In this document: positions 1 through 57,237 of the stretch, piece after piece
Layout of the letters: each line of letters starts with the position of its first letter
Numbering within the stretch: position 1 is the stretch's first letter
Assembly: GCA_964621445.1 (NCBI GenBank)
Contig: CAZUNO010000005.1
Coordinates: 1 to 57,237 of the forward strand
Reading direction: 5' to 3'
DNA length: 57,237 nt
Source of the DNA: Candidatus Hadarchaeota archaeon
Lineage (GTDB): Archaea > CAYQAE01 > CAYVLA01
Notes under the pieces: generated by a model
Database searches by the model: none
The model's input: only the letters and a program-made list of their open reading frames with translations
Told to the model about the DNA's origin: nothing
Translations under genes and position numbers: made by a program

Positions 1-63
1 ACCAGGAAACCCCTGTTAGCCTTGTAGGCCGGAGGATCCCTGGACTTCCGATCACCTTCCCCT

Positions 64-2091
64 TCAGGCTTCCTCTGGGACAGCTTCTTCGCCTCCCTTC
101 TTGCCCTTGTTCTTCATGATCCTGTCCAGCACCTTGTCCGGCGACTTGTAGTACTCGGCTATCAGCTCCCCCACCCTCTTGAAATCGAATATCTTCTCCT
201 GTCTCATCCAGTCTATGAACAGGGCCCGCCTGGTTATCTCGTCCCAGACCTCCTTCTCGTCCATTCCCCGTAGGTGGGCGATCTTGCTGATCAGGGTGCT
301 CTCACGGGCCACGAACTCGTGGGTATCGGTCTTGGGGTTCCAACGGAAGAGCTGCCTGGTAACCGGCTTCTCGCTCTTCTCGTCAACGGTAACGATCTCG
401 GTAACGTTAAGGGTTCTCCTGAGCTTCCTTCCCCCTGTCATTATCACTCCCTGGACCATCAGGGTGTCCAGGTGGGAAAGTAGGCTTGGCGGAAGGTTTA
501 TGGGCCTGGTCACCAGCCTGTGCAGCAGAGAGGTGACCGAATCGGCGTGTATGGTCCCCAGGGAGGGGTGACCGGTGGCCATCCCCTGGAACATGACGTA
601 GGCCTCCTCTCCTCGGACCTCTCCCACCACCATGTAGTCGGGTCGCTGTCTCAAGGCGGCCCTCAGGAGGTCGAACATGCTTACCTCTCCCTTCTTCTTG
701 CCGGTGGAATCGGCGGGACCGAATCCCGTCCTGGCCACCGCTGGTAGCCAGTGTTCCATGGGCAGCTTGAGCTCCTGGGTATCCTCGATGGTTACCACCT
801 TCGACTCCGGCGGTATGAACATGGCCAGGGCGTTGAGCATCGAGGTCTTCCCGGAGGCCGTGGCGCCCGAGACCAGAAGGGAGGCGGTGTACTTGTGCTG
901 GAGAGCCATCCACAGCAGGGCGAGCACGGTGGGAGAACAGGTGTTCCAGTCCGCCATGTGCACCGGGGTAAGGGGTTCCTCACGGAATCTCCTTATGGTG
1001 AAGGTCCCTCCATGCATGGTGACCTCGGAACCGAAGGTGGCGTTTACCCTGCTCCCATCGGGCAGCCGGCCGTCCAGAACGGGGTCGGCCACCGAAATGT
1101 CCATGTTACACTTCTGGGCTATCCTGAGTACGGTCTCGTCCAGCTCGGATGCGGTCTGATAACTTACATTGGTTCTAAGCGAGCCGTGTCTATTGTGATA
1201 TATGTAGATGGGAACCTTGATACCGTCACAGCTTATGTCCTCTATCGAGGGATCGTGGAAGAAGGGCTCTATCTTTCCCAGGCCCAACATATCACGCTTT
1301 AGGTAGTAGGAGAACTTCTGCCTCTGGGACTTATCGGTGGATATCCTTAGCTCGTCCAGTATCTCCTCCACCTTATCGTCGAAGTACTCCTCGGCCTTTC
1401 CCAGCTCGGTCAGGGAATAGAAATCGGACTCGATCTCCTCCTCAACGATGTTCTTGATCTTCTCCAGGACCTCGCTCTCCTTATCATCGAGGTCGGGCTC
1501 AACAACCGAGTATATGGCCTCCCGGTCCTGCTCATCCCAGTGGATGTTCACCTTTGAGTAGGGATTCTGGAGCCAGTACTCCTTGTGGATTCCCGGCAGG
1601 TCGCTGTCCTTCCACTTACTGGGTATGGACAGGAACTCCTCCGGTATCTGGGTGTCGAAGTGGGCCCCGCTGACCGCCTCCGCGGACAGGAACTTGAGTG
1701 GGCCCGACTCGCCCACGGTAACTCCGACCTTCTTCCTGACCGAGGAGTCGTCCAGTTCCTCGACCTCGAGGTCCTGATCCGCTACCTTGGCATACTCGTG
1801 GGTTGGCATGGCCGCCAGGTCCAGCAGTCCCTCAGCGGTCCCAGAATCGTCCTTTCCCTTCCGTTTGGGCTTTTCCTCCTGCTCCTGATCCTTCTTCGCC
1901 TTCTCGGAATCTCCTTCCCGCTCCTCCTTCTCCCGCATCTCGAGCCTTCTCCGGGCAGAGGCGGGCACATATCTCAGGAACGCCTTCTTCTCGATATCCT
2001 CGGGCGAGCTAGCCTCGGGGAGCTTGCCCAGGGCCTTCTTCATCCTCTTCAGAAACTTACTGTTAACCTTCCTGGCTTTCTTCTTGGCCAA
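64..2091 (-). CDS. Type II/IV secretion system ATPase (VirB11/FlaI/PilB-like) with a long charged N-terminal extension
   Basis: Walker A GATASGKT, Asp box TIEDTQEL, Walker B LRQRPDYMVVGEVRG, His box TGHPSLGTIHA, DISCDG and RLPDGSRV motifs; TTG start. Confidence 0.93.
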   Translation of the reverse strand: MAKKKARKVNSKFLKRMKKALGKLPEASSPEDIEKKAFLRYVPASARRRLEMREKEEREGDSEKAKKDQEQEEKPKRKGKDDSGTAEGLLDLAAMPTHEYAKVADQDLEVEELDDSSVRKKVGVTVGESGPLKFLSAEAVSGAHFDTQIPEEFLSIPSKWKDSDLPGIHKEYWLQNPYSKVNIHWDEQDREAIYSVVEPDLDDKESEVLEKIKNIVEEEIESDFYSLTELGKAEEYFDDKVEEILDELRISTDKSQRQKFSYYLKRDMLGLGKIEPFFHDPSIEDISCDGIKVPIYIYHNRHGSLRTNVSYQTASELDETVLRIAQKCNMDISVADPVLDGRLPDGSRVNATFGSEVTMHGGTFTIRRFREEPLTPVHMADWNTCSPTVLALLWMALQHKYTASLLVSGATASGKTSMLNALAMFIPPESKVVTIEDTQELKLPMEHWLPAVARTGFGPADSTGKKKGEVSMFDLLRAALRQRPDYMVVGEVRGEEAYVMFQGMATGHPSLGTIHADSVTSLLHRLVTRPINLPPSLLSHLDTLMVQGVIMTGGRKLRRTLNVTEIVTVDEKSEKPVTRQLFRWNPKTDTHEFVARESTLISKIAHLRGMDEKEVWDEITRRALFIDWMRQEKIFDFKRVGELIAEYYKSPDKVLDRIMKNKGKKGGEEAVPEEA

Positions 2092-2135
2092 GCCAATTCA
2101 CATCCTCTATCTCTGTTTACGAGTTCCGTACACCA

Positions 2136-2462
2136 TCACGCTTCTTCTTCAGCCACGAGATCCGTCTCTCCCAGGATGTCCTCCGGTCCTTCCTCGGCCA
2201 ACGCGGCCCCGAACTTGGGCATCCTGGCCGGGAGGTTGTCCAGGAGAGACAACATTTCATCCAGCTTGGTGTTCATCTGCTTCAGTTCCTGACCAACTTC
2301 CTGGTTCAGGTTCCTGGTCGCTTCCAGGATATCCTTGAGGGAGGCCTGTTCCTCTTCCTCTTCCTCCTCCTCAACCGTGGATACCTGCTCGAAGACGGCG
2401 ACTAGGTCGTCTATCTTCGAGATCAGCATCTGGATCTCTCTGCTAGTGGATTCATCCATCAC
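2136..2462 (-). CDS. Small acidic coiled-coil protein of unknown function
   Basis: 108-aa ORF preceded by GGAGGAG SD, co-oriented between the giant surface protein and the ATPase; heptad-like pattern and poly-Glu tract. Confidence 0.8.
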   Translation of the reverse strand: MMDESTSREIQMLISKIDDLVAVFEQVSTVEEEEEEEEQASLKDILEATRNLNQEVGQELKQMNTKLDEMLSLLDNLPARMPKFGAALAEEGPEDILGETDLVAEEEA

Positions 2463-2528
2463 TTCTCTCCTCCTTCTTCTCTCAATTCAACCCATCTCTT
2501 CCATGAATGTGGTCCTTTCATATTCATC

Positions 2529-5500
2529 TCACTCCGCGCTCTCCGTCTCCATCTCCGGTTTCTCGGGCTCCTCCTCGGGCATTTCCTGGCCCTCGGGCTC
2601 GTCAACCAGCGATTCGGATTCCTCCTCTTCCTCCTCTTCCTCTTCCTGGGCTCTCTTAGCCTTCCCGGCTGAAACCCGGGTGGAACTATTTATCTTAATA
2701 TTCTTGGGCAAACGGCCCTTCTTCCTGGCCGCTACCACCGCCAGGGACAGCAGGGTCACGATGTCGGAGATCCCCAGCTTGAAGCCCTGAACCAGGAAGG
2801 TGGGGGGCACCACCTCGGAGCTCTTCACCCTATTCTGGATCATGTCGGCTACCAGCATGTAGGCATCCCTGACCACCCCCAGGTTCTTGAAATCCTGGCC
2901 GGGTACTAGCCTGGACTGGGGATGGGAGATGATGAAGGTGGTCTTGTCCGCCTTCTCCACCCCGGACCCGTCGGCCTTTGAGAGGTACTGTGACAGTAGA
3001 TGAGAGAGCTCGGCCAGGCTCAGCTTTCCTGATTTGAAGGGTATGAGCGGCGGCACGACGCCGGTGGCCTCCACCTGGGTCACCACCGAGCTGGCCAGTG
3101 AACCCAGCTGGTGGCCCTTGATCTTCTCCGCCACCCGGGTCTCGTAATAGTAAACTCCCGCAACCACCCCGGCAACGGCGGCCCACAGCAGGAAGGGCAT
3201 TATGAGCTTGATCAGCTTCTCCCCCACCTTGACGCCCACGGGGTCGGGTATCAGATTATAGGAGCTCCCTATGCCGTCTATATAGGTTACCCCGGGCACA
3301 ACCGAGAACTCGCCCTTCTCCTTGACCTTACCGCTTATGGTCACCTTGGACTCTGAAAGGGGAGCCACGCTCTGGGCCAGTAACACGCTATCCCCATTCA
3401 GGGCGCCTCCCTCTACCGAGATCTCCTCCATCCATTTTTTGATGTCTCCCACATCTATGGTAACCTGGCTGGCGGGGTAGGTGCCGTCATTGGCGATGGT
3501 GAACACCATCTGATAGGTTCTACCTAGCCGCGTCTTTTCCTCGGCCTCCACGCCTCTGATGGTCACCTTTGGCCTCTCGATGGTTAGGTTCAGGCGCTCT
3601 ACGGGCCTGGTGTGCTGGTACTCCCTGAAATCGGTAAATATGACCGAGAGATTGATCCCCGATATGGTGCGCCCCACGCTCTGGCCAAGTTGGACACCTT
3701 TGAACTCCACCGAGAGGTTCCCCACACCCCCCTCCGGAAGGACATCGATAACGTGAATGGCCTTGACCTCCACATCCTCGGGACACTCGACCTCGGGGGT
3801 AAGGGAGAACAGGGCGGCGTCCCCCACGTTCTTGACGCTTAGGTTAACGTACCCGGGTTCCTCGGGCATTAATCGGTAGTGATTGTTGGATATGTCGGTT
3901 GAGAGGCCTATGTTGGGTGGCCTAGCAAATATCTCAACCGTCCTGCTTATGGAATACTCGTTCTCGGATCCATCAATATAATTAAGGTCGAGCCCTATGG
4001 GCACGTTTCCGGGAATGGTCACGTCCCGCAGCAACCTCAGGTGGAGCTGTATGTCGATGGATGATCCGGCGGACAGTCCCCCGGAGAGCGTTTCCTCGAC
4101 CTCCTCCGGGTTTAGCAGCTCCCAGCCATCTAGCAGCTCCCCTGAGCCCAAACCCTCAAGCTCCAGTTCCGGCGTCTTGCCGTTCCCCACGTTCTTCACC
4201 GGGATTCCCAGGAGCACGGTATCGTTATATGTAATAGATTCCACGGGATCCTGACTCATCTCACCGTTCCATACCAGATAGGGCCTGGTGCCAACTCCAT
4301 TGACCTTCTCCAGTCCCTGGGAATAGGAAATGTAGTCGTGGCTCTCCCCATCGATGTAGTCAACCCTGGCCTTATCGAAGGAATACTCGCCCTCATCGAA
4401 ACACCAGACCGGGTAGGTAAAACTAACCGATTCGCCCGGCTCCAGGACCAGGTCCCCGCCCCAGGTTATCTCCGAGCTTCCCAGGTCCTCGGAGGTGTAT
4501 AGTCCTTCCGGGAGCTCCTCGGTGATGTTCACCTGGCTTGCCGATATATCCGCTGAATTAGTAACCCTGATAGTAACGTTCTCCATTATCATCTCCGAGT
4601 ACGGCCATCCAGGCTCGCGAACCAGGAGCACCGGTGATGTAATTGACCTCTCCACCCTGAGATAGGGCTCGGCCACCGATAGCACTATGTGTTCCCCGTC
4701 CCTCGGGGTGGTGGTCTGACCACGATAGCTTCGGTACTGGACGCTGGTCGCGAAGCCCTGGTAGGACTGGTATACCTTGCCCTCCGGCGGGAAAACGGGC
4801 TCGAACTCGACAACCATCTTCCCGCTCTGACCCTCACGGAGCAGATCGATGCCCAGCCAGCTGGACATGGCAACCCCGTCCGGGGTATCCACGGAGGGAA
4901 CTAGGTCCTCCAGGTCGGTGTCACCGACGTTGGTAACCGTTATCTCCAGCACCGGTTGGTCTCCGGGCGAGACGTGGTCCCTGCTGAATGATTTGTTAAA
5001 GGAAACCATAACCTGGGTGGATCTGGCCTCCAGCCGGGATCCCATTACCAGGGAGTAGTCCCTGCCCTCCAGGTCGGAGTAGCTAACCGGGACATCCAGG
5101 TCGTAGTCCTGGCTGGACTCCACATCCTCCAGAACGGAGAACGTAAGTGAGATGGTAAGCGGGTCACCGGGGCCTATACCCCCGGCGATCGTCTCCTCGA
5201 CCTGGTCCTCGTTAAGCATGACGAAATCCATCTCTCCCACCTGGCCTTCCATCCAGGGACCAAGATCAATATCGGTGGCGTTCTGGTTACCGATATTCCT
5301 CACCCTAACCTGGAAGGTAACCGTGTCGTTGTAGGACACAGGTCCCTGCAGCGGAGCGCCTCCCTCATCCAGAACCAGTACCGGTTCCTCCTGGACCAGG
5401 AAGGGCCTGTTGCCGAGGACCCATACATCCAACTGTTCGGAGTGGGACTCGAAGGGGTTCTTCTGGGGATTGGTGTAGGTGGCCACCGCCCCTTCGTAAA

Positions 5501-8500
5501 CGTAGTGACCCGGGGTATGGCTCCACACGGGGTAGGTTAATCTGAGGGTTTCATTTGGTGCCAGACTTATGTCTCCGGACTCGCCCCACACGATGAGGTT
5601 TGAGCCAAAGGTAAGGTTATCGAAACTGATGATTCCCTCGGGCAGGGTCTCCGAAACCACCAGATTGGTGGCCTGGTCGTTTCCGATATTGGTTAGATCC
5701 AGGGTGACGGTGCTTCTTATCTCCGAGCTCCGGGGCCAGAACTCCTCCCTGGCCAGCAGGTACTCACAATCAATCCTCCTCTCGATCTCCACGTGGGGAG
5801 AGAGCACCTCTATGGATATGGAGTATTCGACGTCGGGTATATCCATGCCGGAGGCGGTTGCGGTTAGGGTATTGACACCGAAGTCCTTCCCGCTTATCAC
5901 GATGTTGACGATCTCGCTCTGCTGACCGTCCAGGGTCCCGTCCCATATCAGGTAGGTTCCCCACTCCAGTTTCAGGCCCTGGCTTAGTTCCAGGATCACC
6001 TGCGTGTTCTGGACCGGGCTGTTACCTATATTCCTTATGGAGATGGAAAGGGTCTCCGTCTCCCCCACCGCTATCTCCGAAGGGGGATCGATGAACTGTA
6101 CAACCACCGGGGAGAGATAGGTCTGGGCCAGTATGTAGTTGGAGTACACCTCGTATACATTGCCCAGGAAGGCGTGCTGGTCCTGGTGGGTTATCTTGGC
6201 CTGGAAGGGATACCTTCCCTCGTTGGTGGCCACCAGGGTGGCCGTGAAGGAGAAGTACTGCCCGACCTCCACACTAGTTCCCTCCGGGAAGTCGGTGCTC
6301 TCGACCAGGAACCCGGGGAAGGTCAGGGATATATTCTTGGCATCCCGGTTCCCCTCGTTCTTGACCGTGGCCGTTATCTGGACCTTTTCCCCCACGTTAA
6401 TGAAGATCATGTCCTGGCCCTCTTTCTCCACTATGGGCCGGTCGGCCTCGAAGGAGGTGAAGTCCAGGTGGGGACCAAGGGCCGTGAAGTAGAAGTCCTC
6501 GGTGTGTAGGGTGTAGGCGTCGTTTCGAACCCCTGACTTGTGGCAAACCCCCTTCCAGTACACGGTTACGAACCCGTATGAGGCCTCCCCGGGGTTAGTT
6601 ATGGTGGTGGGTTTCACCGAGTAGGTGATGGAAACCTTGTTGCTGGAGCCGGGCTTTATATCCCCGGTCCAAGTCTCGAAATCGGATATCAGGTTAGGAG
6701 GCGTGTTGTCAACCACGGTAACGTTAAGGGCCGGGGAACCACCTACGTTCTCAACCCCGATGGAGGCCTGGGAGTCCTTTCCTATGAATAACGGGTCCCG
6801 GCTGAGTGACTTGGTCACCTCCAGTTCGGACCTTGAGGGGTATATCAGGAACTGCACCGGCTTCCTGACCTCGTGTTCCTGGCCGTGGGCATCCGTGTAA
6901 CTGAGAAGCAGGTCATAGGTCGCGGCCTCCCTCACGTCTATGTCCGAGGAGAAGTTTAGGTAGAAAGGCCTCTCCAGGGTGCCCTGGGTCAGGTAGTACC
7001 TCACGCTCTCCCCGCCGACAACCTTCTCCCTGTAAACAGGTCCCCGGGAGGAGGTGAGCTCCCCCTCCTCTACGACCAGATACACGATACCGGTGACGTT
7101 GGTGGCGGTGAGCTGGATGTCGTAGGCCCTGGACCCGGCGGTGTTTTTGGCGGTTACCACCTGGGTCAGATCATCGTCGGCATATATGTTATAGACTATC
7201 TGGCCCTCATCCAGGCCCGAGGGACTCCCGGTGGGGACATCGCTGACTACTTCAAAAACCGGGGGCTGGAACTTGTATATCCTGAGATCGGCCCCGAACT
7301 TCAGCAGCTCCTCATCTAGCTGTTGTGGGCCTTTAAGAAAGATCTGGATATCCCGGTTCTCGCCCAAAAACAGCTCCTGGAACTGGTTGGTGGAGGTAAA
7401 GGTCTTGGTGGCGGTCTGGTAACCGGTCTGGGCGGTGACGTTGACCTGCCAGTTGCCTCCCTCCTGATCCTGGAAGGTGTAGGGCCTTCCCTCCTGGACC
7501 TTTCTAATATAGGTATAGACCGAGTAGCCCTCGAAAACCAGCCTCTGCCTGGGGTTTATCTCTATCTCAGCATATGGCTCGCTAGGGTCATAGGTTATGT
7601 ACTTGAGGTTGAAATCGTAGGCAACCCCGTCCTTGGTCTCCTGGTCAATTATGATGGCATTGCTTTTCTGCTGGAGGGATATATCCTGCAGGTGGACCCG
7701 GCTCCCGTTCCTGTTCAGGGTCACGTTCCCGGTTAGCACCCCGGTCTCGCTGAGCATGAAGTTGAACTGGTACCCCTGGTATTCGAGGCTGTCCCTGGAT
7801 ATGGTCATCCGGTACCTGTGCAGGGAATCGACCTGCATGTAGCTTGAATCCAGGACCGTGCCGCTGAACCTGTTCTTGAAGGAGGCCACGAAGGAACGCA
7901 TGTGACCGTTCTCGTAGTCGAGCGTGGAGGCATGGTTCTGGTTGGCCGAGTCATCGGTGGCATTGATGTAGTACCTGACCGCGGTGTCGGTAACGAAGGG
8001 GCCCACTATCACCTCGTAGAGCCCGGTGACGTTGTTCAGGCCCATCTCCCTGCTCGACCAGGACCCGTTATCGTCCAGGTGGAGGGTAACCGAGTCCACT
8101 CCGCTGGGGTCGCTCACCGAGGCCCTGATCACCATGTGGTCCTCGCTCTCGGTGTACAGAGGGATGGCCTCGGGCTCGATTTCCGGGGCCTCCACGTCCT
8201 CCTTCTTCACGATTATGGTGGTATTATCATAGACCTCTGCCCCCCAGTTGAGGTGTTCATCGAAGGCGGTGATGTTCAGTATGCTTACCCTTAGCTCCTC
8301 TCTCTGCCCGATATCGTTATTGACGTAAAGCCACTGGTAGTTATATCCCTCGGTGCCCTGTATATCCTCCACGAAGACCTGGCCGTCCACCTCGTAGGCT
8401 ATCTCCGCGGTCTCGATCTCGCTTACGTCGAAGATATCCGCCTCGATCACCACCTCCACACCCTCGAAGGTGATAACCGGGAACTCCGTGGTCAGGTTTA

Positions 8501-8591
8501 TGGTCGGGGCGTCCTCATCCGCCGCAAGGATAGGGGCAAGGAGAAGTAAGAGGGCTAGTGATATTATAGCCAATTGAATTTCAGGCTTCAT
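2529..8591 (-). CDS. Giant (2020 aa) membrane-anchored surface protein with tandem Ig-like (CARDB/DUF11-type) domains
   Basis: Signal peptide MKPEIQLAIISLALLLLLAPILA; repeated xNxGxxxAxNVxV motifs; single TM (LIMPFLLWAAVAGVVAGVYYY) about 200 aa from the C-terminus; acidic tail. Confidence 0.88.
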   Translation of the reverse strand: MKPEIQLAIISLALLLLLAPILAADEDAPTINLTTEFPVITFEGVEVVIEADIFDVSEIETAEIAYEVDGQVFVEDIQGTEGYNYQWLYVNNDIGQREELRVSILNITAFDEHLNWGAEVYDNTTIIVKKEDVEAPEIEPEAIPLYTESEDHMVIRASVSDPSGVDSVTLHLDDNGSWSSREMGLNNVTGLYEVIVGPFVTDTAVRYYINATDDSANQNHASTLDYENGHMRSFVASFKNRFSGTVLDSSYMQVDSLHRYRMTISRDSLEYQGYQFNFMLSETGVLTGNVTLNRNGSRVHLQDISLQQKSNAIIIDQETKDGVAYDFNLKYITYDPSEPYAEIEINPRQRLVFEGYSVYTYIRKVQEGRPYTFQDQEGGNWQVNVTAQTGYQTATKTFTSTNQFQELFLGENRDIQIFLKGPQQLDEELLKFGADLRIYKFQPPVFEVVSDVPTGSPSGLDEGQIVYNIYADDDLTQVVTAKNTAGSRAYDIQLTATNVTGIVYLVVEEGELTSSRGPVYREKVVGGESVRYYLTQGTLERPFYLNFSSDIDVREAATYDLLLSYTDAHGQEHEVRKPVQFLIYPSRSELEVTKSLSRDPLFIGKDSQASIGVENVGGSPALNVTVVDNTPPNLISDFETWTGDIKPGSSNKVSITYSVKPTTITNPGEASYGFVTVYWKGVCHKSGVRNDAYTLHTEDFYFTALGPHLDFTSFEADRPIVEKEGQDMIFINVGEKVQITATVKNEGNRDAKNISLTFPGFLVESTDFPEGTSVEVGQYFSFTATLVATNEGRYPFQAKITHQDQHAFLGNVYEVYSNYILAQTYLSPVVVQFIDPPSEIAVGETETLSISIRNIGNSPVQNTQVILELSQGLKLEWGTYLIWDGTLDGQQSEIVNIVISGKDFGVNTLTATASGMDIPDVEYSISIEVLSPHVEIERRIDCEYLLAREEFWPRSSEIRSTVTLDLTNIGNDQATNLVVSETLPEGIISFDNLTFGSNLIVWGESGDISLAPNETLRLTYPVWSHTPGHYVYEGAVATYTNPQKNPFESHSEQLDVWVLGNRPFLVQEEPVLVLDEGGAPLQGPVSYNDTVTFQVRVRNIGNQNATDIDLGPWMEGQVGEMDFVMLNEDQVEETIAGGIGPGDPLTISLTFSVLEDVESSQDYDLDVPVSYSDLEGRDYSLVMGSRLEARSTQVMVSFNKSFSRDHVSPGDQPVLEITVTNVGDTDLEDLVPSVDTPDGVAMSSWLGIDLLREGQSGKMVVEFEPVFPPEGKVYQSYQGFATSVQYRSYRGQTTTPRDGEHIVLSVAEPYLRVERSITSPVLLVREPGWPYSEMIMENVTIRVTNSADISASQVNITEELPEGLYTSEDLGSSEITWGGDLVLEPGESVSFTYPVWCFDEGEYSFDKARVDYIDGESHDYISYSQGLEKVNGVGTRPYLVWNGEMSQDPVESITYNDTVLLGIPVKNVGNGKTPELELEGLGSGELLDGWELLNPEEVEETLSGGLSAGSSIDIQLHLRLLRDVTIPGNVPIGLDLNYIDGSENEYSISRTVEIFARPPNIGLSTDISNNHYRLMPEEPGYVNLSVKNVGDAALFSLTPEVECPEDVEVKAIHVIDVLPEGGVGNLSVEFKGVQLGQSVGRTISGINLSVIFTDFREYQHTRPVERLNLTIERPKVTIRGVEAEEKTRLGRTYQMVFTIANDGTYPASQVTIDVGDIKKWMEEISVEGGALNGDSVLLAQSVAPLSESKVTISGKVKEKGEFSVVPGVTYIDGIGSSYNLIPDPVGVKVGEKLIKLIMPFLLWAAVAGVVAGVYYYETRVAEKIKGHQLGSLASSVVTQVEATGVVPPLIPFKSGKLSLAELSHLLSQYLSKADGSGVEKADKTTFIISHPQSRLVPGQDFKNLGVVRDAYMLVADMIQNRVKSSEVVPPTFLVQGFKLGISDIVTLLSLAVVAARKKGRLPKNIKINSSTRVSAGKAKRAQEEEEEEEEESESLVDEPEGQEMPEEEPEKPEMETESAE

Positions 8592-8650
8592 TTCCGGAAA
8601 TACACCTCAAAGCCTTTGCGCTGAAAGCTTTAATTTTCATTTTATCGTCC

Positions 8651-8670
8651 ATTATTATAAATATATTTTC
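8651..8670 (-). promoter_or_regulatory. Putative archaeal BRE/TATA promoter of the surface protein-ATPase operon
   Basis: Minus strand GAAAATATATTTATAATAAT in an AT-rich gap about 65 nt upstream of the ATG. Confidence 0.5.
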
Positions 8671-8724
8671 CAACTATGTCCAAATACTTGAACTTTCTAT
8701 AATATGTAAACACAATTTTTGGTA

Positions 8725-9405
8725 TTAGGCCTCTTTCACTAGGTTTAATTTATTGTTTCTGCAGGAATAGAGCGAGACCATTCCCCCGAAAAAAGACTCC
8801 CTGTCCTCCACCGATACCGCCCCGGTGCTCTCGATCAAGGCGCGGATGTCCCTATCTATATGGGTGTGACAGAAAATTCTGGATATGGGAACCAGAAGGG
8901 GGTACAGAATTCTGGCCAGTCTGCCCCTGGGCCTCTCGCTGTCCAGCACCACCAGCCTGGAGCCGTCGGTGCCGGTCCTGCTAAGTTCGGAGATGGCCAT
9001 TGATGGCCTGTTTACGGTGGTTAGTGAAAATATGCAGAGCATGGATCCAAGGGAATCCCGTTTTAGGGGTAGCCTGTTGACGTCCCCCACGATCACCGAG
9101 GCCCTGATACCGGCCTCGGCCGCCCTTGAACAGGCCTTGCGGACCATCTTCCTCGAGGCATCAATGAGCAATACCCGGCCTCGGAATCCCTTTTCCTCGA
9201 GAATGGGAAGCATGACCCCGGTTCCGCAGGCGGCGTCCAGCACCCAGCCTTTACTGGAATTCAGTTTCTCTACTGCCAGACCCCTCCATTTCCTCTCGCT
9301 TCCACCCAGGGGACCGATCCGATCGGCAAGGTCATAGAATGGCGACCAGAGATCGTAACGGCCGGCTATTTCCTCTGTGCTGGCCCGACCCTTCGTGCCC
9401 CTCAC
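8725..9405 (-). CDS. Class I SAM-dependent methyltransferase (UbiE/MenG-like)
   Basis: VLDAACGTG motif I, IDASRKM, GDVNRLP; start moved to GTG at 9405 because the longer ORF overlaps minD. Confidence 0.85.
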   Translation of the reverse strand: MRGTKGRASTEEIAGRYDLWSPFYDLADRIGPLGGSERKWRGLAVEKLNSSKGWVLDAACGTGVMLPILEEKGFRGRVLLIDASRKMVRKACSRAAEAGIRASVIVGDVNRLPLKRDSLGSMLCIFSLTTVNRPSMAISELSRTGTDGSRLVVLDSERPRGRLARILYPLLVPISRIFCHTHIDRDIRALIESTGAVSVEDRESFFGGMVSLYSCRNNKLNLVKEA

Positions 9406-9409
9406 CTCC

Positions 9410-10207
9410 CTAGATGCCGAGCATGGATCTAAGCTTCGACTTGCCCTTCCCGCCTGTGCCACCCAGGGCATCGGCCTTGACCTCCACTTCCTTCTGGTTT
9501 GATATCTTGCTGGCCAGCTTGATGTGGGCCTCGGCGGCCGGGCTATCCTTCTTCTTCATTACCACCGGGACCTTCAGGTTCGCGGATTTCTTTACCTCAT
9601 CGTCCTCGGGAATAACCGCCAGTATGTCCAGGTCCAACATCGAACCCACCTCATTGGATGAGATCTCGCTCTTGCTTTCGCCCGACCTGTTGATAACCAC
9701 GCCCTTTATGGGCACTTCCAGGCTCTGGGCCATTATCTTCATCCTCAAAGCATCGGCCAGGCAGGCGAGTTCGGGATTGACCACCATGATTATCTCGTCG
9801 GAAACGGAGAGGGGAATGCTGCTCTCCTTGGAAAGGCCCGAGGCGCAATCCAGGATGACCAGGTCAAACCTCTCGGACAGCTCATTTACGACCTCTCCCA
9901 GTCTCTTTGGATTGGCCCTGGAAAAACCGCTTAGCGAAAGACCGCTGGGAACTACATGTAAGCCCCCGGGACCATCGTAGAGGGCCTGGTCCAGTGACGC
10001 CTCACCGGCCAGAACCTCGTGAAGGGTTACCGGGCTTTTCTCCAGCCCCAGGTAGAGCGCCAGATCGGCCATGGCCAGGTCGGCGTCGACCACCGCAACC
10101 TCATCCCCGGCCAGGGACAGAGCCGTGCCCAGGTTGATGGTCAAGATCGTCTTACCGGTTCCTCCTTTTCCGGAGGTTATCGCCAATATTTTGGTTTGAT
10201 TACTCAT
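9410..10207 (-). CDS. minD: MinD/ParA family ATPase (archaeal MinD-like)
   Basis: Deviant Walker A SGKGGTGKT, VDADLAMADL, VILDCASG, C-terminal amphipathic KLRSMLGI. Confidence 0.9.
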   Translation of the reverse strand: MSNQTKILAITSGKGGTGKTILTINLGTALSLAGDEVAVVDADLAMADLALYLGLEKSPVTLHEVLAGEASLDQALYDGPGGLHVVPSGLSLSGFSRANPKRLGEVVNELSERFDLVILDCASGLSKESSIPLSVSDEIIMVVNPELACLADALRMKIMAQSLEVPIKGVVINRSGESKSEISSNEVGSMLDLDILAVIPEDDEVKKSANLKVPVVMKKKDSPAAEAHIKLASKISNQKEVEVKADALGGTGGKGKSKLRSMLGI

Positions 10208-10340
10208 AACGGTTCCCTTTCCTAAAATAATTTTAATTTAAGATCGAGCATTATTCTATAATTAGCGCATATATTGCTTATTTTAAGTTTTTTCTGGTTC
10301 GGGCTTAAACAGGTATCGATTTCGCAAAGATTTTCCAACA

Positions 10341-11723
10341 TCACACCACCGGCGTTAGTTCCGGAACCGGAAATCCCTGGCTCACATCCACATCGACGTT
10401 GAACAGGCCGGTCCGGGGCATCTCCCCATATATGTAGAAGCTACCGAAGCGTTCCATGAGCTTGAGGTCCAGGTCAACCATGGTCCTGAGCTGACGGGTT
10501 GAGTCCAGGGTGGACCTGGTTATGATGATGATCAGGTCCTCCCCCAGCCTGGCCTTTGCTATCTCGTTGGCGCACTTCCTGAGGGTCCTCTGCATTCCAA
10601 ATGCGTGCTCAAAGCGATCCACGTTAATAACCCTGAGCATATGCCCCCAGGACTCATTCCTCTTCTCCTCCTCGACTCTTAGCCACATCTTCTCGCTCTC
10701 CTCCTCCGACTTCGAGAAGGTGTCCAGGACGTAGGGGAGTTCCTTATTCCCCACACCCGCAGCGAACATGGTAACGTAGGTGTCAAAGGAATCCTCCGAG
10801 ACGTACTGGGTGATATCGTTCCGGATCTGCTCGGGGGCAAACTCGGCCGGGGGGATGAATAGCACCCCGCGGTCCTTGGCAATGAAATTCAGCACGAAGG
10901 GGCGAACCAGTATATCCACCCATTGGTAGGGCACGTTGTTACCCATCTCCATCAATATGGTCCCTCCCTGCAGGCACTTTCCCACCGAATCGTCCAGCAC
11001 CGGCGAGCCACTATAGAAGGGGCATTTCTCGTCCGAAAAGGGCATCCAGGGCTCCTCTTCCTCCGGCTCCTTGATCCTCAGTGGAGGAAATCTCCTAAAG
11101 ATCCCGTTCTTCAGGGTGTATACGTATCTCAGATTTCGTATCTCGCACTCCCTCAGCTTGTCCAGACGTACGTTCCTGACCCTCCGGCCGTCTATCTCCG
11201 AGTCCGAGAGGGTTACCACCCCGTCAACCAGGAACTCAAGCACCCTGGTGTCCATGAACTCGCTCACCAGGACCAGGGTCAGACCCTCCTCCCGAGGCCA
11301 ATCCACCAGCTTCTTCTCGGCCTGTATGGCGCTATCCCCCAGCGATGAATGGATGGCATCCCAGGTATCAACGATTACCGTCGCGTCCTTGAGCCCTTCA
11401 ACCTTTGACCGTACCTCTTTCAGGATGGGAAGTCCTCCTTCCTCCCCCATGCCCGAGGTGTCAACATTGACCTCCCCCACCATTTCAGTGGCGTCGAATA
11501 TGTTGTCGACCTTGACGTACTTCCTGGCCCATGGAAACTGCTCGTACAGCTTGTCCGGTTTCACCCTGGTGGATACGTAGAATCCGTTAACGTTGGCCTT
11601 CTCCACCATCAGGGTCAGGGCCAAAGTCGACTTCCCCATTCCTGGGGCACCCTTCACCAAAAGGGAGTAACCTCCGGTTTTTTTCAGGGCCTCTGGAATC
11701 TCATCTGGAATCAGGACTGACAA
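10341..11723 (-). CDS. KaiC/RecA-superfamily P-loop ATPase, GvpD-like two-domain protein
   Basis: LLVKGAPGMGKST, YVSTRV, VIVDTWDA, EFLVDGVVTL, RLDKLR; degenerate second RecA-like domain. Confidence 0.8.
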   Translation of the reverse strand: MSVLIPDEIPEALKKTGGYSLLVKGAPGMGKSTLALTLMVEKANVNGFYVSTRVKPDKLYEQFPWARKYVKVDNIFDATEMVGEVNVDTSGMGEEGGLPILKEVRSKVEGLKDATVIVDTWDAIHSSLGDSAIQAEKKLVDWPREEGLTLVLVSEFMDTRVLEFLVDGVVTLSDSEIDGRRVRNVRLDKLRECEIRNLRYVYTLKNGIFRRFPPLRIKEPEEEEPWMPFSDEKCPFYSGSPVLDDSVGKCLQGGTILMEMGNNVPYQWVDILVRPFVLNFIAKDRGVLFIPPAEFAPEQIRNDITQYVSEDSFDTYVTMFAAGVGNKELPYVLDTFSKSEEESEKMWLRVEEEKRNESWGHMLRVINVDRFEHAFGMQRTLRKCANEIAKARLGEDLIIIITRSTLDSTRQLRTMVDLDLKLMERFGSFYIYGEMPRTGLFNVDVDVSQGFPVPELTPVV

Positions 11724-11954
11724 ATTTAGGAACCACTTTGAATTTATCTATGGGGAATGTTAATAATTTCTTATAACTATAATCGAGCCAAATTAAGCAA
11801 TCTGCAAATTCCTTGTTATATTCGCAAGTTATATGGTCCTGTGACCGGTTCAACCGGCCAGACCGGTTCCCGTTTGAGAATTGCACGCGCGAAATTCGTA
11901 AGGGACAAAATGAGCACCGCCAAAACGCAACAAAATGATACATCTCGCAGCAAA

Positions 11955-12440
11955 CTACGAGGATGCAACGGGAGGGGACTCCATACCACCCTCGAAGACC
12001 TCGTCTATCACCGACACGTCCAGGTCCCGGATACCCTCCTTCTTCCTCAGGGTCTCCATCATGTTGATTAGCTCGCCCGAATTCTTGGTGGATACAATTG
12101 CCACGATCTCGTTCTTGCTCTCGCATCTTGCTATTAGCTCCGTGCTCTCCACCTTCTGGAGCTCCTCCACCACTTCCTCCACCTTGGACTGGGTGAACAT
12201 GTCCAGTAGGTACTTCTCTATCTCAATTCTCAACAGAGCCCGAACCGTGTACCCCAGCTTCTCGTGGTCTATGAGGACGGTGAACTTCTTGATGATGCCG
12301 TTATCTATCAGCTTCTTTACCCGGAAGTGAACCGTGGTATCAGGTATATCCAGCTTCTCCCCTATCTTGGTGAAGGGGGTCTTGGCGTCCTCCTGCAGTT
12401 TACCTATGATCTTCAGGTCAGTCTCATCGAGCTGGTACAA
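11955..12440 (-). CDS. Lrp/AsnC family transcriptional regulator
   Basis: LDETDLKIIGKLQEDAK...TVHFRVKKLIDNGIIKKF...IDHEKLG HTH signature; GGAGG SD before TTG. Confidence 0.92.
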   Translation of the reverse strand: MYQLDETDLKIIGKLQEDAKTPFTKIGEKLDIPDTTVHFRVKKLIDNGIIKKFTVLIDHEKLGYTVRALLRIEIEKYLLDMFTQSKVEEVVEELQKVESTELIARCESKNEIVAIVSTKNSGELINMMETLRKKEGIRDLDVSVIDEVFEGGMESPPVASS

Positions 12441-12632
12441 GCAACGTCCTCCGGGGGGTATATCTTCATTTTTGGCGTTCTCCGCGAGATTCTCTATTGG
12501 TGTAATAGATTTCGCACATTACTCGTATAAATATGTTGCGTTCGCAATTTCTCTGTAGATATACCCGAGAGGTCCTATATCAAGGTGTCGATGCAGACAA
12601 AAAATTACAAGAAAGTAGAAAAACCGGGAACC

Positions 12633-13337
12633 CTAGCCCTTGACCAGGACCTCCATGCCATTGGAGCCTATCTGCATGGGGTACTTCTCCATCCTGTGGG
12701 CCGTCTTCCTCATCTTTACCACCCGGAGGAACCGCTGGAATTTCCTTTCCTGTACCTCCTCCAGAGAGAGCTGGATGACACCGTCCGCGATGTACTCCTC
12801 GACCCCGAAATTGCTGAACTGGCTCTTGGGCCCCGCCTCGGATATGAACATCGAGGTCAGACCCATCTCCTTCAACCTGGAGTTCAATATGTATAGGCTC
12901 TTCCTGGCCTGATACACGTTCTCGAAAAGCACCATCAGGGCAGATATGGAATCGATCACCAATCTCTCGGCACCTATGCTGGCCTTGGCCTCCTCTATTC
13001 CCTGTATGGTGTTCTGGATATCGAAGGTACTGGGGGATACGAAGAATCGATGAGGAATGGCCATGAGACACCTGAAGGTACCGTCCTCCTCCAGCTTCTC
13101 GAAGTTGAAACCGAAATTGCTGGTCTGTTCAAAGAATTCTGACTTGGAGGCCTCAAAACTGACGTATATGCCGCTCGATCCCTTCTCGCCCCCATTATCC
13201 AGGAAATGACTGGTCAGCAACGTCTTACCGGTTCCCGGATAACCGCTCACCAGGATGGTCGAGCAGCCCGGGTATCCACCATTGAGAAGTCCGTCCAGGC
13301 CCTTGACGCCGGTTTCAACTCTCTCTATGTTTGACAT
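12633..13337 (-). CDS. Single-domain KaiC-like ATPase
   Basis: TGVKGLDGLLNGG, GYPGTGKT, YVSFEA, RLVIDSIS, EEYIADGVI, RVVKMRKTAH. Confidence 0.92.
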   Translation of the reverse strand: MSNIERVETGVKGLDGLLNGGYPGCSTILVSGYPGTGKTLLTSHFLDNGGEKGSSGIYVSFEASKSEFFEQTSNFGFNFEKLEEDGTFRCLMAIPHRFFVSPSTFDIQNTIQGIEEAKASIGAERLVIDSISALMVLFENVYQARKSLYILNSRLKEMGLTSMFISEAGPKSQFSNFGVEEYIADGVIQLSLEEVQERKFQRFLRVVKMRKTAHRMEKYPMQIGSNGMEVLVKG

Positions 13338-13433
13338 GAACCATCAGCACCAATATGTTATTGTGAGGAAGCGATCAGCAATACCAACTCACTTCAAATT
13401 ACTTACGCTTATTTTGGAGAATATGTCTATGCA

Positions 13434-13447
13434 TTTAAATTTTTCGC
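13434..13447 (-). promoter_or_regulatory. Putative BRE/TATA promoter upstream of the kaiC-like gene
   Basis: Minus strand GCGAAAAATTTAAA, matching archaeal BRE followed by a TATA box. Confidence 0.5.
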
Positions 13448-13511
13448 ATAAATTGTATCTTTTTTAGCAAATTATTCGTTTTTTCTTTGTAACTGGCCTA
13501 GATACCTCGCC

Positions 13512-15350
13512 TCATGAACCCCATTCCACAAGACCCAGCCTCTCCAGGGTCTCCGGCCTGGGCCTCCCCCTCTCGTTCCAGCCTCTAAGCTCGTAATACT
13601 CCCCCAGCATGGAGTCCAGGTCCACGGTCTCCCCCCTGGCAGGTCCCTGGGGCATGGTCTCGGACAGGCAACGGTAGGGCAGATAGTCCTGTTCCCTGTC
13701 AAATCCCTCCCGGACGTTGAAGACTCGTGTGAGATTCCATATCCGTTCCCCGGTCTCCTTCAGGGAATTAAGCTCCTGGTACCGGTACCCGGTGGCCGCG
13801 CTAACCATTCGCTGGATCTCCCTTAGGGTGAATCCAAAGGTGCCGAACAGGCATATGCCGGCGGAATCGACCACCGATATCTCGTCCTGGCTATCCACCA
13901 CCAGCTGGGCCTTTCCCCGGGAGGCAAGGGGGTCCGCCCCACCCCTCATGGCCAGCAGCTCCTGCATGGCCGGATAGCCCCTCAGGTGACAACCTCCCCT
14001 GTCCGAGGTCGCGTAGGCCAGGGCCATTCCCTTGGCCGCCCGCGGCGAGTAGGCCGGGAGTTCCAGTCCCTTAACCTCCATGGCGAATTCACGGGACTCC
14101 GGGAAACTTTCGCTCAGCTTCCTGACCCCGCTGGCCAGGAGGGAGCCGACCTCGTTCATCTCCCCCATGCTCCTCAACATCTCCACCATGGCCTCCGGCC
14201 TCCCCCATTCGGGCTCCAACCCGCCTAGATCCTGGCTGCTTATGACCCCCTTCTCGAACATCTCCATGACGAAACCCATGATGTTCCCTGAACTTATGGT
14301 ATCCATTCCGTAAAGGTCGCACATCTTCTCCAGGTGGATGATCAGGTCGGGCCTTGAATTCCCGCACTGGGGACCGAAGCTCCAAACCGTCTCGTAGTCA
14401 GGTCCCTCGGTGGAGTCCCCCTGGAATTCTCCCTCCTCCACCAGTGAGACCTTGCTGCAGGCTATGGAACACCCGAAACAGGCGGCGTCCCTTACCCAGA
14501 ACTCCTCCCGCCACCTCTCCCCGGAAAGCTTGTCGGCGTCCTCGAAGTTTCCCCGTCTGAAGTTCATGGTGGGCAGCGCCCCTGCCTCGTTAATCGTTTC
14601 CAGGATATTGCAGGTTCCCTCCTGGGGCAGGCTCCGGACCGTGGTCTCGTTCATCCTCAGCATTCGGTGTGCCGTCCAGCAGGCCTCCCTCATCTCATCA
14701 AGGTCATGGACCTCGATTTCGTGCGAACAGCCCTTCACGCACACCGCCTTCAAATTCTTGGAACCCATGACCGCCCCGGACCCACCTCTTCCAGCCGCCC
14801 TCTTGCCGCTGAATATGCTGGAGATGGTTGAGAGCCTCTCCCCGGCCGGGCCTATAACCGCCTTCTCGTACCCGGTCCCCAGGAGCCGGTCCAGCGCCCC
14901 TTGACACTCCTGGGTATCAAGTCCCCAGAAATCCTCCGCGGAGATCAATCTGGGACCATCATCATCAGCGACCAGGGCCTTGGGCTCCTCCGATATTCCT
15001 TTAAAGACCAGCCCGTCGTAGCCGGCGAACTTCATGGCCGGGCCAAGCCCACCACCACAGTGAGCATCGAGGAAGGTTCCCGTGTGGGGACTCTTGGTAA
15101 CTATACAGAAACGGTTGCTCCCCGGGGCCATGGTACCGGTCAGGGGGCCAGAGGCCATTATGAGCAGGTTCTCGGCCGACAGGGGATCTATCCCGGCCTC
15201 CATCCGGGTTATCATCAGGAACGCGCCCAGGCCCTTCCCTCCCAGAACCAGCTCGGTCACCCGAGGCTCCAGCTCCAGTTCGTCAAAAGATCCGCTATCC
15301 AGGTCGACCTCCAGTAACTTACCCATGAAGCCCTTCCATTCCTCGCTCAT
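13512..15350 (-). CDS. aor: Aldehyde:ferredoxin oxidoreductase family protein (tungstopterin)
   Basis: TKSPHTG, AAGRGGSGAVMGSKNLKA, CFGCSIAC, GPDYET, DLYGMDTIS, EVKGLELPAYSPR, SDRGGCH. Confidence 0.93.
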   Translation of the reverse strand: MSEEWKGFMGKLLEVDLDSGSFDELELEPRVTELVLGGKGLGAFLMITRMEAGIDPLSAENLLIMASGPLTGTMAPGSNRFCIVTKSPHTGTFLDAHCGGGLGPAMKFAGYDGLVFKGISEEPKALVADDDGPRLISAEDFWGLDTQECQGALDRLLGTGYEKAVIGPAGERLSTISSIFSGKRAAGRGGSGAVMGSKNLKAVCVKGCSHEIEVHDLDEMREACWTAHRMLRMNETTVRSLPQEGTCNILETINEAGALPTMNFRRGNFEDADKLSGERWREEFWVRDAACFGCSIACSKVSLVEEGEFQGDSTEGPDYETVWSFGPQCGNSRPDLIIHLEKMCDLYGMDTISSGNIMGFVMEMFEKGVISSQDLGGLEPEWGRPEAMVEMLRSMGEMNEVGSLLASGVRKLSESFPESREFAMEVKGLELPAYSPRAAKGMALAYATSDRGGCHLRGYPAMQELLAMRGGADPLASRGKAQLVVDSQDEISVVDSAGICLFGTFGFTLREIQRMVSAATGYRYQELNSLKETGERIWNLTRVFNVREGFDREQDYLPYRCLSETMPQGPARGETVDLDSMLGEYYELRGWNERGRPRPETLERLGLVEWGS

Positions 15351-16591
15351 TGATCTCCCTTACCCTCAATTCTAAATACCTCTCGGGGGCACCATTCCTC
15401 GCATTCCGGACTTCCCCCGCACAGGTCGCATATCATAGGCCTTCCTATATCATCCAATCTGATGACCCCCACCGGGCAGGCCGACACGCATTCCCCGCAT
15501 CCATCGCACATCTCGGGATCCAACCTGACGGATCCCAGCTCCGGGTCGAAGGAAAGGGCATCCCGGGTGCAGGCATCAACGCAACGCCCGCACTGGGTGC
15601 ATACCACCGGTCGGTACCCGTTCTTGACCTTGTCGATAACCAGCCTGGAAGCAGTCAGGTCATAGGCCCCCTGGTGGGCGGCGCTGCAGGCCATCTGACA
15701 GATCCGACAACCGGTGCAGTTCCCGGCCTCGGCCACCACGATCCTCATCTTGCCCTGGGGAAGGGATTTGGTGACCCGTCTGGCAGTCTCATTTCCGTGA
15801 ACCACCCTTGATATCGATGATACCATCGCCCTGGGGTCGGGGGCCTGGATAACGTTTCGTCCAAAAACCGTCCCCCTGGCCCCGGCCCTCAGGGCCTCCT
15901 CGACCACCTCCAGGGCATCTCGCAGGGTCTTGGATTTGGCGCCTCCCAGGATCAGGATTGGTATCCCTGCAGCCTCCGTGACCCCCCTGTAGAACTCGAC
16001 GTCGTTTGTATAGGGAGCCTTGATTGCATCGGCCCCGATCTCGGCGGACATCCTTATCGATATCTTCACCAGCTCGTTATAGTTTGCCCCGGTGATCCTT
16101 TCCCCCAGGGGGATGGGCTCCACGAAAAAGGGAAGACCGACCTCGTCGCACTGGCGGGCAAACCGGGCCACCTTGGCCACGTGCTCGGCCTCCTCCCGGT
16201 CATCAGCATACCCGATGAAGAAGTAGATGACGATGGCATCGGCACCCATGGCCAGTGCCTGGCGGGGAGAGGTCATGTACCGGTGCTGGACGTGTCTGGA
16301 GGGGAGGGTATAGGTCTTGGACCGGAAAGCGTTGGTCCAGTCGGCCCTTATCAACATGGCAGGGGCCTTCCTGCCCCTGAACAGGTCTCCGATCCTGGAC
16401 GCCTGTCCCGGGCTCACCAGTATGCCGTCGGCCCCTCCCCGGGAAACCGAGCGGATTGTCCTCTTGAGATCTATAACCCCCTTTATGGGCCCCAGCATAT
16501 ACCCGTGATCGGCAGCTATTACCACTGCCCTCCCGTCGCTGGGATCTATTATACGGCTAAGCCTTATCTCCTTCCCGGGACTGGTTAACAC
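15347..16591 (-). CDS. Class I (DhnA/FbaB-type) aldolase fused to a C-terminal 4x[4Fe-4S] ferredoxin domain
   Basis: AADHGYMLGP, Schiff-base GADAIKAPY, ILGG, GRNVIQ; then CTGCRICQMAC, CTQCGRCVDAC, CDGCGECVSACP, CDLCGGSPECEEWCP. Confidence 0.88.
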   Translation of the reverse strand: MLTSPGKEIRLSRIIDPSDGRAVVIAADHGYMLGPIKGVIDLKRTIRSVSRGGADGILVSPGQASRIGDLFRGRKAPAMLIRADWTNAFRSKTYTLPSRHVQHRYMTSPRQALAMGADAIVIYFFIGYADDREEAEHVAKVARFARQCDEVGLPFFVEPIPLGERITGANYNELVKISIRMSAEIGADAIKAPYTNDVEFYRGVTEAAGIPILILGGAKSKTLRDALEVVEEALRAGARGTVFGRNVIQAPDPRAMVSSISRVVHGNETARRVTKSLPQGKMRIVVAEAGNCTGCRICQMACSAAHQGAYDLTASRLVIDKVKNGYRPVVCTQCGRCVDACTRDALSFDPELGSVRLDPEMCDGCGECVSACPVGVIRLDDIGRPMICDLCGGSPECEEWCPREVFRIEGKGDQ

Positions 16592-16592
16592 C

Positions 16593-17381
16593 TTACATAC
16601 AACCTTCCATTATATTTCGGACCCGCTCTATCTCCGCATGGATCCCCTCCTCCAGGCAGGAACCGGCAAGAACGATTCCGCCAACGCCGGCTTCCAGCCC
16701 CCTGACAAGGACATCATCCTCGGCCCTTTCCTTTAAAACCAGAAGAACCGGAGCATCGCCCGAGGCCTCGACTATATCCCCGGTGCAGCCCAACTCCTGG
16801 CTGGCGGGAACCATCACCGCGTCCGAACCGGCCTCCAGGGCCATCCGGGCCGCCATCTTCAGGCTGTCCGAGTAGTTTCCCTCGGATATCCTCTCCCCAA
16901 AGGGCCTGGCCTCCGCAATCAGGGGCATGCCGCACCTCGAGCACTCGGAGGCTTGATTGGAAACCGATTCCAGGTTATCGGCCTCGTCCCCATCATCAAC
17001 ATATCCCACAAAGAAGGTGACCACCAGGCCACATGCCCCAAGGTAGGAGGCGTGTTCGGCCCCGGAAACGGAGACGTGGGTGGTTTCCTTTCTGGGGAGC
17101 GGAAAGGAGCCGTCCCTGTCCGCGTTAGTCCAATCGGACCTTACGAGAAGCGACGGCGCTCTCTTGCCCTTGAAGAAATCCACCTGGCGAGACGCCTCCC
17201 CTGGGCTGAGGGTGATGGCATCCACCCCGACACCTATCATCTCCTCCAGCCCGGACCTCATGTCCACCAGGCCCGGCGTGGGCCCTAGGGCCAGGCCGCG
17301 ATCTGCGCTAACTATCAAACTCGGAGGACCGTCACCAACAACCCTTGATAGACGGATCTCCTTTCCGGTCTGTGAAGGCAA
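16593..17381 (-). CDS. Class I aldolase-like paralog, apparently non-catalytic
   Basis: Collinear with the downstream aldolase (GKEIRLSR, APSLLVRSDWTNA, FFVGY) but has GSDAVMVPA at the Schiff-base Lys position. Confidence 0.8.
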   Translation of the reverse strand: MPSQTGKEIRLSRVVGDGPPSLIVSADRGLALGPTPGLVDMRSGLEEMIGVGVDAITLSPGEASRQVDFFKGKRAPSLLVRSDWTNADRDGSFPLPRKETTHVSVSGAEHASYLGACGLVVTFFVGYVDDGDEADNLESVSNQASECSRCGMPLIAEARPFGERISEGNYSDSLKMAARMALEAGSDAVMVPASQELGCTGDIVEASGDAPVLLVLKERAEDDVLVRGLEAGVGGIVLAGSCLEEGIHAEIERVRNIMEGCM

Positions 17382-17495
17382 TTGAATGAACCTCCATCTC
17401 CAACCTCGTTTATCTCTTAACTATTTGGTCCCCGCGGGCCGAGAAAGACTTTTATCTCCCTCAGAGAGGCAAGGTTTCAGGAAGGTGGGGCATTA

Positions 17496-19088
17496 ATGTA
17501 CGTTCTTGCAGGTGACATTGGAACCGGAAGCACCAAATCAATCATAGTTGATATCGAGACCGGAAGCATAATCTCGAAAGCCGCGGCCGACTACAAGCCA
17601 GGATTCGTGGTTCCCAAGGAGCATCCCAACGGAGCCGAGCAGTGGCCGGATCCCTGGTGGCAGGGAGTGGTGAGCACCGCCGGAGAGGTCATGGAAAAGT
17701 CTGGGATCGACCCCCAGGACGTGGGCGCCGTTTGCTACTCCGGGCTCTACGGGGGCTCCGGAGTCCCCGTCGACAGGGACATGAAACCCCTCAGACCGTG
17801 CATGATATGGCTCGATCAGAGGGCCTACAGGGAGTGCGACATCCTCCGCGACGAGATCGGTGAGCAGACGTTCGGCGAGATCTCGGGGAACTACACCATC
17901 CATTCCTACTATGGGTACACCAAGATGTTCTGGTTCATGGTCAACGAGCCCCGCCTTTTCGAGAAGACCAGGTACTTCCTGACCCCAAATGGCTATGCCA
18001 TATACAGGATGACCGGCAACGCGGTCACAGACTACTGCTCCATGGGGAATTTCGCCGGGGTTTTCGATATCGAGAACTACGAGATCTCGGATGAGATCCT
18101 GGAGGAACTCAATAGGTCAGCACGTAAGAGGGTTTCAACCGAGTTCAAGGACCTGGAACTCACCTCGGATATGTTCGGGAAGCTGGTTTCCTCGGACGAT
18201 GTGGTGGGAGAGATCACCCCGGAGGCGGCCGATGAAATCGGGGTCCCCAAGGGTACCCCGGTGGTGGCCAGCGGGATTGACGCCCCAGTATCTCTGGTGG
18301 CCACCGGAGGGGTGGAGTCCGGGTTTAACGGCCTCATGACCGGCACCAGCTGGTGCTGGGGAATTCTCCAGGACAGGTCGGATGCGGAATATGCCGAGAG
18401 GCTCATCAACTACCCCCACGCCATCAAATCGGAGGAACTCATATATTCCTTCGGCGGTGGCGCCTACCCAGGCGGCTCCGTTGACCCCTGGTACAAGGAA
18501 AACCTGGGAGCCGGCTCGGAGGCCAAGGACCTGGACAAAATGGCCTCGGGTATCCCCCCTGGCAGCCTGGGAGTGATATTCCACCCCTTCCTCCAGGGCG
18601 AGAGGACTCCAATCTGGAACACCTCGGCCAGCGGCGGCTTCTTCGGTCTCAGGCACCTCCACCAGGCCGGCGCGATCTACAGATCGGTGCTCGAGGGGGC
18701 TGCATATCTCCATAGATGGAACGTCGACCAGGCGGTAAAATCGGGAATATCGATCGAGAAGCCCACGGTGCTGGTCGATGGGGGAAGCAAGTCCTCGGTC
18801 TGGAGGGCCATCCTGTCCGACGTGTTGCAGATAGAGATGGAGTTCATGCCCGAGTTCCCGGGAACCCCGTTCGGGGACGCTCTCATCGGGGCCGTGGGGG
18901 TAAAGGAGGTTAAGCCGGAGGCCATAAAGGAGTGGCTTCCCGAGAAGCACACGGTGGAACCCGACCCCTCCAACGCCGCGGTTTACGAGAAGGGCTACGA
19001 TCTATTCAAATCCATATATGAACGCCTCCAGGGCATCTATCCCGACTTCTACGATTTCTACCGGGAGTCCAGGAACCTCGAGGAGTGA
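17496..19088 (+). CDS. FGGY-family carbohydrate kinase (xylulokinase-like)
   Basis: AGDIGTGSTK, AEQWP, MIWLDQRA, SGIDA, TGTS, PFLQGERTP, RSVLEG, DGGSKSSVW. Confidence 0.92.
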   Translation: MYVLAGDIGTGSTKSIIVDIETGSIISKAAADYKPGFVVPKEHPNGAEQWPDPWWQGVVSTAGEVMEKSGIDPQDVGAVCYSGLYGGSGVPVDRDMKPLRPCMIWLDQRAYRECDILRDEIGEQTFGEISGNYTIHSYYGYTKMFWFMVNEPRLFEKTRYFLTPNGYAIYRMTGNAVTDYCSMGNFAGVFDIENYEISDEILEELNRSARKRVSTEFKDLELTSDMFGKLVSSDDVVGEITPEAADEIGVPKGTPVVASGIDAPVSLVATGGVESGFNGLMTGTSWCWGILQDRSDAEYAERLINYPHAIKSEELIYSFGGGAYPGGSVDPWYKENLGAGSEAKDLDKMASGIPPGSLGVIFHPFLQGERTPIWNTSASGGFFGLRHLHQAGAIYRSVLEGAAYLHRWNVDQAVKSGISIEKPTVLVDGGSKSSVWRAILSDVLQIEMEFMPEFPGTPFGDALIGAVGVKEVKPEAIKEWLPEKHTVEPDPSNAAVYEKGYDLFKSIYERLQGIYPDFYDFYRESRNLEE

Positions 19089-19091
19089 CCC

Positions 19092-19967
19092 ATGAAGGAC
19101 ACGGGATCTTGGAACCATAGGAAGGGCATGGTCAGAAGGCTTTCCAGGATATTTGCCCCCGACGGCCGAGGCCTGATAATCGCCGCCGACCATAGACAAC
19201 GCGGGATACAGGAGGGCATGGAAAATTTCGGGGATTTCGCGGATCGTATATTGTCGGTAATCCCCTACTCGGACGCCCTGGTCACCACCAAGGAGCCCCT
19301 GGCCCATCTGATCACCCACCACCCAGCGGTCACCGCGGGGACCGGGCTGTTGCTGTCCCTGAACCGGACCGGTCTCTCCGGATCATCCTTCGAGCTTGAC
19401 GACAGGCCGGTTGTGGGGCCGAAAACGGCCGTGAAATGGGGCTTGGAGGGAGCCAAGCTACTGCTGAGGATAAACCCTTCCCGTGAGGAGACCAACTCCC
19501 AGCTATCCATGTGCCGGAACGTATGCGATGAATGCGACCGCCTCGACCTGCCCCTGATAATCGAGCCCCTTTACTGCGCGCCCCAAGGGGGTTCCCTCAA
19601 GGTTGACGATTCACCGCAGAGGATACGTTACTCGGCCATCATCGCCGCCGATTTCGGGGTTCCCGCCCTCAAAATACCCTACCCCTCGGGGCCGGACAAG
19701 AAGGCCAGGCAGGAGAGTTTCCGGGATATATTGGGATCGGTTAACTCCAGGGTATTCGTACTGGGAGGAAGGAAGTCCTCGCTGGAGAGCTTCCTGGCAA
19801 AGGTCCACGAGGCCATTCAAGCTGGAGCCTCGGGCCTGGTCATCGGGCGTAACGTCCTTCTCGACGACAACCCCCCGCTAGTGGCCTGCGCCCTTAGAAA
19901 CATCGTGCACCGGGACCAGGACCCAAAAACGGCCTTGAAAGGTGCGAGGTCGGAGGTCTCCGGTTGA
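19092..19967 (+). CDS. DeoC/LacD-superfamily class I aldolase (Cgl0159-like)
   Basis: [55 protein letters not shown]. Confidence 0.8.
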
Positions 19968-20545
19968 CCACGGATTACCGGGCCCACCCCACGGCCATAG
20001 TCTCCGACCAGGCCACCATAGGGAAGGAGACCAGGATATGGCACCACGCCCAGGTGCGAGAGGAGGCGGTCATCGGGGACCGTTGCATACTCGGGAAATC
20101 GGTATACGTTGACAAGGCGGTGAGGATAGGCTCCGGGGTCAAGATCCAGAACCGGGCCTCGATCTACCAGGGAGTGACCATAGAGGACGAGGTGTTCGTG
20201 GGGCCCCACGTGGCCTTTACCAACGACAAGTACCCCAGAGCCTTCTCATCCAGCTGGGAGATAGTACCCACCCTGGTCAAAAAAGGAGCATCCATAGGGG
20301 CCAACTCCACAATAATCTGCGGAATCACCATAGGGGAATACGCCCTGGTCGGGGCCGGCTCGGTGGTAACCCGGGACGTCCCCTCCCAGGTCCTGGTCCA
20401 CGGAAACCCGGCAAAACCGGTGGCCTATGTCTGCAAATGTGGCCATCCCCTGCGGCCCATAGAAGAGGATTCCCGTAAGGTGACCATCGAATGTCCCAGG
20501 TGCGGAAGTGAAAACCGGATCCCACCCTCCGTTTCGAAAATGTAA
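19964..20545 (+). CDS. Hexapeptide-repeat acyltransferase (WbpD/WlbB-like) with C-terminal zinc ribbon
   Basis: [39 protein letters not shown]; CKCG...CPRCG. Confidence 0.88.
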
Positions 20546-20583
20546 TAAGCCCTCCCGCCAAGTATTTCAGCGGGAATCAGGAA

Positions 20584-20931
20584 ATGAGCCATCAAACCGG
20601 AAAGGACAAGAAGCTAAAGGCCAACGTAAAGCGGGACAAACAAGCAGCGTTCTCCACCGACGTTCTGGTGAACCATTCTCCCACCGAATTCAGGATGACC
20701 TTCTTCGATACCTGGGCCACCAGGAAGACCCCCTCCGGGGGTATACAGCAGAGGAAGGACGTGGTTGCCGAGGTAGTGCTAACCCCGGAACATTTCAAGA
20801 GACTATGCAAGGCCATAAACGATAACCTTCAGAAATATGAATCGAGATTCGGGGACATATCATTCTCCAAGGCCGATACCCAAGGCCCCGAGCAGTCCAT
20901 GGGGGAGACCGAAAGCTCCGCCTACAGATAG
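20584..20931 (+). CDS. DUF3467-like protein
   Basis: FSTDVLVNHSPTEFRMTF...VVLTPEHFKRL...NLQKYESRFGDI pattern. Confidence 0.75.
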   Translation: MSHQTGKDKKLKANVKRDKQAAFSTDVLVNHSPTEFRMTFFDTWATRKTPSGGIQQRKDVVAEVVLTPEHFKRLCKAINDNLQKYESRFGDISFSKADTQGPEQSMGETESSAYR

Positions 20932-20999
20932 CGTCGTTCACATGTGAACGATAGAATTAAGTCCTCTGAACGGACATACACCCCGTCGAGGTGAATTAT

Positions 21000-21254
21000 A
21001 TGAGCGAAGGAATGTCTGACCCGGAGGAGTTGGCCGGCGTCTTTAGCGCCCTGAGGGAGCAAGTCCCGGGGTTGATCGAGGATATCATGGACGCGGTTTA
21101 CTCGCCGGAAAGAGCGGAGAAGATGGCGAAGTCCGTCGCAACCTTCTACAAGACCCTGATAGAGAACGGGATAGACGAGCAGGATGCCCTGGAGATGTCC
21201 AAGGGCCTGGTAATAGACTTCAGAAAGATCTTCCAATCATTCCGCAAGGAATAG
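21000..21254 (+). CDS. Small helical hypothetical protein
   Basis: GAGGTGA SD before ATG 21000; first gene of a tight three-gene unit. Confidence 0.75.
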   Translation: MSEGMSDPEELAGVFSALREQVPGLIEDIMDAVYSPERAEKMAKSVATFYKTLIENGIDEQDALEMSKGLVIDFRKIFQSFRKE

Positions 21255-21272
21255 GAGCCGGGTAGACAAGTC

Positions 21273-21515
21273 ATGTCAATTTCATCCAGCTTGGGAAAGG
21301 CCCTTTCCTGTGTTCGACCGGTACTGGGGCTGGTGACCGAGGTCAGCAAGGCGGCCATCATGCATAATACCCGCAAGAACCGGTCGAAGAAGAGGTTCAG
21401 AGAGGTATTGAGCCGACAGGACCTGCCACCCCAGGTGGTGGCCGAGCTATCGCGCAGATACGACGAATCACTTCCGAGCATAAGGGAAATCGTGAGAGAC
21501 CGTGGCCGACGATGA
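21273..21515 (+). CDS. Small basic hypothetical protein
   Basis: 80-aa ORF filling the gap between co-oriented neighbours. Confidence 0.6.
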   Translation: MSISSSLGKALSCVRPVLGLVTEVSKAAIMHNTRKNRSKKRFREVLSRQDLPPQVVAELSRRYDESLPSIREIVRDRGRR

Positions 21516-21948
21516 AAGACTGGGAGAGGTGGAATCACAGCTAGACAGGTTGGAGAACAGGCTGGAGACCATAGAGAAGCTGCTCAGCTCCCAGACGGCG
21601 GACATGGACCAGGTAAGGAACCTCTTCGCTTTTTTCAGGGGCAGCCTGCGCTTCTACGACGAGGTCTCCCACATGCTATCCTACATCTCAAGCTTTCAGA
21701 AGGTCAACAAACACGGGTGGATTTCAAAGGACCCCTTGGCCAAGGCCATTCTCACAGACCTGGCCCGAAGGGGGCCCAGGAACATATCCCAGCTCACCCG
21801 CGACATGAGGGAGCTCAGAGGAACCGCCTCCAGGCGTGTGGTATCGGAAAGAGTGGATAGACTCATCGATTGTGGCATAATTGAGGAGGAAAGGTCGGGA
21901 AGCAGCCGCATGCTGCGTCTGGGAGAGGACGGTTCGGGGAAATCCTGA
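21502..21948 (+). CDS. Coiled-coil plus winged-HTH transcriptional regulator
   Basis: N-terminal heptads (VESQLDRLENRLETIEKLL); C-terminal GPRNISQLTR...ASRRVVSERVDRLIDCGII wHTH. Confidence 0.75.
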   Translation: MADDERLGEVESQLDRLENRLETIEKLLSSQTADMDQVRNLFAFFRGSLRFYDEVSHMLSYISSFQKVNKHGWISKDPLAKAILTDLARRGPRNISQLTRDMRELRGTASRRVVSERVDRLIDCGIIEEERSGSSRMLRLGEDGSGKS

Positions 21949-21980
21949 CCTCTCCCAGCCTGCCAGGAGCTGTCAAGAAA

Positions 21981-22391
21981 GTGCCCAGAGACCAGGAGAG
22001 CTACCAGGGCCTACGCGATATCCTCAGTACCCTAGAGTCCCTGCCCCCCGACGCGGCAATATTGGTGGAGGGAAAGAAGGACGAGAGGTGTCTGAGGAGA
22101 ATGGGCATCAGTACCGACATCATACGCACCAATTCATCCCAGAGCCTCCACCAGCAGCTGACTCCATATAGCGAGCTGGTCATACTCACCGATTACGATC
22201 GCCAGGGAAAACAGCTGGCCCGGGAGGCTGAGGTCATGGCAAGGGCATTTGGCGTGGAGCCGAACCTCCAGCCGAGAAAAAAATTACGTAGACTCACCGG
22301 GGGAGACCTGGCCCATATCGAGGGTCTATATACATACATGATGAATCTGAAGGCCGAGCTCTACGGTCCCTGGCAGCCAAAACGATCCTAG
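21981..22391 (+). CDS. Small stand-alone TOPRIM domain protein (UPF0292-like)
   Basis: ILVEGKKD and ILTDYDRQG motifs, C-terminal HIEGL. Confidence 0.88.
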   Translation: MPRDQESYQGLRDILSTLESLPPDAAILVEGKKDERCLRRMGISTDIIRTNSSQSLHQQLTPYSELVILTDYDRQGKQLAREAEVMARAFGVEPNLQPRKKLRRLTGGDLAHIEGLYTYMMNLKAELYGPWQPKRS

Positions 22392-22449
22392 GGCCGTGAA
22401 CCCCACGTTAGAGATATAAACCACCAGACATCCGCTGCATCGGATTCAT

Positions 22450-22761
22450 TTGGAGAGGATGAAGAGACAGCCTGCAGTCGAGAGAAGGATAAGCGAGGTC
22501 AGCGACTCCGACACCATGGTCAGGATCCTGGGCACGGTGCTGGATATCGGAGACGGTGACTTTACGCTGGACGATGGTGAGGGCCAGATAGTGGTCATAT
22601 CCGACCCCCAGAAGGTTGAGAACCTCTCGGAGGGACAGCGGGTGAGGGTCATCGGTAGGATTTTTAAAGATCCTGAACCGGTCCTGCAAGGGGAAGTAAT
22701 ACAGGATATGAGTAAGCTAGATCTTGACCTGTACAGAAAGGTGAGGAGACTGCTGGAGTGA
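22450..22761 (+). CDS. Small OB-fold protein (RPA small subunit/RepA-like)
   Basis: RQPAVERRISE, VRILGTV, LDDGEG, VRVIGR, IQDMSKLDLDLY; directly upstream of PCNA. Confidence 0.75.
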   Translation: MERMKRQPAVERRISEVSDSDTMVRILGTVLDIGDGDFTLDDGEGQIVVISDPQKVENLSEGQRVRVIGRIFKDPEPVLQGEVIQDMSKLDLDLYRKVRRLLE

Positions 22762-22785
22762 TCTCTCCCAGACTTGGTGTTTCAG

Positions 22786-23532
22786 ATGTTTAAAGCAACC
22801 CTGCCGCAAGCGGCCGTTTGGAAAAGGTGTATAGATGCCATCTCTACCCTGATAGAGGAGGGCATCTTCTCCGTTAACGAGAATAAGATACGTTTTAACT
22901 CCATGGACCCGGCGAGGATATCCATGGTGGACTTCGAACTCAACTCGGAGGCCTTCGAGAACTACGAGATCGACGCTCCCAAGAATATCGGCGTCAACCT
23001 GGAGGACATGAACAAGATGCTTCGAAGGGCCCGGGCAGGTGACAGGTTGGAGATGCACCTCGATGAACAGACAAACCGCTTCGTCCTCGCCTTCCAGGGC
23101 ATATCGGTGACCACCTTCAGCATCCCCCTCCTCGACCTAGGGGAGACAAAGTCCCCCAGCCCCCAGATCTCCTTCATGGCCAATGTGAGGATGGAGGCAG
23201 GGGTACTGGCCGAGGCCCTGAAGGACGTGGGCATAGTGGGTGATCACGTCACCCTTCGGGCAACCCCGGACTTCCTGAGGTTTGAGAGCGAGAGCGACGT
23301 GGAGAGCGTCAATGTCAGGCTGAACAAGCAGAGCGAGGGCGTGGCCAACATGGAGGTCAAGGAGGAGTGCCACTCCATCTATATAATATCCTACCTACAG
23401 AACATGCTGAAGGCCGCCGAGAGCACGGACCTGGTGGAATTCGAGTTCGGCGATGACCTTCCTCTAAAGCTCACCGCCCCCCTGGAGGACGGAAAGATAT
23501 CCTTCCTGCTGGCACCCAGGGTCGAGGATTAG
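22786..23532 (+). CDS. pcn: DNA polymerase sliding clamp PCNA
   Basis: MFKATL, IDAISTLIEEG, SMDPARISMVDF, C-terminal FLLAPRVED. Confidence 0.96.
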   Translation: MFKATLPQAAVWKRCIDAISTLIEEGIFSVNENKIRFNSMDPARISMVDFELNSEAFENYEIDAPKNIGVNLEDMNKMLRRARAGDRLEMHLDEQTNRFVLAFQGISVTTFSIPLLDLGETKSPSPQISFMANVRMEAGVLAEALKDVGIVGDHVTLRATPDFLRFESESDVESVNVRLNKQSEGVANMEVKEECHSIYIISYLQNMLKAAESTDLVEFEFGDDLPLKLTAPLEDGKISFLLAPRVED

Positions 23533-23578
23533 GTCTTTGAATAGAATTTTATACCCTGGATAGCACCCGAGTCCGACC

Positions 23579-24223
23579 TTGATTAGCTACCAGGATGCGA
23601 AGAGGGCATGGCTGGAGGAGATTCTCTCCGAAAAATTACAGCCCATAGAGGATGGTTTCCTGGGCGAGCTATCCAGCACCCTGGCCAAAATAGAGAACAC
23701 CCTGTCCGAGTGCCAGGGAAAGGAACCCCGAAGATCGCTTCTGGAGGCCGAGAAGCTCAGGATGGAGAAATTCCTGGGCCAGCTCATCAGGATCCGTACC
23801 GCCAAACTATTGTCCCAGGCGGCGGAGGGAAAACGGCCTAAAGCGCTCACCGAAACTGAAAAGAAGCTCTTTGAAAACGTCAGCCAACAAATAGAGTGCC
23901 ATGAGAAAAGATTTTATAAGATTCCCGAGGAGGAGGAAGGCAGCCTTGCTCCGGAGGTTATACCCGAGCAACCCCCGGAACGGCCGGATAAGGAGGAGGA
24001 AAGGGCGGATTCAAGGGAAATCAGCCAGGAACCTCCGGACGTTGAGGCCGATAGGAACAGGATAATAGCCATTACCTCCGACTTTCCACGGTTCGTAGGA
24101 CCGGATCTTAGGGAATACGGACCTTTCAAAGGGGAAGACCTGGTCAGTGTACCCGATGAGGTGTCAGAGATAATCCTAAACAGGAACATAGGCAGGCAAA
24201 TAGAGAGTGGTGACGAGAATTGA
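23579..24223 (+). CDS. GINS subunit (Gins51/Gins15 type)
   Basis: Helical A domain plus C-terminal B domain FPRFVGPDLREYGPFKGEDLVSVP; conserved position between PCNA and L44e. Confidence 0.82.
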   Translation: MISYQDAKRAWLEEILSEKLQPIEDGFLGELSSTLAKIENTLSECQGKEPRRSLLEAEKLRMEKFLGQLIRIRTAKLLSQAAEGKRPKALTETEKKLFENVSQQIECHEKRFYKIPEEEEGSLAPEVIPEQPPERPDKEEERADSREISQEPPDVEADRNRIIAITSDFPRFVGPDLREYGPFKGEDLVSVPDEVSEIILNRNIGRQIESGDEN

Positions 24224-24513
24224 AGATGCCAAGAAGGATCAACATGTACTGCCCCAACTGCGGAAAGCATACGACTCACACGGTATCGCACGCCCGTAGG
24301 AGAAAGAGGGGCGAAATGAGAAAAGGACACAGGAGATTTCGAAGGAAGGTAAAGCCCAGCGGGGAGACCCGAGGTGCCAGAGGATTCCCGAAATCCTCCC
24401 AGAAAAGCCAGAAGCCGACCAAGAAGCAGGATCTGAGATATAGGTGCAATGAGTGCAACAAGTCCCAGACCAAACCCTGCTTTAGAGCCAAGACCCTTGA
24501 ATTCACTGATTAG
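24220..24513 (+). CDS. rpl44e: 50S ribosomal protein L44e (eL42)
   Basis: YCPNCGKHTTHTV, KPTKK.DLRYRCNECNK. Confidence 0.95.
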   Translation: MKMPRRINMYCPNCGKHTTHTVSHARRRKRGEMRKGHRRFRRKVKPSGETRGARGFPKSSQKSQKPTKKQDLRYRCNECNKSQTKPCFRAKTLEFTD

Positions 24514-24523
24514 GAGGATTTTG

Positions 24524-24724
24524 ATGGACGACAGATTAGAGAGACATATCGTAATGCCAAAGTCCCGCTTTCTGAAGGTACGCTGTTCGAGCTGCGGGAA
24601 CGAGCAGGTCATATTCGGCTCTCCTGCCACCCTGGTGAAATGCATGGTTTGCGAGAATACCCTCGCCGCTCCCCGTTCGGGAAAAGGGGATATCTCAACC
24701 AACATAGTAGAGGTACTGGAATAA
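24524..24724 (+). CDS. rps27e: 30S ribosomal protein S27e
   Basis: PKSRFLKVRCSSCGNEQVIF...VKCMVC; AGGAGG SD before ATG 24524. Confidence 0.95.
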   Translation: MDDRLERHIVMPKSRFLKVRCSSCGNEQVIFGSPATLVKCMVCENTLAAPRSGKGDISTNIVEVLE

Positions 24725-24737
24725 AGAAGGTGATTAG

Positions 24738-25538
24738 ATGTCAACAAAGGACCAGGAATGGCCAAGGGAAGGCGAGGTGGTAATGTGTACCGTCCAGAAT
24801 ATAGAGAAATTCGGCGCCTTCGTCAGCCTTGACGAATACGGAGGAAAGGAAGGTTTTATCCACATATCAGAGGTTTCCACTAACTGGGTCAAGAACATAC
24901 GGAACTTCTTCCGAGAGGGCCGAAAAGTCGTGGTAAAGGCACTCAGAATCGACAAGTCCAAGCAACAGGTCGATCTTTCCCTAAAGAGGGTGACGGACCA
25001 GCAGAGAAAGTACAAGGTCCAGCAAAGGAAGCAGATGCAGAAGTCCAACAAACTGCTGGAGATGGCGGCGGAGAACCTGGGCAAGACCATGGAAGATTCC
25101 CGGGAAGAGGTCCGGGCCAAGATACTGGAAAATTACCCCGACCTATACTCGGGGTTCGAGGACGTAATTAGATCGGGAAAGGAGATACTCGCCGAGGCCG
25201 ATATCGACGAGGAATGGATCGAGGAGCTGTTACCAATAATTACCTCCAATGTCGAGCTTCCAGAGGTTAGCATCAGCGGGGAGATCTCCCTCCAGATACG
25301 CGGTCCCAGAGGAGTGGAGACTTTGAAGCAAGCTTTGGAGACGATCGGAAGTCCCGTTGACGGAAACGGCAAGGACAAGGTGAACGTAAAGGTCATAGGG
25401 CCTCCCAAATACAAGATGACCGTGACCTCCGAGGACTACAAGACGGCGGAGGACATCATCCAGGACAAGATAGATGAGGCCAAGGAGTTCCTCCAACCCT
25501 ACGAGCACAGCTTCGATTTCACTCGGAAAGAAAAGTGA
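24738..25538 (+). CDS. eif2a: Translation initiation factor aIF-2 alpha subunit
   Basis: S1 domain WPREGEVVMCTV, GAFVSLDEY, FIHISEV, VDLSLKRV; GPPKY, DYKTAE. Confidence 0.95.
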   Translation: MSTKDQEWPREGEVVMCTVQNIEKFGAFVSLDEYGGKEGFIHISEVSTNWVKNIRNFFREGRKVVVKALRIDKSKQQVDLSLKRVTDQQRKYKVQQRKQMQKSNKLLEMAAENLGKTMEDSREEVRAKILENYPDLYSGFEDVIRSGKEILAEADIDEEWIEELLPIITSNVELPEVSISGEISLQIRGPRGVETLKQALETIGSPVDGNGKDKVNVKVIGPPKYKMTVTSEDYKTAEDIIQDKIDEAKEFLQPYEHSFDFTRKEK

Positions 25539-25546
25539 AATGAGAT

Positions 25547-25714
25547 ATGAAGAAGCTTAAGATCTGCAATTCATGTGAAAGCTACACCCTGAGCGATACC
25601 TGTAGCCAATGCGGGAGCGGTACATCAAATCCGCACCCCCCTAAATTCTCGCCCAAGGACAAGTACGGCAAGTACCGCCGTATGCTTAAGCGGAGAAGGG
25701 AGACCGAAGATTGA
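25547..25714 (+). CDS. nop10: H/ACA RNP protein Nop10 (55 aa, absent from the ORF track)
   Basis: Hand translation MKKLKICNSCESYTLSDTCSQCGSGTSNPHPPKFSPKDKYGKYRRMLK; conserved gene order after aIF2alpha. Confidence 0.95.
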   Translation: MKKLKICNSCESYTLSDTCSQCGSGTSNPHPPKFSPKDKYGKYRRMLKRRRETED

Positions 25715-26484
25715 AGGATTTCGAAATCAGCCTGGACAGGGAACCCCAGTTGGATAGCCCAATACTAATAGAAGGACTTCCGGGGGTGGGAAACGTGGGA
25801 AGGCTTTGCGCAGAACACATGACCAAGGTCTTTCAGGCAGAGGAAATCGGACATCTATACTCCACATCATTTCCCCATCAGGTTCAAACTCTCCAGGATG
25901 CCACCGTCCAGCGCATGGGAAACCCCCTGCATGCGTGTGGGGAGCCAAGGGAGATGATCATCCTGTCCGGGGACATGCAGCCCCTGCCAACCCACTTTCA
26001 GAGCCATTATGAGATGGCCTGGACCATCATAGACTTCTCCAAGGAAAGGAATGTGGAGATGATGATGAGTCTGGGTGGATACTCTTCACAGCCAGACGAG
26101 GGGTCGAGAAAGGTCCAGGCAGTGTTTTCCAGCCCCGAGCTGGCCCATAAGCTAGGTGAACTTGACCTAGACCTGGAAAAACCGGAGACCGGGACCCCCA
26201 TAGTTGGCATTTCCGGCCTGGTACCAGCCCTATCCCCCCGTCAGGGCATCGATTCCATTTGTCTACTCGGCGAATCGGAGGAAAAGATGAAACCCGATGT
26301 GGAGGCGGCGAGCCAGGTCCTAAACAGGATATCCGCCATACTTGAGGTGGAGATAGACCTCTCTAGCCTCGAGGACTCGGCCAAATCAATAGAGAAGGAG
26401 ATGGACGACATCATCGAGAGGGTACAGAGGATGGGAAAGATCAAACTCAACCTCGGCGAAAGCGGCGAACACTATATACACTGA
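25711..26484 (+). CDS. Proteasome assembly chaperone (PAC2/PbaA-PbaB family)
   Basis: ILIEGLPGVGNVG, SLGGY, IVGISGL, CLLGES. Confidence 0.9.
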   Translation: MKDFEISLDREPQLDSPILIEGLPGVGNVGRLCAEHMTKVFQAEEIGHLYSTSFPHQVQTLQDATVQRMGNPLHACGEPREMIILSGDMQPLPTHFQSHYEMAWTIIDFSKERNVEMMMSLGGYSSQPDEGSRKVQAVFSSPELAHKLGELDLDLEKPETGTPIVGISGLVPALSPRQGIDSICLLGESEEKMKPDVEAASQVLNRISAILEVEIDLSSLEDSAKSIEKEMDDIIERVQRMGKIKLNLGESGEHYIH

Positions 26485-26549
26485 GCCGGGGATGGATCTC
26501 CGCAAACGATTTATATGAAAAACCGATTCATCGGGTCGGAGGAATAAAC

Positions 26550-26729
26550 GTGATCCGGATCAACCTCAACAGATGCCTGAGATGTGGGGCATGTGCGGCC
26601 GTATGCCCGAAGGATGCTATACAGATATCCGAGTTTAACGTGGAGTACGATCGGGAAAGGTGCAATACCTGCCTTATCTGCGTTAAGACCTGCCCCTTGG
26701 GGGCAATTGATCAAGGGGAGGGAGATTAG
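26550..26729 (+). CDS. 2x[4Fe-4S] ferredoxin (59 aa, absent from the ORF track)
   Basis: GGAGG SD, GTG start; CLRCGACAAVCP and CNTCLICVKTCP; TTTATATG box near 26510. Confidence 0.92.
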   Translation: MIRINLNRCLRCGACAAVCPKDAIQISEFNVEYDRERCNTCLICVKTCPLGAIDQGEGD

Positions 26730-27911
26730 TTGGAGAGCACGGATCTAGTGGTAATTGGCGCCGGCCCCGCCGGGTCAACCACGGCACGTTTTGCCGCCGG
26801 GAACGGTGCCCGAACGGTGGTCCTGGAGAAACGGGCCGAGATAGGGGAGCCCGTCCAGTGCGCCGAGGGGGTCCCGGCCGAGAGCTTAGAAAGTGTGGGT
26901 ATCCCGGAGGGAAGATGGACGGCCAAGAAGATAGATGACGTAAGGATAATCTCTCCATCGGGCATATCCCTAGATCTACAGGATAAGATGAAGGGATTTG
27001 ACTTCGGCTACGTCCTGGAGAGGAAGATATTCGATAAGTACCTCTCGAGCCTGGCGGCCAAGGCCGGGGCAAGCATCAAGCTCTGTTCCCGTGCGGTGGG
27101 GATTGAGAGAAGAAACGGCCGGGTCGTGGTCTCCTACCAGGAGTTCGGGGAGCCCAAAAAGATAGAGGCCAAACTGGTCGTCGGCGCCGACGGGGTGATG
27201 TCCAAGGTTGGGAGATGGGCCGGATTCGATACCTATCTGGGTCCCAATGATATAGAATCGGGGGTCGAGTACGAGATGACGGGAATAGATGCCGGTGACA
27301 TGATCCAGATGTTCTTCGGTAGGTGCTATGCACCTGGAGGCTACGCATGGATCTTCCCCAAATCCAGGACCAGGGCCAACGTCGGGCTGGCGGTGATACC
27401 TAGCAAGGCCGAGCGCCCGGCATGCGATTATCTTGACGAATTCATCCAAAACCCGATCCTGGGAGATAGGATGGAAGGGGGATCCATAATAGAGATCAAG
27501 GCCGGAGGGGTACCCATTACCGGTCCCCTGGAATCGGCGGTGGCGGACAACGTCATGCTGGTTGGAGATGCCGCCAGACAGGTTAACCCCATAACCGGGG
27601 GCGGAGTCAGCTCATCTCTGGCATGTGGTAAGATCGCGGGCGAGGTGGCCGCGGAGGTATTGGAGGGAAAGGACTTCTCCTCCCAGGCCCTGAAAATTTA
27701 CGACGAACGCTGGATCGAGGAAGTTGGTAACTATCATAACAAGCTGTTGAAGGCCAAGGACGTGTACCTGGAGCTGAGCGACGAGGAACTTGACGAGATC
27801 GCTGAGAAGTTCAAGAACGCGGAGGGCGAGGACTTCACCACCCTGGGCCTCATTAAATCAATAACCCGCACCTCTCCCAAGCTGATGTGGAAGCTGAGGG
27901 GCGTACTGTAG
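26730..27911 (+). CDS. Digeranylgeranylglycerophospholipid reductase (geranylgeranyl reductase)
   Basis: GAGPAG FAD motif, PVQCAEG, GADG, PGGYAWIFPK, VGDAARQVNPITGGG. Confidence 0.93.
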   Translation: MESTDLVVIGAGPAGSTTARFAAGNGARTVVLEKRAEIGEPVQCAEGVPAESLESVGIPEGRWTAKKIDDVRIISPSGISLDLQDKMKGFDFGYVLERKIFDKYLSSLAAKAGASIKLCSRAVGIERRNGRVVVSYQEFGEPKKIEAKLVVGADGVMSKVGRWAGFDTYLGPNDIESGVEYEMTGIDAGDMIQMFFGRCYAPGGYAWIFPKSRTRANVGLAVIPSKAERPACDYLDEFIQNPILGDRMEGGSIIEIKAGGVPITGPLESAVADNVMLVGDAARQVNPITGGGVSSSLACGKIAGEVAAEVLEGKDFSSQALKIYDERWIEEVGNYHNKLLKAKDVYLELSDEELDEIAEKFKNAEGEDFTTLGLIKSITRTSPKLMWKLRGVL

Positions 27912-27918
27912 TGATAAT

Positions 27919-28284
27919 ATGGATGACATAGAGGAGATAAGAAGGCGCAAGATCCGCGAGATGCAGAAGAGGTTCAAGGAAAAGGAGGCCCAGCAGGCCC
28001 AGGAGGAGCAGAGACGCCAGGGACTGAACAGCATCCTGAACCAGGTGCTGACTGCTGAGGCCACCAAGTACCTTAAAACCATCAGGAGCAGCGACCAGAA
28101 GGTGGCCGAGAGGATAGAGGAGATAATCATCGCCCTGACCATCCGGGGAAGGATAAGAAGCAAGGTGGATAAGGTCATCGTCAAGGCCATAGAGAGGAAG
28201 GTCAAGGGAGTGGAGCCAAAGATCACCTTCATGCGCAAGGGAAAGAAGATGGAGATCTCGGAGAAGCTTCGGGAGGAAGACTAG
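27919..28284 (+). CDS. PDCD5/TFAR19-like dsDNA-binding protein
   Basis: DDIEEIRRRKIREMQ, ILNQVLTAEA..YL, VAERIEEIII. Confidence 0.82.
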   Translation: MDDIEEIRRRKIREMQKRFKEKEAQQAQEEQRRQGLNSILNQVLTAEATKYLKTIRSSDQKVAERIEEIIIALTIRGRIRSKVDKVIVKAIERKVKGVEPKITFMRKGKKMEISEKLREED

Positions 28285-28307
28285 AGCTGTCCGAACTCCT
28301 CGACCTG

Positions 28308-28805
28308 GTGGAACTGCACTGGACGACGCTCCCTGGCGGGGAAGACCTGGTCGACTTTCTCTCCCAACCCCTCGATCCCCAGTTAATATGCTCGGTTCTC
28401 AACCAGGAAAGCATATCATCATACTTTGATGAAAGATTAAACCACATCTCCATATCCCTCCACCCCCGGGAAAAGGGACTGGAGATGGTTCTTGAGGACC
28501 GGAGGCCGGGAGGAAGGGACCACAGTGTATACCGTTTCGAGGAGAGGCATATGCTCATGCTGGCCACCGGGTTCACCGAGGTCCGCAGGGGGAGGGAGGT
28601 GCAGACCGGCGAGTTTGAATGCCAGAACTGCCTCCAGATCCTCCCCGGCCACAGCACCAGCTGCAGCTCGTGTGGTTCCACGGAGCTTTCCCTCGCCACC
28701 ATCCCATCATTCATAACCTACACCCGATTCGAATCCGACCTCGACAGGAGCAATGAGGAATTTATGACATCTCTTTGGAAGATGCTTCTAAGGCTCTCCC
28801 ACTGA
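28308..28805 (+). CDS. Hypothetical protein with a zinc ribbon
   Basis: FECQNC...CSSCGS; co-oriented in the operon. Confidence 0.65.
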   Translation: MELHWTTLPGGEDLVDFLSQPLDPQLICSVLNQESISSYFDERLNHISISLHPREKGLEMVLEDRRPGGRDHSVYRFEERHMLMLATGFTEVRRGREVQTGEFECQNCLQILPGHSTSCSSCGSTELSLATIPSFITYTRFESDLDRSNEEFMTSLWKMLLRLSH

Positions 28806-28849
28806 GACTCCGAATGATTTTTTAGCTATCTCCACCGTGAAAACGGTCG

Positions 28850-29539
28850 ATGTGTCCCTCTCAGGAAGATATGAAGCGAGCTGCGGGTTTCAAGGCAGCG
28901 GAGATGGTTGAGGACGGCATGGTCCTGGGACTGGGAAGCGGGTCCACCGTTTTCTACGCCCTGAAAAGGCTGGGTAAAAGAATAAGAGAGGAATCGCTGG
29001 ACATCCTGGGCATTCCCACCTCCAGGGGAACCGAGAAAGCGGCCCGGGATTTCGGCATCCCTTTAACAACCCTATCCGAGCAAGGGAAGATCGACCTGGA
29101 CATAGACGGCGCTGACGAGGTGGACGAGAACCTGGACCTCATAAAGGGAGGGGGTGGGGCCCACGTACGGGAAAAGATCGTGGCCACCGCATCGGCCAGG
29201 CTGGTCGTCATCGTGGATGAGACCAAGCTGGTCAAACGCCTGGGAGAGAGATGGCCGGTCCCCGTGGAGGTGGTTCCTTTCGCCTCAACCCCGGTATCCC
29301 GTCGTGTGGAGGACATGGGCGCCAGGACGGAACTCAGGACGGGTGACGGGAATCGGAAATTCGAAACCGATAACGGGAACCTAATTCTGGACTGTCACTT
29401 CGGGATCATCGATCAGCCCTCCAGGCTGGAACGGAAGCTCAAACTGATACCCGGAGTGGTGGATAGCGGGATATTCACGGGAATGACCGACCGCGTGGTC
29501 GTGGGGGAAGGGCAGGGGACCAGGATCATCGAGGCCTAA
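28850..29539 (+). CDS. rpiA: Ribose-5-phosphate isomerase A
   Basis: GLGSGST, DGADEVD, IKGGGGAHVREKIV, TDNGN. Confidence 0.96.
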   Translation: MCPSQEDMKRAAGFKAAEMVEDGMVLGLGSGSTVFYALKRLGKRIREESLDILGIPTSRGTEKAARDFGIPLTTLSEQGKIDLDIDGADEVDENLDLIKGGGGAHVREKIVATASARLVVIVDETKLVKRLGERWPVPVEVVPFASTPVSRRVEDMGARTELRTGDGNRKFETDNGNLILDCHFGIIDQPSRLERKLKLIPGVVDSGIFTGMTDRVVVGEGQGTRIIEA

Positions 29540-30459
29540 TCCACGACTCCGAGAAGGAGAAGGAAGATACCGGAAGCGGTTATATCGGCCAGAGTTCCCG
29601 GGTTCAGATCCCTTTTCCGTAGAAACCCGTCCAGCTCCAGGGCGCCCTGGATCCAGCTATCGGAAAATGCCTCCCTCCGCATGATGGCCTGGGCCCGGCT
29701 CTTAACCGATGAGGCAACCTCCTTCCCTGCCTGCCGGGCAATCAACGAGTCCTGGTGACTGGATAACAGCCACATGAAGGTGGCCCCGCAGGCCTGCTTG
29801 GGGTCCCCCAGGTCCCTGATGTAAGCCAGATACCTCCGAGCCGTTTTCAGGGAAAGACCGTAACCCTCCAAAACGTCCCTGGCCACCAGATCATAGGTCA
29901 CCGATGGGGCTAGAAGTTCCTTGAGGGTGATATTCTCCGCCCTTATCCTATCCTCCAGTTCGGGGTCAAGGAGATCCAGACCCCTTCCCTCCCTGGTCAT
30001 TGAGGAGTGTTCCAGGCCACCCACGTTGCAGTGTCGAATCGACCTACAGAAGTAGACCGCATCCTGGGGCCCGGAGCCATCCACCACCGAGCCTGCAACC
30101 TCGATCACCGAGTCCCGTGCGGATGCCCGGACCGCAGCTAAGCCAACTGGAATCTCGATCAACAGGGTCCCGAAGATTGTGTTCCTGCCCTCAGGAATGG
30201 CTTTCCTTGAACCTTCTAGAAGCGCCCCGCCCCACAGGCCCCGGGTACCGTCCGCTTCCCTTCCCTCACGGTAGATACGGGACAGTGGCTCGTCGATATT
30301 CAGGGCGGAGTAAATGAAGTCATGGTAACCTATATCCTCGAATCCCCTTATCTCGGTGACATTTCCCGGCTTGGGCTCACCGCTTACCTCAAGTAGCACC
30401 GACATCTGGTGGGCGTGGACTATGGAATCGATCTCCGGGAAGAGATACTCATCGGACAA
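29536..30459 (-). CDS. CitG/MdcB-family triphosphoribosyl-dephospho-CoA synthase-like protein
   Basis: LEVSGEPKPGNV, NTIFG, DSLIAR, NPGTLADITA. Confidence 0.85.
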   Translation of the reverse strand: MSDEYLFPEIDSIVHAHQMSVLLEVSGEPKPGNVTEIRGFEDIGYHDFIYSALNIDEPLSRIYREGREADGTRGLWGGALLEGSRKAIPEGRNTIFGTLLIEIPVGLAAVRASARDSVIEVAGSVVDGSGPQDAVYFCRSIRHCNVGGLEHSSMTREGRGLDLLDPELEDRIRAENITLKELLAPSVTYDLVARDVLEGYGLSLKTARRYLAYIRDLGDPKQACGATFMWLLSSHQDSLIARQAGKEVASSVKSRAQAIMRREAFSDSWIQGALELDGFLRKRDLNPGTLADITASGIFLLLLGVVD

Positions 30460-30462
30460 GGG

Positions 30463-32118
30463 CTAACCCTTTCTCCTCCGGTCAAGGGCTGACTCTATCA
30501 GTCCACAGAACAATGGAGCCGGGGTGAGTGGCCGTGAAAGGAACTCGGGATGTCCCTGGGTGCCGACGAAGTAGGGGTGACCATCCAGTTCGAAGAACTC
30601 CATCAGCACCCCGTCCGGCGACCTGCCCACGAACCGGAGGCCGGCCTTGTCGATGGTTTCCGAGTAATCGGGGTTGACCTCGTATCTGTGGCGATGCCTT
30701 TCGTGGACCGTGTTATCCCCGTTCATCCTTTCCAACTTCCGGTACAGGTCGGCGATCTTTGAGTTACCATTAAGCTTGGCCGGGTAGGAACCGAGCCTCA
30801 TGCTTGCCCCATAATTTTCCTTCCGGATGATCTCCTCCTGCTCGGGAAGAATATCTATTACCGGGTGATCGGTCTGGGGATCGAACTCGGTGGTGTGAGC
30901 TCCCTCCAGATCCAGCTCCTTTCTGGAAAACTCAATTACGGCGCATTGAAATCCGAAACAGATGCCAAGGGAGGGTATATCATGTTCCCTGGTGTAGCCC
31001 AGGCTCAGGATCTTGCCCTCCACCCCGCTCTTTCCGAACCCGCCGGGGACTATGATACCGTCCTGCCGGTCCAGTAGCGTTAACGATTCCTGATCCTCCT
31101 CAAATTCCTTGGAGTCCAGCCAGTTGATCTTAACCGCGGCGTTGTACCTGGCACCGGCGTGGGTCAGGGCCTCGTTGATCGACACGTAACAGTCCGGAAG
31201 CCTGTAGTCACCTATATCCACGTACTTACCCACGATGGCGATCTCTAGCTCCTTCTCCGGGTTCTTCATCTTCTGGACCGTCTCCCGCCACTGGGAAAGG
31301 TCGGGGGTTCGGTATCTGGTGCCGAAACGCTCCTGTATCCTGTCCCCAAAGCCCTGTTCCTCGAAGATCAGTGGGAGTTCATATATACATTCTATATCGG
31401 GATTGGAGATTATATCCTGTGGATAGACATCACAGAACATGGATATCTTGCTCTTGCGCACCTCGTCCAACATCTCTCTAGACCTGCAGACGATGAAATC
31501 GGGGGGAAGCCCCTCCTCCCTCAGCTTCTTGACCGAGTGCTGGGTGGGCTTGGTCTTGGGCTCACCCAGATGCTCCGGTATGGGGACGTAGCTTACGTGA
31601 ACGTGCACCAGCGACCTGGGGCCCTCCTCCATCCTCATCTGCCTGATGGCCTCGGTGTAGTGAAGGTTTTCGTAATCCCCCACCACCCCGCCTATCTCCA
31701 GGATCAGTATATCTACCTTCTCCGATACGGCCACTTCACGTACCCTTCGCTTGACCTCATCGGTTATGTGGGGTATGAACTGAACGGTCTTGCCCAGGTA
31801 CTTGCCCTGTCTCTCATTCTGTATGACCTGGCCGTATATCTGTCCCGAGGTTATGTTGTGGCTCTTGGGAATGTCCTGGTCCAGGAATCTCTCGTAATGT
31901 CCCAGATCCTCGTCTATCTCCCCACCATCCGAGGTCACCCATACCTCTCCGTGTTCCGTGGGGCGAAGGGTACCGGCATCTATGTTGAAATAGCCGTCTG
32001 CCTTAATCACCGTGACCTGGTGACCCCTGGCCTGCATCATCCTGCCGATGGACGCAGCGGTTATCCCCTTTCCGAGGCCGCTCATCACACCCCCGGTGAC
32101 CACGATATATCGGGTCAT
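30463..32118 (-). CDS. pyrG: CTP synthase
   Basis: TGGVMSGLGKG, HGEVWV..DGGEIDEDLGHYERF, KTKPTQHSV, VPGGFG, GICFG, ERHRHRYE, QGHPEF. Confidence 0.97.
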   Translation of the reverse strand: MTRYIVVTGGVMSGLGKGITAASIGRMMQARGHQVTVIKADGYFNIDAGTLRPTEHGEVWVTSDGGEIDEDLGHYERFLDQDIPKSHNITSGQIYGQVIQNERQGKYLGKTVQFIPHITDEVKRRVREVAVSEKVDILILEIGGVVGDYENLHYTEAIRQMRMEEGPRSLVHVHVSYVPIPEHLGEPKTKPTQHSVKKLREEGLPPDFIVCRSREMLDEVRKSKISMFCDVYPQDIISNPDIECIYELPLIFEEQGFGDRIQERFGTRYRTPDLSQWRETVQKMKNPEKELEIAIVGKYVDIGDYRLPDCYVSINEALTHAGARYNAAVKINWLDSKEFEEDQESLTLLDRQDGIIVPGGFGKSGVEGKILSLGYTREHDIPSLGICFGFQCAVIEFSRKELDLEGAHTTEFDPQTDHPVIDILPEQEEIIRKENYGASMRLGSYPAKLNGNSKIADLYRKLERMNGDNTVHERHRHRYEVNPDYSETIDKAGLRFVGRSPDGVLMEFFELDGHPYFVGTQGHPEFLSRPLTPAPLFCGLIESALDRRRKG

Positions 32119-32258
32119 GCCGTCCACCTCTGGGGTTTAAGATTCTGGGCTGAGAATAGGTTTGGGAGCTTCGGTCGCTTAGTCACGCGCATGTCTAAGA
32201 ATGACTTCACAGACTATTATACCTTTTGGAGGTTGCCAGTCGTCTCCTCCTAGCGCCT

Positions 32259-33002
32259 TCAAGTGAAATCCCGGGGGTCAATCAGGTCCGCCGCGGTCAC
32301 CCCTACACGCCGGAGCTGGGCCGGGAAATCTTCAGGGTAGGCTATCTCCCTGGGCTTATGTGAGTCCCCGCCCAGGCTGAACCTGACCCCTTTCTCCCTT
32401 CCCAGGTCCACCAGATGGCTGAAGAATTCGGGTGCCGCCTGGGGATACCCCGGCTTGAACTCGAAGGCCAGATCATTCCCGCCAGCCTGGGCCAGAATGT
32501 CCTCCAGCCTATCCCAGTCGTAATGGCCAAGGACCTCCATGGGGTCCATGAACTTACCTATCTTGCTGTGGAGAAAGGGATGGGCCACCACGTCGGCATG
32601 TCCCCAGTCCAGGACCCCCTCCAGCATATCTAGATAGTGATCGGCATATCCCTCTGGTTCCCTTGGATCCGGGTTCTCCACATGGGAAAGATGGTAGTGG
32701 TTAGCCGATACCATCGTGTAGTCCAGGTTCTCGGCCACCTCGTCTGAAACCGCTACGCACCGGGGCGAGATGACCGTCGCCTCACACCCCACCAGGAAAG
32801 AACATCTCCATTCCCCCTCAGCCAGGTCATCCCTGTTGGCCTCCGGTTTCCAGTTATCTTCGGACCTATCTATATGGTCGGAGATGCCCACGAACTTTAG
32901 CTCCGAGGCCCATGCCCTACTATCTATGGTCTCCAGGGTCATTTCCTGGCTGGCGCAAAGCGATCTATGGCTGTGAACGTGCAGGTTGAAATCGATATAC
33001 AG
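32259..33002 (-). CDS. PHP-family phosphoesterase (probable CTG start)
   Basis: In-frame FNLHVHSHRS upstream of the first ATG; GISDH, VGCE, VVAHP, GGDSH. Confidence 0.82.
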   Translation of the reverse strand: MYIDFNLHVHSHRSLCASQEMTLETIDSRAWASELKFVGISDHIDRSEDNWKPEANRDDLAEGEWRCSFLVGCEATVISPRCVAVSDEVAENLDYTMVSANHYHLSHVENPDPREPEGYADHYLDMLEGVLDWGHADVVAHPFLHSKIGKFMDPMEVLGHYDWDRLEDILAQAGGNDLAFEFKPGYPQAAPEFFSHLVDLGREKGVRFSLGGDSHKPREIAYPEDFPAQLRRVGVTAADLIDPRDFT

Positions 33003-33016
33003 GTAACCACCATCAT

Positions 33017-33748
33017 TCAGAAGTTCTCCAGGGTGAGTTGGGACTCAACTCCTACCTCGCCCCGGGTCACGTATCTTCCTATGGTGGCCCTGAGGTCGTA
33101 GGCATATAGGTTTTTCCTGTGCATGAGGTATAGTATCCCGCCCCTGGTGTCCTCGACACTTCCCTTTACCGCATCCCCACCGGTGATGATGGGCCTGGGG
33201 AGGTCACCAAGGGAGGGATTCTGGTACTCGGCCCTCATATCGGCTATCTTCAGGTTCTCGAATCCAAGCTCCCTTAGTCCTTCCCTGGCCCTTTCCACCC
33301 CGCCGGATTTGGAAAGGGAACGGACCTTCTCCTCGAACCTAACCCCCATTCTGATTCCCTTCTCGGCCGAGACCCTTCTCTCCGCCCTTCGGGCCTTGAG
33401 CCCGTCCTCAAACCTTGACACCCTGGCCGAGAACTCGGCGCCCTGCTCCCTCATCCGCCGCCTATAGCGCTTCTCCTTAGTGACGCCAACCTTGACCATA
33501 TCCCCGAAAAACGCCAGGTACAGAACGTGGGTAACCAGACAGCTGGGGCGCCCCTTCAAACACCGGGTTCCATCACAGCGGGCACAGGGACCCGGTTCCT
33601 TTTTCGGAGAGGGGAGGCCCCTGAATCCGAGGGAGACCTGCTCCCCTCTCCTAAAGGGCAAGATAGTATTCCCTCCATCATCGGAGATCAACTTCAATCC
33701 CTCCACGCCTTGGGGCATGAAGGCTATTCCATCGATAATCGACGACAA
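33017..33748 (-). CDS. DUF2797-like protein
   Basis: Cys cluster followed by HVLYLA...VKVGVT...RMREQGA; C-terminal YDLRATIG. Confidence 0.7.
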   Translation of the reverse strand: MSSIIDGIAFMPQGVEGLKLISDDGGNTILPFRRGEQVSLGFRGLPSPKKEPGPCARCDGTRCLKGRPSCLVTHVLYLAFFGDMVKVGVTKEKRYRRRMREQGAEFSARVSRFEDGLKARRAERRVSAEKGIRMGVRFEEKVRSLSKSGGVERAREGLRELGFENLKIADMRAEYQNPSLGDLPRPIITGGDAVKGSVEDTRGGILYLMHRKNLYAYDLRATIGRYVTRGEVGVESQLTLENF

Positions 33749-33892
33749 GGTACTAGCGGGTGTTCAAAAGATCAGAAAAATGTAGCTACCTGGCGGGGAA
33801 AAATCGGATGGAAGGCGCTCGCCGGCGGAAAAAAGGCTTCAGGTAATCCATAAAACGAAAAACGTTCATCTGAGCATTCTATTGCCTCACTC

Positions 33893-33907
33893 GGAAACAT
33901 TTATATG
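33893..33907 (+). promoter_or_regulatory. Putative BRE/TATA promoter of the ABC operon
   Basis: GGAAACATTTATATG about 65 nt upstream of the ATG at 33970. Confidence 0.5.
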
Positions 33908-33969
33908 AATTTTGAAGGGGAACCGATGTCTAGAAGCCACGTTTTTTCGAACCTCTAGGGGTAACATTC

Positions 33970-35922
33970 ATGGGCTCAATCTCGATAGCAATCCGAGACC
34001 TAAGGCGTCGTCCTCTCATAACGTCTGTAACCGTTCTTAGCATCACACTCGCCATCTCTGCCTTTTTATGCATACTTCCATTGGCCGAGAACTTCCAGAT
34101 AGCGGTGGGTACAGCTATGAACCTCCAGATGTATGCCGCCGAACCGAAAACCATTACCAAAATACTCTATCCCTTCCGACAGCCCAACACCCCGGTAAGC
34201 AGCATAGAGAGAATCGGGGAACTCGATGGTGTTGAGCTCGTCAACCCCAGAACCGAGTTTATCGCGGAGGACCCCAGGGGGTATATGGAGGTCAATGGTA
34301 CCCCCATAGCCGGGAAACTCACCTCTTTGGAAAGGAGGATGGAGGGCAAGCCCATAAGCATCTATGGAATCCAGCCCGAGTCCGAGGACCGGTGGTGGCA
34401 GGAAGTGGTCACCGGGGACGGGAGCTCGTTTAGCGACTTCGTGAGCAATGGCTCCTACCTCTCCTCCCCGGGCGAGTGCATGATCGGGCTTGACATGTCC
34501 ATATACTTCCATGAAAGGTTCCAGAAGAACGGAATCGGTTACATCAAACCGGGCGACGAGATAACCCTGGAACCGGGAATGCTGGCCACCCGAGGAACAA
34601 CTGGAGGAGCGACCCACGGAAACGTTACCCTGAAGGTGGCGGGACTGTTCAGCACCCTTAACCAACCGGGCCTGGTGGAAACCAATAGACCCGAGCAGGC
34701 CTGGTCCGGCAATGCCATAGTAATTCACATCGAGGACGCGGAGAAACTATTCCGGATGGAGGAAAACACGGTCTCCCGTATATATGTCAAGTATGACGAG
34801 GAGGCCGAGGGGACCAAGATTATCAACAACGTCATCATACCCATGCGAAAGATGCTGGATATAAGCCCCTTCTTCATCACCCCAACCGGTGCCGGCACCA
34901 TGGGAAGCACCAAGTTGGCCAACACCACCACCATCATCATCGCCTTCGTGGCCGTGGCCGTGGTAATAATGAACATGATGTTCACCAGGGTCTATGAGAG
35001 GGTCCGGGATATCGGCATCATGGGAAGTTTCGGGGCCACCGTTTTCAGGATTATGAGCATATTTATGACCCAGGCCGTGGTTCTGGGCCTGATTGGAGGT
35101 ACTCTGGGTCTGGGAGTGGCCTTCCTGGCCAGCCAGCTATATCCCAATCTGATAACTCTCAACTTTACGGTCTCCCTGATTGTCTCGCCGCTGTTTCTCG
35201 CCGTTGGCGTGGCCCTGGTATCATCGATCATACCGGCCTTTAGGGCCGCCATGTACGATCCCTTGACCTCCATACGATACGGGCTGGAGGCCGCCTCGGA
35301 AAGCTTTGTCACCAAGTACATGAACCCCATTTACAAGAAACTCACCAAGATGGAATTCCTGAAGAAACGGATCTACACGTCCATGGCCCTCAGGAACCTC
35401 CTGAGAAGGTTCACCCGATCCCTACTGGCCACCCTGGGAATCGCCATAGGAATCGGTCTCTTCGTGCAGCTAATGATAACCTCACAGGCAATTAAGACCC
35501 AGATAGGCGGAGGCCTGGCCCAGGTAGAGGCCTACCAGACCGGTCTGGCCCTGGTGGCCATAGCCATCGGCGCTCTGGGAACCTTCAACACCATGATTAC
35601 CGCCGTTCTGGAGAGAACAGGCGAAATCGGAGCCATGGTGGCCATCGGTGGGGAACCCAAGCATATTCAGAGGATGTTCAGGGTGGAGGCCAGCGTCATA
35701 GGTCTGGTTGGTGGAATAATAGGAGCTTTCATAGGGCTAGCTGCAGCCGTGCTTCCCTTCCTCCTAACCTGGAACTTCCAGGGCCTGGACTGGGTGATGA
35801 TCCTGTCGATGATGGGACTCGGCATCCTGCTAGCAGTTGGCATTAGTTACTTATCCTCGTGGTACCCATCCAGAAAAGCTTCGGGCATGGCTCCAGCGGA
35901 GGCGTTTAAGCTTGAGTACTGA
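33970..35922 (+). CDS. MacB/LolE/FtsX-type ABC transporter permease with two FtsX units
   Basis: RDLRRRPL, VYERVRDIGIM.SFGA, PAFRAA..DP; second unit RNLLRRFTRS, VLERTGEIGAM.AIG, YPSRKAS...PAEA. Confidence 0.92.
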   Translation: MGSISIAIRDLRRRPLITSVTVLSITLAISAFLCILPLAENFQIAVGTAMNLQMYAAEPKTITKILYPFRQPNTPVSSIERIGELDGVELVNPRTEFIAEDPRGYMEVNGTPIAGKLTSLERRMEGKPISIYGIQPESEDRWWQEVVTGDGSSFSDFVSNGSYLSSPGECMIGLDMSIYFHERFQKNGIGYIKPGDEITLEPGMLATRGTTGGATHGNVTLKVAGLFSTLNQPGLVETNRPEQAWSGNAIVIHIEDAEKLFRMEENTVSRIYVKYDEEAEGTKIINNVIIPMRKMLDISPFFITPTGAGTMGSTKLANTTTIIIAFVAVAVVIMNMMFTRVYERVRDIGIMGSFGATVFRIMSIFMTQAVVLGLIGGTLGLGVAFLASQLYPNLITLNFTVSLIVSPLFLAVGVALVSSIIPAFRAAMYDPLTSIRYGLEAASESFVTKYMNPIYKKLTKMEFLKKRIYTSMALRNLLRRFTRSLLATLGIAIGIGLFVQLMITSQAIKTQIGGGLAQVEAYQTGLALVAIAIGALGTFNTMITAVLERTGEIGAMVAIGGEPKHIQRMFRVEASVIGLVGGIIGAFIGLAAAVLPFLLTWNFQGLDWVMILSMMGLGILLAVGISYLSSWYPSRKASGMAPAEAFKLEY

Positions 35923-35959
35923 CCTAGGAAAGCAACTCATCGAGATCAAGGGAAAATTC

Positions 35960-36868
35960 ATGGTTGACACCCGTAACCTCAACAAGACCTACAAGCTGGC
36001 AGGCGGGAAGGTGACCATAAATGCCCTTCAGAACGTCAACGTCAGAATAGAGAAGGGCGCATTCGCGGTGATGATCGGGCCCTCGGGGTCCGGCAAGACC
36101 ACCTTCCTCAACATGGTCAGCGGACTGGACTCTCCCACCAAGGGAGACATATTCGTGGGCGGCTTGAACATCACCAAGGGTGACAGGGACTTCCTCAACA
36201 TACTTAGACAGGAGACCATCGGTTTTATCCATCAGACATGGAACCTGGTGCCCCTGCTCACCGCGGTCGAGAACACCGAGCTGCCCCTGGAGATGGCCGG
36301 TGTTGACAAGGAGGACAGACGGGAAAGGGCCGAGGATGTACTGGACAGAGTGGGGCTGGGAAAGAGAATGGATCACCGACCGGTCGAGCTTTCCGGAGGA
36401 GAGCAGCAACGGGTGGGAATCGCCAGGGCCCTGGTATTCGATCCTCCCCTCATTCTGGCGGATGAACCCACGGCCAACCTGGACGCCAAGACCGGCCTGG
36501 AAATCATCTCACTGATGAAGGAACTGCAGGATGAGCACGACTCCACATTGCTGGTCAGCACACACGACCCCAAGATAACGGCCGAGGCTGATCTGATAAT
36601 CTACCTCCGTGATGGCAAGGTTGTCAACGAGGAGCTGCAGATGGAGGATGTAGAGCCGGCCAAGAAGGTTACCCTCAAGAGCGAGCACTCCCTGACCGAC
36701 CAGATGCTGGAGATACTGAACAGATTCGTGAGAGATGAACTCATTGGGCAGAGAGTGAAGAAGGGCGAGGACGTGGAGGCGGTTGAGATGCCCTTCGACG
36801 TAGTGGATACCGACCCCTCGGGTAGAGTTAGGATCATGAGACCCACGGAGGTCCAGATAGAGAATTAG
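35960..36868 (+). CDS. LolD/MacB-type ABC ATP-binding protein with an extra 70-aa C-terminal domain
   Basis: GPSGSGKT, LSGGEQQRV, ILADEPTANLD, STHD; tail from about 36656 resembles CDC48 domain 2. Confidence 0.93.
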   Translation: MVDTRNLNKTYKLAGGKVTINALQNVNVRIEKGAFAVMIGPSGSGKTTFLNMVSGLDSPTKGDIFVGGLNITKGDRDFLNILRQETIGFIHQTWNLVPLLTAVENTELPLEMAGVDKEDRRERAEDVLDRVGLGKRMDHRPVELSGGEQQRVGIARALVFDPPLILADEPTANLDAKTGLEIISLMKELQDEHDSTLLVSTHDPKITAEADLIIYLRDGKVVNEELQMEDVEPAKKVTLKSEHSLTDQMLEILNRFVRDELIGQRVKKGEDVEAVEMPFDVVDTDPSGRVRIMRPTEVQIEN

Positions 36869-36879
36869 GAGGAATTTGA

Positions 36880-37872
36880 ATGGCTACCATGAGAAGAACG
36901 GGCTATGCCGATGTATTTCGATATGTGGGCAATATACTTGCCCTGGTGGGATTCTTAGTAAGCATGTTCATAGCCATCAGGCTATACATGCTCCTTGGCG
37001 TAATCAACGACACCATTATCGCCGTGTTTATAATGGCCGGGGTTTCCGGGTCTCTTCTCGGGCTGCTCAAGTTCATGGGCAAGGGACTGGGCATCAAACT
37101 GGCCAGCGGGAAGTGTGAGCTTTGCGGGGTGGAGTTCGGACGTGATACGTGTCCCGAGTGTGGGCGCCAGTTTGGATACAACTGTGCCCATCCTGAATCA
37201 CCCCTCTCCGGTTACTGCGTTGACTGCATGACCTGCCCCATCTGTGGACAGGGACTGGCCAACGCCCACTGCCTGGTTTGCGGTAAATTCGTGTGCGAAA
37301 ACTGCTACGATGAGTCGACCTACAGGTGCATAGAATGTGCCGCCAAGGGCAAGGGCAAGAAGGTAAGGGTGAGGATGAAGAGGGGTTCCTCCAAGAAGAC
37401 CAGCTCCGATCTCGAGGACGCCAAGGTATTGGTCCTGGAACCCACAACGTTCCTCAGCTACAGGGCCACCGAACTCCTAAGAACGTTTGCCAAGGAGGAC
37501 ATAGTTGGAGAATCGGTGAGGGTTGGCGACGAGGTGGAGGCACTGGGATCGACCTTCAAGATAACCGCTACCCAGCCCCTGGGGCTGGTTAAGGTCATAC
37601 ACAGCACCTACGTAAACGTGGTGAACCCCGACGAGAGGAAGAGGGTAATCGAGGAACGAAAGCAGGGCGCCGAGAAGTGCAAGTCCTGCGACTCAGTTGC
37701 CGTTGACCACTGCCGTATATGTGAGGAACCGGTATGTGACAGGCACCGGATATTCTGCAGCTCATGTGGTTTCTACGTGTGTAAGGACCACTACATCCAG
37801 GAAAAAAACATGTGCACCCGGTGTGCTGGAGAGACCGAAAAGCCCGAGGCCGCCGCCACCGAGGCAACCTGA
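36880..37872 (+). CDS. Membrane-anchored multi-zinc-finger protein with an internal CDC48-domain-2-like module
   Basis: Two N-terminal TM helices; many CxxC/CxxH pairs flanking a 70-aa domain homologous to the ABC ATPase tail; GGAGG SD. Confidence 0.82.
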   Translation: MATMRRTGYADVFRYVGNILALVGFLVSMFIAIRLYMLLGVINDTIIAVFIMAGVSGSLLGLLKFMGKGLGIKLASGKCELCGVEFGRDTCPECGRQFGYNCAHPESPLSGYCVDCMTCPICGQGLANAHCLVCGKFVCENCYDESTYRCIECAAKGKGKKVRVRMKRGSSKKTSSDLEDAKVLVLEPTTFLSYRATELLRTFAKEDIVGESVRVGDEVEALGSTFKITATQPLGLVKVIHSTYVNVVNPDERKRVIEERKQGAEKCKSCDSVAVDHCRICEEPVCDRHRIFCSSCGFYVCKDHYIQEKNMCTRCAGETEKPEAAATEAT

Positions 37873-37954
37873 TTCCCCTTTGGTCCATCCACATAATCCA
37901 CGAAAGGGCAGCTAATTGAATCCATTTATCTTGCCTGCTCCATAGGAGGACCTT

Positions 37955-39871
37955 ATGCCCGGTGCCGTATACCTGGGTCAGATGCACGTGAACTGGTGTT
38001 TAGAATGCAACCTGCCTATCCTGGAGAGGGATAGATGTAGATGCGGTTCGGAGACCCACCAGGTGAAACTGACGCCCCCCGGAGATGCCTTCCCGGCCAG
38101 CCCAGGGGCACTTGAAGAGATTAAGGGCCTCCTGGACTCGGCCTACGGACCCGGGGTGGGGGATGGACTGCTTCCGGATGACAAGCTGGTTTTATTGAAC
38201 GTCTTACCGGCCATGGACAGAGCCCTGGAGATAGTCCTCGACGGCCGGGTGATGGGCCGAAACTTCTACCGCCCCCGGAAGGAAAAGTGGGTGTTCAAAC
38301 CCACCCTGGAAGGCGCGGCCAGGATCTCATCCCTTTCCCATGCCAGGAGGGTGACCGCCGATCCCGGTGCCATTAAGGCCGTTCTGAAGGGAGCTAGCCT
38401 CCTTGCCCCGGGCATTACGGATGCAGATCAATCCATCCAAAGGGAGGACGAGGTGCTTCTAGAGGACCAGGAAGGACGGCTCATCGGGGTAGGCAGGGCA
38501 AGGATGACCGGAAAGGAGATGCTGGAAAGGGATTACGGCCTTGCATGCAAGGTCAGGAGGGCGGAGAGGGTCACACCCACCCACATCCTTCCCGGGGGCC
38601 AGACCTGGAATGACGCGGTCGCCGCCAACCGGGGGGTACTGGACGAGAGGGAGGCCGAGGCCGTGAACTTCATCAGGAACTCCGCCCGCTCCCACAAGGA
38701 GCCGAAGTCAGTGGCCTTCAGCGGGGGAAAGGACAGCCTCTGCACCCTCCTGTTGGTGGAAAAGGCCATAGATGAGTTCAGCATTATTTTCATTGATACC
38801 GGGATAGAGTTTCCGGAAACCGTCAGATATACGGAGTCCATCATACGCAATTTGGGGATGGAGGACAAGCTGATAGTAGGATCTGCGGGCGAAAGGTTCT
38901 GGAGAGCCATGGACGTATTTGGTCCCCCGAGCAGGGATGCCCGCTGGTGCTGCAAGGTCTGTAAGCTGGGGCCAACCACACAGGTCATCCAGAACCACCT
39001 GGGTGGGTCCTGCCTTACCTACGTCGGCCAGAGAAAGTACGAATCCGAGCAGAGAAAGGGCAGGCACCGGATATCAAATAACCCATGGGTCCCCGGCCAG
39101 ATCTCGGCAAGCCCTATACGGGATTGGACCGCACTCCACGTGTGGCTATACATCATGCGGGAGGGCGCGGACTACAACCCCCTTTACGATAGGGGCTACT
39201 CCAGGATCGGGTGTTTCCCCTGCCCGGCCTGCGATATGGCCGAGTTCGAGCTTCTCGAGGACACACATCCCGGATTGGCGCAAAAACTGCATGCCCACCT
39301 GGATGAACATGCCCAGAGGTCGGCTATGCCGCCCTCGTGGACCGAGAGGGGACTCTGGAGATGGAGGGATGCCCCGAATTGGGCAGATGAGCATATCCAG
39401 CTGGAGTCCTACATACAGGTTCCCGAATTTAAGATGGAGGAAAATGACACTGGAAGGTTCCTATACACCAAACTTGATCCAGATGTGGTCGAAAGGGCCG
39501 CCAACCTGCTAGGCTCCCTCGGCCGGGTCCGCGAGCAGGGCACCACCAGGATCTTCGATCACCAGAATCCGATTACCCTGGAGGAGGACGGCAAACTGAC
39601 CATCGGTCCCCTGGATCAATCCGCTGATATCCGCAAGACCATCACCGAGGTGACCACCTGCCTCATAAAGACCGAGCACTGTGTGGGGTGCGCCACCTGT
39701 GTAGGAGTATGTCCCAGTGAGGCCATCGAGATTAGGGATGGAGAGGCCTGGATCGGGGAAGGATGCACCAACTGCGGGAGGTGCATCCAGCTATGCCCGC
39801 TTCTGACCTGGGCGGTGGATATTCGGGAGGGCTCAGCTGATATTTTTCAACTCCAGGACACGGAGGGGTAG
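37955..39871 (+). CDS. PAPS-reductase-family protein with PUA and [4Fe-4S] domains
   Basis: N-terminal CxxC, PUA (GASLLAPGI), PP-loop AFSGGKDS, WCCKVCK, RIGCFPCP, C-terminal CVGCATCVGVCP/CTNCGRCIQLCP. Confidence 0.9.
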   Translation: MPGAVYLGQMHVNWCLECNLPILERDRCRCGSETHQVKLTPPGDAFPASPGALEEIKGLLDSAYGPGVGDGLLPDDKLVLLNVLPAMDRALEIVLDGRVMGRNFYRPRKEKWVFKPTLEGAARISSLSHARRVTADPGAIKAVLKGASLLAPGITDADQSIQREDEVLLEDQEGRLIGVGRARMTGKEMLERDYGLACKVRRAERVTPTHILPGGQTWNDAVAANRGVLDEREAEAVNFIRNSARSHKEPKSVAFSGGKDSLCTLLLVEKAIDEFSIIFIDTGIEFPETVRYTESIIRNLGMEDKLIVGSAGERFWRAMDVFGPPSRDARWCCKVCKLGPTTQVIQNHLGGSCLTYVGQRKYESEQRKGRHRISNNPWVPGQISASPIRDWTALHVWLYIMREGADYNPLYDRGYSRIGCFPCPACDMAEFELLEDTHPGLAQKLHAHLDEHAQRSAMPPSWTERGLWRWRDAPNWADEHIQLESYIQVPEFKMEENDTGRFLYTKLDPDVVERAANLLGSLGRVREQGTTRIFDHQNPITLEEDGKLTIGPLDQSADIRKTITEVTTCLIKTEHCVGCATCVGVCPSEAIEIRDGEAWIGEGCTNCGRCIQLCPLLTWAVDIREGSADIFQLQDTEG

Positions 39872-39873
39872 GG

Positions 39874-40332
39874 ATGAACATCGTTATCCGCAAGGCGGAT
39901 ATTGGCCAAGCCGATGAGATCAGGAAAATGGTCAACAACTACGCATCCAAGAACAAGATGCTCCCCAGGTCGCTTAACGAGATCTATGAGAATATAAGGG
40001 ATTATCACGTGGCCATCGACGGGGAGAAGGTAGTTGGTTCGGGAGCCCTCCACGTGTTTTGGGAGGACCTTGCGGAGCTTAGGTCGCTGGCCGTCCACCC
40101 CGATTACCAGGGACGGGGCCTGGGAAGGAAGCTGGTGGGCCATGTGCTCTCCGAGGCACCTGACCTGGGCATTAGCAGAGTGTTCATACTCACCGCCATA
40201 CCGGGTTACTTCAAGAAGGCCGGCTTCGAATTTATTGATCGATGTGAGCTCCCCCACAAGGTTTGGTCGGAATGCATAAAGTGCCCCAAATTTCCTGACT
40301 GCGACGAGGTCTCCATGATAATAGAGGTTTAG
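39874..40332 (+). CDS. GNAT N-acetyltransferase (short ArgA-like amino-acid acetyltransferase)
   Basis: MLPRS, AELRSLAV...QGRGLG, LPHKVWSECIKCPKFPDCDE. Confidence 0.88.
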   Translation: MNIVIRKADIGQADEIRKMVNNYASKNKMLPRSLNEIYENIRDYHVAIDGEKVVGSGALHVFWEDLAELRSLAVHPDYQGRGLGRKLVGHVLSEAPDLGISRVFILTAIPGYFKKAGFEFIDRCELPHKVWSECIKCPKFPDCDEVSMIIEV

Positions 40333-40340
40333 GGCAGATT

Positions 40341-40946
40341 CTACAGGCCCGGATGGCGTTCGGCCATGGCCCGGCATAACAGTTTTGCGAGATGGATGGG
40401 TTCTGGAACCCGGTGGGTTTTGGTAAACTGCTTAACTAGCTTTACTCCCTCCTCTAGTTCCAGCCCCCAACCCTCGGAAACGTAGATAACCCCTCCATGG
40501 AGGCGGGGACTGATCGGTTCATACCTATCCCGATCCCCCGTAAGGGGGCTCATGGTCACCCCCACCGTGGGCGTGGACAGCAGATATCCCAGGTGCCTGG
40601 CCATGCCCATACCTCGAGGGTGGTCCTCTCCCGCCGCTGGCACCAGGAGGACCTGAGGCCTCTTCTTCATACAGTCAAAGGCCTTGATCACCGCCGGCCC
40701 CTCGCGATAGGAGAGAAATCCCGCCACGTAATCCATATCGGTCCGCATATAGGCCCAGGACCCATCCACGACCTTCATGTCCTTGGGCCGCAGGGATATC
40801 ACCGCAGAAGCTACTCCCTCGTTTAGGGAAAGCTGGCTACAGCCCCCCACCAGCTCCAGATCTCCCCCAAGCTGGGATTCGCCTTCCAACCTTTCGCGAA
40901 TTCTAACCTGGTGCAGGCACAGTTGCCTCTCCAAATCCGGCTCCAT
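40341..40946 (-). CDS. nfi: Endonuclease V (Nfi) family protein with substituted catalytic Asp residues
   Basis: YVAGFLSYREGP, G..HPRGMGMARHLG, PTVGV, IYVSEG, RVPEPIHLA. Confidence 0.8.
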   Translation of the reverse strand: MEPDLERQLCLHQVRIRERLEGESQLGGDLELVGGCSQLSLNEGVASAVISLRPKDMKVVDGSWAYMRTDMDYVAGFLSYREGPAVIKAFDCMKKRPQVLLVPAAGEDHPRGMGMARHLGYLLSTPTVGVTMSPLTGDRDRYEPISPRLHGGVIYVSEGWGLELEEGVKLVKQFTKTHRVPEPIHLAKLLCRAMAERHPGL

Positions 40947-41018
40947 TCACCTCTCTTGGCGTGGCTCTACATTTAAATAGAAAGATCTCTGTTACCCTCC
41001 CACAAGGAGAAGTTAGGC

Positions 41019-41255
41019 ATGAAGATTCTAGTCGATGATGAAGAGGTTGGCGAGGCAGAAATCGAGAACGTAAATATCGACCGGGACTCCCAATTCCCTC
41101 GCACGCTGATCGAACTGGAAGGCGAGGGCAAGGTTGTCCTTGACCTGGATAAGGATGAATACAAGGCGCTGGGAGGAAGGGTGCTCGACCTTTTAGCAGA
41201 CCCTGCCGACCAGGACCTGTCATTCTACCTTACTCTGGCCAAGAAGAAGCTCTAA
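41019..41255 (+). CDS. Small acidic hypothetical protein
   Basis: 78-aa ORF with AGGAG SD and an upstream TTTAAATA box. Confidence 0.65.
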   Translation: MKILVDDEEVGEAEIENVNIDRDSQFPRTLIELEGEGKVVLDLDKDEYKALGGRVLDLLADPADQDLSFYLTLAKKKL

Positions 41256-41563
41256 GCGGAGTCCGCCATGCGGCGGGTAAGCCGCGAAACGTCCGACATT
41301 TGCTTTTCCAGGTCCTCCATTTTTTTCGCTAGCTCCTGTAGGTAGGACCCAACCCCATCATTTAGCTTGGCCCCTTTGGAGGTCGGGTTTAGGACCCCGG
41401 CCTTCTCCAGCACCCGGAGCGAGTACCTGACCTGGTGGTTGGGAATTCCCGTCTCGTCCGATATACGCCTTATACCCAGGGGGCCCTTCTCCTTTAGGAC
41501 CCCCAGTATTCTAACGTGCCTCAGCACCAGGTCGATCTCCTTCTCCAGGTTTCGTAGAGCCAT
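41252..41563 (-). CDS. Winged-HTH transcriptional regulator
   Basis: RHVRIL...GPLGIRRISDETGIPNHQVRYSLRVLE..GVLNPTSKGA. Confidence 0.85.
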   Translation of the reverse strand: MALRNLEKEIDLVLRHVRILGVLKEKGPLGIRRISDETGIPNHQVRYSLRVLEKAGVLNPTSKGAKLNDGVGSYLQELAKKMEDLEKQMSDVSRLTRRMADSA

Positions 41564-41572
41564 TCAGGCCAC

Positions 41573-42376
41573 CTAGGTCGCCTTTAAGACCTCGGTAATG
41601 GTGTATATTCCCGGCTCCGCATCTCCCACGAATCTCACGCTGCACAGGACCCCGTGAACGAATACATCCCTGCTCTGGGCCCGGTGGCTTATCTCGATCC
41701 TCTCGCTGGGACCTGCGAAGATGACCGTGTGGTCCCCCACCACGTCGCCGGCGCGGGCTGAGGAGATGCCGATCTCTCCCTTCTGCCTCCGTCCCTCGCC
41801 GCTGCGACCGGTCAATATGGATCTATCGGACTCCGAGGCCTCCGATATCCTGTCAGCAATCTTCAGCGCCGTCCCCGAGGGGGAGTCGACCTTCTTGTTG
41901 TGATGGATCTCGAATATCTCGATATCGTAATCGGGAACCATGTTTACCGCCGATGCGCAGAGTTCAAGCATCACGTTGACCCCCACCGACATGTTGGGGG
42001 ATATCACCGCCGAAACCCCGTTCTCGATTATCGATGACCGTATATCCTCCATCTGTCCCTTCACGTGCCCTGTGGTGCCCATCACCACGTCCAGGCCAAG
42101 GCGACTTCCGTTAATAACGTTCCTGGTTGATGCCTCCGCGTTGGAAAAATCGACCAATATCCCGCAGCCGGTTGCCTCAACCGCCTCCTCGATATCCCCA
42201 GCCGGCCAAACCCTGGCCCCACTGGACTTTCCCACCGACAGCTCGCCTAAATCTTGACCGATCTGTGGATTTTTCGGACCTTCAAGTGCTCCTACAACTA
42301 CGATATCATCCGTCTCCGCGGCCAGGGCAGCTATCCTCTTCCCCATCCGACCGCAGCCGGAAAGAAGAACCTCTAT
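41573..42376 (-). CDS. dapB: 4-hydroxy-tetrahydrodipicolinate reductase (probable ATA start)
   Basis: IEVLLSGCGRMG, VDFS, VMGTTG, SPNMSVGVN, EIHHNKKVDSPSGTA, GDHTVIF, HRAQSR. Confidence 0.94.
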   Translation of the reverse strand: MEVLLSGCGRMGKRIAALAAETDDIVVVGALEGPKNPQIGQDLGELSVGKSSGARVWPAGDIEEAVEATGCGILVDFSNAEASTRNVINGSRLGLDVVMGTTGHVKGQMEDIRSSIIENGVSAVISPNMSVGVNVMLELCASAVNMVPDYDIEIFEIHHNKKVDSPSGTALKIADRISEASESDRSILTGRSGEGRRQKGEIGISSARAGDVVGDHTVIFAGPSERIEISHRAQSRDVFVHGVLCSVRFVGDAEPGIYTITEVLKAT

Positions 42377-42441
42377 TCTACTACCTCCCTTCCGCTAGCA
42401 AGAGGAAAGAGTTAAAATATGTATGTGTGGCTCACGGTAAC

Positions 42442-42918
42442 GTGTTTCGCCACCGCACTCTCACCGTAGCAGGCACCTTCTGGCCCCTGCATAGGGGGCA
42501 CAAACACCTCATAGATGCCGCCTTCCAGGACGGCTTGGAGGTATTCATAGGTCTAACCTCCGATCGGATGATTAAAAAGATCAAGGATCTATCGGGAATC
42601 CCGGCCTATGGCACCAGGAAGAAGAACCTGTTCTCCTATCTTTCCGAAAAGGGATATGATGACCGCGCTCACGTCTTCAGGATAGAGGACGAATACGGGT
42701 TTGCCGCTGATTTCCCAAATCTCCAGGCCATAACCGTAACCGAGGAGACCCTTCCCAACGCCAAAAAGATCAACCAGAGAAGGAAACAAAGATCCATGGC
42801 CCCCCTGGATATACTAGAGGTGGACCTGGTGAAGGCCGAGGACGGGAAGCCCATCTCATCATCCAGGATTCGCGAGGGAGAGATCGACCCCGAGGGCAGG
42901 ATCAGGAACGAGGGCTGA
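42442..42918 (+). CDS. coaD: Phosphopantetheine adenylyltransferase (archaeal type)
   Basis: AGTFWPLHRGH (HxGH), IGLTSD, VTEET, AEDGKPISSSRIREGEIDPEG; GTG start inferred. Confidence 0.88.
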   Translation: MFRHRTLTVAGTFWPLHRGHKHLIDAAFQDGLEVFIGLTSDRMIKKIKDLSGIPAYGTRKKNLFSYLSEKGYDDRAHVFRIEDEYGFAADFPNLQAITVTEETLPNAKKINQRRKQRSMAPLDILEVDLVKAEDGKPISSSRIREGEIDPEGRIRNEG

Positions 42919-43456
42919 TCCCCTCTATATTTTCAACTACCTCCCAGGTCCTTTCCTCCAGCTCCTCCAGGCTGCCATCGTTAATGATCATACTTTCAGC
43001 CATGGATATGGCCTCGTCCAGGCCCCAGGACTCCTCCCTCTGGTCCCTGTCCAGGAAATCCTGGTAGCTATCGATGTCATCCGCTCTTCCCCGCCCGATT
43101 ATCCTCCTGTACCTCAGCTTCCCGGGCGCCCACACCTCGATAAGATGAAAGTCCGGGAACTCCCGGCGAAAAAGCTCAACCTCTGCCGATCCCCTTATGC
43201 CGTTGACCACCACGACCTCGGAATCCATTTCCCGGATACGTTTCACGCACCTCCTGGCTATGGCGTCCATGCCCTCCTTTCTTCTCAGATCGGTGGCTAC
43301 GGCCCCCACGTTACGGTCAGTTACCTCCAGCCCCCGAAGCCTGGTCTCCTGGACCGGGACCTCCCCCATCCTGACGGCGGGGAACTGGTCCTCCAGGATC
43401 TGGCTAACCGTATCCTTTCCGGCCCCTGCCTTGCCGACCAGCGCCAGGACCTTCAA
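42902..43456 (-). CDS. UPF0200 / dephospho-CoA-kinase-like P-loop kinase
   Basis: [45 protein letters not shown]. Confidence 0.85.
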
Positions 43457-44238
43457 GAACCCTCCTCCAGGGCCCTGGAGATTCGCCTTGCACAGGCCCT
43501 TCCGGACATCAACATGCCCCCGAAGATTGGTCCCATGCGGGGACTACCGAAAACTGCATTGGCGGCCATGCCGGCAACGTAGAGGTTGGGGTAAACCTCA
43601 ACCGAGTTATCCACCAGAGAGGCCTCACCCTCCTCGGCCCACATGGAGCTCTCCCCGCTGACCTTTCCTGAGGGGGTCTGAAGATTGGGCCCAACCTTCC
43701 TCTCCACAACCCGGCATATCTCGGAGTCATGCCCGGTGGCGTCGATGGTCTTCCTGGACATTATCACCATGGGATCCACGTGCAGTCCAGCCACATCGAC
43801 CGCACTCCAGTTTATGACCAGGCCCTCCACGCTCTCATCCCTGATCACCACGTCCTCGATGGTGATGAGGTTAAACACCTTGGCGCCAGCCCTCATGGCC
43901 TCCAGACATATGGCCGTGGTGGATTCCACGGAGTTCGCGACGAAAAGGCCATCCCCCACGGACCTGCTCCGCACCCCGAACTCATCCAGTATATCCTTTC
44001 CCTGCTCCTGAACCGTAATCTGGTTGAACATCATGCCCCCTCCCCACATTCCACCGCCTATGCTCAGCCTTCTCTCGAAAAGGGCGGTCTTTACCCCGCT
44101 TTTGGCCAGGTAGTAGGCGGCGACCATCCCCGAAGGACCGGCGCCGGCGATGGCCACGTCGAGCTCCAGGCTGGACGATAGGTCTTCGAAATATGCTTCC
44201 ATAATCGATTTGGTGATCTTGACTTCCTCGATGACCAT
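43453..44238 (-). CDS. thi4: Sulfide-dependent thiazole synthase (His-type Thi4)
   Basis: [19 protein letters not shown] (His rather than Cys), [16 protein letters not shown]. Confidence 0.95.
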
Positions 44239-44302
44239 ATTAGTGCCTCAACCGATAGCCTACTACAATTAATATAAATGGAATCACACCAGGTTGTTAA
44301 CC

Positions 44303-45118
44303 ATGAAACCGGAGATACCCAGCTCCATTGCCCTGATCCTCCTCGTCATCCTGGTCCCGGGTATATCGGCCCAGGATGATGCTAGCTGTCGCCTTAATAT
44401 CCAGATCCACGAGGCCCCGGGGCTTAACTCATACTACGTATTTTATTTCCACTACATAGAACTAGCTCCCGACCAGTCAACGCCCGAAAACCGGACCCTC
44501 ACGGTGGAGCTGCCCTCAACGGGGGATTCCCCGCGGGGGGTATCGGCATATCCATCCCTGAACTCCTCGTACCTGGAACTGGATGTGGGGGAGGGAGAGG
44601 GGCTAAGAGCCCAGATTACAACCGACTCCCCATCCGTCGAGCTTCGCTACTACCTACCGGTCAGAGCAAAGGAGGTCGGGTCCCACGCGGACCACCTGGT
44701 GACCTTCCCGGAACCATCCCTTGATCTGAAGCTAAAGTCGCTGACCATCTCCGTGAACTGGCCAAATTGGAACTTCCAGATAATTGAGATCCTTCCCGAG
44801 GGAGCGGAAAGGGTCATGAATCCCATGTTCGAGACCGACCCCTACAAGACCGTGTCATACTACTGGTACCACTCGGCCAGCCAACTGGAATCCAGACAGC
44901 CGTCCCAGATCCAGGTCACCATGCGCTCGGCGGCCACCTCCCAGAAGGTGACCAGGAACCAGAGCATAATGATAATGGCCCTCATAGTGGTGGTACCCAC
45001 GGCCATCTTCATCATCTACAAACCTCCCAAGAAACTGGAAACCCCAAAAAGAAAGTTCAGGATAACGGACGGCAAACCGAAGAGGGAGATAAAAAGGGGA
45101 AGGTACAAGGTTAAGTAG
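44303..45118 (+). CDS. Secreted protein with a C-terminal membrane anchor and basic cytoplasmic tail
   Basis: Signal peptide MKPEIPSSIALILLVILVPGISA; TM IMIMALIVVVPTAIFIIY; Lys/Arg-rich tail. Confidence 0.78.
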   Translation: MKPEIPSSIALILLVILVPGISAQDDASCRLNIQIHEAPGLNSYYVFYFHYIELAPDQSTPENRTLTVELPSTGDSPRGVSAYPSLNSSYLELDVGEGEGLRAQITTDSPSVELRYYLPVRAKEVGSHADHLVTFPEPSLDLKLKSLTISVNWPNWNFQIIEILPEGAERVMNPMFETDPYKTVSYYWYHSASQLESRQPSQIQVTMRSAATSQKVTRNQSIMIMALIVVVPTAIFIIYKPPKKLETPKRKFRITDGKPKREIKRGRYKVK

Positions 45119-45121
45119 AGG

Positions 45122-45231
45122 TGCGCCGGCCGGGATTTTCAGATATAGATCTCTTGAACCCGGGTCACAAGCGGTCCACCGTAATGAAACGTTGGCAGGC
45201 TTGTGTCTTAGCCAAGCTGGACTACCGGCGC
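45122..45231 (-). tRNA. tRNA-Gly(GCC) with two introns (37/38 at 45174-45192; 59/60 at 45136-45152)
   Basis: Acceptor GCGCCGG/CCGGCGC-A, D arm GTCC..GAC, anticodon stem CAAGC/GCTTG with CT-GCC-A, T stem CCGGG/CCCGG; both inserts fold as bulge-helix-bulge motifs. Confidence 0.93.
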
Positions 45232-45256
45232 CCGTCGGCAAGGACATTAAGAAAAC

Positions 45257-45272
45257 TAATTAATCTTTTCGC
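45257..45272 (-). promoter_or_regulatory. Putative BRE/TATA promoter of the tRNA gene
   Basis: Minus strand GCGAAAAGATTAATTA about 26-40 nt upstream of the tRNA 5' end. Confidence 0.55.
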
Positions 45273-45306
45273 ATAGCTCAGGAGAAAAAATCCCACGTTG
45301 ATTCAC

Positions 45307-45957
45307 ATGCTCAACCTGATAATAACCGACGCCGAAATCGAGCTGGTCCCCGCGGAGATAGCGGACCACCCCTCCATAAGGCGCAGAGCCAAGAGGAGAA
45401 ACAAAAAAGGACAAGAACTGCTCCTCGATTCGAACTATGACTATCGTGCCATGCGCCGTTTACCTCAGGGGGAGAGAAGAGGACGTCCCGATATCGCCCA
45501 TATATGCCTCCTCAACGCACTGGACTCCATACCTTCCCGGGAGGGCCAACTAAGGGTATACGTCCATACTAGAAATGACCGGGTATTTAGGTTCGCCAGC
45601 GAGACGCGTCTTCCCCGAAGCCAGCACAGGTTCTACGGCATCCTGGAATCCCTTTTGAAGAAGGAAGAGGGCACCGACCTTATTGGTTATGAGAGGCTAT
45701 CCCTCCGCCAGCTAGTGGACAGGATTGAACCCGACTTCTCGGTCGCATTCAGCATACGGGGAAGTCAACTAGACATCTCGGACAGGCTCAACTCTGCAGA
45801 GCGAGTTGTGGCCATGGTTGGAGGTTTTCCCAGAGGCAATTTTAAGAGCCCGGCACTTGAACTGGCCGACGAGGTAGTCAGGTTTTACAACCGTCCGCTG
45901 GATGCCTGGACGGTGGTCAACGGTCTAATCTGTGACTACCAGAGGCGAGGTAGCTAG
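45307..45957 (+). CDS. nep1: 16S rRNA pseudouridine N1-methyltransferase Nep1 (SPOUT)
   Basis: LLDSNYD, RGRPDIAH, VYVHT, TRLPR...RFYG, VGGFPRG. Confidence 0.92.
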   Translation: MLNLIITDAEIELVPAEIADHPSIRRRAKRRNKKGQELLLDSNYDYRAMRRLPQGERRGRPDIAHICLLNALDSIPSREGQLRVYVHTRNDRVFRFASETRLPRSQHRFYGILESLLKKEEGTDLIGYERLSLRQLVDRIEPDFSVAFSIRGSQLDISDRLNSAERVVAMVGGFPRGNFKSPALELADEVVRFYNRPLDAWTVVNGLICDYQRRGS

Positions 45958-45958
45958 G

Positions 45959-46279
45959 ATGAGTCGGGGCAGGATATCAAGATCTAGGCAGAGGAAAATT
46001 GCCAGGGAGAGGATAGCCAAACTGCTGTCCATGGCAGCCCGACAGATACCGGAAAGGCCGGAGAGGGCCAGGAGATACGTCCGTCTTTCAAGGAAGATAT
46101 CCATGAGGTGCAAGGTCCGGTTTCCCGGACCCTGGAAGAGGAGAATATGTCAGAGATGCGATTTGCCCCTGATCCCGGGAACGAACTGCACCATACGGGT
46201 CCGGCAGGGGAGGGTAAACATCACCTGCCAGGGATGCGGGATGGTCCACCGATATCCCTACCCCGATGATAAATACTGA
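45959..46279 (+). CDS. rnp4: Ribonuclease P protein component 4 (Rpp21)
   Basis: IARERIAKL, ARRYV, KRRICQRC...LIPG, ITCQGCG...RYP. Confidence 0.93.
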   Translation: MSRGRISRSRQRKIARERIAKLLSMAARQIPERPERARRYVRLSRKISMRCKVRFPGPWKRRICQRCDLPLIPGTNCTIRVRQGRVNITCQGCGMVHRYPYPDDKY

Positions 46280-46392
46280 TCAAATGTTAGCTTCTTGATC
46301 GTAAATACGACATTTCAAATTTCGAATATATCATGACGCCTTAGCTTTTTGAGACTGGTTTCTACCTCATTATATTATACCAACCAAATCGG

Positions 46393-46500
46393 CTACCCGA
46401 AAACCACCTCGTTAACACCATCACTATCCACATCCCACACAGTCTGACAGCCCTGGTTGACCAGCTCCAAATGTCTTGCCGGCGAACACAGCGCTGGTAT
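46393..46500 (-). pseudogene. Possible remnant of an FG-GAP-repeat gene
   Basis: Minus strand reads QGCQTVWDVDSDGVNEVVFG* (DxDxDGxxE loop) without an intact ORF. Confidence 0.35.
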
Positions 46501-46743
46501 TAAAGGCCCCCTAGACATCCCGGTAGTAATGGCCAAAGGCCGTTAAGCGGATTGATCCATATCAAGAAAGCTTCCTTGAAAGAGTGTAAATAAGATTTTT
46601 CAGCCCACTGCTCTCGCAGTAGAATGTGATAGGCTGAGGGTTGTGTAGAGGGATTGGAAATAGCTGAGCACCATGGTTCTTGTTATAGGAATATTCTTAG
46701 TTGAACATCACATCTGAAATTGGGGTCTTAGGGAGATATAGCA

Positions 46744-47589
46744 TTGGCAAGCCTTTCTGCAAGAATTCTAGTTGCCATTAGCAACTTCATAAGCCGCTTT
46801 TGGCCAGCCAACTTTGACAGGTACTCCGACGAGTCGGCCTATTCTAAATGGCAGATGGAGAATGCCATAGAAAGTTACGAGCAATACAAAGAGTTCCAAC
46901 CCTTTGAGGGAAAAAAGGTTTTGGATCTTGGAAGTGGGGAAGGCGGGAAAACTACGTATTACGCGGACCGAGAACCTGAACTGATGGTGGGCATCGATAT
47001 CGATGGCCAAAAGATCCGGAGAGCGAAGCAGTTCTGTTCCCAAAACGATCCGGTTACAATGTGTCAATTTGTGGTCTGTTCTGCACACCATCAGCCCTTC
47101 CGCCAGGGATTCTTCGACATCGTCATCTCCGAGGACTGTTTCGACCATTATATGGAACCCGATTCGGTTATGCGGGAGGCAAACAGGGTTCTTACTAAGG
47201 GTGGCGTTTTCTTCGTTAGTTTTGATACCTACTATAACTGGGGTGGCTCCCATCTCTACAATTTCATCCGAATGCCTTGGGCGCATCTCTTTTTCTCGGA
47301 CTCTGCTTTGGTCGAGGCCACGCGCATCATTGCATCCCAGCTGACGGAAGAGAATCCAACCAACAAGAGGCGCGAATCTTACCAGGAGCAAGCAGAGAGG
47401 GAGATATACCAGTTCAAACATCACGTTAACAAGATTACTTTGGGTGGGTGGCGAGAGCTCGTTCGAAATCGCGATTGGAGAATTGTGTTAGAGGAAACAC
47501 AGTCCTCGGGAAAAAAGATACCCATTTTCAATCTACCTTTATTGGAGGAACTTTACAACAGTTTGTTTTACGTTTTGAAGAAACCCTAG
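46744..47589 (+). CDS. Class I SAM-dependent methyltransferase (visibly more AT-rich than the core genes)
   Basis: KVLDLGSGEGG, VGIDID, FDIVIS, RVLTKGG, GSHL...PWAHLFF. Confidence 0.88.
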   Translation: MASLSARILVAISNFISRFWPANFDRYSDESAYSKWQMENAIESYEQYKEFQPFEGKKVLDLGSGEGGKTTYYADREPELMVGIDIDGQKIRRAKQFCSQNDPVTMCQFVVCSAHHQPFRQGFFDIVISEDCFDHYMEPDSVMREANRVLTKGGVFFVSFDTYYNWGGSHLYNFIRMPWAHLFFSDSALVEATRIIASQLTEENPTNKRRESYQEQAEREIYQFKHHVNKITLGGWRELVRNRDWRIVLEETQSSGKKIPIFNLPLLEELYNSLFYVLKKP

Positions 47590-47666
47590 CCATCTTGCTA
47601 TTCGTCATCTCCCCTCCTCTTTCCACCTCAGCATACACCGGATCCTGGAGTCAGTAAGCTTAAGCA

Positions 47667-47687
47667 CACCCCCCAAAAAAGGGGGTG
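47667..47687. other. GC-stem hairpin (possible terminator or regulatory element)
   Basis: CACCCCC-CAAAAAA-GGGGGTG perfect 7-bp inverted repeat in the intergenic gap. Confidence 0.45.
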
Positions 47688-47743
47688 AAATAGTTTTAGG
47701 ATAACACACTAACAAAAGACGTATCAGCACCAGGCTCGAACCG

Positions 47744-48160
47744 ATGCGTATGACTCTAGAACAGGATATGGATGACATTTCCGCAGCCATAAAGGAACTC
47801 GAGGCCAACTGCCCCTGGCTTAACGATTCGACCATAACCCGGGGATATACCGAATACGGGGATAAGGCCGCCTTATGCAAAAGACCCCAGAAGGTGGCCG
47901 CTGGCCGGGCCTCAGCCCGGGCCTATCAGGCGGTTCTGGACATCGAACATGAGCATCTATCCACATGCAAAGGCAGGATTAAGAGGAAGCTCTCCAAGAG
48001 GGATGAGATGGCCGAGGAAAGCAGCCGCCTGCTCCTCCGCGACCTCTTTGACAAGTGTGAGAAGATATCGGACTGTATTTCCTGTTCCTGCGGATCGGCG
48101 GTCTCCGCTTACTACAACCTCAAAAAACTTAGCTCGGTTCTCCAGGAGGAAGGCACGTAA
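47744..48160 (+). CDS. Cys-containing hypothetical protein
   Basis: 138-aa ORF with host-like codon usage; CISCSCG cluster. Confidence 0.6.
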   Translation: MRMTLEQDMDDISAAIKELEANCPWLNDSTITRGYTEYGDKAALCKRPQKVAAGRASARAYQAVLDIEHEHLSTCKGRIKRKLSKRDEMAEESSRLLLRDLFDKCEKISDCISCSCGSAVSAYYNLKKLSSVLQEEGT

Positions 48161-48225
48161 CATTTTTAGTGAATAGCGAGATGCGGTTAACGTTCCACCA
48201 CCCGGAATTCGTCGGATGGAGGAGT

Positions 48226-48447
48226 ATGGATAGATCCAATATCTGGAATGTGTTTAGGGACGTAGCACCCAATCTATGTTACATATCCAGGACCAGGCGT
48301 AGGCTAAACGACCTCCTCGACCGCTCAAAAGACGAGGAAACCCTGTTTTCGATGCTCGATGAGGATATATCCAGGGAGGAAAACCCCTCCTTCAGGACGG
48401 ATCTCAAGATATTGAAGGGTGCGGTGGAACGTCATATGAAACCCTAA
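48226..48447 (+). CDS. Small hypothetical protein
   Basis: GGAGGAG SD before ATG 48226; directly upstream of nac. Confidence 0.65.
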   Translation: MDRSNIWNVFRDVAPNLCYISRTRRRLNDLLDRSKDEETLFSMLDEDISREENPSFRTDLKILKGAVERHMKP

Positions 48448-48453
48448 GGTAGG

Positions 48454-48825
48454 ATGACCATGTTTCCAATGAAAGGTATGAACCCCAAGCAGATGCAAAA
48501 GATGATGCGCCAGATGGGTGTCAAGGTCAAGGAGCTGAAAGGAGTCACCAAGGTGGTCATCTACAGGGAGAAGGAAAATATCGTGATTACCAATCCCCAG
48601 GTCACCAAAACCAAGGTTATGGGCCAGGAAATGTACCAGGTGGTCGGCGACGAGAAGGCCGCACCTGCCCAGGAAACCGAGACCGAGCCCCAACAGCCCG
48701 CCGTGTCGGACGAGGACGTGGAGCTCGTGGCCAGCCAGGCCAACGTATCCCAGGACAAGGCCAGAAAAGCACTTCAGGAATCGGAGGGCGACATTGCCGA
48801 GGCAATAATAGCCCTCACCGAGTGA
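48454..48825 (+). CDS. nac: Nascent polypeptide-associated complex protein
   Basis: MNPKQMQKMMRQMG, NPQV, YQVVG; UBA-like tail EDVELVASQANVS..KARKAL...GDIAEAI. Confidence 0.94.
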   Translation: MTMFPMKGMNPKQMQKMMRQMGVKVKELKGVTKVVIYREKENIVITNPQVTKTKVMGQEMYQVVGDEKAAPAQETETEPQQPAVSDEDVELVASQANVSQDKARKALQESEGDIAEAIIALTE

Positions 48826-48856
48826 AGTTCCCTGCCAGCATCCAACGGCACCAGGG

Positions 48857-50338
48857 GTGAATGTATTGACCGAGTATCACCGACTAGAAATCCAGGTAAT
48901 GCGCCAGCTTTCGGACGGTAGTGAAAGAAGGCTCGATGAAATAGCAGATTCCCTTTCCCTGCCCGTCCAATCGATCTACTACGGGGCCTCACTATTGGAG
49001 GACAGGGGACTGGCAAACGTCCGCCAGGAAAGGAAAAGAAGCTACGAACTCACCTCCCGAGGACGCAAAGCACTGGAAACGGGCCTACCGGAGGAGATAC
49101 TTCTCGAGAAAGCCCTCCGGGAAGGCGGAACCCCGGTACAAGAAGCCCTCCAGGAGATGGATCGAGAGCTAGCGGGCATAGCCCTGGGCCAGGCAAAGTC
49201 AAGAAAACTGGTGACTCTTGAGAAGGGAATCATCCAGCCCACGAAAAGGGGAAGGAAGGAGCACGGGGAAAAACCGGTGAAACGTGACCTGGAGCTCATT
49301 AAAAGCGGCGGAATTCCGGAGAATCCATCGCTCCTCCTGGAAAGGGGTCTGGCGGAGAGCACGGAGAGCACGGTTAGGTACGCATCCCTCAACCAGGAAG
49401 GCCTCCGCGAATCCAAGCAGGTCGAGATATCGAAATCAATAATCGACCTCTCCCCACAAATGATCGAGACCGGGTCATGGAAGGGAAGGAAATTTAAGTC
49501 CTTTGATATCCAGGCGCCTGCACCTCCTTCACCTATAGCCAAGAAACAGCCCTACAGGAGGTTTCTGGACCGGATACGGCGGAAACTGACATCCCTGGGG
49601 TTCGAGGAGATGACCGGCCCCCTGGTGGAGCTGTCATTCTGGAATTTCGATGCCCTCTTCCAGCCCCAGAACCATCCCGCACGGGAGGTTCACGATACAT
49701 TCAGGATTGCCGAGCCCTCGCATGGAGAACTCCCCGAGGACGAATTCGTGGACAGGGTCGGCAAGGTACACGAGGACGGGTGGAAGACCGGCTCCCGGGG
49801 CTGGAAATACAGGTGGTCCCGGGAGGAGGCATCATCCCTGGTGGGAAGAACCCAGGGCACCGCCCTCTCGGTCAGGACCCTGGCCTCTGGTATAGACCCA
49901 CCATGCAAGCATTTCTCCATAGCAAGGGTTTTCAGGCCCGATATTCTGGACCGGACCCATCTAATCGAGTTCAACCAGTGCGAGGGCATCATCGCCGATA
50001 AAGACCTTACCTTCAGGCACCTCCTGGGCATCCTCCGAATGTTCGCCCAGGAGATAGCCCACGAATCAAATTTCGCCTTCGTTCCCAGCTACTATCCGTT
50101 CACCGAGCCCTCAGTGGATCTGGTGGCCTATTCCAAGGAGGCAGGGGAATGGGTTGAACTGGGTGGCGCTGGTATATTCAGAGAGGAGGTAACCGCCCCC
50201 TTCGACGTGGACATACCGGTCATCGCCTGGGGTATGGGCATCGACAGGCTGGCCATGTTCAGCCTGGGACTGAACGATATCCGGGAATTATTCTCACAGA
50301 AACTGGACTGGCTGCGCAAAAGCGAGGTGGTGATGTAG
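48857..50338 (+). CDS. pheS: Phenylalanyl-tRNA synthetase alpha subunit
   Basis: FWNFDALFQPQNHPAREVHDTF, RVFR, THLIEFNQCEG, YYPFTEPS, ELGGAGIFR, AWGMGIDRL. Confidence 0.97.
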   Translation: MNVLTEYHRLEIQVMRQLSDGSERRLDEIADSLSLPVQSIYYGASLLEDRGLANVRQERKRSYELTSRGRKALETGLPEEILLEKALREGGTPVQEALQEMDRELAGIALGQAKSRKLVTLEKGIIQPTKRGRKEHGEKPVKRDLELIKSGGIPENPSLLLERGLAESTESTVRYASLNQEGLRESKQVEISKSIIDLSPQMIETGSWKGRKFKSFDIQAPAPPSPIAKKQPYRRFLDRIRRKLTSLGFEEMTGPLVELSFWNFDALFQPQNHPAREVHDTFRIAEPSHGELPEDEFVDRVGKVHEDGWKTGSRGWKYRWSREEASSLVGRTQGTALSVRTLASGIDPPCKHFSIARVFRPDILDRTHLIEFNQCEGIIADKDLTFRHLLGILRMFAQEIAHESNFAFVPSYYPFTEPSVDLVAYSKEAGEWVELGGAGIFREEVTAPFDVDIPVIAWGMGIDRLAMFSLGLNDIRELFSQKLDWLRKSEVVM

Positions 50339-50339
50339 A

Positions 50340-52007
50340 TTGCCGTCCACAACATTCCTAAAATCGGATCTTTACCCCCTTCTAGGCCGGAAACTGGGGG
50401 GAGAGGAGCTGCGTTCCGCCATACTATCCTGTAAGGGGGAGGTTGAGGAGGAGGACCGGGAAGAGATCAAGCTGGAGATAAAGGACAGCAACCGCATAGA
50501 TCTCCTTTCCACCGAGGGCCTTGCCAGAACCCTAAAGGGATACCTGGGAATGGAGAAGGGACTCCCCCAATACAGTTCAAGTCCTGCAAATATAGATATC
50601 AATGTTGACCCCTCGGTGGCCCGGGTAAGGCCCTACGTGGTGGCCTTCTCCGCCACCGGTATGGAACTAACCGATGAGATATTGAGCTCATATATGAACC
50701 TCCAGGAGAAGATGCACACAACACATGGAAGGGGCAGGGCAAGAATGGCCATAGGTTTCTACGACCTTGACCTGATCAGCCCTCCCATAAGGTACACCCT
50801 AACCCCGCCGGACCAGAACTCCTTCATTCCACTGGAGGGGAGCAGGGAGATGAGCCCCTCCCAGATACTGGAGGAACACCCCAAGGGACGTGAATTCAGC
50901 CACCTCGTGGACTCCTTCGAACGTTACCCTATACTGCTGGATGCAAACGATCAGGTTCTATCCATGCCACCAATCATTAACTCCAACACCCTGGGGAGGG
51001 TCACAGACACGACGCGAAATCTCTTCGTGGAGGCCACGGGAACAGACTTCTCGGCCCTCTCCCTGGGGCTAAATGTGCTGGCAACCGCCCTCGCTGACAG
51101 GGGTGCGGCTATAGGCAGCGTCAACCTTCTTTACAAGGATGGTACACGGAAAACTCCCGATTTCTCCAACCCGGAGGCGGAGCTACAACCATCCCACTGC
51201 AACCAAATCCTGGGCCTTGAACTCCAACCAGGTGACATTCTTGACCTTCTTTTGCGGGCAAGGTTCGATGCAAGGATGGAGAAAAACCGGATACGGGTCA
51301 CCATTCCCTGCTACCGTGCCGATATAATGCACGAGAACGACCTGATCGAGGAGGTGGCCATCATGTATGGCTACCAGAACATGGACCCAATCGAACCCCA
51401 GATACCCACCATTGGCAGGACTAATCCCCTGCAGGACTTCTCGGATCTCCTCAGGGAGCTTGCCATCGGCCTGGGGTTTCAGGAGGTAATGACCTTCGTT
51501 CTAACCAGTCCCCAGAATATCACCACAAGGATGGGTGATAGGGAAATCGAGTATGTGGAGATTGAAAACCCCACAACCAGGACCTTCTCGGTTTTCAGGC
51601 CCGATCTACTGCCCTCACTGCTGGAATTCCTGGCCAATAACACACATGTTCCTTACCCCCAGAGGGTCTTTGAATCGGGAGATGCCGTGGTTAGGGCCGG
51701 ACCGGCCTGCGAGACCCATAGAAAGCTCTGCCTGGTCTGGGCCCAATCCAAGGTCAACTTCACCGAGATGAAGGGCGTTATAGAGGCATTTACCGGGAGC
51801 CTGGACATTGATTATGAACTAAAACCCCTGGAAAGCCCCACCTACATAGAGGGCAGGGCGGCCAGATTATCGGTTGATGGACGCGGAGCGGGGGTTTTTG
51901 GAGAAATACACCCCAGTGTCCTCGAGTCCTGGCAGATACCTGTCCCCGTCCTCGCAGGTGAATTTGATTCCGAGATACTGTTTGAAGCCATCGAGAGGGA
52001 TAAGTGA
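50340..52007 (+). CDS. pheT: Phenylalanyl-tRNA synthetase beta subunit
   Basis: NRIDLLSTEGLAR, QEKMH, SMPPIINS, YRADIMHENDLIEEVAI.YGY, GEIHP. Confidence 0.97.
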   Translation: MPSTTFLKSDLYPLLGRKLGGEELRSAILSCKGEVEEEDREEIKLEIKDSNRIDLLSTEGLARTLKGYLGMEKGLPQYSSSPANIDINVDPSVARVRPYVVAFSATGMELTDEILSSYMNLQEKMHTTHGRGRARMAIGFYDLDLISPPIRYTLTPPDQNSFIPLEGSREMSPSQILEEHPKGREFSHLVDSFERYPILLDANDQVLSMPPIINSNTLGRVTDTTRNLFVEATGTDFSALSLGLNVLATALADRGAAIGSVNLLYKDGTRKTPDFSNPEAELQPSHCNQILGLELQPGDILDLLLRARFDARMEKNRIRVTIPCYRADIMHENDLIEEVAIMYGYQNMDPIEPQIPTIGRTNPLQDFSDLLRELAIGLGFQEVMTFVLTSPQNITTRMGDREIEYVEIENPTTRTFSVFRPDLLPSLLEFLANNTHVPYPQRVFESGDAVVRAGPACETHRKLCLVWAQSKVNFTEMKGVIEAFTGSLDIDYELKPLESPTYIEGRAARLSVDGRGAGVFGEIHPSVLESWQIPVPVLAGEFDSEILFEAIERDK

Positions 52008-52106
52008 CGGCTTCGTTACCTGGGAGCTCTTTCTAACCTTAATGGTAAGGTAGATCAAAACTTAACTGGTAGTTATAGGCCTAGTACTATTTCAATGGCC
52101 CTGAAC

Positions 52107-52145
52107 GAAAGAAAAGAAGAAAGAAAAAAAGAAAAAATTGAAAAT
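52107..52145 (-). terminator. Oligo-U-type archaeal terminator downstream of the S-layer-like gene
   Basis: Plus strand GAAAGAAAAGAAGAAAGAAAAAAAGAAAAAA, i.e. long T-runs on the minus strand 30-65 nt after the stop codon. Confidence 0.6.
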
Positions 52146-52173
52146 TATTTTCGTTTGGCTCTGATGTTGGATT

Positions 52174-55100
52174 TTACTCCTTCATCCTGAATCCGGGAGC
52201 GACGATCGGTAGCAGGCAGAGAATCAGCACTATGACTATCAGAATGATAGCCACCAGTAGCTTGGTTCCAACGGATGCATCAACGGCATTAACCTCGTCC
52301 TTGATGTTGCTCTCAACACCGCCGAGCTTCGCATTGACCGTGTCCACCTTATCGCTCACATAACCTATCTCCGACATTACACCGGAGAACTTGTTATGGA
52401 GCCCATCGGCGGCGCTTCCGATCTTTGAGCTTAGCCCTGCGTGGCTGTCATCGATCTTACCCCTGATATTGGAAATGGCGTACTCAATCTGGGCCGATAG
52501 CTCGGCCTTCATGGAGTCCTCCACTGCTCCGGTCTCAGAGTAGACAGCTTCAAGAACGTTTACCATCTTTCCACCTAGACCTGCGTTGACTGTGTCCATC
52601 TTGTCAACCATCTGGTTGAGCGAGTTAACGACCGCGTCAACCGTGGCTGTTCTGGTACTTGTGATCTGTTCGCTCAGAGATGACGCCCATTCTGAACCAA
52701 GATCGTTCCACTTACTGTTGATGTTGTTGTTAACATCGTTGTTAACCACGTCAAGTTGGTAAAGAACCTCATCGAAGTGTTCAACCATAGCTTCCGCGTG
52801 CTCGGTCTTCCACCTATCGATCCTTGCGGTAAAGGACTTCGTCTCCTTGGCGTAGTTCTCAATCAGGTTCAGCTTGGCCATGACCGAGGCATCGAGCTCG
52901 TCCAGGTTGGCTAGGACCATGTCGAGTTTGGAGATTATGGTTGCAATCTCCTCGTCCGTTAGGTCATCTAGCTTGGTGTCCAAGGCAGATATCTCGCCGA
53001 GTACCTCGTCGAGCTTCTCCCAGGTCATGTTGCTGGTGTCGTCGATCTTGTCCATGATGTCGTCGATCATCAGGTGCACGTCCTCGCCTGCAACCTCGAA
53101 GGTGCAGGTGGCAGGACCCTGGTAGCTGTATATATCCACCGTCTGGACATCTTCATCGGTCCAGTCGGCGCCCAATACCATGGCATATACGGTCCAGGTA
53201 CCCGGTTCGGCATCCGATGGGATCTCGTCCCAAATGGCGCCCAAGGCTTCCTCGCCTGAGGCTACCGTCTCGGTTCGAGTCCACGGATACGGGTTGTATC
53301 CGTAGAATCCATTCTCGGGCAGATACATCCACATGGACCCATAGCCATCGATGGGTTCAGAGTAGACCACGCCGCTGGGGTTAACCAACTTGTACACGTA
53401 GAAGCCCCAATCAACGGGGACCTCGTTCTCGTTCTCGTCGAGATAGAAGGTCTTTCCGTAGATCGACTTCTTCATGCATGGGGCGTACTCCTCCCAATTA
53501 GGCCAGATCTCCAGGTAGATGGTCTTGAAGACCACATCGAAGGTGACCAGTTCCCGAACGATGTAACCGCTGTCACACGTGGCGTTGGCGATTACCTCGT
53601 ACGTGCCAATCGGCCAAGTGGCGTTTATGTCCTCCGTGCTGAACGCCCAGTACTGATCAGAGGGCCATGCCGCGTCCTGGGTCATGGTTGTCTGATCATT
53701 GGGGTCGGGCACGTAGTCCGCGGTGTTCGGGTGGGTCTGCCAGTACCAGCTGATGTTCACGTTCTTGTCGTCGTATTCCGCGTTGTCGTTCTGGCGCGTC
53801 CTCAGGTATGTCGGATCGAACTCGGCGTTAAGCCATATAGTTGCCGGTTTCTGCTCGAATACTCCGTATTCGGTCAGAGAGGCCTTCTCGATGGATATGT
53901 ATCCCTCGATTGGGTCGTCCACGTGGAACGACTTCTCAGCCATGGTAGCCGGGAACATCAATGGATCAATGCCGGGTATGGACTTGATCTTGTACATACC
54001 GAAGAACTCGTCCAGGCTTTCAGGATCGGTGTCTATCCAGGAAGCAGGTATCATAACCGTGTAGGTGTATGTATAACTGCTGCCGTCTACCACCGGGTAT
54101 CCGGTGATATTCCAGCTCATGTTCGCCAGCATGCCGTCGTATGGCAGCGGATTGCCCACCCAGCCCAGGGATGAACCCTGGTAGTGGGTAGCATTCCAGA
54201 ACTGCAGCGTCAGGTTGTAAACGTCCTGATACGGGTTGTTCGCCACTCCGGTGTTAACCTGAGCGGTGAAGGTAACCTTGAAGCTGCTGGGGTCGAACCA
54301 CTGGTCATTCAGAGCCTCAACGTCGATATCTACCGTGAGCCACTGCGTGGATAGCACGTAGAATGTCTTGGCCCCAACGAAGGAACCCATCTGCACCTGC
54401 ACGGTGTAAGGATCGGTGGCGTTGAACGGGAATGCCGTCGTGTTTGCCGGCATCACGTTCTGGGCCGCCCAGCCCTGTCCAGGTACATAATAGATGGGGA
54501 CGCCGTCGTTCTGCTCTATGAGCGAGCCGTCAGGGTTCAGCCACTTGAAGATGGCAGTCGTTGCTCCGGTGCTGTTGCCCGGAGGATCGATGACCATGGT
54601 GGCATTGAACTGCGTAGACGGGGAGTCGCCATCCAGGTAGAATGGCTGAGACCTTCCGAGTTGGTCGGTGACCTGCACCGCGGCTGCGGCAGTTGGCACG
54701 TGGAAGAACATCCACTCGACAACTGTACCAGCGGGGTCGGTCCAATCCGAACCAGAGCCAGGTCCGGTCTCGTTTATCCTAACCTGGTACATTCCTGCTG
54801 TTCCTGCGGGATCGTAGGTAGTAACGAACAGATGGTAGGTGTACAGGCCGGATGTCTGGGTCGACACCGCCGGAACCGTTAGGGTCCAGACCGGGGTCGA
54901 GCCATTGAACAGGTGACCTGACATGTTGAAACCATTGCTGGCGCTCTGATTGCGGTAGACGATGAACGTCACGTTGAAGTCGTCGGCACTTGCAGCGGAC
55001 CTAGCTACGTAGGCGAGATTCACCTTAGAGAACTTGTAGCTCAGATTGAGCCTGTTCCATCCGGTGTTATTGTACATCGCCCAGGTGTCCGGTCCAACGC

Positions 55101-55239
55101 CGTCCTCCTTCAGCCATGCGTATTCCTGAAGCTCGTAATTTGCGGGTCTTGGCACTACTGCTGTCGCTGGGTTGATTATTGCCAGTATGCTTGCTAGAAA
55201 AATTCCGATTGTCGCTGTTGTTAGTCCCTTTCTAAACAA
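52174..55239 (-). CDS. Probable S-layer / major cell-surface glycoprotein with coiled-coil stalk and C-terminal TM anchor
   Basis: Signal peptide, many NxS/T sequons, beta-rich N-terminal ~720 aa, ~265-aa helical repeat region, TM LLVAIILIVIVLILCLLPIV; strong SD, TATA box and terminator. Confidence 0.75.
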   Translation of the reverse strand: MFRKGLTTATIGIFLASILAIINPATAVVPRPANYELQEYAWLKEDGVGPDTWAMYNNTGWNRLNLSYKFSKVNLAYVARSAASADDFNVTFIVYRNQSASNGFNMSGHLFNGSTPVWTLTVPAVSTQTSGLYTYHLFVTTYDPAGTAGMYQVRINETGPGSGSDWTDPAGTVVEWMFFHVPTAAAAVQVTDQLGRSQPFYLDGDSPSTQFNATMVIDPPGNSTGATTAIFKWLNPDGSLIEQNDGVPIYYVPGQGWAAQNVMPANTTAFPFNATDPYTVQVQMGSFVGAKTFYVLSTQWLTVDIDVEALNDQWFDPSSFKVTFTAQVNTGVANNPYQDVYNLTLQFWNATHYQGSSLGWVGNPLPYDGMLANMSWNITGYPVVDGSSYTYTYTVMIPASWIDTDPESLDEFFGMYKIKSIPGIDPLMFPATMAEKSFHVDDPIEGYISIEKASLTEYGVFEQKPATIWLNAEFDPTYLRTRQNDNAEYDDKNVNISWYWQTHPNTADYVPDPNDQTTMTQDAAWPSDQYWAFSTEDINATWPIGTYEVIANATCDSGYIVRELVTFDVVFKTIYLEIWPNWEEYAPCMKKSIYGKTFYLDENENEVPVDWGFYVYKLVNPSGVVYSEPIDGYGSMWMYLPENGFYGYNPYPWTRTETVASGEEALGAIWDEIPSDAEPGTWTVYAMVLGADWTDEDVQTVDIYSYQGPATCTFEVAGEDVHLMIDDIMDKIDDTSNMTWEKLDEVLGEISALDTKLDDLTDEEIATIISKLDMVLANLDELDASVMAKLNLIENYAKETKSFTARIDRWKTEHAEAMVEHFDEVLYQLDVVNNDVNNNINSKWNDLGSEWASSLSEQITSTRTATVDAVVNSLNQMVDKMDTVNAGLGGKMVNVLEAVYSETGAVEDSMKAELSAQIEYAISNIRGKIDDSHAGLSSKIGSAADGLHNKFSGVMSEIGYVSDKVDTVNAKLGGVESNIKDEVNAVDASVGTKLLVAIILIVIVLILCLLPIVAPGFRMKE

Positions 55240-55305
55240 TATTTAACCTCCTTTTTGTTTTATTACCTAGAAAAAACAAGTTAATCGAAATCGAACCTAA
55301 GAATC

Positions 55306-55320
55306 TTTATAAATCTTTTG
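55306..55320 (-). promoter_or_regulatory. BRE/TATA promoter of the S-layer-like gene
   Basis: Minus strand CAAAAGATTTATAAA; AGGAGGT SD at 55246-55252. Confidence 0.6.
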
Positions 55321-55561
55321 ACTTTGCTCCCGAGACCTTGGGACATCTCAGCTCAGAACCGTGATTTAGCTAACTTTCGCGCTCCATTTACCGGATCGAG
55401 CGAGATTGGCAGTCCGATTCCTTGAATATTATCGATTTCCGATAACCTGATAGGGATCCTTTGAAAACTTCGGCAAAACATATAATAGAATGATTTGAGT
55501 ACCCCAGCCGAGCCCCTATTCAGGAACCTAGTTCCCCCTTGGTTCCGTTGGAAGTGACCGC

Positions 55562-57237
55562 ATGAAAAACAGATCCTCTTTATTGGCACTATTTGTAGCA
55601 TGCTTTTTTCTGACAGGCATTTTTCCACCAGCGTTGATAAAATCAGGTGATGCACTTAGCTCACCCTCCCAGATTTCCGCTTGGGACGTCGCTCCTGGCG
55701 GCAACCCAACCGTCCTCTTGGGCAGAAGCGAGATCGATTTCCGTCTTCTCCCCCGGGCAACCAAGATATTCGCGGGCTATTATATTTACAACACCGATAC
55801 TCAGACCGAGGTCCTCCGAGACGACGACAGACAGAACTGGATTTCGGATAGAAGGTATGGTTCCATAGCTCTAGATGTTACAGGGGATTCGGATGTGGAG
55901 CTGATCACCGTCACGCCTGCAAATACTCTAAAGTGCCTAGCAAGAGATGGCTCCGATGTCTGGAACCACCCAGATGCAAACGGATATGGCACCTATGATC
56001 AGCTCGGGTGCCCTGCCCTCTATGACCTTGACAGGGACGGGAACTATGAGGTAATTCTCGGTCACTACGACCACAGTGGGGGAAGCGACCAACTTCTGGT
56101 CCTCAATGCCGAGGACGGCTCGACCAATTTCACCGTATCCATTGGAGGCAAACCAATGGCAGCTCCGGTGGTTGGAGATGTGGATGATGATGGTGAACCT
56201 GAGATCATAATTGTAGGCCAGACAAACAAGAGGGTATATTCGATAAGCCCACGTGCAAACGGGACCATCGAATGGGAGTCCACTTTGCCGGATACCGTAT
56301 ATTGGGCATCGCCTATAATGGGTGATTTTGACGCAGATGGACTCACCGAAGTAGTAATTGCCACGGATCAAGGAAGGGTTTGCTATCTATCAGGACAGGA
56401 CGGGTCCCTCAAGAGAAGGGTAGATATAGATCCCCAGGTTCAGGCCTCACCGGTCGCGGCGGATATAGATGACGATGGATATCTAGAGGTCATCGTGGCC
56501 GGCGTCGGATCCTCAGTGCATGCCATCCATCATGATGGAACCCAGACCGTATGGCCCAGCGATCCCTCCGGAACAAATAGGATCTCCACCCCTGCAATAG
56601 CCGATACTAACGGCGATGGGGTGCCTGAGGTTGTATTGGTGGATTCCCACATAAGGGTCTTCGATTACACAGGTGAGATATACTCGCGTTCTCCGGGCTC
56701 CAGCTGGATCGATAACGGGAACTCGCCGGTGATATTCGACTCAAATAACAATGGGTTGCTTGATATCGTCTACTTTATGTACCATGAGACAGACCATAAT
56801 TCTAGACTATACCGCGTGTCAACCACGACTTCCTCTTCCCAGACCGGTTGGAAGACCTTCAAGAACGACTTTAGACGTTCAGGCATTTACGGCTCTGATA
56901 TGTATGGGGATGACCCGGATATAGTAGTCAGTAATCACAACTGGACCTATGGTAACATCTCCAAGGGAAGCACCGCTTACAAAGACTTCAAGATAACCAA
57001 CGTTGGTACCGAGGCGCTTACAGGTACCTGGAGCACCCAGGGCAAGATAGACCTGAATGGAAACTCTTCCATCTCCATACCCGAGGGTTCGTCGAGAGGC
57101 TTCCGAGCTACTTTTGACACCTCGGAGAAGGGCAACTTCACGGCCAACATCATCATTGAGACCAATGATCCTGATGAGCCCAAGCTTAATCTGGTTGCCA
57201 CCGCAAACGTAACCCAGCCAGAACAGGACCTCATGGT
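55562..57237 (+). CDS. Secreted FG-GAP/VCBS-repeat beta-propeller protein with a downstream Ig-like domain (runs off the window; absent from the ORF track)
   Basis: Hand translation: signal MKNRSSLLALFVACFFLTGIF; loops DLDRDGNYE, DVDDDGEPE, DFDADGLTE, DIDDDGYLE, DTNGDGVPE, DSNNNGLLD; then FKITNVGTEAL...IIETNDPDEP. Confidence 0.88.
   Translation, partial: MKNRSSLLALFVACFFLTGIFPPALIKSGDALSSPSQISAWDVAPGGNPTVLLGRSEIDFRLLPRATKIFAGYYIYNTDTQTEVLRDDDRQNWISDRRYGSIALDVTGDSDVELITVTPANTLKCLARDGSDVWNHPDANGYGTYDQLGCPALYDLDRDGNYEVILGHYDHSGGSDQLLVLNAEDGSTNFTVSIGGKPMAAPVVGDVDDDGEPEIIIVGQTNKRVYSISPRANGTIEWESTLPDTVYWASPIMGDFDADGLTEVVIATDQGRVCYLSGQDGSLKRRVDIDPQVQASPVAADIDDDGYLEVIVAGVGSSVHAIHHDGTQTVWPSDPSGTNRISTPAIADTNGDGVPEVVLVDSHIRVFDYTGEIYSRSPGSSWIDNGNSPVIFDSNNNGLLDIVYFMYHETDHNSRLYRVSTTTSSSQTGWKTFKNDFRRSGIYGSDMYGDDPDIVVSNHNWTYGNISKGSTAYKDFKITNVGTEALTGTWSTQGKIDLNGNSSISIPEGSSRGFRATFDTSEKGNFTANIIIETNDPDEPKLNLVATANVTQPEQDLM

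Follow-up and report, generated by a model that had tools for sequence, protein, structure and literature searches.

Gene content of the locus

The window, by which we mean the whole 57,237-nucleotide stretch of DNA analysed, contains two divergently oriented sets of genes (Table 1). The sequence-only reading had claimed five genes, a 114-bp divergent gap and abutting or overlapping genes within each arm, all of which is borne out by the ORFs and by domain matches of the five genes with E-values of 1e-11 to 1e-135, well past chance. On the minus arm, the genes for the oxidoreductase (AOR) and the aldolase-ferredoxin fusion overlap by 4 bp, and a single nucleotide separates the latter from the gene for the pseudo-aldolase (pAld); on the plus arm, 3 nt lie between the kinase and Ald3 genes. 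The hexapeptide-repeat acyltransferase is a sixth gene that was missing from the earlier reading; it overlaps the Ald3 gene by 4 bp and appears to belong to the same operon. Its position is unchanged in the relatives L003 and L013, and against the NeuD/PglB/VioB sugar acetyltransferase subfamily it scores 98 bits, under the cut-off of 160. The purine-rich GGAAGGTGGGG stands immediately 5' of the kinase ATG. The window encodes no isomerase.

Three aldolase paralogs had also been claimed. All three proteins are indeed aldolase-related, but they are distant from each other (relative to the fusion, pAld has 35% identity over 249 aa and Ald3 26.5% over 279 aa) and belong to three different types, one of which lacks the catalytic lysine.

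Table 1. Features of the two arms and the region between them
Feature	Coordinates	Strand	Evidence
AOR, WorL/AOR-type pyranopterin (W or Mo) aldehyde:ferredoxin oxidoreductase, 612 aa	13512-15350	-	AFOR_N 219.5 bits, AFOR_C 451.8 bits
Fusion, DhnA-type class I aldolase (~1-275) + WorS-type polyferredoxin (~283-410), 414 aa	15347-16591	-	Pfam and NCBIfam
Pseudo-aldolase (pAld), DhnA-fold paralog, 262 aa, TTG start	16593-17381	-	DeoC 44 bits
Divergent intergenic region between the two arms, 114 bp	17382-17495	.	Read from sequence
FGGY-family sugar kinase, XylB-like, 530 aa	17496-19088	+	FGGY_N 146 bits, FGGY_C 68 bits
Ald3, Cgl0159-like/DhnA-type class I aldolase, 291 aa	19092-19967	+	Cgl0159-like 76 bits, DeoC 54.5 bits
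Hexapeptide-repeat acyltransferase	19964-20545	+	Hexapep 81 bits

An aldolase fused to a polyferredoxin, and its pseudo-aldolase partner

The fusion, labelled "fructose-bisphosphate aldolase" in the source records, matches DeoC/LacD (125.4 bits) over residues 23-249 and 4Fe-4S dicluster families over residues ~283-408, and its AlphaFold model has a pLDDT of 89.8, with low confidence at residues 91-97. Among characterised proteins, the aldolase half comes closest to the ADH synthase MJ0400 of M. jannaschii (E 1e-40, Foldseek TM 0.88). Across 30 diverse orthologues, K191, D28, H29, E158, Y194, G216-G217 and R245 are invariant, as are the phosphate-binding GG and GR motifs, and the Schiff-base lysine is kept in 75 of the 76 members of the fusion/Ald3 cluster; judged by its sequence, the fused aldolase appears catalytically intact. 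It shares the TIM-barrel fold (TM 0.79-0.89) with the DhnA-type class I aldolases MJ0400 (2qjg-2qji), T. tenax FBP aldolase (1ojx, 1w8s) and E. coli LsrF (3gkf, 4p2v). It also has in common with them a Schiff-base Lys (K191, aligned with K177 of the T. tenax enzyme), the Asp-His pair and the GG/GR phosphate site. It differs from these aldolases in an extra loop, the RADWTNAFRSKTYTLP region, where residues 91-97 are modelled with low confidence, in the attached polyferredoxin and in scoring under all curated cut-offs. At the positions of T. tenax W144, Y146 and R148 the fusion has Glu, Ile and Leu. We take Y146 and R148 to be functional positions of FBP aldolase; Ile and Leu at these sites are consistent with a substrate without a distal phosphate. 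The catalytic Tyr of FBP aldolases is missing from the fused domain, so its chemistry may also depart from plain aldol cleavage.

The ferredoxin half is nearest to MvhB, WOR5-S (6x6u_B; E 9e-21), AorA (8c0z_C; E 3e-19) and 9mqx_E, and 15 of its 16 cysteines are invariant in the 30 diverse orthologues, the remaining one being nearly so. The ferredoxin noted earlier at this locus is thus present as a domain fused to the aldolase, but by homology to WOR5-S and AorA it would be a WorS-type subunit with four [4Fe-4S] sites, as in WOR5/ASOR and AorA, rather than a free acceptor. As a WorS-type subunit, it would tether the aldolase to the oxidoreductase.

In pAld, the DeoC match is limited to profile positions 3-166 of 229. 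At the K191 column, none of its 64 orthologues has lysine (A 26, I 24, V 9, T 2, M 2, L 1; Met in the window copy), and the D28/H29 pair, the GG phosphate loop and R245 are mostly lost too, with R82, D84, R90, G127, P154, G163, E184, G186, D188 and P193 retained. We conclude that pAld is probably a non-catalytic subunit; with the Schiff-base lysine missing from the 262-aa protein and all 64 orthologues, catalysis is possible in just two of the three aldolases. A heteromer prediction of pAld with the aldolase half of the fusion gave an ipSAE of 0.39, compared to 0.00 for the best of 3 controls, with at least 94% of contacts agreeing between runs and a partner pLDDT of at least 89. Of 157 solved complexes, 116 pass the mark used, as do 2 of 215 mismatched pairs, and those passing it with a score of 0.60 or less comprise just 18 of the 157 solved complexes plus both mismatches. 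The model lends weak support to a pairing of the two proteins; it was run on purpose-built alignments, and solved DhnA homo-oligomers may drive the pass.

The oxidoreductase is closest to broad-range AORs

The AOR is matched over its full length by AFOR_N and AFOR_C, and a CxxCxxxC motif can be read in its translation, together with a distal Cys. Among solved chains, 9mqx_D (E 2e-134) and P. furiosus AOR (1aor; E 4e-134) come closest, with WOR5 far weaker (3e-69), and the score on the archaeal GAPOR model is 39 bits (cut-off 1300). Among the solved chains and models compared, the protein is nearest to broad-range AORs acting on non-phosphorylated aldehydes, and not to GAPOR. A tree unites it with all 65 AORs encoded behind an aldolase::ferredoxin gene and separates them from 10 paralogs, at a node with weak support (0.43). 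The metal may be W or Mo; no WtpA was found in the genome, which is 96% complete.

Class II tungsten oxidoreductases consist of WorL and WorS, according to a 2026 WOR classification paper (PMC13328260). These enzymes (P. furiosus WOR5/ASOR, 6x1o and 6x6u; C. bescii GOR) and the AorAB core of A. aromaticum AorABC (8c0z) have a large pyranopterin subunit with both AFOR domains and an adjoining small subunit with four [4Fe-4S] sites, as is predicted here. Unlike WOR5-S and AorA, the small subunit in the window has an N-terminal class I aldolase of 275 residues, and unlike these systems the unit has a dead aldolase paralog as its third fixed gene; the large subunit is nearer to the PfAOR/AorB type (E-134 to E-121) than to WOR5 (E-69). 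The words "aldolase", "fusion" and "DhnA" are absent from the main text of the classification paper (PMC13328260).

A conserved three-gene unit in archaea and bacteria

Relatives of the fusion are encoded in at least 137 archaeal and bacterial species genomes, of which the best 80 loci were examined. Among these, the AOR gene lies directly downstream of the fusion gene in all 71 loci where 1500 bp or more are available on that side, and a pAld orthologue lies directly upstream in 73 of the 76 where 800 bp or more are available. pAld, aldolase::polyferredoxin and AOR are a fixed three-gene unit. It is found in Bathyarchaeia, Brockarchaeota, Asgard, Chloroflexota, KSB1, Bacteroidota, Aminicenantes and Planctomycetota. 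A literature search found no published description of the aldolase::ferredoxin-AOR unit, in keeping with the earlier claim of an undescribed pathway; the unit is not specifically archaeal, as the majority of the 80 loci are bacterial.

Neighbouring genes were counted over 81 sources, i.e., the 80 loci and the window. LarA-like genes occur in 19 (one representative scores 456.7 on the lactate racemase model, cut-off 460), FGGY kinases in 16, PfkB in at least 14, two groups of xylose-isomerase-like TIM barrels in 16 and 13, GlcD-like 2-hydroxyacid oxidases in 9, GlcF-like proteins in 8 and DUF4432 in 9. AraA, lyxose isomerase and several glycoside hydrolases are also among the neighbours, as are transporters and sugar-type repressors, and FGGY kinases of at least 3 other subfamilies stand directly upstream of AOR units elsewhere. 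About 16 of the 80 loci encode an additional class II or KDPG aldolase; in most, the fused aldolase and pAld have no further aldolase beside them. These surroundings look like a catabolic signature, pointing to peripheral sugar catabolism rather than core glycolysis.

The kinase-Ald3 arm is separately conserved

The best NCBIfam match of the kinase is xylulokinase TIGR01312, at 262 bits (cut-off 380), and it scores 87 bits on the E. coli fuculokinase model (cut-off 471). It carries an SGLYGGSG motif and has no close paralog in its own genome (best at most 27% identity), and we assign it to an uncharacterised XylB-like FGGY subfamily. Orthologues with 35-42% identity in Bathyarchaeia, Thermotogota, Atribacterota and others adjoin genes for FucI-like isomerases and class II aldolase/epimerase-fold proteins, and a GH29 fucosidase lies beside relatives of the kinase in 6 loci. 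Near its nearest orthologues there is also an AraD-like protein; for one representative of it, the L-ribulose-5-P 4-epimerase subfamily model gives 309 bits, over the cut-off of 251. This epimerase context hints at C5 rather than C1 phosphorylation, in which case DHAP would not be obtained by simple cleavage.

Ald3 has kept the Lys, Asp-His, Glu-Pro, GG and GR motifs and is predicted to be catalytically intact. An FGGY kinase gene lies beside an Ald3-family aldolase gene in 68 of 79 distant loci, which makes the kinase-Ald3 arm a unit of its own. In Acidimicrobiales, such loci often encode further partners, a beta-hydroxyacid dehydrogenase in 25 loci and a LarA-like protein in 26, which indicates that kinase-aldolase pairs of the Ald3 type yield an aldehyde in need of a redox step.

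The linkage of the two arms, which the sequence-only reading had set as a test of its scheme, fails outside one archaeal family. The AOR unit is absent from all 78 loci of the nearest kinase orthologues and from all 79 Ald3-family loci, and Ald3 and the window kinase subfamily are absent from the other 77 AOR-unit loci. The arms are linked only in four genomes of this family (that of the window and three relatives); across genomes, each arm is conserved by itself, but their combination is confined to the family. In the four genomes, synteny extends to flanking KaiC, DUF3467 and Toprim-like genes; the adjacency of the arms may be mere inheritance. Both units can also be found on separate contigs of one genome (L016/L093, L054/L094, L017/L096, L048/L110, L024/L115).

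A candidate route and the alternatives

The genes and their contexts, their motifs, the architecture of the fusion and the conservation of the modules are observed directly; from these we infer complex formation, a direction of catalysis, an aldehyde identity and a functional link of the arms, as follows. Two independent conserved modules stand back to back. The minus arm would encode a Class II-type tungsten oxidoreductase (WorL plus WorS) forming one aldolase-oxidoreductase complex for sugar phosphate cleavage and aldehyde oxidation, and the plus arm a kinase with its own aldolase, probably within one catabolic route here; we regard this reading as having about an even chance of being right. 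The fused aldolase would form a Schiff base with a ketose phosphate and release DHAP and a short non-phosphorylated aldehyde, most likely glycolaldehyde, lactaldehyde or glyceraldehyde. The AOR next to it would oxidise the aldehyde to the acid, and the two electrons would pass from the AOR via the fused polyferredoxin to ferredoxin. The pseudo-aldolase would be a structural partner in the aldolase ring, and pAld, fusion and AOR a single complex. The plus arm, with its acyltransferase, would make and then cleave a sugar phosphate, and in this archaeal family both modules probably serve one catabolic route, in which the AOR unit would remove the aldehyde, cleave another phosphorylated intermediate, or do both. 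With a second intact aldolase right behind the kinase, the fused aldolase is unnecessary as an aldehyde source in this locus. The route proposed earlier (sugar to sugar-phosphate to DHAP and aldehyde to acid and reduced ferredoxin) is the best fit to the comparative data, since the AOR unit recurs near sugar kinases, isomerases, glycosidases and LarA-like and GlcD-like genes, but it has to be amended in that just two aldolases can be catalytic and the arms are unlinked outside the family. If true, this would be an undescribed way in which anaerobes cleave a sugar phosphate and immediately oxidise the resulting aldehyde.

There is a smaller, though real, chance that the arms are merely neighbours, the kinase-Ald3(-acyltransferase) arm being self-contained with its aldehyde handled elsewhere and the AOR unit using another sugar phosphate from kinases encoded elsewhere. 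Their separate conservation, the lack of any combination outside the family, the genomes with the units on different contigs and the synteny of the entire neighbourhood in three relatives all fit this view, and the genome is sugar-rich (6-7 FGGY kinase genes, 32 xylose-isomerase-like barrels, 5 AORs). Against this, a 114-bp divergent promoter region is a frequent arrangement of co-regulated operons, AOR units elsewhere recruit FGGY kinases directly upstream, and the dehydrogenase often accompanying the Acidimicrobiales pairs is an aldehyde-processing one, for which the window has no counterpart except the AOR. We consider it improbable that the fused aldolase and pAld form a non-catalytic, nanowire-like ring that holds several WorL/WorS pairs, with the AOR as a general detoxifier of free aldehydes, e.g., from Ald3. 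Such a scaffold would recall the LS "nanowires" described for Class III and IV WORs (PMC13328260) and the large homo-oligomers of DhnA-type aldolases (10-20 chains per solved entry), and it would suit both the regular presence of a dead paralog and the extra intact aldolase here and in some other loci. However, the Schiff-base Lys, Asp-His, Glu-Pro and both phosphate loops are invariant in the fusions and exactly these are lost in pAld, the pattern expected from selection for catalysis in one subunit; the lack of another aldolase in most AOR-unit loci also speaks against it.

A glycolytic metabolon, in which the fused domain would be a fructose-1,6-bisphosphate aldolase and the AOR a GOR/GAPOR-like glyceraldehyde-3-phosphate:ferredoxin oxidoreductase, seems very unlikely. 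The public label of the fusion and the similarity in fold of its aldolase half to archaeal FBP aldolases speak for it, and C. bescii GOR is described as a Class II WOR that oxidises GAP (PMC13328260). The fusion nevertheless falls under every FBP-aldolase cut-off (146 vs 430; 202 vs 241 for the subfamily model), the AOR is of the PfAOR type within the comparison made, the surroundings are not those of core glycolysis, and a canonical DhnA enzyme with a Y-P-R motif is encoded on contig C1 of the same genome. The replacement of Y146 and R148, given the roles we assume for them, argues in the same direction. Least probable of all is a reverse or biosynthetic role, whereby reduced ferredoxin would drive acid reduction by the AOR and the aldolase would condense the aldehyde with DHAP, or whereby the unit would carry out, in archaeal synthesis of aromatic amino acids, a transaldolase step like that of ADH synthase, the AOR clearing an aldehyde by-product. 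The kinship with MJ0400 would suit the latter, and AORs are able to reduce non-activated acids (PMC9295118). Kinases, isomerases, glycosidases, transporters and sugar-type repressors as neighbours do not favour such a role, and the fusion scores under the ADH synthase cut-offs (171 vs 299), with a separate MJ0400-like gene present in the genome. In addition, the unit is common in bacteria, which have the standard shikimate entry.

Comparison with known aldolase-oxidant systems

In DmpFG and BphIJ of aromatic degradation, an aldolase passes a toxic aldehyde straight to an oxidising partner. These systems pair class II pyruvate aldolases with NAD-dependent, CoA-acylating dehydrogenases and, unlike the unit described here, have no pterin enzyme, iron-sulfur wire or pseudo-subunit. 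The scheme for the window also resembles the E. coli-type fucose, rhamnose and D-arabinose routes (FucI-FucK-FucA with AldA/FucO), in which isomerase, FGGY kinase and aldolase yield DHAP and lactaldehyde or glycolaldehyde, which is converted to the acid. A comparable isomerase-kinase-aldolase scheme is described for the archaeal ribulose-1-phosphate aldolase route (PMC9700705). The window differs from both in its class I rather than class II aldolases, its ferredoxin-linked oxidant and its lack of an isomerase gene. The same logic is seen in RhaEW of C. aurantiacus (YuxG in B. subtilis), a validated bifunctional protein that fuses L-rhamnulose-1-P aldolase to L-lactaldehyde dehydrogenase. There, the sugar-1-phosphate aldolase and the enzyme converting its hydroxy-aldehyde product to the acid are part of one polypeptide, and genes for an isomerase and an FGGY kinase accompany that of RhaEW (PMC3870299). 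The two systems are non-homologous: RhaE belongs to the class II-like aldolases and RhaW depends on NAD, whereas the unit in the window would combine a class I (Schiff base) aldolase with a pterin enzyme and ferredoxin, linked via the electron-transfer subunit and with an added pseudo-subunit.

Layout of the divergent locus

The five genes that the sequence-only reading had placed around a 114-bp divergent gap lie where it put them, with the domains it assigned, and a sixth gene extends the plus arm. Junctions within each arm are 4-bp overlaps or spacers of 1 to 3 nt. Both arms are bordered by housekeeping genes, namely KaiC-like, GvpD-like and MinD-like ones on one flank and DUF3467, Toprim-like and PCNA genes on the other. 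The same reading had counted three aldolase paralogs. Three aldolase-family genes are indeed present, but they are not equivalent: one, in the fusion gene (AldFd), encodes a live enzyme, one (pAld) a dead one, and the third (Ald3) goes with a separate kinase. A series of P-loop genes adjoins the AOR (9410-13337, minus strand). Its products are an archaeal MinD, which passes the cut-off with 282.8 bits, a GvpD-like/KaiC-like protein of 460 aa and a single-domain KaiC-like ATPase of 234 aa; a KaiC-like gene adjoins the AOR in loci L001 and L013 of other genomes too (81-84% identity).

Genes of the two arms and the gap between them
Feature	Position (nt)	Strand	Description
AOR-family gene	13512-15350	-	612 aa; AFOR_N and AFOR_C
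AldFd	15347-16591	-	414 aa; DeoC/LacD-superfamily aldolase (residues 23-249) and C-terminal 4Fe-4S dicluster domains
pAld	16593-17381	-	262 aa; partial weak aldolase match, 44 bits, profile positions 3-166 of 229
Divergent gap	17382-17495		114 bp
FGGY kinase	17496-19088	+	530 aa
Ald3	19092-19967	+	291 aa; Cgl0159-like/DeoC aldolase
Hexapeptide acyltransferase (sixth gene)	19964-20545	+	4-bp overlap with Ald3

An aldolase joined to the small subunit of an AOR-family enzyme

The minus arm holds a class I aldolase, its Schiff-base and phosphate-binding residues intact, joined covalently to a WorS-type wire, always encoded with a WorL of one AOR clade and a dead aldolase paralog. The aldolase half of AldFd is closest to M. 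jannaschii ADH synthase MJ0400 (E 1e-40; Foldseek TM 0.88 on target), followed by T. tenax FBP aldolase and then E. coli LsrF. Its ferredoxin half is matched by small subunits from AOR-family complexes of solved structure (WOR5-S 6x6u_B, E 9e-21; AorA 8c0z_C, 3e-19; 9mqx_E) and also MvhB. AlphaFold models the fusion with confidence (pLDDT 89.8, pTM 0.82), the sole poorly defined part being a family-specific loop at residues 91-97. Among 30 orthologues, 15 of the 16 cysteines of the fusion are invariant and one is nearly so, which makes four [4Fe-4S] sites.

For the AOR, the closest matches are 9mqx_D, P. furiosus AOR, 9g7j and AorB (E-134 to E-121), and WOR5 is distant (E-69). AFOR_N and AFOR_C are matched over their full length, and the motif CFGCSIAC and the distal Cys of GIC are both found in the translation. 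The four-cluster small subunit that adjoins it is homologous to WOR5-S and AorA. Class II WORs are defined by a WorL with a four-cluster WorS, and both find their match here, but a WorS fused to an aldolase lies outside that definition. In the terms of the 2026 WOR classification, as set out in the accessible text of PMC13328260, the minus arm would on its sequence be a Class II enzyme with its WorS fused to an aldolase; the words "aldolase", "fusion", "DhnA" and "sugar" do not occur in the main text of that paper. A search for WtpA (TIGR03730) in the genome, 96% of which is present, gave no match, and the metal of the AOR may be tungsten or molybdenum.

Full-text literature searches returned no account of an aldolase-polyferredoxin fusion, of the pseudo-aldolase or of this gene set, in agreement with the earlier suspicion that the set is not a described pathway; "Cgl0159", too, is absent from the searchable full-text papers. 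Databases call the fusion "fructose-bisphosphate aldolase" or "4Fe-4S binding protein". What is new is an aldolase-fused WorS, together with a pseudo-subunit, on a Class II tungsten oxidoreductase, and, in this window, the pairing of the three-gene unit with a separate kinase/class I aldolase operon.

A widespread three-gene unit in the minus arm

At E <= 1e-10, a word-indexed protein search with the fusion returned 411 proteins. The 120 matches listed are 403-443 aa long and carry both halves, with the exception of two of 334 and 281 aa; named sources among the listed fusions include Bathyarchaeia, Thermoproteota, Lokiarchaeota, Sigynarchaeota, KSB1 and Calditrichota. When one genome per species was scanned with an alignment of 30 fusions, 137 stretches contained a relative, and the best 80 of these loci were examined. 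The AOR lies directly downstream of the fusion in all 71 of the best 80 loci that have at least 1500 bp on that side, and an aldolase-like paralog lies upstream in 73 of the 76 that have at least 800 bp (exceptions L025, L033 and L063). The Asgard loci among these, L025 and L033 (Promethearchaeota, Sigynarchaeum), have no upstream pseudo-aldolase, and in L033 an aldolase-like match follows the AOR.

In a FastTree phylogeny of 75 AORs, the 65 that follow a fusion gene form one clade (65/65), at a node support of only 0.43. Outside it lie ten paralogs: four belong to the window's own genome, five are second AORs at Brockarchaeota-type loci, and L038 supplies one. Three Desulfobacterota loci have a stand-alone polyferredoxin and an AOR, and such an unfused pair is also present in the window's own genome (contig C28:16322-18659, plus strand), where a polyferredoxin 37% identical to the ferredoxin half of the fusion is followed by an AOR-family gene. 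The pair on C28 is an ordinary Class II arrangement, and the unfused state at these loci looks ancestral. The fusion was found in three of three genomes of the same family, and a genome of another family (98% complete) gave no match at E <= 1e-40; with only five genomes in the phylum set, this test of phyletic co-occurrence is uninformative.

A live aldolase and a dead paralog

The upstream paralogs and fusion proteins from the 80 related loci and the window were aligned. K191 of AldFd aligns with K177, the Schiff-base lysine of T. tenax FBP aldolase, and within the fusion/Ald3 cluster this column holds a lysine in 75 of 76 sequences. The Schiff-base lysine is present in AldFd and Ald3, whereas pAld of the window has Met. 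Among 64 pAld-type sequences, none has Lys here (26 A, 24 I, 9 V, 2 T, 2 M, 1 L), and the Asp-His pair, the GG phosphate loop and the Arg of the GR motif are mostly gone. Residues R82, D84, R90, G127, P154, G163, E184, G186, D188 and P193 are nonetheless common to pAld and the fusion, and this retention alongside the lost lysine and motifs argues that pAld is a conserved pseudo-enzyme. Across 30 diverse fusions, D28, H29, E158, K191, Y194, G216, G217 and R245 are invariant, and Ald3 likewise retains its Lys and its Asp-His, Glu-Pro, GG and GR motifs.

A glycolytic reading, in which the unit would be a metabolon of FBP aldolase and GAPOR, can appeal to the database names and to the nearness of the T. 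tenax enzyme. On the other side, AldFd scores below every curated NCBIfam cut-off (202 vs 241 for PRK07226, 171 vs 299 for ADH synthase, 146 vs 430 for archaeal FBP aldolase), and the AOR, for which the comparison is with the archaeal GAPOR model, reaches 39 bits against that model's cut-off of 1300. W144, Y146 and R148 of the T. tenax enzyme align to Glu158 (invariant), Ile160 and Leu162 of AldFd. We take Y146 to be the catalytic acid/base of that enzyme and R148 its distal-phosphate ligand; if these roles are right, AldFd would not be an ordinary FBP aldolase, and its substrate would probably be without a second phosphate. A canonical MJ0400-like gene with an M-M-Y-P-R-G motif is found elsewhere in the genome, on contig C1. 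Ald3 and pAld score lower than AldFd on DhnA-type NCBIfam models. The fusion and kinase also differ from Lsr AI-2 processing by the kinase LsrK and the thiolase LsrF, as neither equivalog score is reached here: with the LsrF model NF006081 (cut-off 297), AldFd scores 113 and Ald3 58, and the kinase falls short of the LsrK model as well.

Peripheral sugar catabolism around the unit

The neighbouring ORFs of the 80 loci and of the window, 1118 in all, were clustered and one representative per cluster was annotated, so that counts are loci out of 81 sources. LarA-like nickel-pincer racemases are present at 19/81, and one representative of them scores 456.7 against a cut-off of 460 with the lactate racemase model. 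FGGY kinases occur at 16 of 81 (three being close relatives and one the window), PfkB kinases at 11/81 plus three more, and xylose-isomerase-like TIM barrels of two kinds at 16/81 and 13/81. TauE/SafE exporters (15/81), UPF0261 (10/81), GlcD-like FAD oxidases (9/81, accompanied by a GlcF-like Fe-S protein in 8/81), DUF4432 (9/81) and LacI-type repressors (7/81) also recur, as do class II FBP-aldolase-family genes (6/81 plus one more), class II aldolases (4/81) and FucI-like isomerases (4/81). An L-arabinose isomerase (825 bits vs 622), a D-lyxose isomerase and a GlcNAc-2-epimerase-fold protein each occur once, and several glycoside hydrolases (GH2, GH5, GH42, melibiase, GH38, GH43) lie near the unit. 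This context is one of peripheral sugar catabolism. The recurrence of a racemase and a 2-hydroxyacid oxidase suggests that the acid product is a 2-hydroxy acid (glycolate, lactate or glycerate), from which we infer that the aldehyde is glycolaldehyde, lactaldehyde or glyceraldehyde.

Eight Anaerolineae loci (L062, L065, L069, L077, L079, L085, L087 and L089) carry a long conserved operon in the order PfkB, xylose-isomerase-like, GlcD-like, GlcF-like, ketose-epimerase-like, UPF0261, creatininase-family, LarA-like, three-gene unit, TauE/SafE exporter, UPF0261 and PEP-hydrolase-like. In view of the exporter and PfkB, the substrate in Anaerolineae may be a sulfo-sugar. A sulfoquinovose (sulfo-EMP-like) route was considered on account of the TauE/SafE exporters (15 Anaerolineae loci), PfkB and a YihS-like epimerase; Ald3 matches YihT only at E 6e-4. 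A methylglyoxal bypass (DHAP to methylglyoxal to pyruvate) was dropped as energetically pointless.

The kinase and Ald3 of the plus arm

The kinase belongs to the FGGY family and stays below the cut-offs of the named models (TIGR01312, 262 vs 380; gluconokinase, 169 vs 649; AI-2 kinase/LsrK, 109 vs 528; fuculokinase, 87 vs 471). It is without a close paralog in its own genome (27% identity or less), and its subfamily is found at 35-42% identity in Bathyarchaeia, Thermotogota, Atribacterota, Synergistota, Asgard archaea and others. An alignment-based scan gave 553 stretches with a relative, of which 80 loci were examined. Within three genes of the kinase, these have class II aldolase-fold genes (21 loci), FucI-like isomerases (20, as 13 plus 7), xylose-isomerase-like barrels (12) and DUF2961 (11), and a GH29 fucosidase cluster lies near kinase relatives at six loci. 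In L107, L126 and L130, a class II fold gene directly follows the kinase, in the slot held by Ald3 in the window. One class II fold representative belongs to the L-ribulose-5-phosphate 4-epimerase subfamily (309 vs a cut-off of 251); this score weakens the idea of a FucK-type C1 kinase partnering FucA, and the kinase family may phosphorylate either C1 (fuculokinase-like) or C5 (ribulokinase-like).

The Ald3 family comprises 1079 proteins at E <= 1e-8. A close-relative scan with the Ald3 sequence alone found no locus, and an alignment-based scan yielded 274 stretches; 80 loci were examined, 79 of them new, and an FGGY kinase match is present in 68 of those 79. Genes near Ald3 in Acidimicrobiales include those for a GH4 glycosidase, a beta-hydroxyacid dehydrogenase and transporters, along with a LarA-like gene. 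In L171-L249 (Acidimicrobiales and other bacterial MAGs), the GH4, beta-hydroxyacid dehydrogenase and LarA-like clusters are found at 25, 25 and 26 loci. In six bacterial MAGs with a 43-46% identical Ald3, the operon is inositol-like: it begins with LacI, two xylose-isomerase-like barrels, IolB/KduI and a GFO/IDH/MocA dehydrogenase and continues with the aldolase, an ADP-PFK/GK-family kinase, a D-2-hydroxyacid dehydrogenase and a glycerate kinase. The cluster of an Ald3-like aldolase with an FGGY kinase appears uncharacterised.

A tree of 47 FGGY kinases resolves four well-supported groups: the window subfamily (0.93), and the Anaerolineae AOR-unit-linked, Acidimicrobiales Ald3-linked and Bathyarchaeia AOR-unit-linked kinases (1.0 each). 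These groups indicate that the AOR unit recruited different kinases in different lineages. In this small sample, the Acidimicrobiales Ald3-linked and Bathyarchaeia AOR-unit-linked groups join with a support of 0.97. At least one kinase lineage occurs with either kind of aldolase.

One route or two neighbouring units

The linkage of the arms in other genomes, whose absence the sequence-only reading had named as refuting its single compact sugar route, does not extend beyond one family. The AOR unit or Ald3 lies near the kinase at only two of the 80 kinase loci, on the same contigs as the close relatives L013 and L003, and at none of the 78 others; likewise, no AOR or separate fusion-type match occurs in the 79 new Ald3 loci. 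Back-to-back arms are confined to four genomes of one family, in which the fusion is 73-77% and Ald3 51-60% identical, and the flanking KaiC, DUF3467 and Toprim-like genes are syntenic across all four. Since the flanks are syntenic and a single family is concerned, shared ancestry suffices to explain the adjacency, as the arms being mere neighbours would have it. The plus arm is a separate unit. A theme of a sugar kinase, sometimes an extra aldolase (about 16/80 loci) and the AOR unit does recur elsewhere, and we judge by a narrow balance that both arms serve one route in this archaeon.

A proposed aldolase-oxidoreductase complex

We propose that pAld, the fusion and the AOR would form one complex, in which the fused aldolase would split a ketose phosphate into DHAP and a short, non-phosphorylated aldehyde. 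The aldehyde would be oxidised on site and its electrons passed through the four clusters to ferredoxin, with pAld occupying places within the aldolase oligomer. Structure prediction lends weak support to a complex of the aldolase half with pAld: with own alignments, contact agreement between runs of at least 94% and partner pLDDT of at least 89, the pair passes at ipSAE 0.39, against 0.00 for the best of three controls. Solved complexes reach the mark in 116 of 157 cases and mismatched pairs in 2 of 215; 18 of the 157 solved complexes and both mismatches reach it with an ipSAE of 0.60 or under. Because homo-oligomers of related aldolases have been solved, the pass may reflect likeness. The closest precedent in function is RhaEW, in which rhamnulose-1-phosphate aldolase is fused to lactaldehyde dehydrogenase; this validated fusion, according to the accessible text of PMC3870299, forms neither DHAP nor lactate without NAD+.

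In its fullest form the proposal is tentative, somewhat likelier to fail than to hold. pAld, the aldolase::WorS fusion and WorL would build a large "aldolase-tungstoenzyme" machine, a hetero-oligomer that would add a sixth architectural class to the WORs, with a ring of live and dead aldolase barrels carrying several oxidoreductase/iron-sulfur pairs. A reactive C2-C3 hydroxy-aldehyde would go from the Schiff-base site to the pterin site and never be cytoplasmic. The machine would be a widespread, ferredoxin-yielding ending of many anaerobic rare- and deoxy-sugar pathways, and the physiological substrate of an uncharacterised WOR clade would be revealed. In the accessible text of PMC13328260, a physiological role is defined for a member of only 5 of 92 tungsten oxidoreductase clades; an electron-transfer subunit tied to an aldolase is a rare built-in clue to the in-cell substrate of one clade, namely the product of sugar-phosphate aldol cleavage. 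If confirmed, the complex would let many uncultured anaerobes, Bathyarchaeia, Asgard archaea, Anaerolineae and KSB1 among others, use the aldehyde half of a sugar as a source of low-potential reducing power, with no diol excreted. It would also add a channelling architecture with a conserved pseudo-enzyme subunit and offer biocatalysis a compact aldolase/oxidoreductase pair.

Genome, occurrence and other features of the window

The genome (3.21 Mb, 89 contigs, 96% complete, 4% contaminated; contig C5:1-57237 being the window) abounds in sugar genes, with 32 xylose-isomerase-like barrels, 6-7 FGGY kinase genes, four FucI-like genes, two class II aldolases adjoining another FGGY gene on contig C24, three LarA-like genes and five AOR-family genes. 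Records of its relatives are labelled Hadarchaeota or Thermococci. Part of window positions 13400-20600 is present in five DNA runs, two of which, both microbial mat metagenomes, contain half or more of the sampled words; no RNA run is listed for this segment.

Elsewhere in the window, a 1021-aa ORF (52174-55239, minus strand) has no Pfam match at E <= 1e-6, and a 2020-aa ORF (2529-8591, minus strand), which carries DUF11, CARDB and NPCBM-associated repeats and probably encodes a giant surface protein, adjoins a type II/IV secretion ATPase-like gene at 64-2091. A 638-aa protein (37955-39871, plus strand) combines PUA, PAPS-reductase and C-terminal 4Fe-4S ferredoxin domains. Ribose-5-phosphate isomerase A is encoded 9 kb from the cluster (28850-29539, plus strand); the same gene directly follows the AOR in one Bathyarchaeia locus (L037:11173-11940), which may be a coincidence.
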